Origin: a bacterium
GTDB taxonomy: Bacteria > Calditrichota > Calditrichia > RBG-13-44-9 > J042
NCBI GenBank assembly: GCA_015485355.1
Contig: WFTQ01000089.1
Coordinates: forward strand, 54,264 to 118,263
Direction: 5' to 3'
Length of the DNA stretch: 64,000 nucleotides
In this document: one piece after another, positions 1-64,000 of the stretch
How the letters are laid out: every line of letters starts with the position of its first letter
Numbering within the stretch: position 1 is the first letter of the stretch
Notes under the pieces: model-generated
Database searches by the model: none
What the model was told of the DNA's origin: nothing
What the model saw: the letters and a program-made list of their open reading frames with translations, nothing else
Made by a program: the position numbers and the translations under genes

Positions 1-913
1 AGGCCGAAAGAAAAGTGAGGTAAAGAAACATCTTGCTGTAGTAGCGCGTGTCTCCTTTTTTCCGGTAGAATCGGTATCCCAGGGGTAAAAAGCTCATCAC
101 GAACGGTTGAATCAGCAAGATATTGACCACGTTACCGATCTTGTAGCCGGTGCTGTACACACCGACCTGGTGATAACTGGTTAAAAGTTTCAGCAGGTAG
201 CGATCGCCCATATTTAAGAACATCCAGGCCATGCCTCCTATCACCAGAGGGGCTCCAAATCGGATGGTTTGCTTCAGGATGCGCACATCCCAGCGGCGGC
301 TCCACTCACGCCGCAATGCCAGTATCAGGCCCCCAAACAATACCAGTTCTCCGCAAACGGCGGCCAACAGAATACCCTCGATTTTCATCTGGAAATACAG
401 CAGGAAGATCAGATTGGCCGATAATAGCACCCCGAACTTGGCGATATTCAAGCTGGAATAAAGCACCGGTTGTTCTTTGGCCCGTAATACCCCCAAAAAA
501 TAGTTGTTTAACATTCGGAAAAAGACGATCACAAACAACAGCCGAAAATAGAGGCGGAAAGCATCGGGTTGAGAAAAATATCGGGCCACAACGGGGGAAA
601 GCATTTCGCCCACGGTCCACACACATGCGGCAACCACAAAAACAAAAAGGGATTGGGTGGTGAACAGGGCGCGTCGATCGACCTCGATTTCTTTTGCATG
701 ATAAAAGCGGATAAAGGCCTGGCTCTGGCCCAGGAGCAGCAGCTGGCCCAGAATCATGATGGTGATTTCCAGGATGCCCCAGATGCCGTACTCCGCGGGA
801 ACCAGTTTCTGGGTATACAGGGGCAGGAGAAGAAACCCCACCAGCTTTGTCGCCAGGGTCGAAAGGCTGTATATCGCTCCGTGCCGGAACGTGCGCTTAA
901 CCCGATCGAGCAT
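1..913 (-). CDS. Wzx-like oligosaccharide/polysaccharide flippase (MOP superfamily), partial: N-terminal ~304 aa, C-terminus lies off the window
   Basis: Manual minus-strand translation from ATG at 913..911: MLDRVKRTFRHGAIYSLSTLATKLVGFLLLPLYTQKLVPAEYGIWGILEITIMILGQ...IRFGAPLVIGGMAWMFLNMGDRYLLKLLTSYHQVGVYSTGYKIGNVV. This is a typical Wzx N-terminus and the conserved DRY/GxYS region. The frame stays open to position 1, so the ORF track does not list it. Confidence 0.6.
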   Translation of the reverse strand, partial: MLDRVKRTFRHGAIYSLSTLATKLVGFLLLPLYTQKLVPAEYGIWGILEITIMILGQLLLLGQSQAFIRFYHAKEIEVDRRALFTTQSLFVFVVAACVWTVGEMLSPVVARYFSQPDAFRLYFRLLFVIVFFRMLNNYFLGVLRAKEQPVLYSSLNIAKFGVLLSANLIFLLYFQMKIEGILLAAVCGELVLFGGLILALRREWSRRWDVRILKQTIRFGAPLVIGGMAWMFLNMGDRYLLKLLTSYHQVGVYSTGYKIGNVVNILLIQPFVMSFLPLGYRFYRKKGDTRYYSKMFLYLTFLSA

Positions 914-1874
914 GGTGGAATAGGTCCAGTCTTAAAATGAGTTTCCTGTAAAAAATCAATGCGTTTTTACGCAATTTTATCACCAACAACCCCATTAACA
1001 ACTGCAACACACGAAGGACCAGGCTAAAGGATATGCGAGTCGGTTCGACCGTGTATCCCCATCTCAGAAGAGGCCTTTTCAAGGCGATGTTCAAAATATC
1101 TTTATCCACATCCGAAAAGCAATGTTTCCACCGCCCGATTTTTCCTGTATCCAGGCTATGGTGGACATTGCTCTTCCAGTCTCTTTCCCAATCTAAATAT
1201 ACAGAAGACGTCTCAGCACCCGGAACCAAAATCGAACGCACGTCAATCGTAGAAACTTCCAGGAAATCCATCAATGCGTTCAACGTTGCCTCCGGTTCGC
1301 GGAGTAAGGGTTCGAATTTTACCTGATAGAAAACGTCCCTTCCCCATTCTTGCTGAAGACGCCGGCTTTCTTTTACAACTCTCATCCATCTATGGCAATT
1401 TTCTAAAATATTTTTAATGGTCCAGGGGACTTCCATCAAAGAGCATACCACGTCCCTTCCATCTCTCACAATATGGACAATCTTGGCGTCGGGATAGAAC
1501 TCCAGTATTTGATCAACATGAAAGATATGAGACGGGGTCTTTTCGCACAGCCGGGTCTTTCCCTCTTTCTGCAAAAACAGCGAGCCGATGACATTCAGCA
1601 CATCGATTTCTCTCCGGGGGGTTTTAGAAAAAATGTCGTAAAATTCTGCTTCGGTAAAACCCCCGGCACGAAAACAATCCTGTATTCTTGGGTGAGACAA
1701 AACGGACTGTAAATTGTTTCTACGGAAATAATAAGGCAGAATTTCGCTAAAAAAGTGCGTTTCGGGTGTCGAAACGATCTCCGGATGCCTGTTAAGCAGA
1801 CTGGCCAAAAGGGTTGTCCCGGATCGCTCGCACCCCACAATGAAAATGGGGCTTTTCAATTCCCATGATCCCAT
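897..1874 (-). CDS. PAPS-dependent sulfotransferase family protein
   Basis: N-terminal 5'-phosphosulfate-binding loop GCERSGTTLL. Length and overall pattern fit the sulfotransferase fold. Its stop overlaps the flippase start by 17 nt. Confidence 0.65.
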   Translation of the reverse strand: MGSWELKSPIFIVGCERSGTTLLASLLNRHPEIVSTPETHFFSEILPYYFRRNNLQSVLSHPRIQDCFRAGGFTEAEFYDIFSKTPRREIDVLNVIGSLFLQKEGKTRLCEKTPSHIFHVDQILEFYPDAKIVHIVRDGRDVVCSLMEVPWTIKNILENCHRWMRVVKESRRLQQEWGRDVFYQVKFEPLLREPEATLNALMDFLEVSTIDVRSILVPGAETSSVYLDWERDWKSNVHHSLDTGKIGRWKHCFSDVDKDILNIALKRPLLRWGYTVEPTRISFSLVLRVLQLLMGLLVIKLRKNALIFYRKLILRLDLFHHARSG

Positions 1875-1956
1875 AAATAGTGAAATAAATTTTCAAACCC
1901 TTAGAGTTTTATTAAATTCCACCAATGGAAATTAGTTTATCGAATATGAGAGTTGA

Positions 1957-2985
1957 ATGAAAGAGAAAAAGAAATTCAGAGGCCTCTTCATCTATACGGT
2001 CGATTCCAGCTTTGTGAAGAACGATTTCAAGATATTACACTCTTCCTTTTCCATAACCCCCTTTCAATTCCGACCGGACCGCTCGAAACTCAGAAACGTT
2101 GCGTCTCTCTTTGCATTCTTGGGGAAACACATATGGAAATCGCATTTTACTTACATATGGTTTGCCAGCACTCATGCGGTATTGCCGGTGCTTTTTTCCC
2201 GCCTTACCGGTAAGAAATCCTTTATCGTTTTGGGGGGATATGATGTGGCTCATTTACCGGAATTGCAATATGGTACATTCAGTAATAAATTTCGGACTTT
2301 CACCACACGAATGGCCACCTCGCTTGCCACTCACAACATCGCCGTATCCCAATTCGCTAAAAACAAGATCACCCAAAGATTTCCCTTTCTCAAAAAAAAC
2401 ACGACCGTTATTTACAATTGCATCGACCCGGAGATGTACGAACAATCCGGCCAAAAGCAAAAAGAAGACATTGTCTTAACCGTGGCGCTGGTGGACAGCG
2501 AACAGAGGCTGCGATTAAAAGGCATCGACTCCCTGTTGAAAGTGGCGTCTTCACTGCCTCACATTCAATTCATCGTGGTGGGCGTAGCCCCCGCCATTTC
2601 TCGAAAACTAAAGCCTGTGCCGCGTAACATGCAGCTAATCGAACCCTTGCCCTACTCTAAGCTCCTTGATTTCTACCGGCGATCGAAGGTCTATTGTCTG
2701 CTCTCGTTAACGGAATCGTTCGGCATGTCCGTTATCGAAGCCATGGTTAATTTATGTGTACCGGTTGTATCCAATGCGGGAGCCCTTCCGGAGCTTGTGG
2801 GGGACAAGGGATTCCTGGTCGACCCGGCCGATTTAGATGAAATAAGCCGGTCTATTGTTCAAGCATTCCATCGATATGATCAAATCGTCTCGGGTTGGGA
2901 AACGCACAGATTGTTTACGGCTTTTTCCTGTGACCGACGTCGAAAACAGCTCGTCCATTTGATTACAACGAAAACACGGAGGTAA
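1957..2985 (+). CDS. Glycosyltransferase family 4 (GT-B, group 1)
   Basis: C-terminal E-x7-E motif ESFGMSVIEAM, followed by VPVVSNAGALPELV, typical of GT1/GT4 retaining transferases. Confidence 0.7.
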   Translation: MKEKKKFRGLFIYTVDSSFVKNDFKILHSSFSITPFQFRPDRSKLRNVASLFAFLGKHIWKSHFTYIWFASTHAVLPVLFSRLTGKKSFIVLGGYDVAHLPELQYGTFSNKFRTFTTRMATSLATHNIAVSQFAKNKITQRFPFLKKNTTVIYNCIDPEMYEQSGQKQKEDIVLTVALVDSEQRLRLKGIDSLLKVASSLPHIQFIVVGVAPAISRKLKPVPRNMQLIEPLPYSKLLDFYRRSKVYCLLSLTESFGMSVIEAMVNLCVPVVSNAGALPELVGDKGFLVDPADLDEISRSIVQAFHRYDQIVSGWETHRLFTAFSCDRRRKQLVHLITTKTRR

Positions 2986-2986
2986 C

Positions 2987-3931
2987 ATGGGGCAAGAAAA
3001 AGGCCTTTCACTATCCGTTATTATCGCCACAAAAGATCGGTTTGAAGATCTGGCCAGATGTTTGAGGAGTTTAACAAACCAATCCGAACCCCCCGAAACG
3101 GTCATCATCGTCGACGCCAGCAAAAAAGAGGGATTAGAAAAAATCGCTAAACACATCATCGGGGAATCCTGTTCCATTAACCTTATATACGAGAAATCTC
3201 AACCCGGTTTGACGTATCAACGCAACAAGGGCCTGTCTCTATCCAGAGATGACCTTGTTCTATTCCTGGATGATGATGTCATTTTAGACGAACACTATAT
3301 CCGTGAACTCAAGAAAATTTTTCGGGAAGACATCGAAGGTAAGATCGGTGGCGCAACGGGGAAACTGATGAACATGTTCCACTTTCATCCGTTTTCCATC
3401 CTGATACGGAAAATGTTCTTTCTAAGTGAGCCCGGAAGGGGAGAGGTCAAAAAATCCGGTGCTCATAACTTAATTTCGGACCAATTGTCCCGGTTAACGG
3501 AAGTCGAATGGTTGCCTGGTTTTAATCAAGCGTATAGGAAAGAGGTCTTCCGGTTCGAAACATTCGATGAAAACATGTATGGCTACAGCTACCTGGAAGA
3601 TTTAGACTTTTCCTATCGGGTGGGGAAAAGGTATAAACTCGTCTATACTCCAAACGCGAGAATAATCCACTACTACAAAGATTCTCCCCAAACGCGTTTA
3701 AAATGGTACGAAAAACAAAAGATGTATATGGTTAATTATTATTACTTGTTTAAAAAACTTCTTCCTCAACGCCTGGACTATCAATTTTGCCATTATTGGT
3801 CCTATTTGGGTCAAATAATAAGAAGCCTTGTCTTACTCCGCAATTTAGGTGCTCTCATGGGCACCCTTCATGGAATATGGATTAACATCAGTGGTAAAAA
3901 TCCCTTGCTAAAAAAACTTGAATGCAAGTAA
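2987..3931 (+). CDS. Glycosyltransferase family 2 (GT-A)
   Basis: LSVIIATKDRFEDLARCL start and DxD-like FLDDDVIL motif. Translationally coupled to the upstream GT4 gene, with a 1-nt gap. Confidence 0.7.
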   Translation: MGQEKGLSLSVIIATKDRFEDLARCLRSLTNQSEPPETVIIVDASKKEGLEKIAKHIIGESCSINLIYEKSQPGLTYQRNKGLSLSRDDLVLFLDDDVILDEHYIRELKKIFREDIEGKIGGATGKLMNMFHFHPFSILIRKMFFLSEPGRGEVKKSGAHNLISDQLSRLTEVEWLPGFNQAYRKEVFRFETFDENMYGYSYLEDLDFSYRVGKRYKLVYTPNARIIHYYKDSPQTRLKWYEKQKMYMVNYYYLFKKLLPQRLDYQFCHYWSYLGQIIRSLVLLRNLGALMGTLHGIWINISGKNPLLKKLECK

Positions 3932-4002
3932 TTTCCCAAGAATTCGCCCTCTGTATTCATGAGTTCAACGGTGGACACCATCGTTTGGATTGATCCGACG
4001 GA

Positions 4003-4065
4003 TGAATGACGTCTTGCGCATTGTGAATGACGTCTTGCGCATTGAACTCTACGGGTAAGTACCGG
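4003..4065. repeat. Perfect tandem repeat, three copies of a 21-bp unit TGAATGACGTCTTGCGCATTG
   Basis: Read directly: the unit recurs at 4003..4023, 4024..4044 and 4045..4065 with no mismatches. It lies in the 150-bp gap between the convergent GT2 and sulfotransferase genes. Confidence 0.6.
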
Positions 4066-4082
4066 AAATGCCTTTTACCGGT

Positions 4083-4877
4083 TCACAGCCGATAACGGTC
4101 CAGGTTGAGGGAAGGACGGATTGCTCGGCTCAGGTCTTCGAAGGAGTACCCCAATGCTCGAGCAGCGTGTTCATACCGGTGCTTGATCCATTTCCGGTAC
4201 CAGGCGCTTAGCTCTTTCCATTGTTCGAGGTAGCCCGTATTGGCGTTCCTCACTTCGGTTTCCGGGTGGAAAGGGTCTACCTCGATCCACTGAAAAATCC
4301 GGAGAAAATGGTCTTTGGGGTTCAGGACAAAATCTTCGTAATAAATGATCCGGCAATGCACCAGGTGAGGCAGGTCCTCCATCAATAACCGATGGGCATG
4401 GAGCCAGTGACGAATCAGATAGATAAGGGGCCGTCTTTTGGCCCATTTCCGGGTTGCCATGGCCACCACGGCGGGATGACGCAAGATGACCAGAAAATAA
4501 CTTTCCGGGAAAAGGGCCTGTAAAAACCGCATCTGCACCAGATTCTTGGGGGATTTTTCCACCAGAACCGGTTTGGAAAAATCCCAGTAGTTACCCCATT
4601 CCCGAATCAATCGATCGCGATTCTCAGCCGTTACCAGGGCCGAGGTTTCCGTCAAGTGGGCCCGGCGATGGAAGGCAAAGCGGCCCGGCCCGCCCAGCTG
4701 CCGGGCCGTGGGAAAGACCGTTTGCAAATGCTGCCCCTCGTCTTCGGGCACACCGGTATTGTAAAAGCCGCTGATTTGAGGGTGTTGCCGGATACCCCGG
4801 TGCAAGATAGAGGTTCCACTCCGATGCAGACCGGCAATGAAAAGAATTCGCTGCTTTACTCCCCCGGAACCCATCAT
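4083..4877 (-). CDS. Sulfotransferase family protein (second copy)
   Basis: PSB-loop-like IAGLHRSGTSILHR near the N-terminus. Size is about 260 aa. Confidence 0.55.
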   Translation of the reverse strand: MMGSGGVKQRILFIAGLHRSGTSILHRGIRQHPQISGFYNTGVPEDEGQHLQTVFPTARQLGGPGRFAFHRRAHLTETSALVTAENRDRLIREWGNYWDFSKPVLVEKSPKNLVQMRFLQALFPESYFLVILRHPAVVAMATRKWAKRRPLIYLIRHWLHAHRLLMEDLPHLVHCRIIYYEDFVLNPKDHFLRIFQWIEVDPFHPETEVRNANTGYLEQWKELSAWYRKWIKHRYEHAARALGYSFEDLSRAIRPSLNLDRYRL

Positions 4878-4983
4878 CCTATCGTTTTACCGAATCGCCC
4901 CATTTCATCCGCGGGCCAATCATAAAGTCTTACATACTCCAGCCCAATCCATAGGCCCTGGGACGACCCGATTCCTTTGCCGT

Positions 4984-7152
4984 TCATATTTTCATGCTCA
5001 GTTGAATTCTTCCCCGCTCCAGATCGACACTTATCACCTTGACCGTCACGGTGTCCCCCACCGCAACCACCTGATGGGGATCTCTCACATATTTCTCGGC
5101 CATCTGACTCACATGGACCAGGCCATCCCTTTTCACACCGATGTCTACAAACGCCCCAAAATCCACGACGTTTCGCACGGTCCCTTTCAGTACCATCCCT
5201 TCCCGCAAGTCCTCCATTTTCAGGACGTCACTCCGGAAAACGGGTGGGGGCATATCCTCCCTGGGATCCCGTCCCGGCTTTTCCAGATCGGTCAGGATGT
5301 CTTCCAAGGTGGGTATTCCCACCCCAACCTCCCGGGCCAGCGTTTCCAGCGGAATGGCCTCCTCCCGGATCCGCCGCCGCAACCGCCGCCATGCCGATTG
5401 ATCCTCCTCTATGCCAAACCGTTGCAACAGCTTCCGGGTGGCCTCGTACGACTCCGGATGGATACTGGTATTATCCAGAGGATTGTCTCCATCGGGAATA
5501 CGTAAAAACCCGGCCGCCTGCTGAAAGGCGATGGCGCCAACCCCGGGCACCTCCTTGAGTTGTTCCCGATTGCGAAACTTGCCCTGGGCGTCCCGATACT
5601 TCACAATGTTTTCCGCCGTCCGCGCCGTAAGTCCCGAAACATATCTTAATAAACTGGCCGAGGCTGTATTCATATCCACTCCCACCCGATTCACCGCGCT
5701 TTCCACCACAGCGTGTAAGGCCTCTCCCAGCCGTTTTTGATTCACATCGTGCTGGTACAGGCCGACACCAATATGTTTGGGATCGATCTTCACCAGTTCG
5801 GCCAGAGGATCCATCAATCGGCGGGCAATGGAGATGTTCCCCCGCATGCTGGCATCCAGATCGGGGAACTCTTGCTTGGCTACAGGGGAAGCCGAATACA
5901 CCGACGCCCCTGCTTCGTTCACGATGGTGTAAACCAGTTCCCGGCCACCGCCGTCCTTTATCTCTTGGATCAGCTCCGCCACCAGCCTTTCGGTTTCTCT
6001 GGAAGCGGTGCCATTGCCGATCGCAATGATATCGACGCCGTGCCGATCTATCAATCGCCGGAGAGTCGTTTTGGCCTCGAAAACCTGATTGTGCGGCGGA
6101 TGGGGATAGATGGTGCCGCCCTCCAGGTATTTTCCTGTCTCGTCGATGACCGCAACCTTGCAACCGGTGCGATAACCCGGATCGATGCCCAGGATGATTT
6201 TATTGCGTACCGGTGGCTGGAGGAGCAAATGCCACAAATTGCGGGCAAACACTGTAATCGCATGTTCATCGGCCCGCTCGGTTAATTCACCCCGCACCTC
6301 CCGTTCAATAGCCGGAAAAATCAAACGCTTATAACTATCCCGGATGGCTTCCTTCAGGTAAGAATGAAAAATGCATTTGCTGTTTTTTATATATCGCTCT
6401 TCAATGGCCTGAATAGCAACGCTCTCTTCGATTTCCAGGGACACCCGAAGCAATTTTTCGCGTTCACCTCGATTTATGGCCAGTATCCGATGGGGGGCCA
6501 CCCGTTTTACCGGCTCAGAATAATCGTAGTACAGTTCGTAATCGCTGCGCAGGGAGGGGTTTCGGGCCTCGCTCCGAAGAACGCCGCGTTGCCAGACCAG
6601 AGTCCGAATGCGCTTGCGCACCTCGGCATCATCGGAAACCCTTTCGGCAACAATATCCCGCGCACCGGCCAATGCCGCTTCGGTATCGGGAACGTCCTTT
6701 TCCGGGTCCACAAAAGGGCGGGCATACTCGTGGGCATCCCCCTCTTCCAAATCTTGCTTCAGCATCCGTTCCGCCAGGGGTTCTAATCCTCGCTGCCGAG
6801 CTATCGCCGCCCGGGTATGTTTCTTGGGCCGATAGGGCAAGTAGAGGTCTTCCAGCTCCTGCAATTTTACCGTGGACGCTATCCGGGCCCTTAACTCCGG
6901 AGTAAGCTTACCCTGGGCTTCAATGGACTGTAAGATCGTGACCTTCCGGGCTTCCAGCATGCGCAAATATTTTATGCGCTCCTGGATGGCGCGGATCTGA
7001 TCCTCATCCAACTTGCCCGTTACTTCCTTGCGGTAACGGGCAATAAACGGAACCGTATTCCCACTCTCCAACAGCTCTACGGTATTGGCCACCTGAATGG
7101 CGCGTAAACCCAGTTCTTGCGCGATCCGCTGATAAAAATCGCTCTCTTTCAT
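4984..7152 (-). CDS. tex: Transcription accessory protein Tex (YqgF/RuvC-like, HhH and C-terminal S1 domains)
   Basis: 722 aa. C-terminal S1 domain GMVLKGTVRNVVDFGAFVDIGVKRDGLVHVSQMAE...VKVISVDLERGRIQLSMK. N-terminal YRKEVTGKLDEDQIR Tex signature. Confidence 0.85.
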   Translation of the reverse strand: MKESDFYQRIAQELGLRAIQVANTVELLESGNTVPFIARYRKEVTGKLDEDQIRAIQERIKYLRMLEARKVTILQSIEAQGKLTPELRARIASTVKLQELEDLYLPYRPKKHTRAAIARQRGLEPLAERMLKQDLEEGDAHEYARPFVDPEKDVPDTEAALAGARDIVAERVSDDAEVRKRIRTLVWQRGVLRSEARNPSLRSDYELYYDYSEPVKRVAPHRILAINRGEREKLLRVSLEIEESVAIQAIEERYIKNSKCIFHSYLKEAIRDSYKRLIFPAIEREVRGELTERADEHAITVFARNLWHLLLQPPVRNKIILGIDPGYRTGCKVAVIDETGKYLEGGTIYPHPPHNQVFEAKTTLRRLIDRHGVDIIAIGNGTASRETERLVAELIQEIKDGGGRELVYTIVNEAGASVYSASPVAKQEFPDLDASMRGNISIARRLMDPLAELVKIDPKHIGVGLYQHDVNQKRLGEALHAVVESAVNRVGVDMNTASASLLRYVSGLTARTAENIVKYRDAQGKFRNREQLKEVPGVGAIAFQQAAGFLRIPDGDNPLDNTSIHPESYEATRKLLQRFGIEEDQSAWRRLRRRIREEAIPLETLAREVGVGIPTLEDILTDLEKPGRDPREDMPPPVFRSDVLKMEDLREGMVLKGTVRNVVDFGAFVDIGVKRDGLVHVSQMAEKYVRDPHQVVAVGDTVTVKVISVDLERGRIQLSMKI

Positions 7153-7272
7153 CGATCTCTTTCCTGTTGAAAACTCTTCATTTCTTCCTCAAAATTCATC
7201 GGTTTCCGCTCCCTTCCAGTACGAACAAACGACCGACGGCTCCAGGGAAGGCTCTTCGGGAACCCGAATGCG

Positions 7273-7458
7273 TTACTCCCCGGTGGGGGCGTAAAAACAT
7301 CGTTTGGGAGAAAACACTTTTCCCGCCTTTTTCAACTCGGCGATGATTTTAGAGACTTCTTTGCCATCCAATCCCGTCACCCGGGCCACATCTCCGGGAC
7401 GAACGGGTTTTCCTGCATCAATCATGGCCTTCAAAACCAGTTGCTTTTTGTCTTCCAT
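7273..7458 (-). CDS. Small (61 aa) winged-helix-like putative DNA-binding protein
   Basis: MEDKKQLVLKAMIDAGKPVRPGDVARVTGLDGKEVSKIIAELKKAGKV has a helix-turn-helix-like pattern. No family assigned. Confidence 0.35.
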   Translation of the reverse strand: MEDKKQLVLKAMIDAGKPVRPGDVARVTGLDGKEVSKIIAELKKAGKVFSPKRCFYAPTGE

Positions 7459-7604
7459 ACAAACCCTCCAGAATTTTTACCTGATATTGCCGAAATTTAA
7501 AAACAATCTTCCCAAGAATGTAAACTTTATTTTCATTTTACGGGAACCGTTGTTTTGCATCCTTTCCGTTGATATATTTTTTATTTATAAATCTCGGTTA
7601 CAGG

Positions 7605-8663
7605 ATGACGAACGGTCCCTTGTCACGGCCCGACGCCGGCACCCATCGGTTCTGCATTGCACCGATGATGGATTGCACCGATCGCCATTTCCGCTATTTT
7701 ATCCGGCGGATAACCCGTCACGCCCGTCTCTACACCGAAATGATCCCCACGGGAGCTCTTTTGTACGGCGATCGGCGGCGATTTTTAGATTTTTCACCCG
7801 AGGAACATCCTCTCGCCGTTCAGCTGGGGGGCGGCGATCCATACGAATTGGCCGAATGTGCCCGGTTGGCGACCGATTGGGGATATGATGAAATTAACTT
7901 GAATGTGGGATGTCCCAGCGATCGGGTGCAGAAGGCCCGCTTTGGCGCCTGCCTGATGGCCACACCCGATGTGGTCGCCCGCGCCGTGGAAGCCATGGGC
8001 AAAGTCACTTCCCTACCCATCACGGTAAAACATCGGCTGGGCATCGATACCCAAGGTTCCTACCAAGATCTGCGAAATTTTGTAAACATCGTTCGCCGGG
8101 CTGGTTGTCGACACTTTATCGTCCATGCCAGAATCGCCATCTTGAAGGGCCTGGGCCCGAAGCAAAACCGCTCCGTTCCCCCGCTGCGCTACGAAATGGT
8201 CTACCAATTAAAAAAGGATTTTCCCGATTGTACCATCGTCATTAACGGCGGCATCCGCAATCTCGATGCCGTACAACACCACCTTCGATTCGTGGATGGG
8301 GTTATGGTTGGTAGAGCCGCTTACGAGAATCCTTACTTTCTGTCCCTGGTGGATTCTGTCGTTTTCGGGGTCAACCAAACGCCTCCCAGCCGCAGGGAGA
8401 TCATCCAGGCAATGATACCCTATCTGGATCAATGTTTGCAGGAGGGTATTCACCCGCATCGCGTCGTCCGCCACATGTCAGGCCTTTTTGCCCATCAGCC
8501 CGGGGCCCGCCGTTGGAGACAATTGCTAAGCCAACAGGCGCCATCAACGAAACGGCGCGGGAACATCCTTCGAGAAGCCCTGGCACTGATTCCCGAAAAA
8601 GTATTGGATCAGCGGTCTTCGGCCCACTCCTTGAGTCTGGAAAACAAGGATCGCATCATCTAA
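7605..8663 (+). CDS. dusA: tRNA-dihydrouridine synthase A
   Basis: RFCIAPMMDCTDRHFRYFIRRIT matches the DusA N-terminal signature (E. coli: FSIAPMLDWTDRHCRYF). Start set at the internal ATG preceded by AGGA; the ORF track begins 36 nt upstream. Confidence 0.8.
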   Translation: MTNGPLSRPDAGTHRFCIAPMMDCTDRHFRYFIRRITRHARLYTEMIPTGALLYGDRRRFLDFSPEEHPLAVQLGGGDPYELAECARLATDWGYDEINLNVGCPSDRVQKARFGACLMATPDVVARAVEAMGKVTSLPITVKHRLGIDTQGSYQDLRNFVNIVRRAGCRHFIVHARIAILKGLGPKQNRSVPPLRYEMVYQLKKDFPDCTIVINGGIRNLDAVQHHLRFVDGVMVGRAAYENPYFLSLVDSVVFGVNQTPPSRREIIQAMIPYLDQCLQEGIHPHRVVRHMSGLFAHQPGARRWRQLLSQQAPSTKRRGNILREALALIPEKVLDQRSSAHSLSLENKDRII

Positions 8664-8890
8664 AGCGGTTTGTTGAAATCGTTTCACATCTTTGTTGAAA
8701 ATCTGTGCATCTGATTGAATGTGCCGTTGGAGTCCATAAACAAGTTTTACACAACCCCTCGTTTTTCACAATTTTTCCACAAGCCCTCTACAACCTCCTT
8801 ACACACCCTGAACGCTCTTCCCGGTTTAAAACGCCTCTTTGATCCCCTTTTAAACAGATTCCACAGCGCTAATAATGATGATGCTAAGTA

Positions 8891-9151
8891 TTATTTTTTT
8901 ATGGATGATTTAGATTTATCATCGGTAGATGGGTTTTTAGCATCTTTTGAAGCCGAGGTATCGCCATTCCGTTTGTAATCGGTGATGTAAAAGCCGGAAC
9001 CTTTGAAAATAAGCCCTGTACCGCCACTGATTTTTAATTCTGCAATATCACCACATGCGGGACAATCGACTTCACGGGAGAAATTGGAGATAGAAGCAAA
9101 TTTCTCGAAAACACTGTTACAACTGCGGCAACGGTATTCATAGATGGGCAT
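8891..9151 (-). CDS. FmdB-family zinc-ribbon protein
   Basis: MPIYEYRCRSCNSVFE...VDCPACG: two CxxC pairs in the FmdB/regulatory zinc-ribbon arrangement, with a Lys/Ser-rich tail. Confidence 0.6.
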   Translation of the reverse strand: MPIYEYRCRSCNSVFEKFASISNFSREVDCPACGDIAELKISGGTGLIFKGSGFYITDYKRNGDTSASKDAKNPSTDDKSKSSIKK

Positions 9152-9297
9152 AATCATCCCTCCTTGTTTGAAGCCTCCGAATTATTATCGGATGCAGAAA
9201 CATACCCAAAAGTTTCCGGTAAAATAAAATTCTTGGTTCGCGTTAAACCGTTTTTATCATGCCGTCACCTTTATCAACCGCCGTGTCTTTTTAATGA

Positions 9298-10362
9298 TCA
9301 TTCCGTTTTTTCGATGTGAACCACACGCTGGGGAAAAGGAATTTCAATCTGGTGTTGATTAAAGGCGTTGTAAATTCCACTTCGAAGTTCCTCTGCAGTC
9401 ACCCAGGCTTCGCTGTAATGCGAGACGTACCCGATGACCGTGAGGTCCAGGGATGAATCCCCGAAATGGATAAAGTAAGCTCTTGGCTCAGGGTCTGGTA
9501 ATATTTTGGGATGTTTTTTATAAACATCCACCATGATGTGTTTGGCCATATCCAGATCCGTACCGTAGGCAACGCCCACATCAATTTTAACCCGGACCAA
9601 GGGTTGAGGGTAAGAATAGTTCACCACGATGGACTTGATGATTTCTGAATTCGGAACAATGTGCAAGTTTTTTTCGAAATCCAATAGTTTAACGGTGCGT
9701 AAACCGATTTCGGTAATTTCCCCGATGGTGCCGTTGGGCATTTTAATTCGATCGCCCACCCGAAATGGGCGATCGAACATGATGACAAAACCGGCTATCA
9801 TATTAGCCAGGGTATCCTGGGCGGCCAGAGCTATGGCCAGAGACCCCACGCCCAGCGTGGTGATCAAACCTTTGGCATCGATGTTAAAATGGTTAAATAT
9901 GACCAGCAGACCGGTGACCAAGGTGACGATCTGAATGATCCGTTTGATCAAGGGACCAAATTCTCGATCGATTTCCGTCTCCGTCCGGTCGGCCACCCGT
10001 TTCAAATACCAATCAATCAGCAGATTGAAAATTCGGATAACCAGAGAGGTGACGATGAGGACGATGAGCACATAAAGGATTTCCTGAAAGATGCGGAAGA
10101 TTCTTTCTCCAACAAACGTGGAAAGCCTTTCGCCAATAAAAAACAATGCGATGATCAATATCACTCGTGCCAGAAAACGGTCGACCAATTCCAGTATCTT
10201 ATCGTCAACCTCTGTCCGGGTCATGGCGGTAATCCGCTTACCCAAGCGTCTTAAAACCCGTTCCAGAATTTTAAAAGACAGCCACGCAACGGCGGCGATT
10301 CCCACTATCCAGGCAAGGTTTATCCAGAGGTGCTGATTGGTTATTTGTTGGAGAAAGTTCAT
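9298..10362 (-). CDS. Mechanosensitive ion channel, MscS family
   Basis: N-terminal TM helices. Conserved MscS core: TLGVGSLAIALAAQDTLANMIAGFVIMFDRPFRVGDRI...GTIGEITEIGLRTVKL. Confidence 0.8.
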   Translation of the reverse strand: MNFLQQITNQHLWINLAWIVGIAAVAWLSFKILERVLRRLGKRITAMTRTEVDDKILELVDRFLARVILIIALFFIGERLSTFVGERIFRIFQEILYVLIVLIVTSLVIRIFNLLIDWYLKRVADRTETEIDREFGPLIKRIIQIVTLVTGLLVIFNHFNIDAKGLITTLGVGSLAIALAAQDTLANMIAGFVIMFDRPFRVGDRIKMPNGTIGEITEIGLRTVKLLDFEKNLHIVPNSEIIKSIVVNYSYPQPLVRVKIDVGVAYGTDLDMAKHIMVDVYKKHPKILPDPEPRAYFIHFGDSSLDLTVIGYVSHYSEAWVTAEELRSGIYNAFNQHQIEIPFPQRVVHIEKTE

Positions 10363-10372
10363 GATTCCCCCC

Positions 10373-11137
10373 CTACTGCAACTTTTTCAGCCGTTCCTGG
10401 GCATAGGCCTTGTGTTCATCGTCATCCGCGTCCTTTTTAGGAAGCTCCAGAACTTTTTTGTACTCCTGAACGGCCTTTTCTTTTTGGTCCAGTTTCTCGT
10501 AGGTAATGGCCAGTTCCAGATGGTGGTTAATATGATCGGGGTTCAGTTCAATCGCTTTTTGAAAGCACTCCGCGGCCTTTTGCACAGAGGCTTCTTTGGG
10601 CACTCCGCCCAGAAAGATATTGGCGAACTTCTTTTCGATCCAGCTCAGGGTGGCCAATTTCCGATGCCAGCGTCCCAATACATGCCAGGCGATATCGTCG
10701 TTGGGATCCAGTTCCAGGGCCTTGTCGACCTCGGCTTTAATTTCCTTGGACAAACGGATGCGCTCTTTGGGACTGGCATCCAGGGCGACCCGTCCCAGGG
10801 CAATGGAGAGATACAAATGTCCCTTGGAGCCGTCGGGATTGACTTCTATCGCCTTTCGGGCGGCCTCCTCCGCTTTTTTGAAATATTCCTTTCGTTTGTC
10901 CTTATCGGTCAACTTTTCGCCAACGTCCACATAAGCACGAGACAGTTTCCATAGGGCCTCGTAATGCTTGGGTTCGATGTCCACCGCTTTCCGGTAATTT
11001 TCCAGCGCCACATCATTGTTCATGGCCGCATAGGCGGAATCTCCCTTCTGGATGAATCCGGCGGCGTCCTGTGTTAAAATCTTTCCGGGAACCAATAGTA
11101 GAGACAAAGTGAATATACTTGCCCAAACACGTGTCAT
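10373..11137 (-). CDS. TPR-repeat protein with signal peptide
   Basis: Signal-like N-terminus MTRVWASIFTLSLLLVPG. Repeated A-x-x-Y/ALxLxP TPR-like 34-residue units. Confidence 0.6.
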   Translation of the reverse strand: MTRVWASIFTLSLLLVPGKILTQDAAGFIQKGDSAYAAMNNDVALENYRKAVDIEPKHYEALWKLSRAYVDVGEKLTDKDKRKEYFKKAEEAARKAIEVNPDGSKGHLYLSIALGRVALDASPKERIRLSKEIKAEVDKALELDPNDDIAWHVLGRWHRKLATLSWIEKKFANIFLGGVPKEASVQKAAECFQKAIELNPDHINHHLELAITYEKLDQKEKAVQEYKKVLELPKKDADDDEHKAYAQERLKKLQ

Positions 11138-11350
11138 GTCAGGTTCTCCTCCTATTTTATGGTGGGTTGTATTTTATAAAAATTTGGTAAATAATCAAAA
11201 CCCCGATTTGCCCCGGGAAAGACTTTTAAAATGGGAATTTCCCGGATGAATACGGACACCCGTTCTCCGGACACGTGCGGTATCGGCAAAGGAATTTGTA
11301 AGCGGACGGGGTGCGCAAGGGGGCGACTGCGACGCCCGCCCCCTTGTGCG

Positions 11351-12421
11351 TCATTTCCGGTGCATTCTCCTTTTGTACAGACCCGGAATGGGCAGCTTTC
11401 GCGGTCCCTGTCGGTCGTAGACCCAGAAGTGCCCTTCCTGATAGATGGCTCCCGCGCCAAATTCCCCCTTCTTGTTAATCGCGTAAAACTTCACGTTAAA
11501 CCGGGGACGGCCGCTTTCGTCCAATAACCGGGGTAATTTGGTATGTTCCGCAATGCGTTTGCAAACTTCCAAGCAGGCCTCCGTCGGCGACAGCCCCCTT
11601 CTCATGTACTCCACGACCATGAACGAGGAGAGGTTCTTTAAGTTGGCCTCCCCACGCCCGGTGGAACCTGCGGCACCCACGGCGTTGTCGACATAAAGGC
11701 CGGCTCCGATAATGGGGGAGTCTCCCACACGGCCGGGAATTTTAAAAAACAGTCCGCTGGTTGTGGTCACTCCGGCAAGGTCGCCGCGGCTATCCATGGC
11801 ACAGCAGTGGATGGTACCATGGGTTTCCACCAGCCTTCGAACATCTCCTTCTATCTCCTTCGGCGGCGGCGGCAACCAGTCGTCCCGATCGTTCAGGGTT
11901 TCCTTCCAATAAAGCCAAATTTTCCGGGCCCTTTCGGTCAGAAGGTTTTCTTCCCTGAAGCCGTGGGCCTTGGCAAATTTCAGGGCTCCTTCCCCCACAA
12001 GAAGTACGTGATCGGTCCGCTCCATCACCAGCCGGGCCACTTTGGAGGGATTGCGAATGTTCTCCAGCGCGGCGACGGCGCCGGCATTGTGCGTCGGACC
12101 GTGCATTACCGATGCATCCAGTTGAACCACCCCCTCTTCATTGGGTATGCCGCCATAACCCACGGTAATATCGTTCGGGTCATCCTCAACCAGGTTGACA
12201 CCGGCAATGACTGCATCCAGGGGATCGCTCCCTCCCTGTAATAGCTCCATCGCCTTTTTAACGGCCTGTTCCCCATTCCCGCTGGATATTACCACGGGAT
12301 GGTCGGGTTGAAAACGCCCCCTGGATCGGGCAACAACGGGACGGAACAACGACAACAGCGGCAAACCCAGGCCCGTCACGGTGGCCTTTCTCAAAAAATC
12401 TCTTCGCTTTAATCCGGACAT
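11351..12421 (-). CDS. Isoaspartyl peptidase / L-asparaginase (N-terminal nucleophile hydrolase, plant-type asparaginase family), Tat-exported
   Basis: Twin-arginine signal MSGLKRRDFLRKATVTGLGLPLL. Ntn-asparaginase pattern GTIHCCAMDSRGDLAGVTTTSG with the autoproteolytic GT site. Start chosen at the Tat-signal Met; the ORF track begins 8 codons upstream. Confidence 0.7.
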   Translation of the reverse strand: MSGLKRRDFLRKATVTGLGLPLLSLFRPVVARSRGRFQPDHPVVISSGNGEQAVKKAMELLQGGSDPLDAVIAGVNLVEDDPNDITVGYGGIPNEEGVVQLDASVMHGPTHNAGAVAALENIRNPSKVARLVMERTDHVLLVGEGALKFAKAHGFREENLLTERARKIWLYWKETLNDRDDWLPPPPKEIEGDVRRLVETHGTIHCCAMDSRGDLAGVTTTSGLFFKIPGRVGDSPIIGAGLYVDNAVGAAGSTGRGEANLKNLSSFMVVEYMRRGLSPTEACLEVCKRIAEHTKLPRLLDESGRPRFNVKFYAINKKGEFGAGAIYQEGHFWVYDRQGPRKLPIPGLYKRRMHRK

Positions 12422-12422
12422 G

Positions 12423-13427
12423 CTAATCCTCCTCCATTGTGCCAACGAGCTTAAACAGTTGAATTAGTTTTTTCGTAAAAGCGGGATTCTTTATCAGGGA
12501 TTGCAAGGTGTATACCTGATCTTCCTTTTCCAGATAGAACCGCACCCCGAAGCCCGGCGTTTCCAGATTAAAATCCCAGTCAATGTCTATCGGGAGGGGA
12601 GAGTGCTGCCGGACCTCCTGTACCGCTTTGGTTACTCTGGAGCGGATAGTGGTTAAGACGGGATAGCGGCGTTGATACAACAACTGTTTTAAAAAGGAGA
12701 CTTTTTGCTGAACCGTCCATTCCGGTTTAAGAATTTTATTGATTTCAAGACGTTCATAGCATTGGTCGAGGGAAAGGTCTTCCCGCACGGCAATGTCCCC
12801 CACCCACTCAATCAGGGTCAAAAATTCCTGGGCTTTCAGACGAAGCCTCCGGGCCAGGATTATCCACGGATGTAGCGCCTCGACTTTTAATGCCCTCAGT
12901 CGCTCGATCTGACGAAGACTAAAATGGTATTGATGTAGATATTGCTTGAATTCTTCCGGAAACCCGGCGATTTCGCGATAGGTTTGTAAAATCGATCCCC
13001 GGCATGGGATTTCCAGGAAATCCAATATTCGGGTGATCGTATCCGATGAAAGATCGGTATGGGCAATTTGCACCACCTGGGCCTTTTCCACCACCGTAAG
13101 GGGCCGAACGCTGGCATTGATCTGGAGTCCCCACCAGAAGGCTTCATCCAGAGAGTCGGGTTCGAAGATCCGGGCCGGGACGTGCGAAAATGGGGTTTCC
13201 TGTAGGTATTCCAGGCGGCGGAAACCGTCGACAATCGCATAGGTGTGCGCTCCTCGTCGCAGCAGAAGAACAGGGGTGAGGATGCCACTCCGGTGGATGG
13301 AGCGCCGTAGCCGATCGTCATCGAGTGCGGCATACCGATACCGCCAGCGGCTGTCCCGGACCACCGTACTCCGCGGCACGGTTTCGAAGCGGGAGCTCAT
13401 GAATTTTCCTTTTCGTTTTCCCGTCAA
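12423..13427 (-). CDS. ParB/sulfiredoxin-like N-terminal domain protein of unknown function
   Basis: ParB-box-like LTPVLLLRRGAHTYAIVDGFRRLEYLQE (compare the GERRxRA region of ParB). No HTH partition domain is recognisable and no parA is adjacent. Confidence 0.5.
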   Translation of the reverse strand: MTGKRKGKFMSSRFETVPRSTVVRDSRWRYRYAALDDDRLRRSIHRSGILTPVLLLRRGAHTYAIVDGFRRLEYLQETPFSHVPARIFEPDSLDEAFWWGLQINASVRPLTVVEKAQVVQIAHTDLSSDTITRILDFLEIPCRGSILQTYREIAGFPEEFKQYLHQYHFSLRQIERLRALKVEALHPWIILARRLRLKAQEFLTLIEWVGDIAVREDLSLDQCYERLEINKILKPEWTVQQKVSFLKQLLYQRRYPVLTTIRSRVTKAVQEVRQHSPLPIDIDWDFNLETPGFGVRFYLEKEDQVYTLQSLIKNPAFTKKLIQLFKLVGTMEED

Positions 13428-13576
13428 ATATTTTACGAATCTTAATAAAATAACAACTAAAAAGGGTACTCACAAAAATTTCGTGATTTCCTGGACTAAA
13501 AAGCGTCATTTTCCTCAGAAAACGGCCGGGTCGAAAGGAGGGAGGCGGCACCTGGAGGTACCGACCGATGGGGAAA

Positions 13577-14614
13577 TTACTCGAAGCGGTATTTACGAAA
13601 GTTGGCGATGCTTTCCTGAATGACCACTTTGATGACCCCCGCTGTGGGTACAGAGAGCAGCATTCCCAGGACACCAAAGAATTTGCCGCCAATAATCACC
13701 ACAAACATCACTACCAGCGGATGCATATTCACCGTTTTGGCCACCACCAGGGGTTGAACGAGTACATTGTCAATCAATTGAACGACAGCGAAGGCAATGG
13801 CGATGTAGACGATGCGAATCATGTCTCCGGATTCCAGGATAACCACCAGAATAGCCGGGAGTGCGCCGGCAACGGGACCCACGTAGGGAATCAGATTGGC
13901 CAATCCGGCAAACGCCCCGATCAGCACGAAATACTTTACCTCCAGAAGCCAGAGGGCCAGGATGGAGAGAATCCCCACGATCAGGGCATCCAGAAACTGT
14001 CCTCGCAGATAATTACCCAGCTGCATATCCATTTTATGGAGCAGGTTCAGAGAAAATTCAAAGTATTTATTGGGAACCAGGCGAATGAAATTGCGCTTGA
14101 TTTCTCTGCCGTCCTTGATCAGAAAAAAGATGATAAAGGGGATAATCACCAGATTCGTAATCAAGGAAACGATGTTGAGCAGATAATCAAAAATCTGGTT
14201 TCCCAGGTTGACCATCATTTGATGGGCTTTTTCGATAAGATTTAAATTCTGCATGCCCAAAAAGGCCAAACGGGTTTGAATGAAGTGTTCCAGATTTTGG
14301 ATCAATTGGGTGGCTTTTCCGGATTGGATGCCCGCCTGGATGGATCGAATTTCGTGAGAGATGGTCGGCAACAGCAGAAAAATAAACAGGGCTACCGTGG
14401 AAAGGATGCCCAGGAAGATAATCGCCGTAGCCGCCACCCGGGAGAATCCACGGGATTCCAGGAAGCTGGCCAGAGGTTCCAGGATGTAGGCCAGAAGGGC
14501 CGCGATAATGACCAGGCGTACCAGTTCCCCGATGCTGACCAGAAAGATGATAAGCGCCGCGGCGGCGAGCAAAACAAACAGCAGCTTTATCCAGCGAGCA
14601 AATTGTTTATCCAT
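13577..14614 (-). CDS. AI-2E family transporter (PerM/YdiK-like)
   Basis: Eight predicted TM segments. AI-2E conserved LSVPTAGVIKVVIQE C-terminal region. Confidence 0.75.
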   Translation of the reverse strand: MDKQFARWIKLLFVLLAAAALIIFLVSIGELVRLVIIAALLAYILEPLASFLESRGFSRVAATAIIFLGILSTVALFIFLLLPTISHEIRSIQAGIQSGKATQLIQNLEHFIQTRLAFLGMQNLNLIEKAHQMMVNLGNQIFDYLLNIVSLITNLVIIPFIIFFLIKDGREIKRNFIRLVPNKYFEFSLNLLHKMDMQLGNYLRGQFLDALIVGILSILALWLLEVKYFVLIGAFAGLANLIPYVGPVAGALPAILVVILESGDMIRIVYIAIAFAVVQLIDNVLVQPLVVAKTVNMHPLVVMFVVIIGGKFFGVLGMLLSVPTAGVIKVVIQESIANFRKYRFE

Positions 14615-14652
14615 GGCACCGATCTCTTGTCCGTTTTCTGTTAGAAAAGTTC

Positions 14653-15240
14653 TTATGATGGAGCGTCGGCGGAGGCCTGACGCGATTTCTTGCGCCCGCC
14701 TTTCGCCGTAGTCTCTTTGAGCTGCTGGATTTGCGTTTCTAATTCATGAATCCGATGCATCAATTGTTGCATTTGCTGATTGGAGTGTTTCAGGCGATCG
14801 CCGATGATGCTGGCCAGACGCAGGACGATTTTAACCCCCAGACGGGGATCGCGCTCGATGAGCCCGAAAAGGTCTGATTGAAAAAAGCCCAGCATGCGGC
14901 ATTCGGTTTTGGCGCGTGCCGTGGCGCTGCGGGGCGATTCGTCCAACAAGGCCAGTTCTCCGAAAAATTCACCGTCCTTTATCTCCGCCACAACCTGATT
15001 GACCGGCTCCAGAATGATCTCCACGGTTCCTCTTTCGATGATATACATGCCCACACCGGCATCGCCCTGATGAAAAATGACTTCCCCCGGACGATAGGTG
15101 CGTCGGTGCAGAATGCGTTCGATGGAGGAAACTTCCCGAGGATTTAATTCTTCGAAAATGGGGATCTTCTTCAATACCGCGGTGATCTCTTCTTCTCTCT
15201 TTTCTCGGGATTTGAAAATATTGCCCCAAAAACTATCCAT
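14653..15240 (-). CDS. Cyclic-nucleotide-binding domain protein with no recognisable output domain
   Basis: cNMP-binding beta-roll GEVIFHQGDAGVGMYIIERGTVEI...FGELALLDESPRSATARA. C-terminal coiled, basic tail. No HTH. Confidence 0.65.
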   Translation of the reverse strand: MDSFWGNIFKSREKREEEITAVLKKIPIFEELNPREVSSIERILHRRTYRPGEVIFHQGDAGVGMYIIERGTVEIILEPVNQVVAEIKDGEFFGELALLDESPRSATARAKTECRMLGFFQSDLFGLIERDPRLGVKIVLRLASIIGDRLKHSNQQMQQLMHRIHELETQIQQLKETTAKGGRKKSRQASADAPS

Positions 15241-15550
15241 GTCTAACCGCCTTTATCGTTTTACTCAAACAACCATATTATCGAACAAAAAGATGGTTTC
15301 ATCGTGATGTGGATAAAAATTTTTAAATTTGAAATAATAAAAACATTCACACGCTCCGCCGCTTCTTTTGGAATTTGACTTAATATTCCGCCGAAAAGCC
15401 ATGGGCCGTCGTCTGCCTCCAGGAAGCGAATTGAGGGAATATCGGTGTCCTCGTTTCACCGGAGCGCGGTTCACCCCTCTGTTTCAACCTGCGGGACGAG
15501 GGAATAAGCTTGCAAAACACGCCTAAGTGGCTCCCGGTAGCTTTCGGATA

Positions 15551-17611
15551 TCAGGAGACGATTTGACCAGGGGAAACGTTTCCATCGGTGCTGAGCAGGA
15601 CCAGTCGTTCGCCGTCTTGGACGGCCAACAACATTCCCTGGGATTCCACCCCCCGGATTTTGGCCGGTTGCAGATTGGCCACCACAATGACGGTTTTTCC
15701 TTTCAGCTGTTCCGGAGAGTAGTGTTGCGCGATGCCCGCTACCAGCTGGCGGGTTTCCCTTCCCAGGTCTACCTGTATTTTTAGCAGCCGGTTGGATCCG
15801 GGGATCGGTTCGGCTTGAAGGACTCGGGCGGTTTTCAATTCGATCTTACGGAAGTCCTCGATGGAAACCGGGGGATGCTCCTCCGGTTTCTGATGGGGTT
15901 GCGGTTTCTCTTCCTCGAGTTCGGCGGCGATTTTTTGCAACCTTTCCACTTCCGCCTGAATGACCCGATCCTCGATTTTGCGAAAGAGGATTTCTACCCG
16001 ACCCAGTGGATGACCGGCTTGAAGGGCCGGCTTGCCGATCCGATCCCATCCGGCGTCCTCGGGCTTTCCCTCCAGCTGGAGCATCCGCCAGATTTTGGCG
16101 GCGGTGAACGGTAAGAACGGGCTCATCAGAATGGCCAGGGAATAAGTGGTCTGGGCGCACAGATGCAAAGTCGTGGCACACTTTTCCGGTGCCGCTTCTC
16201 GAGTCCGCCAGGGTTCACGGTCGTTGAAATACTTGTTGGCGAAGCGGGCCAGATCCATGAAGCGCCGGGTGGCCTCTTTGAATTGAAACGTGTCGATGAA
16301 GCGGCCCACCTGGTCGCGGATTTCGGCCGTGCGCTCGATCAAGGCCTGATCCAGCTCGTCCAGACGACCCCGCTGAGGAATCGTTCCACCATAATATTTT
16401 TGAATGAAGGTGAAGGTGCGATTTACGAAATTGCCCAGAATGTCGGCCAGTTCGTTATTGTGCCGGGCCTGAAAGTCCTTCCAGGAAAAGTCCGCATCCC
16501 GGGTCTCGGGCATGTTTACTGCCAGGCAGTAGCGCAGCGAGTCGGCATCGTATTTTTCCAGGAATTCGTTCAACCACACCGCATAATTCCGACTGGTCGA
16601 TAGTTTGCGTCCTTCCAGGTTAAGAAATTCGTTGGCCGGAACATCGTCGGGGAGAACGTAGCCCCCATGGCCCATCAGCATGGCGGGAAAAATAATGGCG
16701 TGGAAGATGATGTTGTCTTTGCCAATGAAGTGAACCAGGCGGGTGTTTGCCGGATCCATCCAGTAATCTTTCCAGCGGTCGGGTTGCCCCGACTTTTCGG
16801 CCCATTCCCGGGTGGAAGAGATGTATCCGATCGGCGCCTCGAACCATACATACAGCACCTTGTCCCGGGCGTCTTGCAGCGGTACGGGAACCCCCCAGCG
16901 GAGGTCCCGGGTGATGGCCCGATCTTCCAATCCCTCTTTAAACCAGTTCTTGCAAAAATTGATTACATTTTCTCGCCAATGGGTCTTTTTGCCGATCCAT
17001 TCTTCCAGCGGTTTTTGCAGTTTGCTCAGTTTCAGAAAATAGTGGGTGGTTTGTTTGAACACGGGACGATTCCCGCAAATCTTGCACCTGGGTTCTATCA
17101 GCTGAGTCGGTTCCAGCCATTTGCCGCACTTTTCGCACTGATCCCCCCGCGCCTCGGGATAACCGCAGTGGGGACAACTCCCCTCCACATAGCGGTCGGC
17201 CAGGAACATGGCATCCTGTTCGCAATAGAATTGTTCCAGGGATTTTTTTTCCATATAGCCCTTGTGGTACAAGGTCAGAAAAAACTCTTGCGCCGTCCGA
17301 TGATGAATTGGAAGGGAGGTGCGCGAAAAGTTGTCGAAGCTCATGCCAAACTTTTCGAAACTGGATTTGATATCCTGATAGTAATGGTCCACCACTTCCT
17401 GGGGGGTTTTGCCCAGCTTCTCCGCCGTTATGGTGATGGGGACGCCGTGTTCGTCGGTGCCGCACACATACACCACGTCTCGTTTTTTCAAACGGCAGTA
17501 GCGGGCAAAAATGTCACCCGGTAGGTAGGCCCCTGCCAGATGGCCCAAATGGATGGGCCCGTTGGCGTAGGGCAGAGCGCTGGTGATTAAATATTTTTTC
17601 TTTGCTCCCAC
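15551..17611 (-). CDS. metG: Methionyl-tRNA synthetase with C-terminal tRNA-binding (EMAP/Trbp111-like) domain
   Basis: HIGH motif PIHLGHLAGAY. Zn-knuckle cysteines CPHCG...CEKCG. KMSKS variant KLSTS. C-terminal KTARVLQAEPIPGSNRLLKIQVDLG. Confidence 0.9.
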   Translation of the reverse strand: MGAKKKYLITSALPYANGPIHLGHLAGAYLPGDIFARYCRLKKRDVVYVCGTDEHGVPITITAEKLGKTPQEVVDHYYQDIKSSFEKFGMSFDNFSRTSLPIHHRTAQEFFLTLYHKGYMEKKSLEQFYCEQDAMFLADRYVEGSCPHCGYPEARGDQCEKCGKWLEPTQLIEPRCKICGNRPVFKQTTHYFLKLSKLQKPLEEWIGKKTHWRENVINFCKNWFKEGLEDRAITRDLRWGVPVPLQDARDKVLYVWFEAPIGYISSTREWAEKSGQPDRWKDYWMDPANTRLVHFIGKDNIIFHAIIFPAMLMGHGGYVLPDDVPANEFLNLEGRKLSTSRNYAVWLNEFLEKYDADSLRYCLAVNMPETRDADFSWKDFQARHNNELADILGNFVNRTFTFIQKYYGGTIPQRGRLDELDQALIERTAEIRDQVGRFIDTFQFKEATRRFMDLARFANKYFNDREPWRTREAAPEKCATTLHLCAQTTYSLAILMSPFLPFTAAKIWRMLQLEGKPEDAGWDRIGKPALQAGHPLGRVEILFRKIEDRVIQAEVERLQKIAAELEEEKPQPHQKPEEHPPVSIEDFRKIELKTARVLQAEPIPGSNRLLKIQVDLGRETRQLVAGIAQHYSPEQLKGKTVIVVANLQPAKIRGVESQGMLLAVQDGERLVLLSTDGNVSPGQIVS

Positions 17612-17615
17612 CGCC

Positions 17616-18425
17616 TCAAATCACCTCAACTTCTTTAATCGATTCCAGGTGGATGCGTCGGATGTCTTCGTCGGGGTATCGGACATAAACCATGGAGTTA
17701 AAAATGTCGATCTTGTCCACCACGCCGATGCCTTCGGGGGTTTCCACTTCCACGCCGATGCGAGGAAAGCGCTTCAATTCTTCCAGGTAAAAGCGTCGTT
17801 CAAAAGCCAGGCAGCATTTCAACCGGCCGCAAAGACCCGTCAATTTATTGGAATTCATGGGCAGTAATTGATCTTTCGCATACTGGATGGTGATGCTTTC
17901 GAACTTCCTCAGGAAAGTGGTGCAGCACAGCTGGCAACCGCAGGGGCCGTATCCTCCAATGTGTTTGGCCGCATCCCTCACACCGATCTGGCGCAGTTCG
18001 ATGCGGGTTTTAAATCGGGCCGCCAGATCACGAACCAGTTGCCGGAAGTCCACGCGTTGGTCGGAGGTAAAATAAAACGTGAGGCGTTGATGATCCAGTT
18101 GATACTCGGCATCGACCAGGTTCATGTTCAGTTGGTGTTTCTTGATCTTATGTTTACAGATTTTCAGGGCTTCGTCTTCCAGATGCCGATTTTTTTCCAT
18201 CCTGACCAAGTCGGCCCGGGTCGCCAACCGGATAATTTTTTTCAGCGGCTCTTCAGGAGACATAAATTCGGGTATGCTGCCTATGGTAATGACTTTGCCC
18301 AGGTCCTCGCCTTTGTCCGCTTCCACGACCACAAAATCCCCGTGTTTGGCGGGGAGGTTCTGGTGATTTTCATATATGCCGATGCGTCCCGCTTTGAATG
18401 CTACTTCCACGATTGAGGTGGTCAT
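17616..18425 (-). CDS. PSP1 C-terminal domain protein (RicT/YaaT-like)
   Basis: Conserved order holB-PSP1(yaaT)-metG as in Firmicutes. Cys-rich CGRLKCCLAFE motif of the PSP1 family. Confidence 0.75.
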   Translation of the reverse strand: MTTSIVEVAFKAGRIGIYENHQNLPAKHGDFVVVEADKGEDLGKVITIGSIPEFMSPEEPLKKIIRLATRADLVRMEKNRHLEDEALKICKHKIKKHQLNMNLVDAEYQLDHQRLTFYFTSDQRVDFRQLVRDLAARFKTRIELRQIGVRDAAKHIGGYGPCGCQLCCTTFLRKFESITIQYAKDQLLPMNSNKLTGLCGRLKCCLAFERRFYLEELKRFPRIGVEVETPEGIGVVDKIDIFNSMVYVRYPDEDIRRIHLESIKEVEVI

Positions 18426-18441
18426 CGCCTGCCCCCCTTGT

Positions 18442-19569
18442 TCAAAATTTCATTTGCCAATGAAGTTTAATAGCAAGGTCGATTAAAATCAATAAAGGAT
18501 TCAAATTTCTGGGGTCTTCCAGGTGTCGCAGGGCTTCCTCAATCTGCCATACCACCTTCTCGAGGTTTAGGTCGGGCGCGAAAGCTTCAAACTTCTCCAG
18601 GGTCGGCAGTAAGTCCCGGTGGAAAATTTTTTTTCGGGCTTCTTCGGGTGGATAGCTCCGCAGGTAAAGCACATCCTGAAACCAGAGCAACAGGAACCAG
18701 AGCATCAAGCGGAGCTCTTCGGCCTCCTTTTTTTGAGCCATGGGTTCGATCAGAGACAACAGATCCTGCCCCTTGTGAAGGGTCACGATCCGGCGTAACC
18801 ATTCCAGCATTTGTTCCCGGACGGGGAGCACATCCCGCTCGATAAAGTCAAACACCCGACGGACGTTGAATCCGGCCAACCGAATCAGCAAGGACCGTTG
18901 ATCGTCATCCGATCCCGGATCGTAGCGGCGGACCAGCTCCAAAATTTCGGGTTCTGATAGGCGGGAAAACCGCACCAGCTGACAGCGCGACTTTATGGTG
19001 GGTAAGATGCGGTGAATAAAGGAGGTGGTGAGAATCAGCAGCAGGTTGGATGGAGGTTCCTCCAGCAATTTTAACAGGGCATTGGCGGCTTCGGGACGCA
19101 TCCGGTCGGCCTCGGCCAGAATGTACACCTTGCGCCGGCCCTCATAAAGCTTGTAGGCGGCCTCGTGCTTAAGGTACCGAATGGTATCGATGCCGATGAA
19201 CACATTTTTCCCTTTAAAGCTCACGGGAAGAAAGGGGTTGTTTGCCTTTCGTCGTCGGGCCTCGGCGAAGGCCTCGGGTTCGATCTTTGTGGTAGTGGGG
19301 GTCGGGAAAATGTAGTGCACGTCCGGATGCTGCAATTGGGTGATTTTCCGGCAGGCCGGGCAGGTTTGACAGACGGGGGCATCCCCCAGGCAATTCACCA
19401 GCTTGGCCACTTCCAGGGCAAAGGCCTCTTTGCCGCAACCCTCCGGCCCGTAGAACAGAAAGGCGTGGGGCATCCGGCCCCGACGGTAACTGTGTAAAAT
19501 GCGTTGCTGGATCCACCGGTGACCCACCCGGCTGGTAAATCCTTGTACTTCCTGCTCCGTTGTCTTCAT
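18442..19569 (-). CDS. holB: DNA polymerase III delta' subunit
   Basis: AAA+ Walker A FLFYGPEGCGKEAFA. Zn-module CLGDAPVCQTCPACRKI. SRC motif KSRCQLVRF. Confidence 0.75.
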   Translation of the reverse strand: MKTTEQEVQGFTSRVGHRWIQQRILHSYRRGRMPHAFLFYGPEGCGKEAFALEVAKLVNCLGDAPVCQTCPACRKITQLQHPDVHYIFPTPTTTKIEPEAFAEARRRKANNPFLPVSFKGKNVFIGIDTIRYLKHEAAYKLYEGRRKVYILAEADRMRPEAANALLKLLEEPPSNLLLILTTSFIHRILPTIKSRCQLVRFSRLSEPEILELVRRYDPGSDDDQRSLLIRLAGFNVRRVFDFIERDVLPVREQMLEWLRRIVTLHKGQDLLSLIEPMAQKKEAEELRLMLWFLLLWFQDVLYLRSYPPEEARKKIFHRDLLPTLEKFEAFAPDLNLEKVVWQIEEALRHLEDPRNLNPLLILIDLAIKLHWQMKF

Positions 19570-19967
19570 GGTTCCGGTTCGGTTGATATAATGAGCTTTT
19601 CCACACCGCTTTGTTTGGCGATATCCATTAGTTTAACCACCAAGCCGTGAGGCACCGTTTTATCCGCCGCGATGATGAGGCTGCGGTCCGAACTTTCGGC
19701 CATGGTTTTTTTCAGCAATTCCGGCAAAGAAGCTATATCGATCGTCTCTCCCCCAAAGATAAGCTTCTCATCCGCGGTGACCGTGAGAACGGCCTTTTCG
19801 ATCCGCTGTAATTCGGTGGATTTGGCCTTGGGTAAGTCCAGCTTAACCCCGGGCTGCTCCAGAAAGGTGGAGGTTACCGCAAAGAAAATGATCAGGATGA
19901 ACAGTACATCGACTAACGGGGTGATGTTGATGAGCGCCCGCGTTTTCTTTTCCGGCAAAAGTTTCAT
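19566..19967 (-). CDS. exbD: Biopolymer transport protein ExbD/TolR
   Basis: 133 aa. INITPLVDVLFILIIFF TM segment typical of ExbD. Its start overlaps the holB stop by 4 nt, and the exbB stop overlaps its start by 4 nt. Confidence 0.75.
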   Translation of the reverse strand: MKLLPEKKTRALINITPLVDVLFILIIFFAVTSTFLEQPGVKLDLPKAKSTELQRIEKAVLTVTADEKLIFGGETIDIASLPELLKKTMAESSDRSLIIAADKTVPHGLVVKLMDIAKQSGVEKLIISTEPEP

Positions 19968-20620
19968 TGCGACCTAAAATTTAGAGATTCTTGCGTCACT
20001 GTTGGCGAAACGCCCTTTTGCATGCGAATGATCTTATTGATCAGGGTCAGCGTATATCTTTCGATGTCCAGGATCAGTCCTTCGGCACGGGACTGAAAGT
20101 AGTTGAAAAAGATGAGGGCGGGGATGCCGATGATCAGTCCCGTTGCCGTGGTGACCAAAGCCTCGGATATCCCCCCGGATAAAGCCTTGGCCTGTCCCAC
20201 CCCCAGGGTCTGAATCACGTTAAAGACTTTTATCATGCCCAGAACAGTGCCCAGCAGACCCAGGAGGGGGGCCACGCCGGCAATGGTCTCCAGCATGGGC
20301 AAGCCGCGATTGAGGGTGCGGACTTGCTGGCGCCCTTCGTCCTCGACCATGGCCCGCAACTCGTCCAGGGGAAGATCGCGATTGTCTATACAGGTTACAA
20401 CGATCCGGGAGAAGGGACCGTCAAACTTTTCGCTGATGGAGCGTGCCAGGGCAAAGTCCTCCGGTGTCTTGATCTGATCGATGACGGCGATGATCTGAGG
20501 GATCAGAATCCGCTTGCGACGCAGACTCCAGAAGCGCTCCAGAATGATTGCCACGGCCAGAACGGAGCTCAGAATGAGCGGATACATCATCCAGCCGCCT
20601 TTTTGAAAAATTTCCAGCAT
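19964..20620 (-). CDS. exbB: MotA/TolQ/ExbB proton-channel protein
   Basis: Three TM helices. Conserved LGLLGTVLGMIKVF and SEALVTTATGLIIGIPA motifs. Confidence 0.75.
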   Translation of the reverse strand: MLEIFQKGGWMMYPLILSSVLAVAIILERFWSLRRKRILIPQIIAVIDQIKTPEDFALARSISEKFDGPFSRIVVTCIDNRDLPLDELRAMVEDEGRQQVRTLNRGLPMLETIAGVAPLLGLLGTVLGMIKVFNVIQTLGVGQAKALSGGISEALVTTATGLIIGIPALIFFNYFQSRAEGLILDIERYTLTLINKIIRMQKGVSPTVTQESLNFRSQ

Positions 20621-20652
20621 AAACCTCTCCTTTCGTCCTCAACGGGGTCGCT

Positions 20653-21564
20653 TTATTTCGAATAATACTCCCGTAAATTGGGATAGATCATCTTCATGGT
20701 AACGGTCAAATAAGGATCCGGAAAATCTTCCGGTAAAGGCAAAAAAGGGAACGTGCTTTCGATGGCGCTGACGCTGCTCTCCTGGAGGGAGTGGTGACCG
20801 ACCTGCCGGAGCACTTTTAAGTCGTGCAACCTTCCCCCGCGGTCGATTCTGAATTGCACGATGGTATAGCCGAAGATGAGTCCCAGCCGGTAATACGCCG
20901 GCGGGGCATACCAGTGGCGCTTCAGTTTCCGCTGAAATTCCAGCATGTAAGGAGCCCATTCCCATTTATAGGTGCTCAAAGCAAAATCGCCCACCAGCTC
21001 GGCGTCCACTTCCTTCTGGGTCACTTCACTCTCGCCTTCCCGATGGTCGGGGTCTTCCCGGGTTTCCGTATCGGGTTCCCCTGTGAGCAGGGACTTGGAA
21101 AATAGGGGCGGTGGATTGTAAGCCAGGACCGCGGCTTGATTGTCGAAGGTTTTAAACGGGGTGGCGGTTTCCGACTTTTCCGGAGCGCTGGATTGGAGCT
21201 CCGCCTCGGCGCGCGGTGCTGGAGAGTTGGGGGTCCTTTGCGAGGCTGACGGAGCCGCAGAACGGGAAAACTCACCGGAAATAAACGGGGTCTGATCCGG
21301 TCTTTCCTGATTGGCGTTTGGGTTTTCCTTCAATTCGTAAAAACGTTCCTCCAGAGGTAAAGGCTCCGGTTGAAGAGGGCGGGGCTGTTCGAAAACCAGA
21401 GTGATGGGTTGCGGTGCTTCAGTAACATCCGCCGGGGGCTCGTAGGAAAAAATGTCGGTTGAGGTGAAGAGCAGCAGGAAGAGAATGTGCAACAACACCG
21501 AAACAATCAGGGTGTAGAAAAATATTTTGCGCTCTTTGTCTTTCATGGATCCAGAGTATTCCAC
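20653..21564 (-). CDS. TonB-family energy transducer (N-terminal TM anchor, Pro-rich linker, TonB C-terminal domain)
   Basis: TM FYTLIVSVLLHILFLLLF. Pro-rich PPADVTEAPQPITLVFEQPRPLQPEPLPLEE. C-terminal GYTIVQFRIDRGGRLHDLKVLRQ resembles the TonB C-terminal domain. Confidence 0.55.
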   Translation of the reverse strand: MEYSGSMKDKERKIFFYTLIVSVLLHILFLLLFTSTDIFSYEPPADVTEAPQPITLVFEQPRPLQPEPLPLEERFYELKENPNANQERPDQTPFISGEFSRSAAPSASQRTPNSPAPRAEAELQSSAPEKSETATPFKTFDNQAAVLAYNPPPLFSKSLLTGEPDTETREDPDHREGESEVTQKEVDAELVGDFALSTYKWEWAPYMLEFQRKLKRHWYAPPAYYRLGLIFGYTIVQFRIDRGGRLHDLKVLRQVGHHSLQESSVSAIESTFPFLPLPEDFPDPYLTVTMKMIYPNLREYYSK

Positions 21565-21619
21565 CAGGGTTCATTTGATTTGACGATATTTTTACCATTG
21601 GCGCGGTGCAAGAGTTCAT

Positions 21620-21970
21620 TTAATTTTCTTCCAGTACGCGAATGGCATCTTCCAGGGAGTCGAACAGGTGAAACACCCGGGTCAGCTGGGCAATACGAAT
21701 CAGCGATTTTATTTTGTCATTGGCACCGACCAGCAATAAATCGCCCCCCCGGGCATTCGCCTGGCGCTTGCCAAACAGGAAAGCACCCAAACCGGAGCTG
21801 TCCACGTCTTCGACCCCGGCAAGATCCAGGATAATGTGGACCGATCCCTCGGCCAACTGGTTAAACAGCAATTCCTTTAACTCCGGCGCCTTTTCCTGGT
21901 TAAGGTCTCTTTCCTGAAGCTTCAGGATGACCACACCGTTGCGTATCTCTTTGTGATACCGAATGCTCAT
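21620..21970 (-). CDS. STAS-domain protein (anti-sigma-factor antagonist, SpoIIAA-like)
   Basis: 116 aa. LDLAGVEDVDSSGLGAF STAS core with the phosphorylatable Ser region DSSGLG. Confidence 0.7.
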   Translation of the reverse strand: MSIRYHKEIRNGVVILKLQERDLNQEKAPELKELLFNQLAEGSVHIILDLAGVEDVDSSGLGAFLFGKRQANARGGDLLLVGANDKIKSLIRIAQLTRVFHLFDSLEDAIRVLEEN

Positions 21971-22026
21971 CGGGTTTTCCCTTGTGTTTCTTAAAAGTAA
22001 AGTAAATTAAGGCCAAGCTTATCAAA

Positions 22027-22043
22027 TGTCAAAAGATTTGACA
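22027..22043. promoter_or_regulatory. Perfect 7-3-7 palindrome TGTCAAA-AGA-TTTGACA upstream of the STAS/TonB/ExbBD-holB operon
   Basis: Read directly. Lies 57 bp upstream of the STAS start codon within a 315-bp non-coding gap. Contains TTGACA on both strands. Confidence 0.3.
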
Positions 22044-22284
22044 GGTATTTATGCAGAAACGGCTTGGATGGAACGCCGGGGATTCGAATAGATCGGGGGT
22101 ATTTTTCGAGGCTCGGTTTTCTGGGAGAAAAACGGAGAAAAATCACTGGGCGCAAAAACGTTTAAAGACGCCGGCGGCGCATTGATTAAGGATGAACAGG
22201 CGGTCGATTCCGGATATTGCTCCCCGGCGCTCGGACGAAGGCTCAACCTCGAGCCTCGCCCGGGGAGAGTGAAAGGCAATGGTT

Positions 22285-22836
22285 TTATTGAATGATTAGC
22301 TTTTGCGCCTTGTTTTTGTGATAATTCCCGTCTTTTGTCAGGTCGTACATGGCCAGAAGCCTTTCTTTGTCCCAGATCAGCGCCTCGCGGCTGTAATCGG
22401 CAAAGTCGTAGACTTCGGTCAATTCGATGGCCTCCCGGGGACAGGCCTCCTCGCACATGCCGCAATAGATGCACCGCAACATGTCGATTTCAAAAACCAC
22501 CGGATATTTCTCCCGATCGTCCCAGGGGGCCACCCCCCCGATGATGTGGATGCAGTTGGCCGGGCAGGCCGAGGAACACATTTCGCAGGCCACACATTTG
22601 ATGCGTCCCTTCTCGTCCTTGTTCAACCGATGCGCTCCCCGGTAGCCGGGGCGGGGGACCCAGCGCTCCTCGGGAAATTGGATGGTGAATTTCTTTTTGG
22701 GAATGTGGCGACCGGTAATCCGCAGCCCTTTGATGATATTGGGCAGGTAAATCCGCTCCCAGAAGTTCATCTTCGGCACACGCAATTTTTTAACCTTTAT
22801 CATGGCTGCTCCCTTTAATCCCCGTTTGATCCACAC
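22285..22836 (-). CDS. nuoI: NuoI-like 2x[4Fe-4S] ferredoxin subunit of NADH:quinone oxidoreductase, with no other nuo genes adjacent
   Basis: Two CxxCxxCxxxCP motifs, CVACEMCSSACP and CIYCGMCEEACP. NuoI-type N-terminus FWERIYLPNIIKGLRIT. Flanked by more than 240 bp of non-coding DNA on both sides. Confidence 0.7.
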   Translation of the reverse strand: MWIKRGLKGAAMIKVKKLRVPKMNFWERIYLPNIIKGLRITGRHIPKKKFTIQFPEERWVPRPGYRGAHRLNKDEKGRIKCVACEMCSSACPANCIHIIGGVAPWDDREKYPVVFEIDMLRCIYCGMCEEACPREAIELTEVYDFADYSREALIWDKERLLAMYDLTKDGNYHKNKAQKLIIQ

Positions 22837-23080
22837 GCTTTTTATACTTGTGAAATATAATCATGATCGGCACAATTCAAAAATCAATTTGTATTTTTGA
22901 TGAGGCCGGTTTGAGGCGCCGCCCCGGGAAAACGCTGTTCAACGAACCGCTCCCCGGGGGTGTCGAAAACGTAAGGCCGAGTTGGGGGCTTTCTTCGAGA
23001 ATCCTTTTTCCATTGGAATCCTGCAGGAGCAATTCTAAATTTCCTGTTACCGTCAAAAAAGCGTAACGGAAGGGCGCTCC

Positions 23081-24556
23081 ATGCAAGTCAGTCCGGAGCT
23101 GGATCGATTGTTTGAAGCCTTGCTGGGAGAGGAAAAGAAAAGAATATATGAACAAATTGGGTGCCAGCTGGCCCATGCCATCCGCTTTAATCCCTTAAAA
23201 GGACCGATCGAGGCGCAGGGTGAGCTGCTTCGGGAACAGGGATTTCGTTTCGACCCCCTGAAAGGGCTTCCGAACGTATATCGGATGACTCACCAGCCTT
23301 ATCCCATTGGTAAGAGTTTATCTCATTTTATAGGTCATGTCTATGTTCAGGATATTGCTTCGATGATACCACCGTTGGTGCTGGATCCTCAACCCGGGGA
23401 ATGGGTGTTGGATATGTCTGCGGCTCCCGGCTCTAAGACCACTCAGATGGCCGCCATGATGGCGAACCGGGGGGTTATCCTGGCCAACGATGTGGTTATG
23501 AAGCGCATTCGGGCTCTGATCAACAACCTCCAGCGGATGGGGGTGACCAACACGGCGATTTTCAAGTGGTTTGGCGAACAGTTGGGTAATCAGTATTTCG
23601 AACGCTTTGACCGGGTGTTGTTGGACCCCGCCTGTTCCGGATTGGGTACGCTTCACAAAAATCCGGAGGTGCTGTCCTGGTGGACTCCCAATCATTGCCG
23701 GCGGCTGGCCTCCAGCCAGAGGAAACTGTTAATCAGTGCTATAAAAGCCGTCAAACCGGGAGGGGTGCTCATCTATTCCACCTGTACCCTGACGCCGGAA
23801 GAAAACGAAGAGGTCATTGAGTTTGCCATCAAAAATTTTCCAGTGGCATTGGAACCGATTGAAGTGGCCGGTTTGAAAACGCGGCCGGGGTTGACGCGGT
23901 TCCGGGACAAGAGGTTCCCTCCGGAGATGCAGAAAGCCCTCCGACTGTATTCTTTTGAAAACAACACGGAAGGATTTTTTATCGCCCGCTTGCGGAAGTT
24001 GGAGAGCTTACCTCCACCCCGCCTGAAGAAGCCGCGGCAGGAACTCCGGATGGAATGGTTGTCCCCGAAAAGCTCCCCGGTCAAAAAGTATCTGGACCAT
24101 TTAAGCCGGCATTTTGATTTACCCGACGGCACATTCGAATCGTTCGTGTTTCACTATCAACGCCGGGTTGTGGCCTTAAGCCGAGAAATGGGCGAATTTC
24201 CTTTTTACGGAAAGCCGGTGCAGATGGGGCTGGTACTGGCGCACATCATGAGTCAGGGAGCAAAATTTACCACCGAAGGTGCTCAGCTGCTGGGAAACCG
24301 CGCCCGCAAGATGGTGCTGGATGTGCCGGATCTGGAAACGTTGGAGGCTTTTGTCAATCGGGCCGAGGTGCCCTTAACCGTGGAGGGTAAAGGCCAGGTG
24401 CTGGTTCGTTATCGGGGATTAATCATTGGTTACGGCATCGCCGATGAGGGACGTCTGAAAAGCCAGTTCCCCAAAAGCGAGTGGCCCTTTCGGCTGATGC
24501 CGGCCCCTCCGTCCGGATCGGATGAATGCCCCAAGAGCGAAAAGCGCCTGCAGTGA
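23081..24556 (+). CDS. rRNA (cytosine-C5)-methyltransferase, NOL1/NOP2/Sun (RsmB/RsmF) family
   Basis: SAM motif LDMSAAPGSKTTQ. Catalytic DPACSGLGTL (motif IV) and STCTL (motif VI) cysteines. Confidence 0.75.
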   Translation: MQVSPELDRLFEALLGEEKKRIYEQIGCQLAHAIRFNPLKGPIEAQGELLREQGFRFDPLKGLPNVYRMTHQPYPIGKSLSHFIGHVYVQDIASMIPPLVLDPQPGEWVLDMSAAPGSKTTQMAAMMANRGVILANDVVMKRIRALINNLQRMGVTNTAIFKWFGEQLGNQYFERFDRVLLDPACSGLGTLHKNPEVLSWWTPNHCRRLASSQRKLLISAIKAVKPGGVLIYSTCTLTPEENEEVIEFAIKNFPVALEPIEVAGLKTRPGLTRFRDKRFPPEMQKALRLYSFENNTEGFFIARLRKLESLPPPRLKKPRQELRMEWLSPKSSPVKKYLDHLSRHFDLPDGTFESFVFHYQRRVVALSREMGEFPFYGKPVQMGLVLAHIMSQGAKFTTEGAQLLGNRARKMVLDVPDLETLEAFVNRAEVPLTVEGKGQVLVRYRGLIIGYGIADEGRLKSQFPKSEWPFRLMPAPPSGSDECPKSEKRLQ

Positions 24557-24671
24557 TATATCGGCATGGGGTTTCCCGGAAAAAACCAGCGGATGGGCGC
24601 GATACAGGTTAACCAAGGAAACGAAAATGCGTATCCGTTTCGAGGATTGGGATCAAAAACGGTGACCGGGC

Positions 24672-27230
24672 TTGCGTGGAATAGTCTTGACAACGGGAGC
24701 GGGGATCATACTGTTGGGGTGGCTGTCGGCCTTGCCGGCACAACGCCCTGCGATGTTACCCGTCGATACGGTTTGGGTGGACACCACCCGGACTTTGAAG
24801 ACGGAAGAACGATCCAGCGGCCTGGAGGGGCCCGTTAAATACTGGGCCGAGAATATCTATTTTTCTGTGAGGGGTAAAACGACCACGTTGATCGGTAATG
24901 TGAAGCTGGAATACCAGAATATTACCTTAACCGCTGGTAAGGTTGTCATCGATTGGCAACAGAATCGTCTGGTGGCCGAGGGGTTGCCGGATTCCACCGA
25001 CGCCTCCGGCAATGTGATCTATACCGATTTGCCGGTATTGACGGAGAAGGGTGACGAGCCCATCCAGGGGCGGCGTCTGGAATACGATTTCAGAAATCAG
25101 CGGGGAAAAATTCTGGTGGCTCATACCAAAATGGAGCCCGGATATTATAAGGGACAATTGATTAAAAAAATGGGGAAAAAGACCCTGCTCATTCGAGATG
25201 GGTATTTTACCACCTGCGAACTCCCCGATCATCCTCACTTTTATTTCAAAAGCAAAAAGATGCGTGTGGTCGTGAACAAACGGGCGGTGGCCAAACCGAT
25301 TGTTCTGTACATTGCCGATGTGCCCGTAGCGGCTGTTCCCTTCGGGGTGTTTCCCCTGGAGCGGGGACGTCGTTCCGGTTTTGTCATGCCCAAGTACGGG
25401 GAAAGCCGTTTCGGCGGACGTTACCTGAGTCAGTTTGGATACTATTGGGCGGCTTCCGATTACTGGGATGCGACCCTGCTGGCCGATTTTTATGAGAGAA
25501 CCGGTATGGCTTTTCAGGGGGAATTGCGGTACAAAAAGCGCTATTCTTTTAATGGGAACATTAACGGAGTGTACATGCCGCGGGACATCAGCACCGGCCG
25601 TCCTCTAAGGCGCTGGCGCATCAGCTTTACTCACTCTCAAAAATTGGGGCAAACGGCTACCCTTTCGGGCAGCGGCACCTTTGTCAGCGACCGAACGTTT
25701 CAGCAACAATTTTCCCAGGATATCCGACAACGCTTGAATCAGAGCTTGACCACCAACATCAATTTTCGGAAAAACTGGCCCGGGTCCAAAAATTCGTTGT
25801 CGGCTTCCTTTACCCGGGTGGAAAATCTGCAAACGGGTCAGATCGATTATGAATTTCCCAATGTAATCTTTTCCATGCCTTCCCGCAGCTTTTTCCCGGC
25901 CCGGAAGGGACAATCCCGTCGCTGGTACAACGATATTCGTTACAGTTACCGGACGAACCTGAAGTCCAAGGGAGTTATACCCGGGAAAGAGGGTGCCGCC
26001 ATCCGTCGCACCATTCGTTCGGGTTGGGTGCATAATGCCACGATCAGCTTTAACGCAAAGATTTTTCGCTATTTTTCCTTTCAACAGAGTGCCCGCTTTC
26101 AAGAATTATGGGTACCTCAATATCTGGAATATCGCTGGGTGGATTCTCTGAATACGGCGGTTCCGGACACGATCAACGCTTTCCGGGCCCGGCATACCTT
26201 TGGTTTAAACCTGGGAACCCGCACCAAGTTGTATGGCATCTGGAATGTGCCGGTGAGTCCCCTCCGGGCTATCCGGCACACGATGGAGCCCTCCGTCAGT
26301 TTTTCTTTTTCCCCCGATTTCACCGATCCGGCGTTTGGTTACGTACAGACGTTTCGCGATAGCACTGGAAGGCAGATCAAGAAAGACCGTTTCGCAGGCA
26401 ATATTTTTGGCGGCACCGCCAAAAGCGCGGTGCAAGGCCTGAGTATCGCTGTCACCAACCTTTTTCAGGGAAAATGGATTCGGAATAAGGAGGAGAAAAA
26501 GATCGATTTGTTTCGCGCAGAGCTGAGGACCTCGTACAATTTCTTAAGGGACAGTCTGAAATGGGGGGATATCCGTGTCAATATCAATAGCCTGTTGAGC
26601 CGCCGATTAAAGATGAATGCCGGGGCCAGGTATTCATTGTATCAGGCGGGAACGGGGGGGCGCGGTAAAGTGGACCGTTACGTGTGGGACGGAAAACGAT
26701 TCGCGTTGCCCCGTTTGCTGAACTGGAGTGTGCGGGTGAGCACCGATTTTCAGCTGAGGCCTCCGGAGCGGGAAGAAAAAAAAGAGGATAGAGTGGCCCG
26801 GGCGGATACCGCGGGGGTGATCGGTGGAGTGCCGTTGGGCGGCGGACCGCTGATTCAGGATATCACCCGGGATCCAGAGTTGGAGGCGTTAAGTCGCTTC
26901 AAGCTGCCCTGGCAACTGGATGGGGTGCTGGACTACCGGTATAGCTGGAGCGCCCCGGACTTCCGTTCTCAGAGTTTGAACGTCCAACTCAATGCCCGGG
27001 TGCAACTGACCCGCAACTGGCGGGTGAACTATAGTGCCCGGATCGATATTCTGAATAAAGAACTGAGCTATCAGCGTTTTGCTGTCTATCGGGACTTGCA
27101 TTGTTGGGAAATGAGCTTTTCCTGGCAACCGACTTTTGGATACTACCAGCTGGAAATTCGCGTAAAGGCGTCGGCCCTGAGGGATCTCAAGATCACGAAA
27201 ACCGCCGGCGGCCGGGCGGTTATCCGTTGA
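24672..27230 (+). CDS. LptD-like outer-membrane beta-barrel protein (OstA-like N-terminal domain)
   Basis: 852 aa. N-terminal OstA-like segment GKVVIDWQQNRLVAEG...GRRLEYDFRNQRGKIL. Long alternating beta-strand region. C-terminal aromatic-rich end. Confidence 0.55.
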   Translation: MRGIVLTTGAGIILLGWLSALPAQRPAMLPVDTVWVDTTRTLKTEERSSGLEGPVKYWAENIYFSVRGKTTTLIGNVKLEYQNITLTAGKVVIDWQQNRLVAEGLPDSTDASGNVIYTDLPVLTEKGDEPIQGRRLEYDFRNQRGKILVAHTKMEPGYYKGQLIKKMGKKTLLIRDGYFTTCELPDHPHFYFKSKKMRVVVNKRAVAKPIVLYIADVPVAAVPFGVFPLERGRRSGFVMPKYGESRFGGRYLSQFGYYWAASDYWDATLLADFYERTGMAFQGELRYKKRYSFNGNINGVYMPRDISTGRPLRRWRISFTHSQKLGQTATLSGSGTFVSDRTFQQQFSQDIRQRLNQSLTTNINFRKNWPGSKNSLSASFTRVENLQTGQIDYEFPNVIFSMPSRSFFPARKGQSRRWYNDIRYSYRTNLKSKGVIPGKEGAAIRRTIRSGWVHNATISFNAKIFRYFSFQQSARFQELWVPQYLEYRWVDSLNTAVPDTINAFRARHTFGLNLGTRTKLYGIWNVPVSPLRAIRHTMEPSVSFSFSPDFTDPAFGYVQTFRDSTGRQIKKDRFAGNIFGGTAKSAVQGLSIAVTNLFQGKWIRNKEEKKIDLFRAELRTSYNFLRDSLKWGDIRVNINSLLSRRLKMNAGARYSLYQAGTGGRGKVDRYVWDGKRFALPRLLNWSVRVSTDFQLRPPEREEKKEDRVARADTAGVIGGVPLGGGPLIQDITRDPELEALSRFKLPWQLDGVLDYRYSWSAPDFRSQSLNVQLNARVQLTRNWRVNYSARIDILNKELSYQRFAVYRDLHCWEMSFSWQPTFGYYQLEIRVKASALRDLKITKTAGGRAVIR

Positions 27231-27253
27231 TCCACCCCCCAAAGGATGGGGCC

Positions 27254-29290
27254 TTATTGTCCGCCGGTATCAATCACCTCCGCCTCAATGATCTTATCAA
27301 AAGGCAAGATGCGGTCAACCACGTCCATGCCTGCAACCACCCGTCCAAAGGCGGTGTATTGGCCGTTCAGATGGGGTTGGGGGGTGTGAGTAATGAAAAA
27401 CTGGCTTCCCCCGGTGTCCTTGCCTGCATGAGCCATCCCCACAGTGCCGCGATCGTAGGGCATGTCGTTATATTCACAAGGGATGGTGTAACCCGGTCCC
27501 CCCCATCCGTCGCCGCGGGGGTCTCCGCCCTGAATCACAAATCCCGGCACCACCCGATGGAAAAACAACCCATTGTAAAAGCCTCGACGCACCAGGTACA
27601 AAAAGTTGGCCACCGTAATGGACGCTTTATGAGGATAGAGTTCCAGAATAATATGACCTTCCGTAGTTTTTAACAGCACGCGCGGACGCGATTGGGCAGG
27701 GACCTCGGGAAAATCCCACCGGGTCATGGCGCGGCTGGGTGCCTTCGGAAAAGGTAAGGTGGTGTCCTGCAAAAGGCGCGTCAACGCCCGGTGGGCCGAC
27801 CGGCGTATGGGCAGAAAAGGATTCTGCAATTCCTTTTCCAGCAACGGTATGGCCGAGGGATGATTCAGGCTGTCCAGAGCACCGATAATGGCCTCCATGG
27901 CCTCCACATCCCGGGGAGCTTGCAACTGAGAGTAGACTTCCATTAACGGTTGCAGGGTCAAGGTGTCTTTTAAAACACCGAGTTGCAAAGCGGCAATGGT
28001 GGTAATGGCGGGGTCCATTAATCGGAGCTTCTCGATCAGAAACCCCGGGGTGACTTCCGGCCGGCCTTTTAAAGCTTCCAGGGTGACACTCACCTGAGAC
28101 AGATTGCGGGAATCGGCCAGTTCCAGTAACATCTCGGTGGCTTCTTTCCGCTGGATGTGTTGGAGGGCCTGAATAAAATAATAATTTTGTGGCCATGGAG
28201 TGTGTTCATAGCGGTCTTCGATAAATCGGAGCGCTTCTATGGGGCGCAGTTGTGCCAGGGCAACCAGCGCTTCTCCCTGGATTCGCCAGTCCCGTGCTTC
28301 CCGGACTATGTTGCGGAGCCGGGCGATGGCGAAAACCGTTTTATGGATCGCCAGGGTTCGGATGGCCTGAATCACAACATACGGATGATCCTCCTTCAGG
28401 GCCTCGGCGATGACCCGTTGAAAATCGGGTTGAGCAAGGGTTTCCAGAAATTGAATCCGGGCCAGGGTGGCGTACCATACGGAATCGGGTTCCTGCTGCA
28501 ACAAGGTGCGGATAAAGCGCCGGGAAGTGTACAGTCGATAAGCCTCGTTGACCGCATCGAACTTACGCAGGGGTTTGATATTGGGCGATTTCATCAGGGC
28601 GGCGACCCTTTCCAAACCCCGGTAGACGAAGTACCGTACCATGGGGTCGGGGTCGTTACGGGCTTCCATCAGGGGGGTCAAGCTGGTGGGAGGGGCCATC
28701 CGGAACAGGGCATACGCCGCCGACCAGCGCACTGTGGCCGACGGAGAGAATTTCAACAGGATATCCAGCAGCGCGCTGTTGGTAAAAGGGGGAAGGTTGC
28801 GATAGGCCAGTAATCCCGAGGCAATGGCGGCGGCGAACTGGGCCCCGGAGTCCGCGTTGCGGAAAAGATAACGGCGCAGGGCGGCAAAGGAATGTTCCGT
28901 GCCACATTTTCCCAGGGCTTCCAGTATCGCCATGCGCTGGGGCAAAGGGGGGCGGGTGTTCAGGTAATCCAGGAGCACGGGTTCGGCCCGGGGATCGAAA
29001 GTCTGGCCCAGGGCAAAAATGGCCGCCCGGCGAATGGTATCCTGCCGATCCGACAGCCCTTGGCTGAGTAGTGGGATGAACCGAGGCAATTGCAGGCGAC
29101 CCAGCATTTCCACCGTCGCCAGTCGAACCCGCCAATCGGGATGCTGCATCCAGGCCGTAACCTTCAGCGAGTCCGGCTGTCGAGTATATTCCATCTGGCG
29201 CAGTTGCTGAAAGATCAACCGCTCTTCCAGCCTTCCACAGGATAAAAGCAACCCCATTGCCAAAACTGCCCCTACGATTGCTCGGTACAT
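27254..29290 (-). CDS. Lipoprotein fusing N-terminal HEAT repeats to a C-terminal cyclophilin-type peptidyl-prolyl isomerase
   Basis: Lipobox LLSCG. Multiple PBS-lyase/HEAT repeats (VRLATVEMLGRL..., RRSAHRALTRL). C-terminal cyclophilin core FHRVVPGFVIQGGDPRGDGWGGPGYTIPCEY...GMAHAGKDTGGSQFFITH. Confidence 0.7.
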   Translation of the reverse strand: MYRAIVGAVLAMGLLLSCGRLEERLIFQQLRQMEYTRQPDSLKVTAWMQHPDWRVRLATVEMLGRLQLPRFIPLLSQGLSDRQDTIRRAAIFALGQTFDPRAEPVLLDYLNTRPPLPQRMAILEALGKCGTEHSFAALRRYLFRNADSGAQFAAAIASGLLAYRNLPPFTNSALLDILLKFSPSATVRWSAAYALFRMAPPTSLTPLMEARNDPDPMVRYFVYRGLERVAALMKSPNIKPLRKFDAVNEAYRLYTSRRFIRTLLQQEPDSVWYATLARIQFLETLAQPDFQRVIAEALKEDHPYVVIQAIRTLAIHKTVFAIARLRNIVREARDWRIQGEALVALAQLRPIEALRFIEDRYEHTPWPQNYYFIQALQHIQRKEATEMLLELADSRNLSQVSVTLEALKGRPEVTPGFLIEKLRLMDPAITTIAALQLGVLKDTLTLQPLMEVYSQLQAPRDVEAMEAIIGALDSLNHPSAIPLLEKELQNPFLPIRRSAHRALTRLLQDTTLPFPKAPSRAMTRWDFPEVPAQSRPRVLLKTTEGHIILELYPHKASITVANFLYLVRRGFYNGLFFHRVVPGFVIQGGDPRGDGWGGPGYTIPCEYNDMPYDRGTVGMAHAGKDTGGSQFFITHTPQPHLNGQYTAFGRVVAGMDVVDRILPFDKIIEAEVIDTGGQ

Positions 29291-29803
29291 GGCCGCCTCC
29301 TGTTTTGGTACCGTCTGAGTTTAGCCATTTTTTCCGGTAAATAGCAAATCAATTGAGTGGAATCCGTTCCCGTTGCTCCTGAAATGATGTTGAAATGTCG
29401 ACAACAATGCCGACAGACTTTAGGGGAAGAAAAATTGGTTCAAAGGCATCCCCTCCGGCGCAATCCAACGCTCCTCCTATGCTTCCTTTTAGAGCCTGAC
29501 CGAACCGGGTTGAGGATTCCCGATAAGATCAGACGCTTTTTGCAGAACACTTAAAACCGCACCAAAGGCGGTTGCGGTCAATACCGTAGAGATTTATACG
29601 GTATTCATTGTGATTTCCGAAGAAGTGAAGGCTGTAATATCTTCCACCGTAATCTTCCCATAAGGTGCAGAATCAATGCAGAAGGGTGTGGCAACGGGGT
29701 TCATCGGCGTTTCCACAAGCATGGGGGTTGCCTTTTTTATTGCGGGAATGGGGAATGCTGTTTCCGGTTCGCTGGCCTCGGTGAAGGCAGACCGGTGTAG
29801 GGA

Positions 29804-29840
29804 AACATCCCCGATCCGCCCCTGGGGGAACGGGGATGTT
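29804..29840 (-). terminator. Perfect 10-bp stem-loop (AACATCCCCG / CGGGGATGTT, 17-nt loop) immediately 3' of ferritin
   Basis: Seen directly in the sequence 17-53 nt downstream of the ferritin stop on the minus strand. No clean U-tract, so terminator function is an inference. Confidence 0.35.
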
Positions 29841-29856
29841 TGGGGCCTCGTTGGTA

Positions 29857-30348
29857 TTATTCTTTGCGTTCGCCCAGCTCTTTGTCCAGCCAGTAAAGAC
29901 TTTTGCCATCTTCCCCGATCAGGTCCAGCTTTTCCAGGATGGTGCGGAACAGATTTTCTTCTTCGATCTGTTCCGCAACAAACCATTGTAGGAAGTTGAA
30001 AGCAGCATGGTCTTTCTCGGCCAGGCAAAGCTCTACAATTCCGTGAATGGTGCGGGTGACGTTCTGCTCGTGCTGCAGGCTCTGTTCGAAAATACTGCGG
30101 AAGGAAGGAAAATCCATCGGCGGCTGATCCACGGTGGGGGTTTCGGGACGAACACCGGTTTCCAGCAGAAATTTGAAAATTCGCATCATGTGTTCGCGTT
30201 CTTCATCGGATTGCAAATAAAAAAAGTGAGCCGTTCCCGAAAATCCTTTATCGGCACACCAGGCCGCCGCCGAAAGATAGAACTGAGAGGCATCCGCCTC
30301 CATTTTTATCTGTTTGTTCAATGCATCGATGACCTTGGGTTTTAACAT
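29857..30348 (-). CDS. ftn: Non-haem ferritin (Ftn)
   Basis: Ferroxidase-centre residues in KQIKMEADASQFY...SDEEREHMMRIFKFL. 163 aa. Confidence 0.8.
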   Translation of the reverse strand: MLKPKVIDALNKQIKMEADASQFYLSAAAWCADKGFSGTAHFFYLQSDEEREHMMRIFKFLLETGVRPETPTVDQPPMDFPSFRSIFEQSLQHEQNVTRTIHGIVELCLAEKDHAAFNFLQWFVAEQIEEENLFRTILEKLDLIGEDGKSLYWLDKELGERKE

Positions 30349-30618
30349 GACCGGGCTCCTTATTTTTATGAACTGTGGTCTTAACCTGCTTGCAAAATAT
30401 GAAGGAATCCTTTTAGGCGCAAAGGGTTTTCCAAAAGGTGCGGGAGCAGGGGCGTGCCGGGTCTTGTGATCAATGGTCCAGGGGGAGGCGATCGGGGCCC
30501 CGCAATGGGTTTCGCTGCCGAACCGGATTACCGCGCCCTTTTCTCTGTTCCGTGAAATTCTTTTTAATCGCTTTAACAGGCTTTTTTCTCTAAATTGGGC
30601 CGCAAATTAACAACGGGA

Positions 30619-30906
30619 ATGCGGATCATGTTGACCGGTAAGGACAAACGAGCCCTGCGGGCTCTGGGCAACCGATTAAAGGCCGAAATCTGGATCGGTA
30701 AGGACGGCATCTCCGAGGGTACGATTCAGGCTCTAAAAAATTCGTTTAACACGAAAGAACTGGTTAAAATCAAGCTTCAGGAGAACTGCCCATTAAGCCG
30801 ACAGGAAGTGGCCGGCATTTTATGCCGGCGAACCGGGGCCGAATTGGTCCAGATATTGGGCAACACCCTTTTATTGTATCATCCCTTTCCGGAGGAAGAT
30901 TCATGA
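30619..30906 (+). CDS. yhbY: YhbY/CRS1 (CRM-domain) RNA-binding protein
   Basis: LTGKDKRALRALGNRLKAEIWIGKDGISEGTIQALKNSFNTKELVKIKL aligns with E. coli YhbY (LSTKQKQHLKGLAHPLKPVVLLGSNGLTEGVLAEIEQALEHHELIKVKI). Start uncertain among Met at 30595, 30619 and 30628. Confidence 0.7.
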   Translation: MRIMLTGKDKRALRALGNRLKAEIWIGKDGISEGTIQALKNSFNTKELVKIKLQENCPLSRQEVAGILCRRTGAELVQILGNTLLLYHPFPEEDS

Positions 30907-31796
30907 AGACCCGGCAGGGGCATTATGTTCCCCTGCTCTTTCTGATGACCACCCTGTTCGGCGTTTCTTTTGTGGCCACCAAAGTCGCGCTGGAAGGGTT
31001 GGGAGTTTTTCAGGTTGTATTGGGCCGCTACCTGACGGCGTTTTCCGTGATTCTGTTTCTCTTCTGGAAGAAGAGGGGCTACTTTTCTGTTCCCAGGAAG
31101 GATTGGAAACATTTTCTATTTCTGACTTTTATCGAGCCCATCGGTTACTTCATATTCGAGACGTTTGGGGTGCGATGGACTTCCCCATCCAATGTGGCTT
31201 TAATTATTGCTACAATACCGGGATTCGCAGTGATCTTTGCCGCCCTGCTGTTGAAGGAACATCCCACCCGGCTGAGCCTGCTTGGTATTTGGGTTTCGTT
31301 CCTGGGAGTCTATACCATTGTACAGGGACAGGAAACCAGTGCATTTGCTCCTCGCCCCCTGATGGGGGCTGGAGTAACCCTGGGAGCGGCGATCTGCGCC
31401 GGTCTGTACAACTCCCTTGCCAGAAAACTGTCCATGCGCTATCATCCCATTACCTTGACGTTTTATCAAAGCCTGGTGGCCGCCCTGTTTTTTCTCCCTC
31501 CGGCAATGCTGGAGACTGTTTGGGGTCAACCGATGCAATGGAATTCTCGAGTCGTGTTTAGCCTGCTGTATTTGTCCCTGGGGGGCTCGGTGGTGGCCTA
31601 TTTCCTGTTAAACTTTAGCCTTTCGCGTCTGGGCGCTGCCCGGGTAGCGATCTTTTCCAATGTCATACCGGTGGTAACCATGGTGGCTTCCTACCTGGTT
31701 TATGGGGACCTGTGGTCTCAAACACAGTTTGCCGGAGCCGTTCTGATTTTAGGGGGACTCTTCCTCGCTTACCGCTGGGGATCTCCCACCGGATGA
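30903..31796 (+). CDS. EamA/DMT-superfamily transporter
   Basis: Ten TM helices with two EamA-like halves. Its start ATG overlaps the yhbY stop (ATGA). Confidence 0.7.
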   Translation: MKTRQGHYVPLLFLMTTLFGVSFVATKVALEGLGVFQVVLGRYLTAFSVILFLFWKKRGYFSVPRKDWKHFLFLTFIEPIGYFIFETFGVRWTSPSNVALIIATIPGFAVIFAALLLKEHPTRLSLLGIWVSFLGVYTIVQGQETSAFAPRPLMGAGVTLGAAICAGLYNSLARKLSMRYHPITLTFYQSLVAALFFLPPAMLETVWGQPMQWNSRVVFSLLYLSLGGSVVAYFLLNFSLSRLGAARVAIFSNVIPVVTMVASYLVYGDLWSQTQFAGAVLILGGLFLAYRWGSPTG

Positions 31797-31888
31797 GGGG
31801 CAACGATTCCGAAAGGTAAATGTGTTCCAGGTTGCATTGATGGCAGATTTTATTATTTTGAGTATCACGGTAATGGTGAGGGATAACG

Positions 31889-33217
31889 ATGGTTACCCTT
31901 CGAGATGCAGCGCTGGACATAGTTTATCAAGCCGTGGAAGCGGTAAAACCGGCATCGTTGATACGTACCCGGATCAAACGGCGGGGAAATCGTTTGACGA
32001 TAAACGGTTGTTTGGTGGATCTTTCCCGTTACAGGCGCCTCTGGGTGGTTGGTTTCGGGAAGGCCTCTGCGTACATGGCGCAGGCCATGGAGGAGGTTTT
32101 GGGAGAGCGAATCGATGATGGGCTGGTGATTGTGAAGTATGGTCATGGGGCCGACTGTCGTCGGGTTCGCATTCGCGAAGCCGGTCATCCGGTGCCGGAC
32201 CGGAACGGCTTGCTGGCCACTGAGGCATTGTTGCGCCTGGTTCGTTCCGCCGGTGCCGGCGATCTGGTTTTTTGTTTAATTTCCGGCGGGGGGTCGGCCC
32301 TGCTGGAGTCGCCTCCGGAGGGGATTTTCCTGAAGGAATTACAACAAACTTTTCGGTTGTTGCTGGATAGCGGGGCCACTATCGAAGAGATCAACGCGGT
32401 AAGAAAGCACTTGTCTCGGGTTAAAGGGGGACAACTGGCGCGGGACATTTTCCCCGCCACCTGTATTAGTCTAATCCTTTCGGATGTCATTGGCGATCCT
32501 CTGGAGTCCATTGCCTCGGGACCCACCGCGCCGGATACCACCACGTTTGCCCAGGCGTGGTCGGTGATACAAAAATACCGGTTGGCGCAGCGGTTACCCG
32601 ATGGTGTTCGGGAATATTTACAACGGGGGATACGGGGGCTGGCGCCCGAGACAGTCCGCCCCGATGATCCCGTCTGGGAACGGGTGAGCAATCATATAGT
32701 GGGGAACAATGGTTTCGCTCTGGACAAAGCCGCCCGCGTGGCGCGGCGACTGGGCTTTCGGCCGCTGCTCCTCAGCAGCCGTTTACAGGGAGAAGCCCGG
32801 GAAGTGGCCCGGGTATTGGCGGCCATCCTGCAGGAAATTCAACTCCGTGGCCGCCCCGTGGCTCCGCCCGCGTGTTTGCTGGCTGGGGGGGAAACCACCG
32901 TTCAGGTAAAGGGCACGGGTAAAGGGGGGCGAAATCAGGAACTGGCGCTGGCCTTGTTGCTGGCCATGGGGCCTCGGGCCCGTCCCTACGCATTTGTGAG
33001 CTGTGGTACCGATGGAACCGACGGTCCGACCGATGCGGCCGGTGGACTGGTGGAACCCTGCTGCTGGAAGCAGATTCAGATCAAGGACCTCGATCCCCAG
33101 GCCTTTCTTCAGAACAATGATGCATACCACCTTCTGGAACAAATTGGGGCGTTGGTTAAAACCGGTCCCACGGGGACAAATGTGATGGATCTTATGGTGG
33201 GGTTGGTTCCCGGATGA
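31889..33217 (+). CDS. Glycerate kinase, MOFRL family (glycerate 2-kinase / hydroxypyruvate-reductase-associated, TtuD-like)
   Basis: N-terminal DUF4147-like region and C-terminal MOFRL region. Conserved LISGGGSALLE and GGETTVQVKGTGKGGRNQELAL. Confidence 0.7.
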   Translation: MVTLRDAALDIVYQAVEAVKPASLIRTRIKRRGNRLTINGCLVDLSRYRRLWVVGFGKASAYMAQAMEEVLGERIDDGLVIVKYGHGADCRRVRIREAGHPVPDRNGLLATEALLRLVRSAGAGDLVFCLISGGGSALLESPPEGIFLKELQQTFRLLLDSGATIEEINAVRKHLSRVKGGQLARDIFPATCISLILSDVIGDPLESIASGPTAPDTTTFAQAWSVIQKYRLAQRLPDGVREYLQRGIRGLAPETVRPDDPVWERVSNHIVGNNGFALDKAARVARRLGFRPLLLSSRLQGEAREVARVLAAILQEIQLRGRPVAPPACLLAGGETTVQVKGTGKGGRNQELALALLLAMGPRARPYAFVSCGTDGTDGPTDAAGGLVEPCCWKQIQIKDLDPQAFLQNNDAYHLLEQIGALVKTGPTGTNVMDLMVGLVPG

Positions 33218-33888
33218 ATACGGATAACCGAACGAAACGGAAAAATCGGATCAAGGATGAGCTGCCGCATCTCTTCCCGCAGGTGACGCCGGAGCAATGG
33301 CTGGCGCTGGAGCGGTATCTGGAGTTGTTGCGGGAATGGAATCTGCGGGTGAATTTAGTCTCCCGCCGGGATATTCCTCATCTGTGGGAGCGCCACATAT
33401 TACCCTCCCTGATTCCCCTGGTCTGTGTCGGCATGCTCCCGGAAAGCGAGTGTTTGGATATCGGCAGCGGAGGGGGATTCCCGGCCCTGCCTTTGAAAAT
33501 GGCGCGCCCGGATTTGCAATATGTGCTGGTGGAATCGGTTCGGAAGAAGAGTCTGTTTCTGCGGAAAGTCGTTCGGGAGTTACGGCTGGAAGGAATTGTT
33601 GTGGTGAACGAACGGGTGGAGCGATGGGCTCTCCAGGAGGAGCTCCAGGGGCGGTTCGACTGGATTACCGCCCGGGCGGTGGCACCGGTAGCCACCTTGG
33701 TGGAATGGGGCTTGCCGCTGCTGAAATCGGAAGGACGGTTTTTACTGTGGAAAGGGGAGCAAGACCGGTCAGAGTTGCAGGAAGCGGCAAACCGTTGGGG
33801 ATTGCGTTATGCCGTCATCCATCCGGAACGGCGCCTTCCGCAGCGGAAGGAACTCCGGGGCTTGCGATTGTTTGTTCTGCAGCGGTGA
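33214..33888 (+). CDS. rsmG: 16S rRNA (guanine527-N7)-methyltransferase
   Basis: LREWNLRVNLVS...; SAM site LDIGSGGGFPALPL; VESVRKK. These are GidB/RsmG family hallmarks. Confidence 0.8.
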   Translation: MNTDNRTKRKNRIKDELPHLFPQVTPEQWLALERYLELLREWNLRVNLVSRRDIPHLWERHILPSLIPLVCVGMLPESECLDIGSGGGFPALPLKMARPDLQYVLVESVRKKSLFLRKVVRELRLEGIVVVNERVERWALQEELQGRFDWITARAVAPVATLVEWGLPLLKSEGRFLLWKGEQDRSELQEAANRWGLRYAVIHPERRLPQRKELRGLRLFVLQR

Positions 33889-34036
33889 GGCAATCCGTGC
33901 CCCGGGACGGAGCGGGTATGAGAAGCGATCGGCCTTTGCAAACGACCCGGGGTTTTCCCGGGTGCCGACGGGTCATTTGAGCGACCATCCGTTAATTCAT
34001 TGGATTAGGAGGATAGCTATAAAAACAAGGGGAGAG

Positions 34037-36814
34037 ATGCTTATGGTGATCAGGATGTTTCTGAAAGCCGTTGTCTGGTTGATGGCATGGAGCAGTTTTG
34101 CGGTGGGAGGACTGAATGCCCAGGCGGTTTCTGCCTTGCCCACACCGGAGCAAGTTCTGGGAGTGGAAGTGGGGAGTCGACCCCTGCGCTATGCCGAAGT
34201 CTTCCAGTACTTTCGGGCGCTGGCGGATGCTTCTCCTTCGGTGAAACTGTTTTTTACCGGTTCGACTCACGAGGGGAGGCGATTGTTTGTGGTGGCCATT
34301 GCGACGCCGGAGCGGTTAAAGCAATTGGAAGACATTCGCATGCGTCTGGCAAAATTGTGGGATCCTCGTCAACTCTCTTCCGGGGAGGCTTATCGAGATA
34401 TTATCGAGCATACCCCCGCCGTTGCCTGGATGATGTACGGAATCCATGGGGATGAACTTTCCAGTACGGATGCGGCCGTGCGCCTGGCCTATTTTCTTGC
34501 CAGCGGAAAGGACCAAACGGCCCGGCGGATCCTCCAGGAACTGGTGGTGTTTATCGACCCCATAGAAAATCCTGACGGTCGGGAACGTTACTTGTCCCAG
34601 ATTCAGCAATGGAGTGGTAAGGTGCCCAGCGGCGACATGGACAGCATGCCCCATCGGGGAATGTGGACTCGTGGACGGGGGAATCATTATCTTTTCGATC
34701 TCAATCGGGATTGGTTCGCCCTCATCCATCCGGAAACTCGGGCCCGGGTCCGGGCCATATTGACCTGGCATCCTCAGCTGGTGGTGGATGCCCACGAAAT
34801 GGGCGCTTATTCCAGTTACTTTTTTCCCCCGCCCAGGGAACCCATTCACCCCGATGTGCATCCCATCACTCGCAAATGGTGGCAACGGCTGGCCAAAGAC
34901 CAGGCCAAAGCGTTCGATGAACGGGGATGGAGTTACCAGACCGAAGAACTGTTTGATGAATGGTACCCCGGTTATGGGAGTTCCTGGCCCTATTTCAGCG
35001 GAGCGGTAGCCGTTTTATACGAACAAGCCCGAACGGACGGCTCATTTGTCAAGCGTCCCGATGGTACCCGGTTGACCTTCAGGGAGGCCGTGGACCATCA
35101 CTTTGTCAGTTCGGTGGCCAATCTGGCCACCGCCGCGGCCCATCGAAAGGAGTTGCTGCTCGATTTTTATCGGATGCGCCAGGTCGCTCTCAAGGGTGCT
35201 CTCCTGGGAGAGGATCGAGTGTACTTTATTCCCCCCGGGCCGCATCCGGAGCGGGTACAACGATTGATCAACACCCTGATCCTCCAAAAGGTTGAAGTGG
35301 AACGGGCCGTAGAGACGTTCCGTGTTCGGAACATCCATGACTATCAGGGAAATCGCTGGGTGCAGAAGCAACTGCCTGCAGGCACATTCATCATTCGCCT
35401 GCATCAACCCCAGGGCATTCTGGCCAGGGCGTTGTTGCGCTTTGATGTGCCCTTCCCGGTCAATTTTCTGAAAGAAGAGCGTGAGGCAATCCTGCGAGAA
35501 GGTAGAAGCCGCATTTACGACATTAATGCCTGGTCGTTACCGTTGTTGTTTGGGGTGGAGGCATATGCCTCCGGGAAAGTGCCCCGGGTGGCGACCGAAC
35601 CGTTAAAGGCGCCATTAGAACCCCGATCGGTACCTTTTCGGCAAGGATCGTATGGATATGTTCTGGATGCCCGTTCGGACCGCGCGATGATTGCCCTGGC
35701 CCGCATGCTGGAAAAAGGGTTTGTGGCTCGGGCTACCACCCGTCCCTTTCAGATGGGAGAGATCCATTTTCCCTGGGGAGGCGTGGTGTTCCGCCGCCCG
35801 GAAAATCCGGATAGTCTGGATCAGGTGGTAGAAAGGGTGAGTCGGCGGACCGGAGCATCTTTTTATCCTGCCCATTCTTCTCACACCCCCCAGGGGCCGG
35901 ACCTGGGGGGCGAGCAGTTTAAACTGCTGACCCCTCCCCGGGTAGCGGTGCTGACAGGTCCCGGTGTTTCTCTGACGGCGTTTGGAAGTATCTGGTTCTT
36001 GCTCGATCAGGAGCTGGAAATTCCCCATGCACTGATCAATCATGTTCGATTTCCCGAGACCGATTTGCGGAAATACAATGTGTTCCTTTTACCACCGGCG
36101 GACGGTTCCCACCGAACCTATAGCCGCCTGTTGGACGAAAACCAGCGGAACCGGTTGAAAGCCTGGGTGGAACAGGGAGGCACTTTGATTGCCATGGGTA
36201 ACGCCGCCGCCTTTTTAGCGGATAGCGCTGTTGGAATCAGTAAAGTGGAATTGCGGCATCAAGCCTTGAAGAAGCTGGAAGTGTATCGGAAGGTCTGGGA
36301 ACAGGAAAAACGCCTGTGGGCATTTCGTATCGACAGCCTGACCTTCTGGAAGGGGCGCGCCTCGGTTTCGGTGCCCGAAGAGGTGAAAGAACCTTCTCCG
36401 GCTCAACGGAAGGTGCAGGAGGAGCTGGATGCCCGCTGGCGAAAATTCCATCCTCGGGGTACTTTCCTGCGGGTGGAGCTGGATCCCCGGCACTGGTTAA
36501 GTTTTGGAGTGGGAAACCTGGTTCCGGTGCTGTTCAGGGACCGTTATGCCTATCTATCCATGAACCCGGTGCAAACGGTGGGGCGTTTCGGGGAGGAGAC
36601 ACGATTGCGTTTGTCGGGTCTGTTGTGGCCGGAGGCTCGTGCGCGCTGGGCGGAAACCGCCTATCTCACCCGGGAGGCTCTGGGTAAAGGGCAGATCATT
36701 CTGTTTGCCGATGAGCCTTTTTTCCGGGCCTATTTACGGGGAGCAGGGCGTCTGTTGATCAATGCCGTCGTGCTGGGTCCCGGCATGGGTGCCGAAAGTC
36801 CGGCCCCTTATTAA
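34037..36814 (+). CDS. Secreted M14-family zinc carboxypeptidase with a large C-terminal extension
   Basis: Signal peptide MLMVIRMFLKAVVWLMAWSSFAVGGLNA. M14 HxxE zinc site GIHGDELSS. Second ligand region VVDAHEMG. About 500 extra C-terminal residues. Start taken at an internal Met; the ORF track starts at 33809 inside rsmG. Confidence 0.7.
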   Translation: MLMVIRMFLKAVVWLMAWSSFAVGGLNAQAVSALPTPEQVLGVEVGSRPLRYAEVFQYFRALADASPSVKLFFTGSTHEGRRLFVVAIATPERLKQLEDIRMRLAKLWDPRQLSSGEAYRDIIEHTPAVAWMMYGIHGDELSSTDAAVRLAYFLASGKDQTARRILQELVVFIDPIENPDGRERYLSQIQQWSGKVPSGDMDSMPHRGMWTRGRGNHYLFDLNRDWFALIHPETRARVRAILTWHPQLVVDAHEMGAYSSYFFPPPREPIHPDVHPITRKWWQRLAKDQAKAFDERGWSYQTEELFDEWYPGYGSSWPYFSGAVAVLYEQARTDGSFVKRPDGTRLTFREAVDHHFVSSVANLATAAAHRKELLLDFYRMRQVALKGALLGEDRVYFIPPGPHPERVQRLINTLILQKVEVERAVETFRVRNIHDYQGNRWVQKQLPAGTFIIRLHQPQGILARALLRFDVPFPVNFLKEEREAILREGRSRIYDINAWSLPLLFGVEAYASGKVPRVATEPLKAPLEPRSVPFRQGSYGYVLDARSDRAMIALARMLEKGFVARATTRPFQMGEIHFPWGGVVFRRPENPDSLDQVVERVSRRTGASFYPAHSSHTPQGPDLGGEQFKLLTPPRVAVLTGPGVSLTAFGSIWFLLDQELEIPHALINHVRFPETDLRKYNVFLLPPADGSHRTYSRLLDENQRNRLKAWVEQGGTLIAMGNAAAFLADSAVGISKVELRHQALKKLEVYRKVWEQEKRLWAFRIDSLTFWKGRASVSVPEEVKEPSPAQRKVQEELDARWRKFHPRGTFLRVELDPRHWLSFGVGNLVPVLFRDRYAYLSMNPVQTVGRFGEETRLRLSGLLWPEARARWAETAYLTREALGKGQIILFADEPFFRAYLRGAGRLLINAVVLGPGMGAESPAPY

Positions 36815-37045
36815 ACCACCGAACGGGCGGGGATGAACGTCGCAGTGGTTTTACGCTTCTGCGACGATGGAACCGGTGGCCGGAAAGACAATGCCTGCCG
36901 GTCTAAATCGGTTCTTCCGGTGAGAGGAACCGGGCGACCGTGGAAATTGCTGAATCAAAACACCGGAAAGGGACGGAGCGATCTGCTTCCGAACGTGGCG
37001 CCGCTGTCGGCATTTGTTGAAGGGAATCGTCGGAAGCGATAGGTT

Positions 37046-38881
37046 TTAAGCGTTGAAATCGGTTCGGGCTATCCGAAGGGCGCCTTTCTGGTGTTTCTGG
37101 ATCAGTTTCAACATTTCCCCGATATCCAGGATCATGATTACCCGTCCGTCTCCCAGGATGGTGGATCCGGCAATTCCCGGAGTGTTTTTCAGGTATGCCC
37201 CTAACGGCTTAATCACAATTTCCTTCTGTCCTAAAAGGTCATCCACGACCAGTCCGAACACCCGATTGGCGATGCCAACCACAACGGTGTAAAACCTTTC
37301 CGGTTGGGCATTGCCCGAAACGCTGTAAATGTTGCGGATGTGAACCAGGGGCAGGATTTTTTCCCGCAAGCGGATCACTTCTTCCCCATGGATGGTGTGC
37401 ACTTCCTCGCGGGACGTGCGGACCACTTCGATGACCGAACTCAGAGGAACGGCAAAAACCTCCTGGGCCACCTGGACCAGCAACCCTTGGATGATGGCCA
37501 GGGTGAGCGGGAGTTTCAGGATGAATGTGGTGCCCACTCCCACCTGGGATTTGACAGTGATCATCCCATTTAATTTCGTGATGTTGGTTTTCACCACATC
37601 CATTCCCACGCCCCGTCCGGAAACGTTGGTCACTTTCTGGGCGGTGCTGAAGCCGGGCATGAAAATCAGATTGTAGACTTCCGCATCGGAAAGTTCTTTG
37701 GCGTCATCGGCACTGATAATGCCCTTCTCGATGGCTTTCCGTTTAATTTTTTCCGGATCAATGCCCCGTCCGTCATCTTCCACTTCAATAATGATATGAT
37801 TGCCTTCGTGGCCTGCGGCCAGGCGGATCATGCCTTTGCGGGGTTTGCCCAGGGTTTCCCGTTCGTCCGGGCTTTCTATGCCGTGATCCACGGAATTCCG
37901 GATGAGGTGAACCAGGGGATCGCTGATCTCTTCGATCACGGATTTGTCCAGCTCGGTCTCTTCCCCTTCCAGAATCAGATCGATCTCTTTCTGAAATTCC
38001 CGGGAAAGGTCCCTCACCAGGCGGGGGAATTTGTTAAAAATGCGGCCGATCTGAACCATGCGCGTTTTCATGACGGCCGATTGCAGCTCCGAGGTAATGA
38101 AGTCGATTTGAGCCGTGGTGTCGGCCAGTTCCTGGCGACTCGCTTCCGACTTCAGATTGTTGACGATCTGGGCCAGCCGATTGCGGCCCAGAACCAGTTC
38201 GCCGACCAGATTCATCAGGTTGTCCAGCCGCTCCACGTCCACCCGAATGGTGGAATCGATGACCTTTCCCAGACGATGACCGCGGGAAAGGTAACCGTCG
38301 GCTGTTTTTGAGTGTGTTTCGGGAGATTCCTGAACCGGGGTCGATTCGGCCGGCTGAGAGGATGAGGGGGCGGAGCGCCGCTTTTTTCGCCCGCGTTTCT
38401 TTCTCTTGGGGGTGGGTTCCTCGGGGGCACTTTGCCTTTCGGATGTTGGTTCGGTCGGTTCCGGCCCCTGGAGCTTCTGACCCTCCGCGATGGCGGTCAG
38501 CCTGGACAGCAGAGCGTCCAGAGGAATATCCTGAATATTGCGGTCGATAACCTGTTGCAACAGGGTTTTCATCTGATCATAGGCTTCCAGTAAGGTGTCC
38601 ATCATCCAGGGTTGAAAGGTCAGCTGACCTTTACGCATCTTGTTTAGCACGTCTTCGAAACGATGTGCCAGCGTGCTCATCTGATCGAAGCTTAAGAACC
38701 CCGAGGTGCCCTTGATGGTGTGTACCGATCGGAAAATGCGGTTAATTAGCTCCATATCGTCCGGCTGGCTTTCCAGAAGGACCAAATCCTGGTCCAAATT
38801 TTCCAGAATCTCCTGGGTTTCGACCACAAAACTATCCACAATTTCTAACATGTCTTCACTGAACATGGGATGCGGGCTCAT
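37046..38881 (-). CDS. cheA: Chemotaxis histidine kinase CheA
   Basis: P1/Hpt phospho-His HTIKGTSG. Lys/Arg/Pro-rich linker. HATPase region with GRGVGMDVV G-box. C-terminal CheW-like P5 domain. Confidence 0.85.
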   Translation of the reverse strand: MSPHPMFSEDMLEIVDSFVVETQEILENLDQDLVLLESQPDDMELINRIFRSVHTIKGTSGFLSFDQMSTLAHRFEDVLNKMRKGQLTFQPWMMDTLLEAYDQMKTLLQQVIDRNIQDIPLDALLSRLTAIAEGQKLQGPEPTEPTSERQSAPEEPTPKRKKRGRKKRRSAPSSSQPAESTPVQESPETHSKTADGYLSRGHRLGKVIDSTIRVDVERLDNLMNLVGELVLGRNRLAQIVNNLKSEASRQELADTTAQIDFITSELQSAVMKTRMVQIGRIFNKFPRLVRDLSREFQKEIDLILEGEETELDKSVIEEISDPLVHLIRNSVDHGIESPDERETLGKPRKGMIRLAAGHEGNHIIIEVEDDGRGIDPEKIKRKAIEKGIISADDAKELSDAEVYNLIFMPGFSTAQKVTNVSGRGVGMDVVKTNITKLNGMITVKSQVGVGTTFILKLPLTLAIIQGLLVQVAQEVFAVPLSSVIEVVRTSREEVHTIHGEEVIRLREKILPLVHIRNIYSVSGNAQPERFYTVVVGIANRVFGLVVDDLLGQKEIVIKPLGAYLKNTPGIAGSTILGDGRVIMILDIGEMLKLIQKHQKGALRIARTDFNA

Positions 38882-39771
38882 GATCCGTGCTCCTTGTTTT
38901 CTCCGGAAAGGTGGTTGTTCGATGGGGTTGGCGCTGGTTTTTCGTTCCGGGCTGCGGGATCGGAAGCCGGAGGGTTGGTCTGAAAGAGCTGATCGATTTC
39001 TTCTTGTAAAAAAGAGGGATTTCCCGGTGTCGGCGGAGCGGCGAAAATGGCGTCCGCGGTTTGTTGCCGGTCGGCGTTGTTGATATAACTGGCCTGGGGA
39101 TCAAATGGGAGAGGCTGGATGGAAGAGACCTCGGTTTCGGCCGCGGGTCCCGGGGTTTGGAGTTGATTCAACAGGTGTTCGATGCGCTCGCGCACGGATT
39201 CGATCAGGTGGTTAACCGCGGCGATTTGTTGAGAGGTAATGTCCTGTACCTGAAGAGAAAACATGATATCGCTGGCACTGTCTTTCACCTGGGTGAGGTT
39301 GTTTTGCGCTCGGGTGATGGATCGGCGCAACGATTTCAGGGTGGCCTTCCTTTGTTGCTGGATGGCTTGCACGCTTTGAATCCATTTCTCGGAGGCACGC
39401 TCTTCTGCGGGCCGGGCCAGTAAGCGGTTGACCTTCCGTTCCAGACGGCTCAGTTTGGCATGGATTTCCCTGGATTGACTCAACCCCGACTGGATCTCTC
39501 CTAATTTAAACAAAACATCGTCCAGGATGTCCAGGATCTCGTTCGTCGCCAGTTCTGTAGCGCGGGTGACGTCGTTTAATTGAGAAGATGCCCGGGGCAT
39601 TTTCGAGGAACTTTCATGCAGGGATTGATTCATCTCCTGCATAAGCGGCACAATGTTCTGAACAAAGCTGAACAGCTCTTCCAGAAACGGGATCACCCGC
39701 TGGCCGAAAATGAACAACGCCTTCAGCTCGTTTATCCTCTCCAGAATGCGTTCCATCTGTTGTGGATTCAT
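38878..39771 (-). CDS. CheZ-like CheY-P phosphatase (coiled-coil protein carrying the D-x3-Q catalytic motif)
   Basis: SLQVQDITSQQIAAV (D177...Q181) mirrors the E. coli CheZ active site AQDFQDLTGQVI (D143...Q147). Long helical heptad pattern. Sits between cheA and cheY with 4-nt overlaps. Confidence 0.5.
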   Translation of the reverse strand: MNPQQMERILERINELKALFIFGQRVIPFLEELFSFVQNIVPLMQEMNQSLHESSSKMPRASSQLNDVTRATELATNEILDILDDVLFKLGEIQSGLSQSREIHAKLSRLERKVNRLLARPAEERASEKWIQSVQAIQQQRKATLKSLRRSITRAQNNLTQVKDSASDIMFSLQVQDITSQQIAAVNHLIESVRERIEHLLNQLQTPGPAAETEVSSIQPLPFDPQASYINNADRQQTADAIFAAPPTPGNPSFLQEEIDQLFQTNPPASDPAARNEKPAPTPSNNHLSGENKEHGS

Positions 39772-40151
39772 TTTCCCCCCTTGGTTGAATGAATGACCTG
39801 TTCAATTTTTTCTTTTATGGCTTGTAGAGTAAACGGTTTGACAATGTAGCCGCTGACCTGATGTTGATACGCTTTCCGCACGTCGTCTTGTTTATCGCGT
39901 ACGGTCACCATGATCACGGGAATATGCGAGGTGTGCTCGTGGCTGCGGATCGTGCGAATCAGTTCCAGACCGTTCATTTCCGGCATGTTCCAGTCAGTGA
40001 TGATCAAGTCCACGGGTTCCTTTTCCAGAAATTGCCAGGCGGTTTGGCCGTCGGGCGCTTCCAGGATGTGTGTGGCTCCCAATGTTTTTAATACGTTCCC
40101 CAGAATGCGCCGCACGATCACCGAATCTTCCACAATCAGACATCTCATCAT
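39768..40151 (-). CDS. cheY: Chemotaxis response regulator CheY
   Basis: 127 aa single REC domain. Acidic pocket CLIVEDSVIVRR..., phospho-Asp in LIITDWNMPEMNG, conserved K in YIVKPF. Confidence 0.8.
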   Translation of the reverse strand: MMRCLIVEDSVIVRRILGNVLKTLGATHILEAPDGQTAWQFLEKEPVDLIITDWNMPEMNGLELIRTIRSHEHTSHIPVIMVTVRDKQDDVRKAYQHQVSGYIVKPFTLQAIKEKIEQVIHSTKGGK

Positions 40152-40152
40152 A

Positions 40153-40518
40153 TCAGTTGATATATTTTGAAACCTCGTATTGAATTCGTTTTTGGCCGAA
40201 AGGTTTGATCAGGTACGAATTGGCGCCCAATTGCATGCCTCGTTGAATATCCTTTTCATCGTCCAGGGAAGACAGGATAATGACCGGGATTTCTGCGTAA
40301 TCGTTGTCTTCGCGAATGGTCTTCAGCAGTTCGAAACCATCCATGTTGGGCATGTTCAGATCGGTGATGATCAGATCCACTTTTTCCCGGGGAAGTTTCT
40401 CCAGGGCCTCCATCCCATCGCGGGCAGCCACCACCCGAAAGCCTTTGGCCCTCAGGGCGAATGTGAGAAACTTGCGGATGGATTCCGAATCATCGACGAC
40501 CATGATGACCTTATGCAT
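40153..40518 (-). CDS. Second CheY-like single-domain response regulator
   Basis: IMVVDDSESIRK...LIITDLNMPNMDGFE...YLIKPF. Start set at MHKVIM; the ORF track extends 19 codons upstream. Confidence 0.75.
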   Translation of the reverse strand: MHKVIMVVDDSESIRKFLTFALRAKGFRVVAARDGMEALEKLPREKVDLIITDLNMPNMDGFELLKTIREDNDYAEIPVIILSSLDDEKDIQRGMQLGANSYLIKPFGQKRIQYEVSKYIN

Positions 40519-41392
40519 AGTGGCACTCCTTCTTGTACAGAATTGTCTTAGAAAAATGAACCGGTTTAAAGGCATGAGAGATGCCGTAGAGGGATTCAGA
40601 ATAGCCCAGCAGCAGGTATCCGCCGGGGTTCAGGCTGTCGTATAGGGAATTGACGACCTGCCGTTTGGAACGCTCGTCGAAGTAGAGCAGCACATTGGCA
40701 CAGATGATCACGTCCATTCCCCGAATCTGCTGCATGGCCAGGCGGTCCACCAGATTCATCTGGCGGAAGTGAACCATCCGGCGAATCTCGGGAACGATCT
40801 GAAAGAAGTTCCCGTGCGGACGGAAATAGCGCTGGAGCCATTCGGGAGCAATTTTCCGGACGGCGTATTCCCGGTAATACCCTTGTTGGGCTTTTTGAAT
40901 GACCTGGCTGTTTATGTCCGTTGCCAGAATTTCCAGCCGTATGTCCGCAAGGAGGTGCCGGAATTTCTCGCGCAATAGAATGGCGATGGTGTAGGGTTCT
41001 TCGCCGGTGGAGCAGGCCGCGCTCCAGATGCGTACCACCCGTCCCGGTCTATGGCGTGCCTGTTCCAGCAACGGAGGGAAAACCCCGCGTTCCAGAGCTT
41101 CCAGCTGAGCCTCGTTCCGAAAAAAGAACGTCTCGTTGACGGTAATCTGATTGATTAGATGTTGCAGCTCACCATTCATCAGACCGTTCTGAATATTGTG
41201 AACATAGGTGTCGAAGTCCTTTAGTTTTAAGGCTTTCAACCGCTGGTATAAGCGGTTCTCCAGAAAGTATTTCTTATTGTCCGGAAAGTAGATACCGGTC
41301 TGCCGGTAAATGAAGTCCCGTAAACGAGAGAACGCCTGCTCGGACAGGCTTACGTCCGGACTGCTCAATTCGATTTTCGTTAATATACCCAT
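40511..41392 (-). CDS. cheR: Chemotaxis protein methyltransferase CheR
   Basis: CheR N-terminal helical domain (FSRLRDFIYRQTGIYF). SAM-MTase region RIWSAACSTGEEPYTIAILL and ILATDINSQVIQKA. Confidence 0.8.
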   Translation of the reverse strand: MGILTKIELSSPDVSLSEQAFSRLRDFIYRQTGIYFPDNKKYFLENRLYQRLKALKLKDFDTYVHNIQNGLMNGELQHLINQITVNETFFFRNEAQLEALERGVFPPLLEQARHRPGRVVRIWSAACSTGEEPYTIAILLREKFRHLLADIRLEILATDINSQVIQKAQQGYYREYAVRKIAPEWLQRYFRPHGNFFQIVPEIRRMVHFRQMNLVDRLAMQQIRGMDVIICANVLLYFDERSKRQVVNSLYDSLNPGGYLLLGYSESLYGISHAFKPVHFSKTILYKKECHYA

Positions 41393-41430
41393 CCCAGATG
41401 GCCTTCCATGGTTGTTTCAACCGTTGTTGC

Positions 41431-42750
41431 TTACCCGGAAATTTCCGGATTGTTAAGGGCCTGTCGAACGGTTTCCCGAGGGAGGAGCTGTTCGCCTTTC
41501 TCATGCAAAATTTCCAGGGCGTAATTCTGGATCGAGGGATCGGGGTCTTTTAAAGCGGCCAGCACCAGCTGCCCCAGGCAGGGAAAATCCATCCCTCGGG
41601 CAATTTCCATGACGGCCATTTTCGTTTCATCGTTCAACTCCATAAAATTCTGTTCAATATAGTGCAGCGCTTCCTGAATTTCCTCGAATTGGCAATCCAC
41701 CTTCTGCTCATCGGATAAATGGGCAATCAGCCCGATGATAAACTGGCTTCCGGCATCGATATTCAATTGTCGAGCCTGCATGTTTCGAACCAGCGCCGGT
41801 ATGATTCGAAACCCGCTGCGTAAAAAAACCTGGAATATCAACAGGTCCAGCTCTTCGTCCAGGCCGATTTTGGGAATCAGGTATTCCGGCGATGCGTCCG
41901 CCGGGAAAAACAGCAATCCCTGTACGGCGGCCTTCAGGTAGTTTACATCCAGGTCATCCAGCATCTGGATGAAGTACGGTTTAAGTGACTCGGGCAATTT
42001 GGGGGGATTGGCCGCCGATCGGAGGCTGTTGACAATGGCTTGAAGAATCACCGGTCGAGCCAGTGCGTTAACGCGTTCGGCCTCACGGATCAGCAGACCC
42101 AACAAAGAAGCATCCTGTTTTTCGGCGATTGCTTCGGCGGCGGCAAGTTGAACCACCGGGTCTTCGTCTTGCAAGGCGGTTTCGAAAAAGGCGTTGTCCA
42201 CCCGATGGGGAAAATGACGGACGGCGGCAACCACATTGGGTCGCACATAGGGTTTCTCCTGGTAGAGGTCCAGTAACCGCTCGCTGTAGTCTTCCAGGCC
42301 GAGCATGCCGATGGCATCCACGGCGGCGCAGATGACATTGGGATCGGGGTCCGCCAGGCGTCCGGCAATCCGGGCACCCAGGGATTGGGCCGGCATTTGG
42401 GCTAATAAATCGATGGCGAATTTCCGCACATCTTTATTGGGGTGGTCGATGTAGTCGGCCAGGCTGTCGACCGCAGGGGCCCCGATTTTGATCAATAAAT
42501 CCCCTGCCAGATTGCGTACCACAATGTTGTTGCTGGTAATGAACGCCGCCAACCGCTGGATGACTTCCGGCATGGGGTGGGAAAGCACAAATTGAGCCGC
42601 GGCGTCTCGCACCCCCCGGTCGCTGTCTTCCAGAAGACCGGTAATTTGCACCGCAACGTCCGGTGAACAGTCCTGTTCGAAGAATGTTTCTATGGTTTCC
42701 CGCCGCCGGGTGGGATCGGGATCTTGCAATAATGGTAAATGACGTGCCAT
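41431..42750 (-). CDS. HEAT-repeat (PBS-lyase-type) protein, terminal gene of the che operon
   Basis: Nine or more degenerate HEAT/PBS repeats (RRETIETFFEQ..., VRDAAAQFVLSH..., VRKFAIDLLAQM..., VICAAVDAIGML...). Confidence 0.6.
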   Translation of the reverse strand: MARHLPLLQDPDPTRRRETIETFFEQDCSPDVAVQITGLLEDSDRGVRDAAAQFVLSHPMPEVIQRLAAFITSNNIVVRNLAGDLLIKIGAPAVDSLADYIDHPNKDVRKFAIDLLAQMPAQSLGARIAGRLADPDPNVICAAVDAIGMLGLEDYSERLLDLYQEKPYVRPNVVAAVRHFPHRVDNAFFETALQDEDPVVQLAAAEAIAEKQDASLLGLLIREAERVNALARPVILQAIVNSLRSAANPPKLPESLKPYFIQMLDDLDVNYLKAAVQGLLFFPADASPEYLIPKIGLDEELDLLIFQVFLRSGFRIIPALVRNMQARQLNIDAGSQFIIGLIAHLSDEQKVDCQFEEIQEALHYIEQNFMELNDETKMAVMEIARGMDFPCLGQLVLAALKDPDPSIQNYALEILHEKGEQLLPRETVRQALNNPEISG

Positions 42751-43067
42751 AATAACCTTCCCTGTTTCGTTCGATCCTCCCTGATTCCTTATTTAATTTA
42801 TCTGATCAATAACGGATACAACGTCCCCAAAGGGTCTGCTGCCAAAGATCGCGAAATCGCTCATCGATTTCTCCAAAATATTCGACGTTTGTATAGGGAA
42901 CTTAAATCTTTGGAACACATCGGAGGGCCGTGGGCAAGGTTTGGGGATTTTTCGGCTGCCTGGACCGCGGAGGCGGTAGTCGTCGGAGGGGAAGAGTCGG
43001 CCCTCCGAAAACTTTAACCATTGCATTCCCGATAACGATCGGTTAGTTTTCTGATTTTAATTTCACC

Positions 43068-43081
43068 GGAACCGAGGTTCC
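43068..43081 (+). promoter_or_regulatory. Palindrome GGAACC-GA-GGTTCC 43 bp upstream of tkt (same half-sites recur upstream of xdhA)
   Basis: Read directly. A second copy, GGAACC-AGA-GGTTCC, is at 57713..57727, 44 bp upstream of xdhA. Confidence 0.3.
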
Positions 43082-43123
43082 TGTTGGGGCAGGGGAAGTC
43101 ACCATAAAGCATAGCAGGAGAAA

Positions 43124-45112
43124 TTGATGAGTCCGCACGAACAAGATCGGCGCGCCGTTGCGGTGATGAAGGGGTTGATAATGGATGCAACCCGTAGGGC
43201 GAATTCCGGGCATCCCGGGGGCGCCATGTCCATGGCAGACTTTGCCTACATTCTGTTCAAGGAGTTTTTGATCTATGATCCGGATGATCCGGAGTGGTTC
43301 AATCGGGACCGCTTTATTCTTTCTGCCGGGCATGCTTCCATGGTGCTTTACACATTATTGACGTTTATTGGGTATCTGGAGGTGGAGGATTTAAAGCGGT
43401 TTCGCCAATGGGGGAGTCGAACGCCCGGTCATCCGGAGGTGGACGCAACGCCCGGTGTGGAAGCGACCACCGGTCCCCTGGGACAGGGCCTGGGCATGGC
43501 CGTGGGAATGGCGATTGCCGAAACCCTGTTACGCCACCTGCTGGGGGCAGAGGTTCTGGATCATTTTACCTATGTGATCGCCAGCGACGGAGATTTCCAG
43601 GAGCCCATCGGTCTGGGCGCCGCGGCCCTGGCGGGACATCTGGGGTTGGGACGGCTCAACGTGATTTACGATTATAACCAAATCCAAATCTCCGGTTCTA
43701 CTCTCCGGGCCGATAGCACCGATTATCGCAAAGTGTTCGAGGGGTTCCACTGGCAGGTGCTGGAAATCGACGGGCACGATCATCAGCAAATTCGGCAGGC
43801 GCTTCAAGAGGCCCGCCGTCAACAGGAACGCCCCACCCTCATATTGGCCCATACCCGCATCGCCAAAGACGCCTATAGTATGGAAGGGTCGGCGGAAACG
43901 CATGGATCGCCCCTTCCGCCGGAGGAAATTCGGAAAACCAAAGAGAAGCTGGGGCTTCCCGCGGAGGATACTTTTTTTCTACCGGAAGAGGTGCTGGATA
44001 ATTTCCGGCAGCGCTTTCCCCAATTGCGCCGGCAGGTGAAAAGATGGAAAGAGCGGTTTGAGAAAAAGCGCCGCCGGGATTCCTCGTTCAGGGCACTGTG
44101 GAACGATTTGTGGTCGAAAGAAGTGTTAACAACCATTGCCGATCCCGCTTACCGGGCCGGGGAAGCCATAGCCACCCGGAGCGCCTTTGGGGAGATGCTG
44201 GCCAGGCTTGGAGAAAGATTGCCCAATCTCGTGGGGGGATCGGCGGACCTGGAACCCTCCAATAACACCCGCGCATTCATGGAGAAGGTAGGGGATTTTT
44301 CTCGACAGAACCCTTTGGGAAGGAATCTGGTGTTTGGGGTACGGGAATTTCCGATGGGAGCCGTTCTCAACGGACTGGCCCTTCACGGGGGAATCCGCCC
44401 CTTTGGAGCCACCTTTCTGGTCTTTTCCGATTATGAACGGGCCGCCATTCGACTGTCCGCTTTGCAAAAAGTACCTGTTTTGCATGTGTTTACCCACGAT
44501 TCCTTTTTGTTGGGAGAGGATGGCCCAACCCATCAACCGGTGGAGCACATGGCTTCTTTGCGGGCTATGCCCAACTTACTGGTTATCCGTCCCGCGGATG
44601 CGGCCGAGGTACCCGTTGCCCTGCGGGTGGCCCTGGAGCAAAGGGAACGTCCCACGGCATTGTTGCTGACCCGCCAGAAGGTGCCGGTGCTGGATCGTCC
44701 CCCCTTTGCTTCCCCGGATTTGCTACGTCGGGGGGCCTACGTGGTGTATGGAGATCCCCATCAGGTGCCCGATATGATCCTCATTGCCACGGGCTCGGAA
44801 GTGGCTTTGGCCCTGGAAGCGGCCCGCCGGTTGACGGAATGGCGGGTACGGGTGGTCAACATGCCCTGTATGGAACTGTTCCTGGAACAACCGGAAGACT
44901 ACCGCCTGCAGGTGCTGCCGGAGGCCGTTACCTTCCGGGTGGCCGTCGAGGCCGGATCAACGTTTGGGTGGGAACGCTTTGTGGGTCGCAGGGGACTCAT
45001 TTTGGGCCTGGATCGATTCGGAGCCTCCGCACCCGCCGGGGTATTGGCGCAGAAGTTCGGCTTCACCGTGGAAGCCATGGTGACGCGCATACGAGAGGCC
45101 TTTACCCAATAA
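43124..45112 (+). CDS. tkt: Transketolase
   Basis: TPP-binding RANSGHPGGAMSMADF. GDG motif SDGDFQEPIGLGAA. 662 aa. Confidence 0.9.
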   Translation: MMSPHEQDRRAVAVMKGLIMDATRRANSGHPGGAMSMADFAYILFKEFLIYDPDDPEWFNRDRFILSAGHASMVLYTLLTFIGYLEVEDLKRFRQWGSRTPGHPEVDATPGVEATTGPLGQGLGMAVGMAIAETLLRHLLGAEVLDHFTYVIASDGDFQEPIGLGAAALAGHLGLGRLNVIYDYNQIQISGSTLRADSTDYRKVFEGFHWQVLEIDGHDHQQIRQALQEARRQQERPTLILAHTRIAKDAYSMEGSAETHGSPLPPEEIRKTKEKLGLPAEDTFFLPEEVLDNFRQRFPQLRRQVKRWKERFEKKRRRDSSFRALWNDLWSKEVLTTIADPAYRAGEAIATRSAFGEMLARLGERLPNLVGGSADLEPSNNTRAFMEKVGDFSRQNPLGRNLVFGVREFPMGAVLNGLALHGGIRPFGATFLVFSDYERAAIRLSALQKVPVLHVFTHDSFLLGEDGPTHQPVEHMASLRAMPNLLVIRPADAAEVPVALRVALEQRERPTALLLTRQKVPVLDRPPFASPDLLRRGAYVVYGDPHQVPDMILIATGSEVALALEAARRLTEWRVRVVNMPCMELFLEQPEDYRLQVLPEAVTFRVAVEAGSTFGWERFVGRRGLILGLDRFGASAPAGVLAQKFGFTVEAMVTRIREAFTQ

Positions 45113-45366
45113 CCCTGCTTTTCCCCTCCAAAAGCCTGGAGGGTCCACACCCATGCCAATGCCTTTCTCGATCGTTGCAGAAGAAGTCATGACCGGGGGA
45201 TTCCAGCTGGATGGGGGAGGTGCCTTCCTGTCGGGCAAGCCGCGGGTTAGGCCGATTTCCCCCCAAAACGGCAGAATCCGGGGGGGCGAGTGGCTCCTCC
45301 CGGCATGCATCCGGTAGGGGAAGACCGGGCTGATGCGTGGCATCTGTGCAATTATTTCGCTCTTGT

Positions 45367-45395
45367 TTGCAAATTGCACATTCCTGCCGTATTTT
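45367..45395 (+). promoter_or_regulatory. Sigma70-like promoter candidate (TTGCAA - 17 bp - TATTTT) embedded in a 9-bp inverted repeat
   Basis: -35 TTGCAA at 45367..45372, 17-bp spacer, -10 TATTTT at 45390..45395. Lies 15-40 bp upstream of the lipoprotein ATGs. Confidence 0.3.
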
Positions 45396-45409
45396 AAACG
45401 CTGTCGGGA

Positions 45410-46426
45410 TTGAGAATGGCGCAAAGGCCAATGAAAATATTGTGTTATACTGTGCTGGTGAGTGCTTGGTTGGGGATGAGTTGTATTACCGATGCCCCTC
45501 ATGATAATCCTTTGGACCCCCAGAACCCCAACAGCACCCTGACCCTGCGCGGGCGGGTGTTTACCCTGTATCCCCCCTATCAGGGAATTGCGGGGGTGGG
45601 CGTCTGGCTGGAGCCGCTGCACCGGTTTACCCGAACCGACGAAGCGGGTGCCTTTGGGTTCACCGATTTGAAAACGGGAACGTACACAGTGGTCACCACT
45701 ATGGAGGGCTATGCCTCCGATACCATGGAAGTGGTTTTGAAGAATCCTGTGAATGTGGAAATTTATCTGGACGCCCTGCCTCAATTTCGTCAAATCGTGT
45801 TGACCTCGCATCATTATGCCCGCTTCTTTCCGCCGGACGATTTGTATTTTCTGACCATCGACGTATTGGTCAGCGATCGGGATGGCCATTCGGATATCGT
45901 TCGTATGTGGTATGAACTGCCCGATTTAACCCTGCAGGACACCCTCCGGTTAGTGGAATTTCCCGATGCGTATTCGGCCAGATTTATTGCCCAGCGAACC
46001 CCCGAAGATTATCAGATCGCTTCTTTGCATTTATTGATAGGCAAAGCCTTTACTTTCAGGGTAGAGGACAAACCGGGAATGCGTACCGTTTCCCCTGCTT
46101 TTTATTTAACGCGTATTGTGGAAACCATCCCCGTACACGTGCAACCCACGGGCCTGGTTTCCCTTCCGGTGACCCAGGATAGCATTCGATTTGAGTGGGA
46201 GCCGGTGGTGCTGCCGTATCCCTTTTCCTTTCGAATAGAGATATACCGGTTGGACTTTGGGGTTACCACGCTGGTAAGTCGGATTGACGGGATCGCCTCA
46301 AGCCGAGTCGATTATTTATACAAAAATGACCTGACTCCCGGGGATCATTTATGGTTTCTCTATGTGGTGGACGAATACGGCAACACCGGTCGTTCCCGGG
46401 AGGGGGCCTTTCGTATCGTTCCCTAA
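45410..46426 (+). CDS. Lipoprotein with carboxypeptidase-regulatory-like (Cna-B/PEGA-like) beta-sandwich domain
   Basis: Lipobox LGMSC. LRGRVFTL...GVGVWLEP...RTDEAGAFGFTDLKTGTYTV is the CarboxypepD_reg-like pattern. Alternative start at 45431. Confidence 0.5.
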   Translation: MRMAQRPMKILCYTVLVSAWLGMSCITDAPHDNPLDPQNPNSTLTLRGRVFTLYPPYQGIAGVGVWLEPLHRFTRTDEAGAFGFTDLKTGTYTVVTTMEGYASDTMEVVLKNPVNVEIYLDALPQFRQIVLTSHHYARFFPPDDLYFLTIDVLVSDRDGHSDIVRMWYELPDLTLQDTLRLVEFPDAYSARFIAQRTPEDYQIASLHLLIGKAFTFRVEDKPGMRTVSPAFYLTRIVETIPVHVQPTGLVSLPVTQDSIRFEWEPVVLPYPFSFRIEIYRLDFGVTTLVSRIDGIASSRVDYLYKNDLTPGDHLWFLYVVDEYGNTGRSREGAFRIVP

Positions 46427-46445
46427 GCCGTTGGGGGTAAGAGGT

Positions 46446-47921
46446 ATGGCGGAAAAAAATCTCTTTGATGCGTTTCTGAAAATCAGCGAGGCGTTCAATG
46501 CCATTCAAGACAGTCGGTTGTTGTTGGAAAGGGTGATGGATCTGGCCATGGAGACCCTGGGTGCCGAGCGGGGATTTATCCTTTTACGGGGGGGCGAATC
46601 GGAAGAGGCCATCGAAGTCGTAACGGCTCGCAACATCTCCCGCCAGAGCATCGCATCGATCCAGGAGATCTCCTCCAGTGCGGTCAATCGGGTGCTTCAA
46701 AAGGGGGAGCCGGTACTTACCGTAGACGCCCAAACCGACCGGCGCTTCATGGGTGCCGAAAGTGTGGTATTGCAGAAAATCCGTTCCATTATTTGTGTGC
46801 CGTTGTGGCGGGATGGGGAGTTGATCGGTGCGATTTACATGGATAGCCGGGTCGGCGAGGTGGAGTTCGATAGAGATAGTCTTCAATTTTTAGAAGCGTT
46901 GGCCCGCCAAATCGTTGTCGCTTTAGAGAACGCCCGGCAGTTTCAGTCGCTTAAATCCGAAAACTTGCGGCTTAAGAAACAGATACCCCTTCAACAGATG
47001 TTTCCCGAAATCATCGGGCGCAGTCCCGCCATCGTGCGCATCTTTGAGTTGATCCGGGATGTGGCGGATACGAACGCCACGGTGCTCATTGAAGGAGAAA
47101 GTGGTACGGGAAAAGAACTGGTGGCCCGGGCTCTGCATTATCATTCATCCCGACGCGACAAACCGTTTATGCCTATCTTTTGTGGAAGCCTGTCGGAAAA
47201 TCTTCTGGAAAGCGAACTGTTTGGCCATCGAAAAGGCGCCTTTACCGGTGCCATCGAAAATAAAAAAGGACTTTTTGAGGAGGCCGATGGAGGCACCGTT
47301 TTCCTGGACGAAATTGCCGACATCAGTAAAAATATTCAAACCAAACTCTTGCGGGTCATTCAGGAGGGGGAGGTTAAACGCGTTGGGGACAATGTGATCC
47401 GCAGGGTCGATGTCCGGCTCATTGCGGCTACCAACAAGGATTTGTGGGAAGAAGTGCAGGCGGGTCATTTCCGGGAAGACCTGTATTACCGGTTGAATGT
47501 GATCAACATCAAAATGCCCCCTTTACGGGAGCGGGTGGAAGACATTCCCTTACTGGCGGAGCATTTTTTGCGCCGGTTTGCCCGCAAAAATCGCAAAGAG
47601 ATCGGGGGATTTACTCCCCAGGCCATGAACCTGCTTCAGGAGTATCACTGGCCGGGTAACATCCGTGAACTGGAAAACGCCATCGAACGGGCGGTCATTT
47701 TGGCCCGAGGAAAGGAGATTACCCCGGATCTGTTTTCTTTCCGGAAATCGCCCAACGTCATTATGCCTGGTCAAACCCTCAAGGAAATCGAGAAACAGGC
47801 GGTGCTTCAAACCCTGGAAATGACCGGTTACAATCGTACCCGAACGGCCGAAATCCTGGGAGTTTCGCGTCGCTGGTTGCAATACCAGCTCAAAAAATGG
47901 GGAATGGTCGATGGAGATTGA
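46446..47921 (+). CDS. Sigma-54-dependent transcriptional activator (GAF - AAA+ - Fis-type HTH)
   Basis: N-terminal GAF domain. Walker A GESGTGKE. Sigma54-contact GAFTGA motif (HRKGAFTGAIENK). C-terminal HTH RTAEILGVSRRWLQYQLKK. Confidence 0.8.
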   Translation: MAEKNLFDAFLKISEAFNAIQDSRLLLERVMDLAMETLGAERGFILLRGGESEEAIEVVTARNISRQSIASIQEISSSAVNRVLQKGEPVLTVDAQTDRRFMGAESVVLQKIRSIICVPLWRDGELIGAIYMDSRVGEVEFDRDSLQFLEALARQIVVALENARQFQSLKSENLRLKKQIPLQQMFPEIIGRSPAIVRIFELIRDVADTNATVLIEGESGTGKELVARALHYHSSRRDKPFMPIFCGSLSENLLESELFGHRKGAFTGAIENKKGLFEEADGGTVFLDEIADISKNIQTKLLRVIQEGEVKRVGDNVIRRVDVRLIAATNKDLWEEVQAGHFREDLYYRLNVINIKMPPLRERVEDIPLLAEHFLRRFARKNRKEIGGFTPQAMNLLQEYHWPGNIRELENAIERAVILARGKEITPDLFSFRKSPNVIMPGQTLKEIEKQAVLQTLEMTGYNRTRTAEILGVSRRWLQYQLKKWGMVDGD

Positions 47922-49527
47922 AGGTTACCGTATCGAAAGGGAATTGAGTCGGGGCCCCATCACCACGGTATATCTGGCCCGGCAGGTGGAATTGGACCGC
48001 CTGGTGATTCTGAAAGTGTTGAACGTCCAGTGGCAAAAAGAGAAGGACCTGGTTCAGCGGTTCCGCCGGGAAGCCCGCATCTGCGCCCGCTTGCGCCATC
48101 CCAATATCGTTACCCTCTTTGATTTCGGTACCGCAGAGGGCTCCTTTTACCTGACCATTGAATACGTGGAGGGGAAAGATTTAAGAGAACTCATCGAAGC
48201 ATATCATCCTTTGCCTTTTTCGGTGATTGCTTTTATTACCCGGGAAATTTTAAAGGGGCTCACCTATGCCCATGGCAAGGGAGTGATCCATCGGGATTTG
48301 AAACCGGCCAACATCGTCATCAGCTGGGAGGGGGAAGTCAAAATCGCCGATTTTGGACTGGCAACGCTGGGCGATTTTCCTTCGGTGACCGAACCCGGGG
48401 GTACGGTGGGGACGCCGGCATACATGTCGCCGGAGCAGGCCCGGGGCGGATCCCTGGATGCCCGCAGCGATCTGTTCAATTTGGGTGCCACCCTGTACGA
48501 ACTGTGCACCGGCCGTTCGCCTTTCGAAGGAGAAAATCTGGCCCGCAGCATTCAGAAAGTGCTGAAAGAAGACCCCCCTTATCTGGGAACACAACGGCCG
48601 GATATTCCCGAGGGATATGCCAGGCTGGTACATCGGTTGTTGGCCAAACCCAGGGAAAAGCGGCCCCAGGGCGCCGGCGAGGTGTTGGAACGGTTAAAAT
48701 CCCTTTATCCGTTTCCCGACGAAGAGATACTGATGCGTTTCCTGAAACATCCCGAAGCCGTCCTTCCCCCGCCCGAGGTTCCAACCACCACCGAACCCCG
48801 GAAGCACAAAAGCCCCAATCTGTCCTGGATAATCGCGGTACTGGCCGCTTTAACCCTGAGTGGAGGATGGTTTATACTTCAGATATTTAAAAACCGGGCG
48901 GATACCGAACATCAAAATGCCTCTTGGGTACAGATCGACGATACCTTGGTATCCAGTCGAATTTTCCCGGACACCTTCTCTGTTGAGTCCGCGGCCCCTT
49001 CTCCTGAAGAGGGGGAAAACGCCGCTTTGACGGCCGAACCGCCCGCGGTTGGAGACGCCAAGGTTTCCAGCGAAACCCCGGATGCTTCGGAGAAACCTGC
49101 GGCCCGTAGCGGTGGGATTTTTCTCACGGTGTATCCTTGGGCGGATGTTTATATTGACGGCGTGTACCGGGAACGCACCCCTTTAAAGCAGCCTTTGCCG
49201 TTGTCCGAGGGGGAGTACATAGTGGAGCTGCGAAATCCCTATTATTCTGCTTATCAAACGCGCATCCACATTGCACCGGGGCGGGTCGATACCCTGAAGG
49301 TGACCCTGAGCCCCGCCCTGGGCTATCTGAATTTGCAGGTGAGTCCCTGGGCAAGAATCTATATCGATGGAGAATATGTCGAGACTACCCCGTTGCAGGA
49401 ACCGATCGCTTTATCGGCCGGCCGGCATGTATTACGATTGGTCAACCCCAATTTTCCCGTTTGGGAGGATACCATCGAAGTGCGGGCCGGCGAGACGCTG
49501 TTCCGTAAGGTTGCTTTGAAGAATTGA
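47911..49527 (+). CDS. Transmembrane Ser/Thr protein kinase with two extracytoplasmic PEGA domains
   Basis: Kinase subdomains VAIK-like RQVELDRLVILKV, HRDLKPAN, DFG, SPEQ. TM NLSWIIAVLAALTLSGGWFI. Two PEGA repeats (VYPWADVYIDGVYRERTPL and VSPWARIYIDGEYVETTPL). Confidence 0.8.
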   Translation: MEIEGYRIERELSRGPITTVYLARQVELDRLVILKVLNVQWQKEKDLVQRFRREARICARLRHPNIVTLFDFGTAEGSFYLTIEYVEGKDLRELIEAYHPLPFSVIAFITREILKGLTYAHGKGVIHRDLKPANIVISWEGEVKIADFGLATLGDFPSVTEPGGTVGTPAYMSPEQARGGSLDARSDLFNLGATLYELCTGRSPFEGENLARSIQKVLKEDPPYLGTQRPDIPEGYARLVHRLLAKPREKRPQGAGEVLERLKSLYPFPDEEILMRFLKHPEAVLPPPEVPTTTEPRKHKSPNLSWIIAVLAALTLSGGWFILQIFKNRADTEHQNASWVQIDDTLVSSRIFPDTFSVESAAPSPEEGENAALTAEPPAVGDAKVSSETPDASEKPAARSGGIFLTVYPWADVYIDGVYRERTPLKQPLPLSEGEYIVELRNPYYSAYQTRIHIAPGRVDTLKVTLSPALGYLNLQVSPWARIYIDGEYVETTPLQEPIALSAGRHVLRLVNPNFPVWEDTIEVRAGETLFRKVALKN

Positions 49528-49545
49528 ATGGCACGAAAATTGTAA

Positions 49546-50847
49546 TTGAATTTGAGGCAAGGAAAGAAAGAAGCGATGATGAAGTTACGGATCGGCGGTT
49601 TGCAATGGAGCATGGGGATGATATTGTTGCCCCTGATGGTTGGATGGGGGCAATGGGATCGGGGACCCGATCTACCCCTCCCGAGGGCCGGGGCGGCTGC
49701 GGTGGTCTTCGAAGGCGCCGTTTACATATTGGGGGGTAAGACGAACAACAACACCCTGTTAAATACCGTCGATCGGTACGATCCCCGCACGGGACAATGG
49801 GAAGCCGCCGCCCTGCCGAATTTCCCCAAACCCCGCTACAATGCCGCCGCCGTGGTTTTTCAGAACCAAATCTATCTGATCGGTGGGGTCGGTATGGGAG
49901 GCCAGGTCCTCCGTTCGGTGGAGGTCTACGATCCTGCGCAAAATAAGTGGTTTAGTGTGCATCGTATGCACTACGGCCGCCAGGGACACGTGGCGGTGGT
50001 ATTAAACGGAAAAATTTGCGTGCTCGGGGGCAGCGAAAATCTGGGATACGAATACGCCGACGACATAGAATGGTATGATTCCGCGGCAAACGACTGGGAA
50101 GAAAGCGACTCGGAATTGCCCGAAGGACGGGCGGCACCCTTTATCGGTGTGGTGAATAACGGGATCTATCTGTTTGGTGGATATTATATTCAACCTACCT
50201 CTGAAGCCCTTGTGGGCCGGCCGGATAGCAGCGGGGATTTTTCCTGGTTCTCCTTGCCTCCGCTGTCCAGCCCCCGCGCCTATGGCGGCAGCGTTACCCT
50301 TGGAGAAACAATTTATCTGATCGGCGGCGTGGGTAGCAACGGCAGGGCCACAGCACGGGTGGAAAGCTTTCGGGTTCCCGAAAATGCCTATGCCCAGGAA
50401 CCTTCTTTACAAATTCCCCGAAGCGGTATGGCCACCGTTCTCCTGGATAGCATTATCTATGTGATGGGCGGGTATGACCAGAACAATGCTTCCATCCTCT
50501 CGTCAATGGAGATGCTGAACCTCCGTTATACATCTCTGAAGGCGTCCGATGACCCGATAAGCGTTCCCGCCGATTTTGTGCAGCTCTGGGGATATCCCAA
50601 TCCTTTCAACGGACGGTTGACCTTGGAGGTGGGTTTAAAAACCGTTTCGGAAATCGAGCTTTCTGTGTTTAATTTGCGAGGGCAGCGGATAAGACGAATT
50701 TATCGGGGAACACTAACCGGAGGAGTCCATCGGTTTGCCTGGGATGCCCGCGATGATCAACAGCACAGGGTGGCGTCGGGTGTTTATTTCGCCGTGGTTA
50801 AAGCGGGTTCGTACGTCAGAAAGTTTAAAATGGTGTATGTCCGCTGA
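49546..50847 (+). CDS. Kelch-repeat beta-propeller protein with C-terminal type IX secretion (Por_Secre_tail) sorting domain
   Basis: Five or six Kelch blades (AAAVVFEGAVYILGG..., NAAAVVFQNQIYLIGG...). C-terminal about 80 aa YPNPFNGRLTLEV...LSVFNLRGQRI...GVHRFAWDARDD...ASGVYFAVVKAGSYVRKFKMVYV matches the T9SS CTD. Confidence 0.65.
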   Translation: MNLRQGKKEAMMKLRIGGLQWSMGMILLPLMVGWGQWDRGPDLPLPRAGAAAVVFEGAVYILGGKTNNNTLLNTVDRYDPRTGQWEAAALPNFPKPRYNAAAVVFQNQIYLIGGVGMGGQVLRSVEVYDPAQNKWFSVHRMHYGRQGHVAVVLNGKICVLGGSENLGYEYADDIEWYDSAANDWEESDSELPEGRAAPFIGVVNNGIYLFGGYYIQPTSEALVGRPDSSGDFSWFSLPPLSSPRAYGGSVTLGETIYLIGGVGSNGRATARVESFRVPENAYAQEPSLQIPRSGMATVLLDSIIYVMGGYDQNNASILSSMEMLNLRYTSLKASDDPISVPADFVQLWGYPNPFNGRLTLEVGLKTVSEIELSVFNLRGQRIRRIYRGTLTGGVHRFAWDARDDQQHRVASGVYFAVVKAGSYVRKFKMVYVR

Positions 50848-51640
50848 TTGTTTTCGCCCATTCATTCTCCTCGGCATTGGGCTGTGGATTTGTGCATCAC
50901 CGTCCTTGGCCAATCAGAGTCAAGACAAAGACCCTGTCGCCCGACTGGGATCTTTGTATGAGGCTTTGCAATTTCAGGAAGTTGTTCGCAAGGGAAAAGA
51001 GCTGTTAAAGCACCCCGAGCGTTTTACCCCCGATCAACTGGCCAGGATTCATGAGTACCTGGGATTGGCGTATTACAGCCTGGGCCGGCTGGATTCTGCG
51101 CGTTCCCATTTTGTGTCCGAACTGGAATTAGACCCCGACAGGCGTCTGGATCCGATACGTGTATCCCCCAAGATTATTGATTTTTTCAACCGTTTGCGGG
51201 AACAGCGACAACTTGAGGGGGGGAAAACGTCCTTTGTTCCCTATGTCCGTTATGTTTTCATCGAAGACCCCCGACCCGCCGCTGCCTGGCGTTCTGCCCT
51301 CCTGCCGGGCTGGGGGCAGTGGTATAAGCGTCAGAAGACCCGGGCCGGGATTCTGGGCGGGGCCTTCTGGACCAGCGTCCTGGCCACGGGAACGGCTTTT
51401 TACCTGGAACGCCAGGCGCGTACCCACTACATCAACCAGAAAAATCCGCCCGAGATCCAACAGGCCTACGACCGGTACAACTTCTGGTACCGAAGCCGCC
51501 AGCTTGGCTTGCGCCTGGTCCTTTTCACCTGGATGGCGGCCGTTACCGATGCGCTTTGGACCCCCGCATCGAACGTGAAGGTGCAGCCCACCGTTGGCGA
51601 GGAACAAACCCTGGGATTGCACCTCCGGGTGCAATGGTAA
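50837..51640 (+). CDS. Hypothetical secreted/membrane protein with TPR-like N-terminal region
   Basis: Signal peptide MSADCFRPFILLGIGLWICASPSLA. TPR-like LGLAYYSLGRLDSARSHFVSELELDPD. C-terminal hydrophobic segment. The internal start overlaps the Kelch gene stop; the ORF track begins at 50735. Confidence 0.4.
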   Translation: MSADCFRPFILLGIGLWICASPSLANQSQDKDPVARLGSLYEALQFQEVVRKGKELLKHPERFTPDQLARIHEYLGLAYYSLGRLDSARSHFVSELELDPDRRLDPIRVSPKIIDFFNRLREQRQLEGGKTSFVPYVRYVFIEDPRPAAAWRSALLPGWGQWYKRQKTRAGILGGAFWTSVLATGTAFYLERQARTHYINQKNPPEIQQAYDRYNFWYRSRQLGLRLVLFTWMAAVTDALWTPASNVKVQPTVGEEQTLGLHLRVQW

Positions 51641-51831
51641 GTCCAGAAGAACCTCCTTCTGTGTGGAAGGTGAAAGACCGGACTGAAACATTTTCCGGAA
51701 ATAAAACGATATCACGACAATCTCTTTGCGGCGGCAGCCACCCGCACAGCCTTTAGGGCCGAGAGTACAGAAAGGTCTCCATCCATCTCGTTTTGTTCGA
51801 CTCCCTATGATCGGAACCCTCGGCAAGGCGG

Positions 51832-52284
51832 TTATAGAAACGTGGAAAAATCCACGCGGGTGGCTTGTCGGCTGAAAGTGCAGTCTTCCCCGATTAAGTT
51901 GCCTTCTACATTAATAAAACCGATCAGGCCGGGCGGTTTTTCCGAAATGGCCAATTGGGCGATGGCTCCCCCCATGCTGTGACCCATCAAAACGACGGAT
52001 GAGGGTTCAAGCCGTTGTAAAAGCGGATGGATTAAACGGGCCATCGGTTTCAGCGAATAGTCCAATCCGGGGGCTTTGCTACTCCATCCTCCACCGGGTA
52101 AATCCGGAATCGCAAGGCTGTAGCTCCGGAGCGCCGGGTGAGACCAAACGGCCCCATAATGGGTATGATCGCATCCCAATCCATGGATGAATAGTAACAA
52201 TGGGGATTGCCTTTTCCGATAGGCTGAAAACAGGGTGTGCCGGCCGAATGAAAACGACGTTGTTTGCACGGGTACGATCACCAA
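51832..52284 (-). pseudogene. Truncated alpha/beta-hydrolase fragment (N-terminal 150 aa only)
   Basis: HGLGCDHTHY oxyanion-hole region and nucleophile elbow GHSMGG are present. The ORF ends about 50 aa after the Ser, with no acid or His of the triad. Only 190 bp remain before the next gene. Confidence 0.35.
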
Positions 52285-52299
52285 TTGATTAAGAGTCCC

Positions 52300-53697
52300 T
52301 CAGCTTCTGGGCGGGGCGGCGGGAATGATCTCTCCTGCAGGGGTGTCGGCGAGGAGCCGACCCTTGTGCACCAGAATCGTTCCCCGCAAAATGGTATATT
52401 CCAAGGTCCCGGCAATTTTCATTCCCTCGTAGGGGCACCAGTCCGCCCGTCCGTGTCCGTGGCTACTGGAAAGGATGGTTTCTTGATCAGGATTCCAGAT
52501 GATCAAGTCCGCATCCAGGCCTATTTGAATGTCCCCTTTCCGATGGTTCAATCCGAAGATGCGAGCGGGGTGAGTTCCCAATACCTGAACCAATTGTTGG
52601 AGCGTTATTCGGTTTTGATGAACCCCGTAGGTATATAACAAAGGGAAAAGGGTTTCCACGCCCGGCAAACCGTTCGGGGTTTGGTGGAATTGTCGGTTCC
52701 CCTGTTCTTTCTGCTGTCGGGTAAACGGGCAGTGGTCGGTGCCGACCACATCGATGTCTCCGTTGCAAAGCGCCTGCCACAGCGCTTCCTGATCTTCTGG
52801 TCGCCTCAAGGGAGGTGTGGTAATGTAATAATGGCCGTTGGTTTTCCGGTAACATTGTTCGTTCAGCAGAAGGTATTGGGGGCAGGTTTCGATGTACAGG
52901 GGGGTTCCCCGGCTTCGGGCTTCCAGGGCGGCTTCCAGTCCTTGTCGGCTGCTCAGGTGTACAATATACAATGGTGCCTGGGTTTCGCGAGAGATGCGCG
53001 CCGCTGTTTCAATGGCGCGGGCTTCGGCTTCTGCCGGTCGGGAACGGGCGTGGTAGATCGGCTCCCGCCGGCCGGTGGAAAGATGACGATGGGTATTGCG
53101 CTCAACGATTTCATCGTCTTCGGCATGGAGCATGACCACTCCACCGGATCGGGAGACCGTTTCCAGAATGAGTCGAAATTGGGTCCAGGTGACCATCATA
53201 CCGGCCTCTTTGTAGGTGGAGAAGGTTTTAAAACTGCGGAATCCCTGCTGAATGAGGGAGGGAATCTGGTGCAGCCAGCGCTCCGGCTGGTCGGTAACGT
53301 TCACGTGAAGATGCACGTCCACGAAACTCTTCCCTCCGGCCCGGTGAATGCGTTCTTTCAGGGCCTGCTGAAGCGATTGCCCCTTGGCCTGCACCGTAAA
53401 GTCGATTATGGTGGTGATGCCTCCAAATGCGGCGGCCCGGCTGCCGGTGTTAAAGTCATCCGCCGACCAGGTGGTTTTGATGGGAATGCCCATGTGGGTG
53501 TGGGCGTCGATGAAGCCGGGGAAGACCAGGCACCCGCCGGCGTCGATTTCTTGAGCGGCTTTTGCGGGCAGGGAGGGCTCCAGGGCGGCAATCCGCCCGC
53601 CTCGAATACCGACGTCCAGACGGCGGGTCTCCCGTGAGGTGACCACCCGCCCGTTGCGAACGATTAAATCGAAGGAAGCGTTCCCTTCCGCTGCCAT
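52300..53697 (-). CDS. Cyclic amidohydrolase of the dihydropyrimidinase / D-hydantoinase family (HyuA-like)
   Basis: Metal-binding PGFIDAHTHMGIP. Overall about 465 aa of amidohydrolase fold. Start chosen at MAAEGNASFDLIV; the ORF track extends 24 codons upstream. Confidence 0.7.
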   Translation of the reverse strand: MAAEGNASFDLIVRNGRVVTSRETRRLDVGIRGGRIAALEPSLPAKAAQEIDAGGCLVFPGFIDAHTHMGIPIKTTWSADDFNTGSRAAAFGGITTIIDFTVQAKGQSLQQALKERIHRAGGKSFVDVHLHVNVTDQPERWLHQIPSLIQQGFRSFKTFSTYKEAGMMVTWTQFRLILETVSRSGGVVMLHAEDDEIVERNTHRHLSTGRREPIYHARSRPAEAEARAIETAARISRETQAPLYIVHLSSRQGLEAALEARSRGTPLYIETCPQYLLLNEQCYRKTNGHYYITTPPLRRPEDQEALWQALCNGDIDVVGTDHCPFTRQQKEQGNRQFHQTPNGLPGVETLFPLLYTYGVHQNRITLQQLVQVLGTHPARIFGLNHRKGDIQIGLDADLIIWNPDQETILSSSHGHGRADWCPYEGMKIAGTLEYTILRGTILVHKGRLLADTPAGEIIPAAPPRS

Positions 53698-53798
53698 GGC
53701 GTATCCTGTGTTGTCACATGTCACTCGCCCCGGGTGCTCGGGACTAACCCTGTGGCCCCATGGTTTCATCCGGAGCGCTTTCAGGCAACAGCCGGGGA

Positions 53799-54779
53799 TT
53801 ACATGGTTAAGGCCATAACGGCCTTCGCCGTGTGGAGCCGGTTTTCGGCTTCCTGATACACCACCGACTGCGGCCCATCAATGACGGCGTCGGTGACCTC
53901 GTATCCCCGATCGGCCGGAAGGCAATGCATGTAAATCGCCTCCTGTTTGGCCAGTTGCATTCGACGTTCGTCGCATATCCAGTCTTTGTATTTTTGGGCA
54001 ATTTGAAGCGCCTCCTGAGGCCGGTCGAACAGCTCCTGGATACCCCAGCTTTTGGGATAAACAATGTCTGCGCCTTCGAAAGCGGCGTCCATATCGTCCA
54101 CCACCTCGAATTTCACCCCAACGCGCCGGGCATTCTCCCGGGCAATGCGCAGGGGGGCTTCCATTAAGGCGTATTCCGGCGGATGGGCCAGGGTCACATC
54201 CAGACCAAAACGAGTCATTAACATGATCAATCCCTGGGGTACCGACAGGGGTTTGGCATAGGATGGAGCATAGGCCCAGGATACCACCATTTTTCGCCCC
54301 CGCAGATTTTCTCCGAAGATTTCCCGAATCGTCATCAGGTCTGCCAGGGTCTGGAAGGGATGATCCACATCGCACTGCAGGTTGAAAACCGGTTTATCGG
54401 CCCAACGTGCCATCTCTCGTATGTAACGATGGCCTTCCCCCGGTACCCGATCGTGACGAATGGCGATGGCGTGTCCATATGACGAGAGAATGATTCCCGT
54501 ATCTTTGGGACTTTCTCCGTGGGCGATTTGTGAGGTGGACACGTCGATGTAATGGGCATGCCCCCCCAGCTGGGTGATGCCGGCTTCGAACGAATTGCGC
54601 GTTCGGGTGGACTTGTCAAAAAACATGAGAAAGATGGTTTTATCGGGAAGAAATCGGTGGGGAATGTTGTGCTGAAACATAAACTTCAGTTCTTTGGCTG
54701 TGCGAAGCGCCAGTTCAATTTCCTCGTCACTCCAGTCCTGAGTGGAAATGAAATCCCGGCCTTTGAGCTGTCCGATCAT
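53799..54779 (-). CDS. YgeW-like putative carbamoyltransferase (OTCase/ATCase fold)
   Basis: Carbamoyl-phosphate-binding STRTRNSFE. N-terminal MIGQLKGRDFISTQDWSDEEIE resembles E. coli YgeW. Confidence 0.65.
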   Translation of the reverse strand: MIGQLKGRDFISTQDWSDEEIELALRTAKELKFMFQHNIPHRFLPDKTIFLMFFDKSTRTRNSFEAGITQLGGHAHYIDVSTSQIAHGESPKDTGIILSSYGHAIAIRHDRVPGEGHRYIREMARWADKPVFNLQCDVDHPFQTLADLMTIREIFGENLRGRKMVVSWAYAPSYAKPLSVPQGLIMLMTRFGLDVTLAHPPEYALMEAPLRIARENARRVGVKFEVVDDMDAAFEGADIVYPKSWGIQELFDRPQEALQIAQKYKDWICDERRMQLAKQEAIYMHCLPADRGYEVTDAVIDGPQSVVYQEAENRLHTAKAVMALTM

Positions 54780-54956
54780 GGGTCGCCTCCTTTTCGTTTT
54801 AACCTCTTACATCATCCGGTTTGCTCGGTTCGGATATTGTGTATCCCGGCTCCAGGGGATCAGAGCTACTTCCCTCCTGAAGAAGGGAATTTAATGACGG
54901 TTGACGATCAAAGGCAAAGGTTCTCTTACCGGCCGAAAAGAAAAGAGCAGGCAAGC

Positions 54957-56150
54957 TCATTTCCCCGTTTTTGCCCAGTCGAGGACGAAAGCAACATAGA
55001 AGGCTGTGGCTTTGGCCAGATGATCCAGGGGGATGTGTTCATCGGGGGCGTGAGCATACACTTCATTGCCCGGTCCAAAACCAATGGTGGGGATTTGGAA
55101 AAGGCCCATGGTGGCCACGCCATTGGTCGAAAAGGTCCATTTGTCCACCCGAGGAGCGTGATGAAAGAGCCTCCGGTAACTGTAGATCGCCGTTTGCAGC
55201 GCCGGATGATCGGAGGGCAGCACCCAGGTGGGATAATACTTCTTCATGGGATACACCGTGCCGCGGTAACTTGCCCGTCGGTATTCAGGCACCCAGGCAC
55301 GCGCGTCGGCCTTTCGAAATGCGTTCAGCGATTGAATTTCTTTCAGACAGCTGTCGATGGTTTCTCCCGCCGTTAACCGGCGGTCTAAGTGAATGGTGCA
55401 GGAGTCCGCCACGGCACACAGAGAAGGGGCCGTCGAGCGGATGTCGGAAATGGTAAGGCTGCCCGGCCCCAGAAAATCGTCCCTTGTTAAACGAGGATGG
55501 AGTCGCTCGATCTCTTGAACGATAGGGGCCATTTTGTAGATGGCATTGATCCCGCGCTCCGGTGCCGATCCATGGGCGGAAATCCCTGTCGTTTGTACTT
55601 GGATTTCCATACGGCCCCGATGACCCCGATAGATGTTCAGGTTGGTTGGCTCCGTGAGGAGAACCAGTTCGGGCTCGATGATCTGTTGTTCAATAATGTA
55701 TTTCCAGCACAGTCCGTCACAATCTTCTTCCATGACGGAAGCCACGACCCAGAGGGTGACATCTTCCGGGAGCCCCGTTTCAGCCAGAATTTTTCCGGCA
55801 TAAACGGCACTGGCTATCCCCCCTTTCTGATCGCAGGCTCCCCGGCCGTACAGTTTGCCTTCCCGGATTTCCCCTCCAAAGGGCTCGACCGTCCAGAGGT
55901 CAGGATTGCCCACGTCAACCACATCACAATGCCCATCGATCGCCACTACCCGACGGCCCCGGCCAAGACGCCCCATCACATTTCCCAGCGCGTCGATTTT
56001 TACCTCCTCAAATCCCGCTTTCTCCATTTCGGCCTGGATGCGCTGCACCACGTTTTCTTCTTCGCCGCTGAGGGAGGGTATGCGGACGATGTCTTGCAAA
56101 AAAGCGATCAGTTCGGGTTGCAATTGGAGGGCCCGTTTCAGCAGCGCCAT
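54957..56150 (-). CDS. M20-family metallopeptidase, YgeY-like
   Basis: AIDGHCDVVDVG metal site. M20 dimerisation region. 397 aa. Adjacent to the YgeW-like gene as in E. coli ygeW-ygeX-ygeY. Confidence 0.7.
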   Translation of the reverse strand: MALLKRALQLQPELIAFLQDIVRIPSLSGEEENVVQRIQAEMEKAGFEEVKIDALGNVMGRLGRGRRVVAIDGHCDVVDVGNPDLWTVEPFGGEIREGKLYGRGACDQKGGIASAVYAGKILAETGLPEDVTLWVVASVMEEDCDGLCWKYIIEQQIIEPELVLLTEPTNLNIYRGHRGRMEIQVQTTGISAHGSAPERGINAIYKMAPIVQEIERLHPRLTRDDFLGPGSLTISDIRSTAPSLCAVADSCTIHLDRRLTAGETIDSCLKEIQSLNAFRKADARAWVPEYRRASYRGTVYPMKKYYPTWVLPSDHPALQTAIYSYRRLFHHAPRVDKWTFSTNGVATMGLFQIPTIGFGPGNEVYAHAPDEHIPLDHLAKATAFYVAFVLDWAKTGK

Positions 56151-56338
56151 TTTCTCTCCTCCTTTTTCGCCTGAAACAATGGATTATCGCAAATCCTCCC
56201 AACAAAATAAAGACAAAATTGAAATCGTTCTGCAAGAAGTAATGAACGGTATTCTCAGCTTTCGCTACGATCGGATGCAATATTTGCTTATATTTTATTG
56301 TGGGGATATCAGGTTAGTCAAAAATTGCCGGGGGCATC

Positions 56339-57544
56339 ATGGCGGATTTTTTCCAGAATGGGCTCATTGCCACGTTACATCGCCTGAAGCAACGGCCGTT
56401 GGAATCTCTGGAAGCCGAGCTGAAGCGGTTTTCGCGAAAGCGCCCCATGGCGTTGGTGCTGCCGACGCTGTACTCCGAGTTGGAAGGCGAGGCCTTACCG
56501 AATATCATTGCGGAATTGCGCCAAGTGGAATATATCCAGGAGATCGTGATCGGATTGGATCGGGCGACCAAAAGCGAATTTCATTTTGCCAAAACCTTTT
56601 TTTCCGATCTGCCTCAGCCGCACCGGGTCATCTGGCAGGATGGCCCCAACATGTTGAAATTGCACGAGTTGTTAAAACACCATGGCCTCTCCATCGGCGA
56701 ACCGGGAAAAGGGCGCAACGCCTGGTTTTGCTTTGGGTATATTCTTTCGGCGGGCCGTTCCCGGGCCGTGGCCATTCACGATTGCGATATCTTAACCTAC
56801 GATCGCCACCTCCTGGCGCGCTTGTTTTATCCCGTCGCCAACCCCAATTTCGGCATTAAATTCTGTAAAGGGTACTATGCCCGGGTGACCGACCGATTGA
56901 ATGGACGGGTCACCCGACTGTTCGTGACCCCGCTGGTACGTTCCCTGAAAAAAATCCTGGGCCCTCTGGAGTATCTGGATTTTCTGGATGGTTTCCGCTA
57001 TCCCCTGGCCGGCGAGTTTTCGATGGGTGTGGATGTGCTGGAGCATATTCGTATTCCCAGCGATTGGGGATTGGAAGTGGGGGTGTTGTCCGAAGTATAC
57101 CGCAATTACGCCCTCAAACAGATTTGTCAGGTGGATATTGCCGATGAATTCGATCATAAACATCAGCCCCTCTCCGAAGAAGATCCTAACGCCGGCCTTT
57201 CGAAAATGACCATCGATATTGCCAAATCGATTTATCGAACCCTGGCCAGCATGGGGGTGGTGTTCTCCGAGGAGTTTTTTCGAACCATTAAGGCCACCTA
57301 TTTACGAACCGCCTTCGATTTTCTGGAAAAATATTATTACGATGCCAAGATTAACGGCCTCGACTTCGACCGGCATCAGGAGGAAAAGACCATCGAGGTG
57401 TTCATTCGCAGTATCATCATCGCCGGGGAACAGTTCCTGGCCAATCCCATGGAAGTGCCTCTCATTCCCAACTGGAGTCGGGTCATCTCGGCTATTCCTG
57501 AATTTTACGATCTGCTTTACAAATCGGTGGAGGAAGATAATTAA
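56339..57544 (+). CDS. Glucosyl-3-phosphoglycerate synthase-like retaining glycosyltransferase (GT81/GpgS-like)
   Basis: MALVLPTLYSELEGE, GKGRNAWF, AIHDCDIL (DxD), TDRLNGRVTRLFVTPLV, LAGEFS and DWGLEVGVLSE align with M. tuberculosis GpgS motifs (ISVVLPALNEE, GKGEALW, DSDL, GGGRVTELVARPLL, LSGEYA, GYGVEIGLLID). Confidence 0.55.
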   Translation: MADFFQNGLIATLHRLKQRPLESLEAELKRFSRKRPMALVLPTLYSELEGEALPNIIAELRQVEYIQEIVIGLDRATKSEFHFAKTFFSDLPQPHRVIWQDGPNMLKLHELLKHHGLSIGEPGKGRNAWFCFGYILSAGRSRAVAIHDCDILTYDRHLLARLFYPVANPNFGIKFCKGYYARVTDRLNGRVTRLFVTPLVRSLKKILGPLEYLDFLDGFRYPLAGEFSMGVDVLEHIRIPSDWGLEVGVLSEVYRNYALKQICQVDIADEFDHKHQPLSEEDPNAGLSKMTIDIAKSIYRTLASMGVVFSEEFFRTIKATYLRTAFDFLEKYYYDAKINGLDFDRHQEEKTIEVFIRSIIIAGEQFLANPMEVPLIPNWSRVISAIPEFYDLLYKSVEEDN

Positions 57545-57712
57545 CCGTCCCGTATCGCAACGTCAAGGCGGCACCGACGCACCCTCCCCTGAATGCAGTT
57601 GCATTCCCCCGGCGGGCTTGTTATTTTCTTTTCCAGAGGGGGCTGATGAAACAACGGGAAGTTTTTTACTCCCAGAAGGGAGAGGCGGTTTGTAACCCTT
57701 TTGGGTGGATCG

Positions 57713-57727
57713 GGAACCAGAGGTTCC
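57713..57727 (+). promoter_or_regulatory. Palindrome GGAACC-AGA-GGTTCC 44 bp upstream of xdhA
   Basis: Read directly. Partner of the 43068..43081 site. Confidence 0.3.
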
Positions 57728-57770
57728 TAAAATCGAAACGTTTTTACTTTGACAATGACGGGAGTGCGCC

Positions 57771-59192
57771 ATGGCTGCCCCCATTCATTTCTGGCTGAAC
57801 AACGAAGAACTCCGCTGCAACGAACCACCGGGATTATCGGTACTGGACTATTTACGCAAAAGGCGCCGTTTGGTGGGCACCAAGGAGGGTTGCAAAGAAG
57901 GGGATTGCGGTGCCTGTACCGTGCTGGTCGGGGAATTGCAGGGGCGGCAGGTGATTTACCGGCCGATGACCTCCTGTTTGATGCCGCTGGGCGAATTGCA
58001 CGGTAAACATCTGGTCACGATCGAAGGGATTAACCGACCCGAGTTGAATCCCGTACAGCAAGCCATTGTTCAGGAAGGCGCCACCCAGTGCGGCTTTTGT
58101 ACCCCCGGTATTGTGATGTCCCTGATGGGGTATATCATGCAAAAGGGACAGGTAGTGGATGCCCGGGGCATAAAGCGGTGGCTGAGTGGACATTTGTGCC
58201 GTTGTACGGGGTATCGTTCGCTGAAAGCCGTTGCCGGACATCTGCAAACCAGTGTAGGAGATCGCCCGGGGATAGAGAACCTGATTCGAAACCGATGGTT
58301 GCCGGAATACTTTGCCCACATGCCGCGCCGGTTGGCCCGCATCGCCCCGCCGGTGCACCGGGATGGAAAACCGGAAAACCGGCTGATCATTGCCGGCGGA
58401 ACCGATATTTATGTCCAACGGGGGGAGGAACTGCCCGAAACCGATGTCTTCCTGTTCAATTTGATGCCCAAGCCGAAGGGCATACGCCTTTCAGGAAAGG
58501 CTTTGCACATCGGGGCCCTGACAACTTTTGAAGAACTGGCCGCCCATGCTCAGGTCCGGCGGCTCATTCCCCGTATTCGTGAATATATGCACCTGATAGC
58601 CTCGTTGCAAATTCGCCATCGTGCCACGGTAGGGGGGAATATTATCAATGCCTCCCCCATTGCCGATATTGTGATCCTGTTTCTGGCGCTGGATGTTCGC
58701 CTGGTGTTGCAGAAGGGCAGGCAGCGGCGGGTGCTGCCTCTGCGACAGTTTTACTTGGGGTATAAACGGATGGATCAACGGCCGGGAGAAATTCTTGTAG
58801 AGGTACAAATCCCTCGCGATGTTGAAGGTTGCCGCATTCATTTCGAGAAGGTCAGTAAACGCCGGACGCTGGATATCGCTTCGGTGAACAGCGCCATATG
58901 CTTGCGTTCCAATGATGATGGAACCATTGAGAGCGCCGCCGTAGCTGTGGGGGGGGTCGCCCCGGTGCCGCTTTTTCTGGAGAAAACCAGCCGCTTTCTG
59001 GAAGGAAAATCCTGCCGTCCGGAAACGGTGTTGCAGGCCGTTGAAATCGCCATGACCGAAATATCTCCCATCAGCGATGTCAGAGGGAGCGCCGATTATA
59101 AGCGTTTATTGACCCGTCAGCTCATCATTGCCCATTTTACAACCCTGTTCCCGGATAAAATGCAGGTGAGGGAATTTTATGAAGTCCACTGA
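57771..59192 (+). CDS. xdhA: Xanthine dehydrogenase small subunit ([2Fe-2S] x2 plus FAD-binding domain; XdhA of Rhodobacter-type nomenclature)
   Basis: Plant-type [2Fe-2S] CKEGDCGACTV. Second cluster CGFCTPG...CRCTGY. FAD-binding domain RLIIAGGTDIYVQ. Confidence 0.8.
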   Translation: MAAPIHFWLNNEELRCNEPPGLSVLDYLRKRRRLVGTKEGCKEGDCGACTVLVGELQGRQVIYRPMTSCLMPLGELHGKHLVTIEGINRPELNPVQQAIVQEGATQCGFCTPGIVMSLMGYIMQKGQVVDARGIKRWLSGHLCRCTGYRSLKAVAGHLQTSVGDRPGIENLIRNRWLPEYFAHMPRRLARIAPPVHRDGKPENRLIIAGGTDIYVQRGEELPETDVFLFNLMPKPKGIRLSGKALHIGALTTFEELAAHAQVRRLIPRIREYMHLIASLQIRHRATVGGNIINASPIADIVILFLALDVRLVLQKGRQRRVLPLRQFYLGYKRMDQRPGEILVEVQIPRDVEGCRIHFEKVSKRRTLDIASVNSAICLRSNDDGTIESAAVAVGGVAPVPLFLEKTSRFLEGKSCRPETVLQAVEIAMTEISPISDVRGSADYKRLLTRQLIIAHFTTLFPDKMQVREFYEVH

Positions 59193-61491
59193 TGCCATTT
59201 TACATACCCGGGGGGAATCCCGTTACGTGGACGATCTTCCTCAACCCGAAGGCCTGCTGCATGCCGCGGTGTTTTTTTCTCCCATCGCCCATGGTCGGAT
59301 ACAGAATTTCGATGTTTCCCGGGCCCGTCAATCGGAAGGGGTGGTGGCCGTACTGACCGCGGAAGATATTCCAGGAGAAAACCAGATCGGGCCACTGATC
59401 CCCGATCAAGAGCTTCTGGCCGAGGAGGAAGTGGTCTACATTGGACAGCCGGTGGCGCTGATTGTGGCCCAAACCGCCGAAACGGCCCGAAAGGCGGCCG
59501 GGCGGATTGTTCTGGATGTGGAAGAGTATCCGGTGATCACCGATCCCCGCGAGGCTTATCAGAAGGGGCAGATCTTTGGAACGCCGCGCACCTTTCAGCT
59601 GGGCGATGTGGATGCCGCCTGGCCACACTGTGAGGTCGTTGTGGAGGGACATTGCGAGGTTGGGGGGCAGGAGCATGTATACCTGGAAACCCAGCGCGCC
59701 CGTGCCGTCCCCGGCGAGGGGCGGGTGATCAGAGTTTATTCCTCAACCCAGAGCCCTTACGCGGTGCAGAAACATGTGGCCCGGGTGCTGGGATATCCCA
59801 ATCACCTCATCGAGGTCGACGTGTTGCGGCTGGGCGGAGGTTTCGGCGGTAAGGAAGACCAGGCCACCCCCTGGGCCTGCCTGACGGCGTTAGCCACCTG
59901 GTATACCGGACATCCGGTGGAACTGGTCTTGACCCGTCAAGAAGATATGCTGATGACCGGAAAGCGCCATCCTTATTGTTCCGACTTTAAGATCGGGGTC
60001 ACCCGGGAGGGCAAGATTCTGGCTTACGAGGTCCGGCATTACCAGAATGCCGGCGCCGCGGCGGACCTGTCTCCCGCAATCCTGGAACGCACCCTGTTCC
60101 ATAGTACCAATAGTTATTATATTCCCAATGTTCGTCTGTTTGCAGTATCCTGTCGCACCCATCTTCCGCCATTTACGGCTTTTCGGGGATTCGGCGGTCC
60201 CCAGGGAATGTTTGTGATGGAGGCCGCTATTGCCCGGGTGGCCGAGGCCCTGGGAATGCCCCGGGAGGAGATTCAGCGGAAAAATTTGCTTCAGGAAAAC
60301 GACCTGTTCCCCTATGGACAACGGGTGGTGGATTGCCGGGCCCGCCGGAGCTGGGATGTCGCCATGGAAACGTATCGCTTTTCCGCTTGGAAGAAACGGG
60401 TGGAACAGTTTAACCGGAAGCATTTCCACCGGAAAAAAGGCCTGGCGGTCATGCCCATATGTTTCGGCATCTCTTTTACGGCGACCTTTCTGAATCAGGC
60501 CAGTGCGCTGGTGCATGTGTATACCGATGGAAGTGTCAGCATTTCCACCGGTGGCGTGGAAATGGGCCAGGGTCTGCGGGCAAACATTACCACCATCGCT
60601 GCTCGGGCGCTGGGAATTCGGCCGGAACGCATCAAGATAGAGTCGACCAACACCACCCGTATCGCCAACATGTCCCCCAGTGCTGCCAGTGCAACCACGG
60701 TGCTCAACGGGAATGCGACCCTTCTGGCTATCCGGCAGATTGTGTCGCGCCTGAAATCCATGATTGCCCGGGAACTAAATTTATCCGATCCCGATCGGGT
60801 GACCATTCATGACGAGAAAGTGTGGTATCGGGGTAGCCAGACCGGTTGGACCTGGACGCAGTTGGTCCAGACGGCCTACGGCAAACGCATTAATCTCTCG
60901 GCCCAGGGCTTTTTTGCCACGCCGGGCATCTATTTCGACAAGCAAAAAGAAAAAGGCCGGCCTTTTGCCTATCATGTATACGGTACGGCCATTCTGGAGG
61001 TAACGCTGGATTGCTTACGGGGAATCTATACCATCGATGCCGTGAAAATTGTCCACGATCTGGGGCGTCCCCTGAATCGTCTCATCGATCTGGGGCAGGT
61101 AGAGGGAGGGCTGGCGCAGGGTTTGGGGTGGATGACCGTGGAAGAGCTGCTTTTCGATGAGAAGGGACGCAACTTGTCCAGTGCCCTGGCCACCTATAAA
61201 CCGCCCGATGTATACTTCATGCCCGACGATCTTCAGGTGACCTTTCTGGAAAATGCCGACGAACCCATAGGTCCCTATGGCAATAAAGCCGTGGGGGAGC
61301 CGCCGTTTATGTACGGAATCGGGGTGTTTTTTGCCCTTCGCCAGGCCATGCAAGCGTTTCGCCCCCGCAAGGATTATGAATTCAAGGCACCCTTGACACC
61401 CGAAAGGGTGCTTTTGGAATTGCATCGGGAAGAGGTGAGACAGGGGTGTCTACGGCCGGCAACGGTGGAGTCTGCAAGGCAGTCGGACTGA
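59179..61491 (+). CDS. xdhB: Xanthine dehydrogenase / aldehyde oxidase molybdopterin-binding large subunit
   Basis: 770 aa. a/b hammerhead domain. Mo-cofactor region GGGFGGKE. Active-site Glu region GEPPFMYGIG. Confidence 0.85.
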   Translation: MKSTDAILHTRGESRYVDDLPQPEGLLHAAVFFSPIAHGRIQNFDVSRARQSEGVVAVLTAEDIPGENQIGPLIPDQELLAEEEVVYIGQPVALIVAQTAETARKAAGRIVLDVEEYPVITDPREAYQKGQIFGTPRTFQLGDVDAAWPHCEVVVEGHCEVGGQEHVYLETQRARAVPGEGRVIRVYSSTQSPYAVQKHVARVLGYPNHLIEVDVLRLGGGFGGKEDQATPWACLTALATWYTGHPVELVLTRQEDMLMTGKRHPYCSDFKIGVTREGKILAYEVRHYQNAGAAADLSPAILERTLFHSTNSYYIPNVRLFAVSCRTHLPPFTAFRGFGGPQGMFVMEAAIARVAEALGMPREEIQRKNLLQENDLFPYGQRVVDCRARRSWDVAMETYRFSAWKKRVEQFNRKHFHRKKGLAVMPICFGISFTATFLNQASALVHVYTDGSVSISTGGVEMGQGLRANITTIAARALGIRPERIKIESTNTTRIANMSPSAASATTVLNGNATLLAIRQIVSRLKSMIARELNLSDPDRVTIHDEKVWYRGSQTGWTWTQLVQTAYGKRINLSAQGFFATPGIYFDKQKEKGRPFAYHVYGTAILEVTLDCLRGIYTIDAVKIVHDLGRPLNRLIDLGQVEGGLAQGLGWMTVEELLFDEKGRNLSSALATYKPPDVYFMPDDLQVTFLENADEPIGPYGNKAVGEPPFMYGIGVFFALRQAMQAFRPRKDYEFKAPLTPERVLLELHREEVRQGCLRPATVESARQSD

Positions 61492-61572
61492 GCGGGGCAT
61501 GGAAAAGGGATCGCGGCGGCCGCTTTTTCTCACCGGGCAAGCAAAGAGGAGAAACGGAGTGACCATTTCCCC

Positions 61573-62697
61573 ATGAAGCATTCGATATTACAGGAATGGA
61601 TCCGGTGCATGCGGAGCAGGCGATCCTGTGTGCTGGTGACGGTTGTGGAAACAAGGGGGTCTTCTCCCCAGAAGCCGGGTGCCCGTATGCTGGTGTTCCC
61701 GGACGGATCCTTTAAGGGCACTCTGGGCGGTGGCTGTGTAGAAGGGGACCTGTGGTACCAGGCCCGGCGCCTGTTCAAAGAGGGGGGAGACGCCCGGGTG
61801 ATTCGCCGTACGTTAAATGCGGATCTGGCGGCCCGGGATGGCATGGTATGCGGAGGGACCATGACCTTCCTGCTGGAACCTTTTTTCGATGATTCCCCCC
61901 TCCCTCCGGAACTGGACGAACTGGAACAGGCGATTCTGGGAAAGACCCCCGTGGCTCTGGTCACCGTGGTCGAAGACCCTCAATCCAATATGCCAGCGGG
62001 AACCCGGTGGTTGGTCCGTGGGGATGGAACGGTGAAGGGACCTTCCAATGCCCGGAGGCTGGCCCCCGAAGTCGTCACCCTGGCCAAACAGCTGGCCCCC
62101 TATGGTGATAATCGGCTTTTCACGACCCCGGCAGGCCTGCAGGTGTTTGTGGAAGGAATTACGGCCCCGGCAACCCTGATATTGTTGGGAGCAGGGCATG
62201 TGAACAAGGCCATTGCCGATCTGGCCGGTTATCTGGATTTTCGCATCATAGTTGTCGACGATCGATCCGATTTGGCCGACCGGGAAAGGTTTCCTTGTGC
62301 GGATGCCGTTTGGGTGGAGCCGTACGATCGCGCGCTGCAACAAATGCAAATTTCCCATAATTCCTTTATCATTGCCGCTACCCGGGGACACAAATTCGAT
62401 GACCAGGCGGTAAAACACGCCCTGGCCACACCGGCGCGTTACATCGGTATTCTGGGCAGCCAACGGAAAGTTCTGATGATCGTGCGGCATTTGTTGCAAG
62501 AAGGTCTGGCACCCGATCAGTTAAAGAGGATATACGCCCCGGTGGGCCTGGACATCGGTGCTTTAACCCCGGAAGAAATCGCTGTGAGCGTGCTGGCCGA
62601 GGTGATAATGGTGCGTCGGGGCGGGAGCGGAACCTCCCTGCGAATCCCCGACGATGAATACCTGTCCCGGTTTCCTCTCTCCGATGCCAACCCATAA
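61573..62697 (+). CDS. xdhC: XdhC/CoxI-family molybdenum-hydroxylase maturation factor
   Basis: N-terminal XdhC_CoxI domain LVTVVETRGSSPQKPGARML. C-terminal Rossmann-like LILLGAGHVNKAIADLA. Alternative start at 61609. Confidence 0.75.
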   Translation: MKHSILQEWIRCMRSRRSCVLVTVVETRGSSPQKPGARMLVFPDGSFKGTLGGGCVEGDLWYQARRLFKEGGDARVIRRTLNADLAARDGMVCGGTMTFLLEPFFDDSPLPPELDELEQAILGKTPVALVTVVEDPQSNMPAGTRWLVRGDGTVKGPSNARRLAPEVVTLAKQLAPYGDNRLFTTPAGLQVFVEGITAPATLILLGAGHVNKAIADLAGYLDFRIIVVDDRSDLADRERFPCADAVWVEPYDRALQQMQISHNSFIIAATRGHKFDDQAVKHALATPARYIGILGSQRKVLMIVRHLLQEGLAPDQLKRIYAPVGLDIGALTPEEIAVSVLAEVIMVRRGGSGTSLRIPDDEYLSRFPLSDANP

Positions 62698-62942
62698 TGT
62701 GTTCCCCCGGCTCCGCCGTTTTACTGAAAAGGGGTATGCATTCCTTTTCAACAATTCCGGAGCCCTTTGAATGAGGAGGCCTTTCCGCGGTTTTCCTTCC
62801 GCAGGGCGTCCAGGGAGTCAATAGGGCTCAAGATTTTTAAAATTTTTGCAAAATTAGGGAAAAAGGGCTCGAAAACGCCCCGTTTTTCTCAAGATTATTA
62901 CCGGTAGTGTCGATTCTGACAGAAAAAAGAGGGGGTGCAGGC

Positions 62943-63482
62943 ATGCATGGCATTGTATTTTCCGAATTGCGAAAGTTTGTGGAACATTCTTTGGGACCCG
63001 GGTCCTGGCAAAAACTGTTAAAGGAAGCCGGTTTGGGCAATCGAATTTACATGGCCATTCAGGAGTATCCCGATGAGGAAGCGGGTGTTCTGGTTGAGGC
63101 CGCTGCCCGGATTACCCGTAAGTCCCCGACCGCTATTCTGGAGGAGTTTGGGCAGTATATTGCCCCTCAGTTGCTCCAGATGTACAAGGCCTTGATATCG
63201 CCGCAGTGGCGTACCCTGGACTTGATCGAGCATACCGAGGATGTGATCCATAAGGTGGTGCGGGCGAAGAATCCCGGAGCCAGGCCGGCGGAGTTGAAAT
63301 GCCAGAGGGTCAGTCCATCGGAGCTCATCTTGGTCTATGCATCCAATCGCCGCATGTGTGCTCTGGCCAGGGGGATTGCCCGTGGCGTGGCCGATCACTA
63401 TGGGGAACGCCTTTCCGTCTCCGAAACGCAATGTATGCATAACGGCGCACCCGAGTGCCACATTCGGTTACGGGTGATGTAA
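62943..63482 (+). CDS. Stand-alone H-NOX (haem nitric oxide/oxygen-binding) sensor domain protein
   Basis: MHGIVFSELRKFVEHSLGPGSWQKLL aligns with the Caldanaerobacter H-NOX start MKGIIFNVLEDMVVAQCGMSVWNELL. Proximal His in DVIHKVV. Y-x-S-x-R haem-propionate motif YASNRR. C-terminal TQCMHNGAPECHIRLRV vs DTCMHTGADHCMLIIEL. SD-like GAGGGGG precedes the start. Confidence 0.7.
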   Translation: MHGIVFSELRKFVEHSLGPGSWQKLLKEAGLGNRIYMAIQEYPDEEAGVLVEAAARITRKSPTAILEEFGQYIAPQLLQMYKALISPQWRTLDLIEHTEDVIHKVVRAKNPGARPAELKCQRVSPSELILVYASNRRMCALARGIARGVADHYGERLSVSETQCMHNGAPECHIRLRVM

Positions 63483-63679
63483 TGAACCATCCGGGGGGCT
63501 GGTCACCGGCATATGGGGGATGCTGGTGACCAGAGTTTTTTCCGTCACCTCTTCAGGATGATGAAAGGATTACCCACTTTTTCTCACCTGAATTCCCTTA
63601 AGATTTTGATTCCGTCCATTGAGGCCCTATTTTTATTTTCCTTGGGTTTGGAGGTATCATCGCAAAGCGGGAGTGTCTC

Positions 63680-64000
63680 ATGGCGTTATTCATTACCAAT
63701 GTGGATGTTTTTACCAACGATGAGAAGAACCGTTTGATTCATGATGGTGCGGTGGCCATTGAGGGGAATCGGATCGTTGCCGTGGGGCGGTTGTTGGCGT
63801 TGCGGGAACAGTTTGCTCACTTTCCCCGGTTGGACGGCGGCGGTCGATTGTTGATGCCGGGTTGGATAAACGTTCACATGCATTTTTATAGCACTTTCGC
63901 CAGGGGGCTGGCGGTGAGGCGCAAGCCGCGGAATTTCGCCGAGATTTTGGCATACCTATGGTGGAAGCTGGATCGTTCGCTGGACCTGGAAGCGGTTTAT
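63680..64000 (+). CDS. ssnA: SsnA-family amidohydrolase (chlorohydrolase/deaminase superfamily), partial: first 107 aa
   Basis: LLMPGWINVHMHFYSTFARGL...ILAYLWWKLDRSLDLEAVY aligns with E. coli SsnA (IVMPGIVCSHNHFYSGLSRGI...LKNLWWRLDRALDEESLY). Runs off the window end. Confidence 0.7.
   Translation, partial: MALFITNVDVFTNDEKNRLIHDGAVAIEGNRIVAVGRLLALREQFAHFPRLDGGGRLLMPGWINVHMHFYSTFARGLAVRRKPRNFAEILAYLWWKLDRSLDLEAVY

Follow-up and report, generated by a model that had tools for sequence, protein, structure and literature searches.

Gene content and organization of the locus

Two sulfotransferase genes lie among glycosyltransferase (GT) and flippase genes at one end of a 64 000-nucleotide stretch of DNA (the window), raising the questions of whether this cluster makes a sulfated surface glycan and whether the AT-rich DNA within it is of foreign origin. 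We find that the most likely product of the cluster is a sulfated sugar chain at the cell surface, a role for which these genes are a credible candidate, plausible but unproven. It is rather probable that the cluster represents the variable half of a surface-glycan locus of approximately 9.3 kb in an uncultured Calditrichia-type bacterium, with the genes for Tex and an acyl-CoA dehydrogenase at its borders.

Translation and Pfam searches placed the five genes where the first-pass annotation had them. The minus strand carries a Wzx-type MOP flippase (1–913, with the start codon at 913; the 5′ part, 304 codons, of a gene that runs past window position 1; Polysacc_synt, 6e-20, and Polysacc_synt_3) and the sulfotransferase ST1 (897–1874; 325 aa; PAPS-type; Sulfotransfer_3, 4e-38). 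A GT4-family (GT-B) glycosyltransferase (1957–2985; 342 aa; Glycos_transf_1, 2e-17) and a GT2-family (GT-A) glycosyltransferase (2987–3931; 314 aa; Glycos_transf_2, 7e-19) follow on the plus strand, and a second sulfotransferase, ST2 (4083–4877; 264 aa; Sulfotransfer_3, 1e-20), on the minus strand. GT4, which also matches Glyco_trans_1_4, is soluble with no transmembrane (TM) segment, and GT2 likewise lacks TM segments. The gene arrangement implies three transcription units rather than one: ST1–Wzx, in which the 3′ end of ST1 overlaps the start of Wzx by 17 nt on the same strand; the divergent GT4–GT2 pair, separated by a 1-nt spacer; and ST2, transcribed towards GT2 and preceded on its own strand, at a distance of 106 nt, by Tex. 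The 82-bp, AT-rich region between ST1 and GT4 (1875–1956) is presumed to hold the promoters of both divergent units; a sigma-70 consensus scan of this region gave no match above shuffled expectation. In the GT2/ST2 spacer, a 21-nt unit, TGAATGACGTCTTGCGCATTG, is perfectly duplicated in tandem (4003–4044, plus strand). Its copy number differs between strains, with one copy in L002 and two in L001 and L003–L005.

The cluster had been expected to continue upstream of the window with Wzy, a chain-length determinant and a priming transferase. We read this flank from the near-identical contig L001 (17 mismatches to the window genome in 11 874 nt). The cluster does continue, with the rest of Wzx, a GT4-like gene (438 aa), an 859-aa YfhO-like membrane protein and an acyl-CoA dehydrogenase in that order, and housekeeping genes lie beyond the YfhO-like gene. 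The predicted components themselves did not materialize: neither the locus nor the ORFs examined across 73 kb contained a priming phosphoglycosyl transferase, Wzy, PCP (Wzz) or OPX. The complete flippase (490 aa; L001 10962–12434) has approximately 12 TM segments predicted from hydrophobicity and scores 26 bits against the MurJ model (cut-off 235), so its assignment as a Wzx/PST-type protein rather than MurJ is sound. The 859-aa protein itself had no matches in Pfam, NCBIfam or the PDB and reaches no YfhO model; its homologues carry PF09586 (YfhO) or PF10131, and their sources name the YfhO family or Calditrichia.

Two sulfotransferases of different subfamilies

The first-pass annotation took both proteins to be PAPS-type enzymes, a reading that turns on the 3′-phosphate-binding (3′-PB) motif. 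In ST1 the motif is complete (R137-DGRDVVC-S145), as is the 5′-PSB, and an alignment of 40 sequences identified R17-S-G-T, K112 and R137-D-x-R…S145 as invariant, with E38 aligning with the catalytic Glu of TPST. In ST2 the Arg is kept but the canonical Ser at R+8 is replaced by Ala141, alongside a near-invariant Thr142. The substitution is common to the whole ST2 subfamily (418 cluster representatives at E < 1e-30), whose invariant residues are R19-S-G-T, E47-G-Q, E107-K108 and R133-H-P. ST1 has a C-terminal hydrophobic helix (residues approx. 281–299), while ST2 is predicted to be soluble. Both were modelled with high confidence by AlphaFold2 (pLDDT 92.3 and 93.7, respectively), and the models found structural matches to PAPS sulfotransferases only: ST1 adopts a sulfotransferase fold closest to TPST1/2, then CurM/OLS and Stf sulfotransferases, and ST2 is closest to TPST2 and other PAPS sulfotransferases. 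The two belong to different subfamilies, with mutual similarity confined to the P-loop. The sole NCBIfam model matched by either is NoeE, at 39.5 bits for ST1 and 30 bits for ST2 against an equivalog cut-off of 500, which rules out both as NoeE orthologues.

To the extent that genome context reports on function, homologues of both proteins found elsewhere have mostly glycosyltransferases, flippases and other sulfotransferases as neighbours. Within two genes of ST1-family members (130 ORFs) there were 17 GT4, nine GT2, five Wzx, five sulfotransferases and four Wzy_C. For the ST2 family (127 ORFs) the commonest neighbour was another sulfotransferase (13), followed by Wzx (five), GT4 (four), Bac_transf (two) and Wzy_C (two); the background set of 102 ORFs lying 7 kb or more away contained three sulfotransferases, and Wzx families were absent from the top 25 families listed. 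ST1 also shares 28% identity over 206 aa (E 3e-24) with XssE, and its nearest informative relative is located in a GT2-ST-ST-…-GT2-…-Wzx cluster, while its nearest homologue outside the species, P0002 (37% identity), does not lie in a glycan cluster. The family neighbourhoods and the similarity to XssE support, through guilt by association, a glycan as the probable acceptor of ST1.

Base composition and origin of the AT-rich block

The first-pass annotation described the region from about 900 to 4000 as AT-rich, in surroundings of 55–60% GC, and took this to be consistent with horizontal acquisition. The dip is real and significant: GC content falls to 43.9% in positions 897–3931, from a window mean of 53.3%, and no 3-kb segment in 73 kb is lower (mean 53.2%, s.d. 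2.5%; approx. −3.6 s.d.). It is confined to ST1 (45.1%), GT4 (46.6%) and GT2 (41.4%), as Wzx (53.0%) and ST2 (54.6%) are host-like, and the surroundings are nearer 53%. Among the 50 ORFs of at least 150 aa, the same three genes have the lowest GC3 (0.51, 0.55 and 0.47, respectively, against 0.62 ± 0.04), an outcome with a chance probability of about 48/19600 for three adjacent genes; codon usage was most deviant in GT2, which ranked first, and ST1.

Comparison with two other Calditrichia-type contigs, L175 and L176, puts this anomaly in context. Both contain the Wzx, GT4-like and YfhO-like set. L175 has the order GT4-GT2-ST (Sulfotransfer_4 type)-Wzx, then GT4-like-YfhO, then acyl-CoA dehydrogenase, and thus also the GT4–GT2 pair, whereas L176 has the order ST (PF13469)-GT9-MT-MT-Wzx…GT4-like-YfhO. 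An ST2 counterpart is absent from both loci. Since these sulfotransferases are of different Pfam types or show no detectable similarity to one another in pairwise comparison, the same type of locus hosts different sulfotransferases. With a sulfotransferase of a different kind in each contig, sulfation would seem to recur as a feature of the locus.

It is possible, though doubtful, that ST1-GT4-GT2 is a recent foreign island, inserted from outside the lineage into a resident Wzx/YfhO locus. The anomaly in composition and codon usage is strong and sharply bounded, ST1 has no relative outside the species closer than 37%, and in L175 the corresponding place is taken by a sulfotransferase of another Pfam type with no detectable pairwise similarity to ST1. 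However, GT2 and GT4 have syntenic, full-length counterparts in L175 (49 and 32% identity, respectively) that have diverged about as much as Wzx (45%) and YfhO (53%), and the L175 locus as a whole is likewise AT-richer than its flanks (30–41% against 49–51% GC), so low GC looks intrinsic to the locus. This weakens the case for horizontal acquisition and leaves it only partly supported. We also found neither mobility genes (integrase or transposase) nor a tRNA or flanking repeats. The six contigs sampled are all >99.5% identical and so do not bear on presence or absence of the block. On the best reading, the AT-rich ST1-GT4-GT2 block is a specificity cassette that can be exchanged within the locus, probably swapped among lower-GC Calditrichia rather than imported as a foreign island.

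A model for the pathway and its alternatives

Building on direct observations of the genes present, their PAPS-binding motifs and folds, base composition, synteny and the neighbourhood counts, we infer the acceptor, the sequence of reactions, what the YfhO-like protein does and how PAPS is supplied, as follows. On the cytoplasmic side of the inner membrane, GT4 and GT2 would lengthen a short oligosaccharide on a polyprenyl-phosphate carrier, possibly with the 438-aa GT4-like enzyme, the initiating transferase being encoded elsewhere. The lipid-linked sugar would then receive sulfate esters from the two PAPS-dependent sulfotransferases of unrelated subfamilies, with ST1 probably tail-anchored in the membrane and translationally coupled to Wzx, and ST2 soluble. 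Wzx would flip the sulfated unit to the periplasmic face. In the least certain step, the large, polytopic 859-aa protein of the YfhO kind may polymerize the unit or hand it on to a final acceptor such as a polysaccharide, LPS or a protein.

TPST and RaxST sulfate tyrosines of secreted proteins or peptides, and the closest solved structures to ST1 and ST2 are indeed protein-tyrosine rather than carbohydrate sulfotransferases. The best PDB matches in sequence and fold (TPST1/2, then the polyketide enzymes CurM/OLS and Stf sulfotransferases), the TPST-like catalytic Glu/Lys arrangement and the position of P0002 outside any glycan cluster would fit a non-glycan acceptor, such as secreted protein or peptide tyrosines, a lipid or a small metabolite, with adjacency to the GTs incidental. 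We regard this as quite improbable: PF13469 includes the carbohydrate sulfotransferases NodH and NoeE (PMC11625862), GTs, Wzx, Wzy_C and sugar-nucleotide enzymes predominate around the genes of both families, ST1 is translationally coupled to Wzx and homologous to the synechan-cluster protein XssE, and there are no candidate peptide substrates or type I secretion genes nearby. It is less credible still that the sulfotransferase genes are inactive relics, or that the organism makes no PAPS and hence no sulfated product. ST2 does lack the canonical Ser, and the search for PAPS-synthesis genes by which the sulfation reading might have been strengthened came up empty, the 73 kb examined containing neither an ATP sulfurylase nor an APS kinase gene, but such genes usually lie elsewhere in the genome. 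Both ORFs are uninterrupted, with identical or near-identical sequences in six contigs, their catalytic and PAPS-binding residues are conserved, and the retention of Ser→Ala across so large a subfamily argues for function.

A further observation is that ST2 could belong with Tex instead. In addition, since L092 and L093, from other Calditrichia, carry the YfhO/GT4-like pair unaccompanied by sulfotransferases or Wzx, that pair may form a system of its own. Combined, these would make the region two or three unrelated adjacent units, with a Tex-linked or stand-alone ST2, a separate, conserved envelope glycosylation system in the YfhO/GT4-like pair, and cooperation only between ST1-Wzx and GT4-GT2. 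Three separate transcription units, the host-like GC of ST2 and its missing counterparts in L175 and L176 are consistent with this reading, which we nevertheless consider unlikely, as ST2-family genes most often adjoin another sulfotransferase, two sulfotransferases of different subfamilies share one cluster in xss and wps-1, and Wzx, a sulfotransferase and YfhO are found together in three Calditrichia-type loci and in Pontiella.

Comparison with known systems

TPST1/2 and RaxST share with ST1 and ST2 the P-loop Arg, catalytic Glu, Lys and 3′-PB Arg, although TPST is only 16–24% identical to them, the acceptor-binding regions are not conserved, and TPST/RaxST function in the context of a peptide and secretion system rather than glycan biosynthesis. 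Rhizobial NodH, NoeE, LpsS and KpsS are likewise bacterial PAPS-dependent enzymes that sulfate lipid-linked or surface glycans, their substrates being Nod factors, LPS or K-antigen in symbiosis. The CsbB/YfhO and GtlA/GtlB systems of Firmicutes teichoic acids add single sugars by means of a GtrB-like C55-P-monosaccharide synthase and a GtrA-like flippase. They resemble our locus in having a large polytopic YfhO-family protein beside cytoplasmic GTs, which by analogy suggests transfer from a lipid-linked donor at the membrane's outer face; here, however, Wzx replaces the GtrA-like flippase, GT2 lacks TM segments and the 859-aa protein falls below YfhO models.

Further parallels are found in sulfated polysaccharide loci. 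The experimentally studied xss cluster of Synechocystis sp. PCC 6803, which makes the sulfated exopolysaccharide synechan (Maeda et al. 2021, PMC8205485), combines GT2/GT4 enzymes and Wzx with a pair of sulfotransferases from distinct subfamilies, and in both systems sulfation is presumed to take place on the lipid-linked repeat unit before flipping. ST2 and XssA are unrelated beyond the PB region, and xss additionally has Wzy, PCP, a priming GT, eight GTs and regulators, with a chemically characterized product, whereas the present locus lacks Wzy, PCP and a priming GT, has only two to three GTs and encodes a YfhO-like protein instead. Sulfotransferase genes also lie inside the capsule locus of Vibrio sp. 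KMM 8419 (PMC11641403) and wps-1 of Actinoplanes missouriensis (PMC13390465). The former depends on an ABC transporter and has a cysNDC set of its own to supply PAPS; the same paper regards PAPS-synthesis genes as a hallmark of such clusters. wps-1 matches our locus in having two sulfotransferases of different families and Wzx, but has Wzy and Wzz. The distinguishing features of both are absent from the Calditrichia locus. A nearly matching gene inventory occurs in Pontiella sulfatireligans F21 (Kiritimatiellia), an anaerobic marine bacterium that makes sulfated exopolymers and has a putative sulfated glycosaminoglycan-like cluster with GT4, GT2, a TuaB/Wzx-like transporter, a PF13469 stf and yfhO (van Vliet et al. 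2020, PMC7356697); it is larger, with approximately eight GTs, an aminotransferase, gmd and gtrA, but a single sulfotransferase. This kind of cluster has thus already been described in cyanobacteria, Vibrio, Pontiella and Actinoplanes, and the Calditrichia locus is plausibly a new example.

Gene content and extent of the locus

All five genes named by the first-pass annotation were recovered at window positions 1–4877 by ORF listing, frame translation and Pfam and NCBIfam scans, and the remaining ORFs listed in this interval are shadow frames of them. They comprise a Wzx/PST-type MOP flippase on the minus strand (ATG at 913, running past position 1; 304 aa visible, Polysacc_synt 6e-20), the sulfotransferase ST1 (897–1874, minus strand; 325 aa, Sulfotransfer_3 4e-38), the glycosyltransferases GT4 (1957–2985, plus strand; 342 aa) and GT2 (2987–3931, plus strand; 314 aa) and a second sulfotransferase, ST2 (4083–4877, minus strand; 264 aa, Sulfotransfer_3 1e-20). 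The next gene after ST2 encodes Tex, a housekeeping RNA-binding protein (4984–7152, minus strand), 106 nt upstream of ST2. Three transcription units are apparent among the five genes: ST1 to Wzx, which overlap by 17 nt; GT4 to GT2, which have a 1-nt gap between them and are separated from the divergent ST1 by an 82-bp AT-rich spacer; and ST2, which is convergent with GT2. Promoter and terminator scans gave counts at or below shuffled expectation. Between the convergent GT2 and ST2 genes, the spacer holds a perfect tandem duplication of a 21-nt unit (4003–4044; TGAATGACGTCTTGCGCATTG) that is unique in the window (0 expected). This is a strain-variable micro-repeat, present as one copy in the near-identical strain contig L002 and as two copies in four others.

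An exact-protein look-up of ST1 returned six contigs, which are mutually 99.6–99.98% identical. One of these, L001 (a 146.6-kb NCBI contig with 17 mismatches to the window in 11 874 nt), was used to read the genes upstream of window position 1. In order, these are the remainder of Wzx, a GT4-like gene (438 aa; Glyco_trans_4_4), an 859-aa protein, and then an acyl-CoA dehydrogenase and an S8 peptidase with a T9SS-type tail. The locus is thus seven genes, about 9.3 kb, extending from Tex to the acyl-CoA dehydrogenase. At its full length of 490 aa, Wzx has about 12 TM segments and matches PF01943 and PF13440; its nearest curated model is the holdfast flippase HfsF. A MurJ or SpoVB-type flippase was rejected on model scores (26 bits for MurJ against a cut-off of 235), which bears out the original assignment as Wzx rather than a MurJ or sporulation-type flippase.

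The 859-aa protein (L001 13756–16335, about 1.9–4.5 kb upstream of window position 1) is predicted to have about 11 TM segments and itself yielded no match in Pfam, NCBIfam or PDB sequence searches. Its homologues number in the hundreds across Calditrichia, at 40–77% identity; many carry PF09586 (YfhO) or PF10131, and they are named ‘YfhO family protein [Calditrichia / Calditrichaeota]’ in their source records. Its gene always has a GT4-like partner (about 435 aa) and often adjoins an acyl-CoA dehydrogenase gene. On L091, which carries its nearest relative (77% identity), a 66-aa fragment at the contig end was considered as a possible Wzx C-terminus and is not one.

The first-pass annotation had presumed a Wzy polymerase, a chain-length determinant and a priming transferase upstream of the window; none is there, and the GT4-like gene and the YfhO-like protein occupy the position instead. 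No Wzy polymerase or O-antigen ligase-type protein (PF04932 or similar) was found among the locus genes, leaving the YfhO-like protein as the only polytopic candidate in the locus. The locus and the ORFs examined across 73 kb yielded neither a PCP/Wzz or OPX protein nor an initiating phosphoglycosyl transferase (PF02397 or PF00953), and the initiating enzyme may be encoded elsewhere in the genome. The ORFs surveyed over these 73 kb likewise gave no ATP sulfurylase or APS kinase domains for PAPS synthesis.

Distal-window ORFs, for which exact-protein look-ups gave no records, were annotated by Pfam. A chemotaxis group (37046–42750, minus strand), comprising CheA, a CheZ-like phosphatase, CheR and a HEAT-repeat protein, is unrelated to the glycan locus. 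At 47911–50847, a Ser/Thr protein kinase bearing a PEGA domain at its C-terminus precedes a Kelch-repeat protein whose tail is of the FlgD-Ig/T9SS type; T9SS-type domains on this protein and on the S8 peptidase are consistent with an FCB-group organism. A xanthine-dehydrogenase-like molybdoenzyme operon (57771–62697; FAD/2Fe-2S subunit, MoCo-binding subunit and XdhC) precedes an H-NOX (haem-NO-binding) protein at 62907–63482.

Two predicted sulfotransferases of separate subfamilies

In an alignment of ST1 with 39 homologues (40 sequences), the P-loop G14-C-E-R17-S-G-T-T matches the GxPRSGTT loop of tyrosylprotein sulfotransferase (TPST), with R17, S18, G19 and T21 invariant, so the 5'-PSB motif is present. 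The 3'-phosphate-binding motif, which the first-pass annotation had set as the check on its sulfotransferase assignments, is complete in ST1: the R-x7-S sequence R137-DGRDVVC-S145 aligns with RDGRASVHS of TPST, and R137, D138, R140 and S145 are invariant in the same 40 sequences. Comparison with TPST structures places E38 at the position of the catalytic glutamate and K112, also invariant in the alignment, at that of the catalytic lysine. The structure of ST1 was modelled with high confidence using AlphaFold (AF2; pLDDT 92.3, pTM 0.88), and Foldseek comparison with the PDB gave 125 matches at E ≤ 1e-3, the best 50 listed all being PAPS sulfotransferases. A hydrophobic C-terminal helix (residues about 281–299) probably serves as a membrane anchor, judging from sequence and model. 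Outside the species, no relative of ST1 exceeds 37% identity. Its plasmid matches include pSYSM of Synechocystis 6803, where the gene, at 28% identity (E 3e-24), is taken as xssE of the synechan (xss) cluster by gene order.

ST2 is a member of a separate, large subfamily, which counts 2052 representatives at E ≤ 1e-3, falling to 418 at E ≤ 1e-30. We considered whether ST1 and ST2 might be paralogues and rejected the idea, as their similarity is limited to the P-loop. The P-loop of ST2, G16-L-H-R19-S-G-T-S, has R19, S20, G21 and T22 invariant in 40 homologues, and E47-G-Q, E107-K108 and R133-H-P are also invariant. Here the 3'-phosphate-binding motif is only partly canonical: the arginine, R133, is kept, but the position of the TPST serine is taken by Ala141, followed by a near-invariant Thr142. 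Ala141 is itself near-invariant across the subfamily, so the motif is atypical subfamily-wide and is not a lesion of this gene. The AlphaFold model of ST2 is also of high confidence (pLDDT 93.7, pTM 0.91), with TPST2, CurM ST, Stf1 and HS 3-OST as its best Foldseek matches; for both models the PDB ranking runs from TPST1/2 through CurM/OLS and Stf1/Stf9 to the heparan-sulfate enzymes. Among the matches listed, ST2 homologues (L011–L090) show a flat 44–53% identity across very distant lineages, with hosts including Bacillus cytotoxicus, B. pseudomycoides, Virgibacillus, many Actinomycetota, Acidobacteriota, Planctomycetota and a Thermoplasmatota archaeon, and some subfamily members are fused into proteins of 500–1100 aa. 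This pattern suggests a mobile, strongly constrained enzyme family.

Recurrence of the locus and origin of the low-GC block

The pair of YfhO-like and GT4-like genes beside the acyl-CoA dehydrogenase is conserved in other Calditrichia-type contigs, with variable genes following the pair. In two of these contigs, L175 and L176, a Wzx orthologue and a sulfotransferase are also found. The L175 locus (7340–15320) reads fumarase, then GT4–GT2–ST–Wzx, then GT4-like–YfhO, then acyl-CoA dehydrogenase, while that of L176 (2587–16123) reads ST–GT9–MT–MT–Wzx ... GT4-like–YfhO. Compared with their counterparts in the seven-gene locus, the L175 proteins are about equally diverged (GT2 49% identity over its full length, GT4 32%, Wzx 45% and YfhO 53%). 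The L175 sulfotransferase (238 aa; Sulfotransfer_4 above the Pfam cut-off) has a GSGRSGT loop and an R-x7-S motif and lies directly before Wzx, as in the window; that of L176 is another PF13469 enzyme, of 301 aa. Neither has detectable pairwise similarity to ST1 or ST2. Since differing sulfotransferase types occupy the same locus in L175 and L176, sulfation is probably a recurrent trait of this locus, provided by interchangeable sulfotransferases.

The low-GC signature reported by the first-pass annotation is real, but it is limited to a three-gene block rather than the whole cluster. GC content is 43.9% at positions 897–3931, compared with 53.3% for the window as a whole, and no other 3-kb interval in the 73 kb falls lower (s.d. 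2.5%). GC is 45.1% for ST1, 46.6% for GT4 and 41.4% for GT2; in GC3 these three rank below all others among 50 ORFs, and codon usage deviates most in GT2 and ST1. The values for Wzx (53.0%), ST2 (54.6%), the GT4-like gene (55.7%) and the 859-aa gene (51.7%) resemble those of the host. Composition and codon usage would favour the horizontal acquisition originally proposed, but mobility hallmarks were not found: there is no tRNA, flanking repeat or integrase/mobility domain among the neighbours, and an origin by mobile element was rejected on these grounds. The block is carried by all six same-species contigs, whose near-identity (99.6–99.98%) makes the comparison uninformative on presence or absence. 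ST1 and ST2 are absent from L175, L176, L092 and L093; syntenic GT2, GT4 and Wzx genes occur in L175, where the whole locus has 30–41% GC against 49–51% in its flanks. Because L175 has syntenic GT2 and GT4 genes in an AT-rich locus, we infer that low GC characterizes the locus in this lineage. Exchange of cassettes among lower-GC Calditrichia, or a locus-specific bias, is probably a better fit than a single introduction from another phylum; of the two readings, horizontal acquisition is the weaker.

Genomic neighbourhoods point to a probable glycan acceptor

To characterize the surroundings of each sulfotransferase family, ORFs no more than two genes from each homologue were scanned with Pfam. 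Around the ST1 family (38 metagenomic loci, 130 ORFs) we found 17 GT4, nine GT2, five Wzx, five sulfotransferases, four Wzy_C and three heparinase II/III-like proteins. For the ST2 family (127 ORFs in 35 genomes of many phyla), the matches listed included 13 sulfotransferases, five Wzx and four GT4, along with two each of GT2, Bac_transf and Wzy_C. By comparison, 102 control ORFs taken from the same ST2 loci at a distance of 7 kb or more included three sulfotransferases and no Wzx family in the best 25 listed; this control set still contained sugar-nucleotide enzymes, which large polysaccharide regions would be expected to include. One ST1 homologue, P0003, lies in a GT2–ST–ST–sulfatase-like–epimerase–GT2–...–Wzx cluster on contig L009. 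This was rejected as an orthologous cluster: the gene content is alike, but the Wzx, GT2 and second sulfotransferase are not close to those of the window. The closest ST1 homologue, P0002, is outside any glycan cluster.

Sulfation of a peptide, as by TPST or RaxST, might be suggested by the fold and catalytic residues that ST1 and ST2 share with TPST, but identity to TPST is just 16–24%. No peptide or T1SS genes were found near ST1 or ST2, whose surroundings are glycosyltransferases and Wzx. An LptD-family outer-membrane protein at 24672–27230 (PF19838, 1.6e-107) indicates a diderm with LPS transport, so LPS or O-antigen is kept as a possible acceptor.

A possible pathway and its significance

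The cluster, which recurs, brings together two intact PAPS-type sulfotransferases, two or three cytoplasmic glycosyltransferases, a Wzx flippase and a polytopic YfhO-like protein. The first-pass reading of a sulfated-glycan locus is reasonable as a prediction by association. On this reading, GT4 and GT2, possibly with the GT4-like enzyme, would assemble a short unit on a polyprenyl carrier. The lipid-linked unit would then be sulfated in the cytoplasm, the site of PAPS, by a membrane-tethered, Wzx-coupled ST1 and by ST2. Wzx would flip the sulfated unit, and the YfhO-like protein, a GT-C candidate, may polymerize or ligate it, with EPS, LPS or protein as candidate final acceptors.

Only one aspect might go beyond the ordinary: the recurrent combination of Wzx, a sulfotransferase and a YfhO-like protein without Wzy. 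Conceivably, though we think it unlikely, Calditrichia, and perhaps also groups such as Kiritimatiellia, pass a cytoplasmically sulfated, Wzx-flipped lipid-linked oligosaccharide to a YfhO-type GT-C rather than to Wzy/WaaL, to be polymerized or attached to the envelope. The sulfotransferase would then act as a swappable module, three different types being found at the same locus in three genomes. If true, sulfated surface glycoconjugates of sediment bacteria would be made by a new pathway that depends on Wzx and YfhO.

Calditrichia are abundant, mostly uncultured marine-sediment bacteria, and a recurrent sulfotransferase-bearing glycan locus would extend the sulfated-glycan trait to this group. 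Sulfated exopolymers are recalcitrant, metal-binding matrix material, and such a trait would therefore bear on sulfur and carbon cycling. Biotechnology would also gain further carbohydrate sulfotransferases. Taken alone, the window has modest practical value, offering two intact candidate enzymes with good models and a compact locus of seven genes that might be expressed in a heterologous host.

Comparison with known systems

The locus is a known kind of cluster, in a phylum without earlier report of such clusters; our literature search found no paper connecting Calditrichia with sulfotransferases. Recent papers still call sulfated bacterial polysaccharides rare outside cyanobacteria, while cases are accumulating in Vibrio, Pontiella and possibly Actinoplanes. 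The best-studied analogue is the synechan xss cluster, with two sulfotransferases of distinct subfamilies, eight glycosyltransferases, Wzx, Wzy and PCP (PMC8205485), and in Actinoplanes wps-1 two sulfotransferases likewise accompany Wzx, Wzy and Wzz (PMC13390465). Vibrio sp. KMM 8419 makes an NMR-defined sulfated capsule from an ABC-type cluster with sulfotransferases and cysNDC; the same study defines a sulfated-polysaccharide cluster as one uniting a sulfotransferase and PAPS-synthesis genes (cysNDC) in a polysaccharide cluster (PMC11641403), and against that definition the window locus has the sulfotransferases but no PAPS-synthesis genes found within 73 kb. Pontiella sulfatireligans produces sulfated exopolymers, and its putative cluster comprises GT4, GT2, tuaB, a PF13469 sulfotransferase and yfhO (PMC7356697), an inventory that is almost that of the window locus.

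Follow-up and report, generated by a model that had tools for sequence, protein, structure and literature searches.

Nine adjacent genes in a Calditrichota genome resemble the ygeW–ssnA region of Escherichia coli: do they encode a route of purine breakdown and, if so, which one? The window analysed is a stretch of 64,000 nucleotides, for which an earlier sequence-only reading had proposed a complete xanthine-to-carbamate route with biochemically undefined YgeW, YgeY and SsnA steps. Those reactions were defined in 2025, when the 2,8-dioxopurine route by which purines and uric acid are broken down was solved in gut bacteria and the pathway reconstituted through urate, 2,8-dioxopurine, ring opening, 2,3-diaminopropionate and pyruvate (PMC12507026; bioRxiv 10.1101/2025.04.24.650524). 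The end products of the known pathway are pyruvate, ammonia and carbamoyl phosphate, not carbamate. We consider it probable (about 0.72) that the region forms the left part, about half, of a ~21 kb cluster for anaerobic purine catabolism via this 2,8-dioxopurine (reductive uric acid) pathway. As several parts of a known pathway are swapped in Calditrichota, we regard it as a pathway variant and not as an unknown pathway.

Profile searches and ORF calls placed the nine genes at positions 52300–64000, in the order first described and in a divergent arrangement: hyuA, the carbamoyltransferase gene and ygeY lie on the reverse strand, and the genes from that for a GpgS-like protein through xdhA, xdhB, xdhC and hnox to ssnA on the forward strand. 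Upstream of ygeY, the intergenic stretch between the divergent genes holds a reverse-strand sigma-70-like promoter match (TTGACT-18-TAAAAT, 56292–56321), which is a consensus match only (10 of 12 positions); promoter-like sites in total showed no excess over shuffled sequence. On the forward strand, a strong intrinsic-terminator-like hairpin (63499–63533; a 14-bp stem, then a T-run) closes the xdhABC–hnox unit and separates xdhABC from ssnA. The clustering is not due to chance: L001 and L161, both also Calditrichota lineages, have the identical gene order, and an XdhAB–(XdhC)–SsnA core was found again at 12 further loci. The nearest named relatives of the window were Calditrichota and KSB1 MAGs, and the product of a gene nearby has a T9SS sorting tail, in agreement with the FCB-type genome suggested from sequence; the source is a marine-type, free-living FCB bacterium of the Calditrichota.

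The proposed likeness to the E. coli region was upheld by tblastn with MG1655 proteins, at identities of 37% for HyuA, 40% for YgeW, 52% for YgeY and 34% for SsnA. The hyuA-like gene (52300–53697, reverse strand) scored 454.8 on TIGR02033 (cutoff 393.25); a 489-aa longest ORF was set aside for it, same-strain contigs calling the gene at 465 aa. YgeY, an M20-family amidohydrolase (54957–56150, reverse strand), scored 551 on NF009555 (cutoff 321) and 527.7 on TIGR03526 (cutoff 321.5).

XdhA (57771–59192, forward strand) is the small subunit, with two 2Fe–2S domains and an FAD domain (Pfam Fer2, Fer2_2, FAD_binding_5 and CO_deh_flav_C), and XdhB (59179–61491, forward strand) the molybdopterin subunit. 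The top PDB matches of XdhB were mammalian XOR (564 bits) and Rhodobacter capsulatus XDH, not aldehyde oxidoreductases or CO dehydrogenases, and eight of eight XOR residues are conserved (Q767, E802, R880, F914, F1009, T1010, A1078 and E1261). With all purine-specific catalytic residues kept, XdhAB is therefore a genuine xanthine-type dehydrogenase, as had been supposed. It shares its two-subunit layout, a dedicated XdhC and all catalytic residues with XdhAB–XdhC of R. capsulatus and Pseudomonas (PDB 1JRO), but both subunits fall somewhat under the equivalog cutoffs (358 versus 467 on TIGR02963 for XdhA, 779 versus 849.5 on TIGR02965 for XdhB), and the Calditrichota enzyme appears tied to an anaerobic reductive pathway and not to uricase/allantoin genes. 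The following gene (61573–62697, forward strand; start codon uncertain, with calls from 355 to 374 aa) encodes an XdhC/CoxI-family protein (Pfam XdhC_CoxI and XdhC_C). It scored 288 on NF045664 (cutoff 350), profile searches reported no match to YqeB models, and tblastn aligned it with E. coli YqeB in two pieces (30% over 252 aa and 30% over 98 aa). The maturase, called XdhC/YqeB-like by the sequence-only reading, is thus of the XdhC half of that description: a molybdenum-cofactor insertion chaperone, an ordinary XdhC and not YqeB.

Only the 5′ end of ssnA lies in the window (63680–64000, forward strand; 107 of 451 codons, a fragment match of 107.5 bits to NF005540), and the full-length same-strain SsnA scored 495.9 on this model (cutoff 444). 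Same-strain contigs (L164, with one mismatch in 11,058 bp, and L167, 100% identical) continue past the window with ssnA, a truncated ‘mini-ygfK’, a molybdenum enzyme gene and two PALP genes. The island is accordingly cut short by the end of the window, with the genes for the reductase, the PLP enzymes and the second molybdenum enzyme located past base 64000. Mini-YgfK aligned with residues 7–406 of E. coli YgfK and has two CxxCxxCxxxC motifs, but lacks ~500 residues of characterised YgfK. The molybdenum enzyme scored above the curated TIGR03311 cutoff and resembles 2,8-dioxopurine dehydrogenase (DOPDH): it carries E802, R880, E1261 and A1078T. The last of these is among the two signature changes of DOPDH (Liu et al.); at the other, F1009V, the alignment is gapped. 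In a KSB1 genome, the genes for SsnA, mini-YgfK, the molybdenum enzyme, PALP, PALP, YgeY and the short carbamoyltransferase form a single co-directional run. Carbamate kinase, YgeX, selD, yqeB and yqeC, several of which had been suggested as checks, are absent from the window and a 9.5-kb extension; no marker of a selenium system lies within this reach.

Every enzymatic step is predicted from the homologous enzymes of E. coli and Clostridium, which were characterised in 2025. XdhAB, matured by XdhC, would convert hypoxanthine and xanthine to urate, and the TIGR03311 2Fe–2S/Mo enzyme just past the window would strip urate of its C6 oxygen, yielding 2,8-dioxopurine. The ring would be reduced by the truncated YgfK, which keeps the N-terminal domain, candidate catalytic domain and two 4Fe–4S motifs; as it has no NADPH/FAD module, its electrons probably come from ferredoxin or some other partner. 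SsnA, an amidohydrolase, would open the reduced 2,8-dioxopurine ring, and the HyuA-like protein, a predicted D-hydantoinase/dihydropyrimidinase, would open the second ring, that of ureidomethyl-hydantoin (a hydantoin or dihydrouracil ring), to yield 2,3-diureidopropionate. One ureido group is predicted to be phosphorolysed by the short carbamoyltransferase, leaving as carbamoyl phosphate, and the other to be hydrolysed by YgeY to give 2,3-diaminopropionate, which a PLP enzyme may convert to pyruvate and ammonia.

The E. coli ygeW-ygeX-ygeY-hyuA-yqeA ... ygfK-ssnA-ygfM-xdhD cluster (PMC12507026) has in common with that of Calditrichota the HyuA, YgeW, YgeY and SsnA homologues, the N-terminal domain of YgfK (34%), a maturase of the XdhC family and a molybdenum hydroxylase. 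The overall scheme is also the same: the purine ring is reduced, two rings are opened and two ureido groups are cleaved. In Calditrichota, however, the carbamoyltransferase is a short, 326-aa form, YgfK is without its NADPH/FAD middle part, the molybdenum enzyme beside ssnA is of the TIGR03311 type (25% identical to XdhD) with YgfM absent, the cluster has a Rhodobacter-type XdhAB/XdhC embedded in it and contains two other PLP enzymes, YqeA and MocA as well as YgeX, YqeB and YqeC were not found within the window and extension, and the gene order is changed, with divergent operons. The Clostridium sporogenes cluster (XdhAC, which is DOPDH, and a separate XDH; bioRxiv 10.1101/2025.04.24.650524) has two molybdenum hydroxylases, as in Calditrichota: XDH makes urate, and a fused 2Fe–2S/Mo enzyme without an FAD domain converts it to 2,8-dioxopurine. 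The TIGR03311 enzyme has the same fused architecture and A1078T as XdhAC. The clostridial XDH is selenium-dependent, whereas that of Calditrichota is a putatively sulfur-type XdhAB with an XdhC chaperone; there are no SDMH markers near the Calditrichota cluster, and the host is a free-living FCB bacterium and not a gut Firmicute. The cutoffs of the published survey (YgeW 63%, YgfK 41% at 80% coverage, YgeX 50%; bioRxiv 10.1101/2025.04.24.650524) would probably overlook this variant.

The carbamoyltransferase (53799–54779, reverse strand) raises the question of whether the leftward operon of YgeY, carbamoyltransferase and HyuA is related to purines at all, or whether the carbamoyltransferase is an N-acylornithine or ornithine enzyme (AOTCase or OTC) for arginine and ‘YgeY’ the matching ArgE-like deacylase. 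The protein missed the YgeW models (267.6 on NF005538, cutoff 453) and came nearer to the cutoffs for AOTCase (246 versus 288, NF003384) and OTC (244 versus 281, TIGR00658). Its family is unusually conserved (75–90% identity over >120 clusters) and publicly annotated as OTC or AOTCase, its C-terminal ENRLH helix is like that of OTC/AOTCase, and in L169 it lies apart from most pathway genes. Yet its top PDB matches were the knotted carbamoyltransferase YgeW (3Q98, 231 bits) and an Enterococcus homologue (2YFK), with which it shares the STRTR, HPxQ and HCLP motifs, the YgeW-type SQIAHGE, NLQCDxDHP and Pro-rich WAYxPSYxKPLSVPQG loop motifs, and genomic partners. It is 70 residues shorter than YgeW because three insertions are missing, and it has no OTC SMG loop. 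In an NJ tree it grouped with YgeW, to the exclusion of Xanthomonas campestris AOTCase and OTCs, in 167 of 200 bootstraps, though outside the long YgeW clade (200 of 200). YgeY far exceeds its own equivalog cutoff while ArgE and DapE models stay under theirs, the short carbamoyltransferase adjoins YgeY in SsnA clusters, and the KSB1 operon is unbroken from SsnA to the carbamoyltransferase. Short and long forms are mutually exclusive, in 15 and 13 SsnA loci with no co-occurrence. A role in arginine synthesis is thus unlikely; the short enzyme substitutes for YgeW in SsnA clusters, being a relative of YgeW, as first thought, but not a member of the long clade, and none of the ygeW-, ygeY- and ssnA-like genes fell into an unrelated subfamily. 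At L015, L079 and L088, the short carbamoyltransferase and carbamate kinase occur at one locus, directly adjacent in resolved maps.

It is similarly improbable that XdhABC constitutes a conventional and independent module for purine oxidation, coincidentally adjacent to ssnA, whose urate enters an oxidative (uricase/allantoin) route elsewhere. Its type is that of aerobic Proteobacteria, the terminator sets it apart from ssnA, and published clusters have XdhD or XdhAC-type enzymes instead; but XdhAB of at least 55% identity lies immediately upstream of SsnA at 12 independent FCB-type loci, SsnA loci of Lentisphaerae and Victivallales have a more distant XdhAB alongside, C. sporogenes also requires a separate XDH upstream of DOPDH, and the window has no uricase or allantoinase genes. 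We also doubt that H-NOX (62943–63482, forward strand) acts in the system, as an NO/redox sensor or haem partner tuning the molybdenum enzymes. Formation of NO from nitrite by xanthine oxidoreductases would be a possible reason, the xdhABC transcription unit apparently includes hnox, and three lineages (83–100% identity) have the gene between xdhC and ssnA. The stand-alone, 179-aa protein is of the H-NOX/V4R haem sensor type (Pfam HNOB, 115.6), aligned full-length with Shewanella H-NOX and has an intact haem-binding proximal His103 and YxSxR motif (YASNR); a GTG start at 62907 was dropped, the true start being the ATG at 62943. However, H-NOX is missing from all other SsnA loci, has no adjacent signalling partner and is separated from xdhC by a 246-nt gap, and its homologues elsewhere occur in unrelated contexts (with CstA/LonC, in a Ser/Thr-kinase/Roadblock/V4R set and in a chemotaxis cluster).

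Both genes described as inserted are present, but their families have unrelated usual contexts. H-NOX is a lineage-specific insertion, a passenger and not in the pathway. The GpgS-like GT-A glycosyltransferase (56339–57544, forward strand; NF040724 358.7, cutoff 700; no Pfam match) is likely to be a compatible-solute enzyme and, like H-NOX, a passenger outside the pathway. Its family members in other phyla are 62–65% identical, the gene normally lying 3′ of a HAD phosphatase, and among the SsnA loci compared only those of L001, L161 and the window lineage have it in this place.

The nine adjacent genes that a sequence-only reading had placed at 52300–64000 were all recovered when ORFs were listed and scanned with HMMs. 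Three are encoded on the minus strand: a D-hydantoinase/dihydropyrimidinase (TIGR02033, 454.8 against a cutoff of 393), whose start was corrected to 53697 from the 465-aa gene call on same-strain contigs; a 326-aa YgeW-like carbamoyltransferase (53799–54779; hereafter the short carbamoyltransferase); and a YgeY-family M20 hydrolase (NF009555, 551 against 321). The plus strand carries a GpgS-like glycosyltransferase (56339–57544), XdhA with 2Fe-2S and FAD domains, XdhB with molybdopterin domains, an XdhC/CoxI-family protein, a 179-aa H-NOX/V4R protein and the first 107 codons of SsnA. The H-NOX start was corrected to the ATG at 62943, which gives a protein with an exact match on same-strain contigs; the 374-aa XdhC ORF had no exact match. 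The left border of the island, downstream of hyuA, is a truncated alpha/beta hydrolase (51832–52284, minus strand) that aligns to residues 2–131 of an intact 237-aa homologue from another Calditrichota lineage (L161; 65% identity) and then meets a stop codon, its C-terminal half being missing or degenerate. The remainder of the window encodes housekeeping, chemotaxis and cell-envelope functions; selD, a carbamate kinase gene and genes for the molybdenum cofactor are absent from it.

The island had been proposed to hold a complete route, but the cluster runs past the window end and the window contains only its left half. Same-strain contigs extend it by about 9.5 kb; L164 differs from the window at a single position over 11,058 bp, L167 matches it at 100% identity and L166 is from GCA_015492835.1. 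Beyond the window, these contigs encode full-length SsnA, a truncated YgfK-like reductase (mini-YgfK), a Thiamine_BP protein, a fused 2Fe-2S/Mo enzyme matching TIGR03311, and two pyridoxal phosphate (PLP) enzymes, one ThrC-like and one CysK-like. The SsnA fragment in the window scored 107.5 bits, and the full-length same-strain protein (451 aa) 495.9 against the NF005540 cutoff of 444. In genome and metagenome scans, the fragment recovered no more of the source contig than a 1.4-kb piece (L081). The Thiamine_BP gene (PF01910, YkoF/MTH1187-like; 100 aa) lies on the opposite strand at L164 14423–14725 (minus), between mini-ygfK and the TIGR03311 gene.

Gene order is identical in a second Calditrichota lineage (L001), with proteins 61–96% identical, and many FCB-type loci share a core of XdhA, XdhB, (XdhC), SsnA, mini-YgfK, Mo enzyme, PALP, PALP and YgeY. 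A co-directional run in one KSB1 genome extends from SsnA via YgeY to the short carbamoyltransferase. The SsnA fragment and the short carbamoyltransferase are closest to proteins of Calditrichota and KSB1 metagenome-assembled genomes and a nearby Kelch protein carries a T9SS sorting tail, which together support the earlier assignment to an FCB-type genome. At the KSB1 locus L170 (11000–12875), a flavo-iron-sulfur protein resembling PduS/RnfC and a shell protein with a BMC domain lie directly 3′ of the short carbamoyltransferase; together they may serve the cluster as an electron-transfer module.

The E. coli ygeW–ssnA neighbourhood, which the sequence-only reading had called poorly understood, with undefined YgeW, YgeY and SsnA steps, was reconstituted in 2025 by Li et al. 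(PMC12507026) and Liu et al. (bioRxiv 10.1101/2025.04.24.650524), so that this description is outdated. In the reconstituted pathway, urate is reduced to 2,8-dioxopurine by XdhD–YgfM or by clostridial XdhAC (DOPDH, for 2,8-dioxopurine dehydrogenase), and 2,8-dioxopurine is dearomatized by YgfK or UacX, with an F420 enzyme as a further reductase option in known clusters. Two ring openings by SsnA and HyuA then give 2,3-diureidopropionate; YgeW phosphorolyses one ureido group (on which one, the two studies disagree), with ATP gained through the carbamate kinase YqeA, YgeY hydrolyses the second, and YgeX converts 2,3-diaminopropionate to pyruvate, the overall products being pyruvate, ammonia and carbamoyl phosphate (PMC12507026; bioRxiv 10.1101/2025.04.24.650524). 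In C. sporogenes, a separate xanthine dehydrogenase turns hypoxanthine and xanthine into urate, and in some characterized strains the carbamate kinase is unlinked to the cluster (bioRxiv 10.1101/2025.04.24.650524). Li et al. used the SsnA-family amidohydrolase as the cluster marker (PMC12507026). Neither paper mentions Calditrichota or KSB1, and a literature search returned nothing specific on them.

SsnA and homologues of YgeY and HyuA, three hallmarks of 2,8-dioxopurine clusters, are all present here, and the system is of a known kind. Judged from its sequence, the island makes up the left half of a cluster for a Calditrichota version of the characterized pathway. This version combines conventional XdhAB as its entry module with a short YgeW-like enzyme, and also has a truncated reductase and PLP enzymes that are uncharacterized. 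The original nine-gene observation stands, and the interpretation put on it survives in part, in need of updating.

XdhA and XdhB scored below the cutoffs of TIGR02963 (358.2 against 467) and TIGR02965 (779.4 against 849.5), though these were by a wide margin the best models for each. In the PDB, XdhB matched mammalian xanthine oxidoreductases (564 bits) best, along with the xanthine dehydrogenase of R. capsulatus; aldehyde oxidases, CO dehydrogenases and others scored far lower. By alignment to rat xanthine oxidoreductase and by multiple alignment, XdhB keeps the equivalents of Q767, E802, R880, F914, F1009, T1010, A1078 and E1261 (bovine numbering). Aldehyde oxidases differ from xanthine enzymes at E802 and R880. 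The multiple alignment shows Q at E802 in both E. coli XdhA and E. coli XdhD, and at R880 XdhA has A and XdhD has N. Because its best structural matches are xanthine enzymes and the purine-specific residues are kept, XdhAB is by sequence a xanthine-type hydroxylase, as first proposed, and not an aldehyde oxidoreductase or CO dehydrogenase.

The selenium link fared less well. The maturase, first described as XdhC/YqeB-like, is of the XdhC type; no YqeB model matched it, and its identity to YqeB was 30% over partial alignments. YqeC and SelD, sought as markers of a selenium-dependent molybdenum hydroxylase system, were absent from the window and its 9.5-kb extension, and a YqeB-like gene lay within 10 kb of mini-YgfK in 0 of 18 loci. 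The second Mo enzyme, an 858-aa protein on a same-strain contig and the candidate for the step from urate to 2,8-dioxopurine, scored 994.6 against a cutoff of 830 with TIGR03311, the ‘selenium-dependent xanthine dehydrogenase’ model. It keeps E802, R880 and E1261 and has Thr at A1078, the F1009 position not being alignable; A1078T is one of two DOPDH signatures, the other being F1009V (Liu et al., bioRxiv 10.1101/2025.04.24.650524).

For the short carbamoyltransferase, YgeW models ranked top yet stayed far under their cutoffs (NF005538, 267.6 against 453; TIGR03316, 249.1 against 500), and N-acetylornithine (AOTCase) and ornithine (OTC) carbamoyltransferase models scored similarly. The PDB ranking was led by the YgeW structures 3Q98 (231 bits) and 2YFK (211), followed by P. 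furiosus OTC (195) and AOTCase (188). In alignments the protein has the YgeW-type motifs SQIAHGE, NLQCDxDHPxQ, WAYxPSYxKPLSVPQG and YMHCLPAD, and lacks both the OTC SMG loop and the three YgeW insertions. Its extended Pro-rich loop, WAYAPSYAKPLSVPQG, is common to YgeW and AOTCase, and the ENRLH motif at its C-terminus occurs as in OTC and AOTCase. In a neighbour-joining tree with few outgroups and 200 bootstrap replicates, long, E. coli-type YgeW was monophyletic in 200/200 with the short form outside; short forms, long forms and a 358-aa group made a clade without X. campestris AOTCase and the OTCs in 167/200, and short and long forms alone did so in 108/200. The relationship to YgeW first proposed is supported by the motifs and the 167/200 clade; the cutoffs and the separate clade of long YgeW place the protein outside the curated YgeW family.

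Genomic context suggests a shared role. Among 159 foreign SsnA loci, 15 had the short carbamoyltransferase, 13 had long YgeW and none had both, each form typically lying beside YgeY. Three loci (L015, L079 and L088) carry the short form together with a carbamate kinase, the two genes being directly adjacent in resolved maps. We read the short carbamoyltransferase as a putative functional substitute for YgeW outside the curated family. Among the matches listed, members of its family share 75–90% identity and are publicly annotated as OTC or AOTCase, labels that are probably a systematic misannotation.

Mini-YgfK (651 aa) scored 432 against the TIGR03315 cutoff of 835. It aligns to residues 7–406 of E. 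coli YgfK (265 bits) and to a C-terminal ferredoxin motif, has two CxxCxxCxxxC motifs, and lacks the central ~500 residues that hold the pyridine-nucleotide oxidoreductase module. Mini-YgfK occurred in 18 SsnA loci, compared with 34 for E. coli-type YgfK. Li et al. (PMC12507026) discuss clostridial enzymes that depend on ferredoxin; by analogy with these, mini-YgfK probably receives its electrons from ferredoxin or another partner.

Neither YgeX nor YqeA was found in the window and its 9.5-kb extension, the sole YgeX match being one of 22% to the ThrC-like PLP enzyme. This enzyme (L164 17787–19031, corresponding to window positions 70729–71973, past the end) scored 346 against the NF006050 cutoff of 303, and is followed by the distant CysK-like enzyme (L164 19153–20540; window 72095 onward). 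In FCB clusters, the two genes lie between the Mo enzyme and YgeY. Of the 159 SsnA loci, 48 had ThrC-like homologues, among them Bacillota clusters in which YgeW and YqeA are present too, and the pair is found in many environmental SsnA clusters, the two enzymes recurring in dozens. True YgeX was present within 10-kb flanks of only three SsnA loci, one of which (L048) carries it with a ThrC-like gene. The criterion for ‘YgeX’ in Li et al. was PF00291 (PMC12507026), which would take in such paralogues; published surveys that counted every PF00291 protein as ‘YgeX’ may have included this pair.

We hypothesize, with a probability of roughly one in three (0.35), that Calditrichota, KSB1 and allied free-living anaerobes run a distinct 2,8-dioxopurine pathway that differs from the gut version in four ways. 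Entry would be via a conventional sulfur-type XdhAB; the ring would be reduced by a ferredoxin-linked mini-YgfK and not by an NADPH enzyme; ureido phosphorolysis would fall to the short YgeW-related carbamoyltransferase; and the ThrC-like and CysK-like pair would replace YgeX at the last step, perhaps with another intermediate as substrate. Until now the pathway has been presented as a property of Firmicutes and Enterobacteria in the gut and in association with hosts. This cluster extends it to FCB bacteria of the sediment and vent type, an indication that purines are mineralized anaerobically in marine sediments. The truncated reductase, the short carbamoyltransferase with its OTC/AOTCase labels, and the two PLP enzymes are targets for enzymology and annotation correction.

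The GpgS-like and H-NOX genes, first noticed as insertions relative to the enterobacterial version, are both present, and we read neither as a conserved part of the pathway. The GpgS-like protein is the most conserved in the island: its amino-acid sequence is 96% identical to those of L001 and L161 (the DNA only ~83% to L161), between lineages whose other island proteins share 60–90%, and a pathway role was considered on that account. We rejected it because strong conservation is a feature of the family in general and spans phyla, with 62–65% identity even to Gammaproteobacteria, and because the family's context is of the osmolyte type. The gene is normally found 3′ of a HAD phosphatase, for example in Caldithrix abyssi and Thalassolituus. 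This pairing is the usual compatible-solute synthesis arrangement. No such phosphatase precedes the island copy, which scored 358.7 against the cutoff of 700 for NF040724 (Methanococcoides-type glucosyl-3-phosphoglycerate synthase) and is probably a passenger in the island.

The H-NOX protein scored 115.6 with Pfam HNOB (cutoff 25.5), and its alignment to Shewanella H-NOX covers the full length and preserves the proximal His103 and YxSxR (YASNR). Its neighbours are xdhC and ssnA, with no adjoining histidine kinase, cyclase or MCP as signalling partner, and a strong terminator lies 3′ of it (63499–63533). Within SsnA clusters it occurs only in the sub-lineage of the window; none of the other 159 SsnA loci carries it, and on that ground a role as a conserved pathway component was rejected. 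The family is small (92 matches), with varied contexts and Haloarchaea among its carriers. Stand-alone H-NOX/V4R genes were seen in three settings (L173, L174 and L175): next to CstA and LonC, next to a group of Ser/Thr kinase, Roadblock and V4R genes in Pendulispora, and next to a chemotaxis operon.

Matches to a sigma-54 promoter numbered 29, where 27 were expected, and so show no signal above chance. No riboswitch or other RNA matched Rfam in the island or the whole window, and no convincing operator was common to the intergenic regions. A single 14-nt repeat, CCTTTCCGCGGTTT, occurs 3′ of two genes, at 62779–62793 shortly after the xdhC stop and at L164 ~14188–14202 just after the mini-ygfK stop. 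Upstream of the island, 46362–50847 encodes a GAF-domain sigma-54 enhancer-binding protein, a PEGA-domain Ser/Thr kinase and the Kelch-repeat protein with the T9SS sorting tail; the enhancer-binding protein's match to E. coli YgeV is confined to the generic AAA+ region (39%). Elsewhere in the window are chemotaxis genes for CheA, a CheZ-like protein and CheR (37046–41392) and a glycerate-kinase-type DUF4147/MOFRL protein (31889–33217) that adjoins an EamA transporter.

Follow-up and report, generated by a model that had tools for sequence, protein, structure and literature searches.

Among characterised proteobacterial proteins, an H-NOX gene lies as a rule beside the gene of its signalling partner (PMC8738867), and the canonical operons are of the types hnoX-hnoK, hnoX-GGDEF/EAL, and H-NOX-MCP. 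The closest described stand-alone proteins, of about 180 aa, are those of Shewanella oneidensis (So H-NOX; SO2144; PDB 2KII, 4U99, 4U9B) and Vibrio cholerae (Vc H-NOX). Proteins of this type ("groups 2–3") have a zinc site made of three cysteines and a fourth ligand that is His or Gln (PMC7108781), and the cysteines of Vc H-NOX act in vitro as a haem-independent redox switch (PMC7108781; PMC8738867). Binding of O2 by H-NOX requires a distal Tyr, which is missing from the NO-selective class (PMC8738867). The O2-binding reference is Tt H-NOX of Caldanaerobacter/Thermoanaerobacter tengcongensis (1U55), which is fused to an MCP, has the distal network W9/N74/Y140, and lacks the site of three cysteines.

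The second described system that bears on this locus is the reductive uric-acid (2,8-dioxopurine) pathway, elucidated recently in E. coli, for which E. coli and C. difficile have an XdhD-YgfK-SsnA-HyuA-YgeW-YgeY-YgeX cluster (PMC12507026). Published surveys of SsnA neighbourhoods list no H-NOX. In the stretch of 64,000 nucleotides analysed here as a whole (the window), an H-NOX gene lies inside such a cluster, between xdhC and ssnA (Table 1). The contig matches the Calditrichota MAG GCA_015492835.1, and identical copies are present in other assemblies.

Table 1. Coordinates, in the window, of the H-NOX gene, its flanking elements, the urate/purine genes, and the nearest signalling genes
Feature	Position	Strand	Remarks
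cheA / cheZ-like / cheR group	37046–41392		among the nearest signalling genes in the window
GAF-sigma-54 activator	46362–47921		among the nearest signalling genes in the window
Ser/Thr kinase	47911–49527		among the nearest signalling genes in the window
Hydantoinase, HyuA-like	52300–53769	−	454.8 bits, cut-off 393
YgeW-like carbamoyltransferase	53799–54779	−	
YgeY hydrolase	54957–56150	−	550.8 bits, cut-off 321
xdhA, Fe-S/FAD subunit	57771–59192	+	2Fe-2S and FAD domains
xdhB, Mo subunit	59179–61491	+	Mo-cofactor domains; overlaps xdhA by 14 nt
xdhC, molybdenum-cofactor insertion chaperone family	61573–62697	+	Pfam XdhC_CoxI and XdhC_C
Upstream region, presumed own promoter/leader of H-NOX	62838–62942	+	partly conserved in three clade genomes; ends in the RBS
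H-NOX gene, 179 aa	62943–63482	+	HNOB match, motif alignment, AlphaFold2 model
Putative intrinsic-terminator hairpin	63499–63543	+	14-bp stem, 7-nt loop, then T-run; 17 nt past the stop codon
ssnA, 5′ part, amidohydrolase of the reductive urate pathway	63680–64000	+	runs off the window

A Stand-Alone H-NOX Protein

The gene begins with an ATG and ends with a stop codon at 63480–63482. Its putative ribosome-binding site (RBS), AGGGGGTG at 62930–62937, has the correct spacing to the ATG; the block from the RBS to the ATG is kept in three genomes, and the sequence farther upstream diverges. In the family alignment the homologues have MHG as their N-terminus. The longer GTG start at 62907, which is the choice of the ORF list, is unlikely, as the position of the RBS and the MHG N-termini of the homologues favour the ATG. 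A reverse-strand ORF at 63018–63461 overlaps the H-NOX frame, which has strong support, and is for this reason regarded as spurious.

The Pfam profile HNOB (PF07700) matches the protein over profile positions 1–162 of 163 (E 2.2e-33; 115.9 bits, with a gathering cut-off of 25.5 bits), and no model of the NCBIfam scan names it. The C-terminus also matches Pfam V4R (4-vinyl reductase, PF02830; E 2.6e-9), the likeness covering the last 45 residues with their cysteine pattern (37.4 bits against a cut-off of 31 bits). V4R corresponds only to the C-terminal β-sheet/zinc part, whereas the window protein has the full-length H-NOX architecture and the haem ligands. Among solved structures the best match is So H-NOX (2KII/4U9B; E 5e-18), on which residues 1–176 align without gaps to residues 1–176, even though the window protein is only about 25% identical to the So/Vc proteins. 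His103 aligns with the proximal His103 of So H-NOX, the residue mutated in 2KIL (H103G), and the YxSxR motif, which here reads Y132-A-S134-N-R136 (YASNR), falls on YSSPR. In a family alignment of 45 sequences that are 28–84% identical to the window protein, H103, Y132, S134, R136, C139, C164, and C172 are invariant. Ala116 of the window clade takes the place of the Pro found in 40 of these 45 members and in most H-NOX, including Tt H-NOX (P115).

The AlphaFold2 model computed from the 45-sequence alignment has a mean pLDDT of 95.8 and a pTM of 0.90. When it was compared with the PDB by Foldseek, the top 46 matches were all H-NOX or sGC β1 domains. The fold is the same as in the So/Vc proteins (TM 0.91; 0.91–0.92 for 4U9B and 4U99), and the likeness to Tt H-NOX (TM about 0.84) extends to the haem His and YxSxR. 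Profile, alignment, and model concur with the sequence-only reading of these 540 nucleotides, which had claimed a stand-alone H-NOX with a haem His, a YxSxR motif, and end-to-end similarity to characterised proteins; the profile score and His103 bear out the family assignment and the presence of the proximal His. The protein belongs to a subfamily that is widespread, measures about 180 aa, and has a putative Cys3 zinc site in its V4R-like C-terminal half.

Distal Pocket and Putative Zinc Site

At the positions of W9/N74/Y140 in Tt H-NOX, the window protein has L9/I73/L141, and these positions are hydrophobic across the family alignment. The pocket is non-polar, as in So/Vc H-NOX, and the Tyr/Trp/Asn hydrogen-bonding network of the O2-binding Tt type is not found at the aligned distal positions. 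The So sequence used in the pocket alignment came from the structure-database match; the other is what we take to be the Tt H-NOX sequence, and it reproduces the published W9/N74/H102/P115/Y131/S133/R135/Y140 numbering. The hydrophobic pocket predicts a protein that is selective for NO and does not bind O2, which is how the earlier suggestion of reading the ligand preference from the distal pocket turned out. The ORF can be taken to encode a stand-alone H-NOX of this predicted non-O2-binding type, and by homology the protein would be expected to bind haem and NO. Cultured Caldithrix are anaerobic nitrate reducers, which makes NO sensing plausible for the phylum Calditrichota.

C139, C164, and C172 align with the zinc ligands Cys139, Cys164, and Cys172 of So H-NOX. 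The fourth ligand position is Glu161, unlike the His161 of the So protein and the Gln of the Vc protein, and metal binding is putative.

The Surrounding Genes

The gene lies between xdhC and ssnA, as had been claimed. XdhB scores 779 bits against TIGR02965, slightly below the cut-off of 849.5. The 106 aa of SsnA inside the window match NCBIfam NF005540 with E 2e-30, and the full-length protein (451 aa, from locus L001) reaches 495.9 bits for a cut-off of 444. Past the window there are a 651-aa Fe-S protein that matches the N-terminal 400 positions of YgfK (a half-length YgfK), an MTH1187-type protein on the opposite strand, an 858-aa enzyme of the selenium-dependent-XDH/XdhD type (994.6 bits, cut-off 830), and two PLP enzymes whose best scores are threonine-synthase-like and cysteine-synthase-like. 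The genes around H-NOX are, by these matches, the predicted set of the reductive uric-acid pathway together with a conventional xdhABC. The gene set matches that of the E. coli/C. difficile cluster, from which the window clade differs in having xdhABC, a GpgS-like glycosyltransferase, and the MTH1187-type protein in addition, a YgfK of half length, and the PLP enzymes just named.

The window gene is not in an operon with a kinase HnoK as in the So/Vc case, having purine-catabolic neighbours instead, and it has neither the adjacent nor the fused partner of the canonical operons, including the MCP fusion of Tt H-NOX. No histidine kinase, GGDEF/EAL, or MCP gene occurs within 10 kb downstream of it, so that the claimed lack of a canonical partner next door holds. 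Among the genes of the urate cluster there is no obvious dedicated regulator. Of the signalling genes in the window, those closest to H-NOX encode a sigma-54 EBP and a Ser/Thr kinase, about 13–16 kb away; cheA/cheR genes lie at about 21–26 kb.

Transcription Unit

The gap between xdhC and H-NOX is 245 nt long and that between H-NOX and ssnA 197 nt; in the relatives they measure 270–620 nt and 530–600 nt, respectively. In L007, one of the two other genomes of the clade, copies of a 57–124-nt repeat have moved into both gaps, as expected at the boundaries of transcription units. The hairpin that follows the gene (−34.4 kcal/mol, z −2.6) precedes a T-run, AGTTTTTT. Its stem is kept in L007 and in L008, the third genome, through compensatory C:G to T:A changes. 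A good T-run is present in the window and in L007; that of L008 is weak, so that some read-through from H-NOX into ssnA is possible. A separate conserved block lies upstream of ssnA, at about 63585–63640. The large gaps, the conserved upstream block and RBS, the conserved terminator, and the separate block of ssnA together make H-NOX look like a transcription unit of its own.

Upstream of H-NOX there is nothing convincing as a sigma-70 consensus, and the promoter type of the phylum may differ. Sigma-54 promoters were considered since a GAF-sigma-54 activator sits 16 kb upstream; the scan found 29 where 27 were expected, and no site in the intergenic regions of the cluster. An Rfam scan of 52000–64000 at E ≤ 0.1 returned no riboswitch or other RNA. 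The motif TYAAGATTWT occurs three times in the window, always in the two gaps that flank H-NOX. It was rejected as a shared operator, having been derived post hoc from these same gaps and not being conserved in L007 or L008. The motif search established no operator common to H-NOX and the other promoters of the cluster.

Distribution of the Linkage

We searched for the linkage in both directions, covering the H-NOX subfamily nearest the window protein and the nearest 80 XdhB loci. In the forward direction, an alignment of 15 H-NOX sequences was scanned against one genome per species (GTDB set). This gave 80 loci in Gemmatimonadota, Acidobacteriota, Myxococcota, Chloroflexota, Nitrospirota, Calditrichia, haloarchaea, and other groups. 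Twelve proteins of the window cluster were then compared by tblastn (E ≤ 1e-10) with these loci (±10 kb). The sole match was L015, whose contig is that of L007. The other 79 species loci, which have a median length of 12.5 kb (50 of them with at least 10 kb), contain no homologue of Xdh, SsnA, YgeY, YgeW, or HyuA near H-NOX. The closest metagenomic relatives, L011 and L012, likewise have no protein of the window cluster near theirs. In the reverse direction, a metagenome scan with XdhB provided the nearest 80 XdhB loci (50–84% identity), which were searched by tblastn (E ≤ 1e-5) with the window H-NOX and 42 family members. One of the 80 has an H-NOX, namely L095, which is of the L008/L010 lineage and so of the same clade; the 79 others have none.

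The linkage is found in the window genome, in L007/L015, and in L008/L095, that is, in three diverged genomes of one Calditrichota clade. Because the whole region of about 20 kb is collinear within this single clade, the three cases count as one evolutionary event. The region has undergone other changes: in L007 a Dus gene has been inserted, and the repeat elements surround H-NOX. A cluster with the same gene order, L135, encodes XdhB, XdhC, SsnA, a YgfK-like protein, and XdhD with 73%, 46%, 64%, 61%, and 71% identity, respectively. In L135 xdhC ends about 65 nt before ssnA, and both H-NOX and the MTH1187 gene are absent. The simplest history is a single insertion of H-NOX between xdhC and ssnA in the ancestor of the window clade.

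Since then the gene has been well conserved. The window H-NOX is 83–84% identical to those of L007/L015 and L008, and its dN/dS with respect to these two relatives is 0.05–0.06 at a near-saturated dS of 1.4–1.8. The corresponding dN/dS values are 0.06–0.08 for XdhB, 0.16–0.23 for XdhC, and 0.11 for SsnA, so that H-NOX is as constrained as the catalytic XdhB and more so than XdhC or SsnA. In GC content (0.55) and GC3 (0.64) it does not differ from its neighbours. Strong purifying selection and a neighbour-like composition mark H-NOX as a long-resident and, by prediction, functional gene. A recent horizontal transfer was discarded on the grounds of this equal composition and of the saturated dS between clade members.

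Neighbours of Related H-NOX Genes

The neighbours of H-NOX in the subfamily are diverse, with 92 Pfam families immediately downstream and 85 immediately upstream. The tallies are lower bounds, being based on crude ORF calls and Pfam families at 81 loci on high-GC MAG contigs. The most frequent families among the immediate neighbours are MCPsignal (6/76), HisKA/HATPase (4/76 and 3/78), GAF (4/78), and GGDEF (2/78). Within three genes of H-NOX, receiver/GGDEF/HK genes cluster at 17 loci, MCP genes at 6, and Ser/Thr kinase genes at 5; CheA and an anti-sigma-like ATPase also recur. A signalling gene is adjacent at no fewer than 17 of the 81 loci and within three genes at no fewer than 30. The contexts of the closest relatives, with properly called genes, point the same way. 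CstA/LonC adjoin the H-NOX of a relative with 60% identity, and a cheA-MCP-cheW-cheR-cheB cluster that of a relative with 58% identity. Elsewhere the neighbour is an ABC exporter, or an MCP directly downstream of H-NOX. In Pendulispora, the homologue is part of a Ser/Thr-kinase-Roadblock-V4R array, directly preceded by a V4R-only gene. This adjacency of some close relatives to MCP or CheA genes is one link to Tt H-NOX. Among the sampled relatives, purine enzymes are never recurrent neighbours; the recurrent ones are signalling proteins.

The premise that H-NOX adjoins its partner, from which the sequence-only reading had started, is valid for those proteobacterial proteins that have been characterised (PMC8738867). 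It does not extend to this subfamily, where a signalling gene was found adjacent at 17 of 81 loci (a lower bound). An orphan placement appears to be the normal situation here, and the evidence points to the window gene being an ordinary orphan of a large and mostly uncharacterised H-NOX subfamily.

Discussion

The explanation that we consider probable is that the gene encodes an NO-selective haem sensor, possibly responsive to thiol redox as well, which contacts a partner encoded elsewhere and owes its site in the cluster to a single ancestral insertion. If the protein works as its S. oneidensis and V. cholerae homologues do, NO would bind the ferrous haem, upon which the Fe-His103 bond would break and the N- and C-terminal subdomains would shift. 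The altered surface would change the activity of a separate partner through protein-protein contact, and the protein could also be triggered in a second way, by oxidation of the cysteines of the zinc site. The partner would not be encoded next to the gene; by analogy with the relatives, it may be of the MCP/CheA chemotaxis type, a two-component/GGDEF protein, or a Ser/Thr kinase. We infer both this signalling mechanism and the kind of partner from such analogies. Having been inserted once between xdhC and ssnA, the gene would then have been passed on by vertical descent, with a transcript of its own.

Other roles of the protein itself have to be weighed against this. It might be an O2 sensor, or a store or carrier of NO (buffering, delivery), instead of the receptor of an NO signal. 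The H-NOX fold does bind O2 in obligate anaerobes, as in Tt H-NOX, and the host phylum is known to be mostly anaerobic. With L9/I73/L141 replacing W9/N74/Y140, however, the Tyr/Trp/Asn network is missing, and a review of the family (PMC8738867) yielded no precedent for a bacterial H-NOX as an NO carrier, which leaves these roles extremely improbable. The protein could also function mainly as a haem-independent thiol/zinc redox switch, activated when oxidants form disulfides among C139, C164, and C172. It would then report oxidative stress to an anaerobe, a role that is compatible with NO sensing. The three cysteines are invariant in the 45 homologues and align with the zinc ligands of So H-NOX, and the mechanism is documented for haem-free Vc H-NOX (PMC7108781; PMC8738867), albeit in vitro only. 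Yet His103 and the YxSxR propionate clamp are equally invariant, which argues for the use of haem; Glu161 stands where the characterised proteins have His or Gln; and Cys177, which makes the second disulfide of Vc H-NOX, has no counterpart. We regard a mainly redox-driven protein as unlikely.

The position of the gene raises the further question of whether H-NOX ties purine/urate catabolism to the sensing of NO or of redox state, by contacting XdhAB, XdhC, or XdhD and so modulating their activity or maturation, or by way of a regulator of the cluster. The idea draws on the ability of xanthine oxidoreductases to reduce nitrite to NO and on the sensitivity of these enzymes to NO and O2. Several observations fit such a coupling: the position between xdhC and ssnA has been retained in three genomes with dS > 1.3 despite the other changes in the region, H-NOX is as constrained as XdhB, and with neither a signalling partner within 10 kb nor a dedicated regulator in the cluster, a regulatory role is left unfilled. 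Furthermore, H-NOX proteins work by protein-protein contact, and an enzyme as target is conceivable (PMC8738867). Against this, the linkage arose once, and all 79 other H-NOX loci and all 79 other XdhB loci lack it; the sister-type cluster L135 does without H-NOX, the gene seems to be transcribed separately and has a conserved terminator, no regulatory motif has been established as shared with the other promoters of the cluster, and the relatives, which recurrently adjoin signalling genes, never adjoin purine genes. Such a coupling is, in our judgement, quite improbable. H-NOX and the purine cluster are probably not functionally coupled, and the location of the gene in the cluster is most likely historical.

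The sequence-only reading had offered two proposals, a redox- or NO-responsive control of the breakdown of purines and a non-signalling role, such as to buffer or deliver NO for the molybdoenzyme. The confinement of the linkage to one clade, the cluster of L135, and the apparently separate transcription unit leave both proposals unsupported, and the recurrence in related genomes that had been looked for does not extend beyond that clade. The coupling idea is unsupported rather than disproved, because the linkage is present in three genomes and no kinase gene lies just past ssnA; a linkage unique to this genome with such a kinase had been named as the sign of a chance juxtaposition. The pairing was also said to be unreported, and this is borne out in that neither the literature searched for H-NOX together with xanthine dehydrogenase nor the survey of SsnA neighbourhoods contains it. 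What is new here is the genomic context of a new member of a known H-NOX family, not a new kind of system.

It is distinctly unlikely, in our estimation, that this Calditrichota clade has made its predicted NO-selective H-NOX an accessory of the anaerobic urate/purine pathway, for example through binding to XdhC, the Mo-enzymes, or an unlinked regulator of the cluster. If it had been, purine oxidation or reduction would be throttled upon exposure to NO, whether this came from the cell's own nitrate/nitrite reduction or from the reduction of nitrite by xanthine oxidoreductase. It would also be the first H-NOX to act on a metabolic enzyme system and not on a kinase, a c-di-GMP enzyme, or a chemoreceptor. 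A functional position would extend H-NOX signalling beyond biofilm, motility, and quorum sensing to the direct control of metabolism, and would link NO to the newly described anaerobic route of urate degradation. More generally, the textbook rule that hnoX lies next to its partner fails in most genomes of this subfamily, and it is experiment or the analysis of co-evolution, not gene neighbourhood, that is needed to find the partners of its members.

The H-NOX Gene and Its Flanks

Position 116 of H-NOX is Ala in the clade versus Pro in 40 of the 45 members of the family alignment. It corresponds to Pro115 of the O2-binding Tt H-NOX, a residue that the title of PDB entry 3EEE links to haem distortion. 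The Ala may change haem planarity or redox potential in the clade proteins. The orthologue in the sister genome (P0002) is labelled "heme ABC transporter permease CcmB" by NCBI. This identity was rejected as a misannotation, as the protein has HNOB and V4R domains and lacks membrane segments.

In the same sister genome (contig L007), both intergenic gaps flanking H-NOX are filled by copies of a 57–124-nt repeat, which look like MITE/REP-type elements; this repeat is absent from the window. In the gap between H-NOX and ssnA, a block is kept in all three clade genomes, the remainder not being conserved. It has no match in Rfam and could serve ssnA as promoter or operator.

Other Genes of the Purine-Degradation Cluster

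Within the cluster, the gene for a GpgS-like glycosyltransferase is clade-specific, as is H-NOX. Its product had no match in the Pfam search and scores 359 bits with the NCBIfam model GpgS_Meth, below the cut-off of 700. It is 96%–98% identical among the three clade genomes, whereas the genes flanking it give only 60%–86%. The dN/dS of 0.011–0.016 (with dS saturated) between these genomes indicates that the protein is under extreme constraint. Downstream of the window, on the extended source contig (L001), the YgfK-like Fe-S protein covers only positions 4–399 of the 1012 of the YgfK model (432 bits, cut-off 835). Its flavin/NAD(P) half might be absent, or be supplied by a gene at another locus.

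Features discussed in the text (window coordinates unless a contig is named)
Feature	Position	Strand	Remark
CheA	37046–38881	-	chemotaxis-type group
CheZ-like protein	38878–39771	-	chemotaxis-type group
CheR	40511–41392	-	chemotaxis-type group
HEAT-repeat protein	41431–42750	-	chemotaxis-type group
Whole chemotaxis-type group	37046–42750	-	~20–26 kb from H-NOX
Activator	46362–47921	+	GAF, sigma-54-interaction, HTH_8 (domain matches)
-24/-12 element	49529–49544	+	TGGCACGAAAATTGTA; consensus scan
GpgS-like glycosyltransferase	56339–57544	+	401 aa; between ygeY and xdhA
H-NOX codon 116	63288–63290		Ala in clade
Conserved block	63585–63640	+	~55 nt, upstream of ssnA; TGAATTCCCTTAAGATTTTGATTCC...GGCCCTATTTT
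Repeat copies	L007 9445–9836, 10899–11080	direct and inverted	either side of H-NOX
P0002	L007/L015 10001–10540		84% identical to window H-NOX
YgfK-like Fe-S protein	L001 12200–14155		651 aa; cluster member

Possible Signalling Genes

Elsewhere in the window, there is a putative sigma-54-dependent activator whose domain order is the same as that of the NO sensor NorR. A near-consensus -24/-12 element ends 2 nt 5′ of a Kelch/T9SS-tail gene (starting at 49546). Because CheA or MCP genes adjoin H-NOX in some of its close relatives, the chemotaxis-type group of the window is a candidate partner system of H-NOX.
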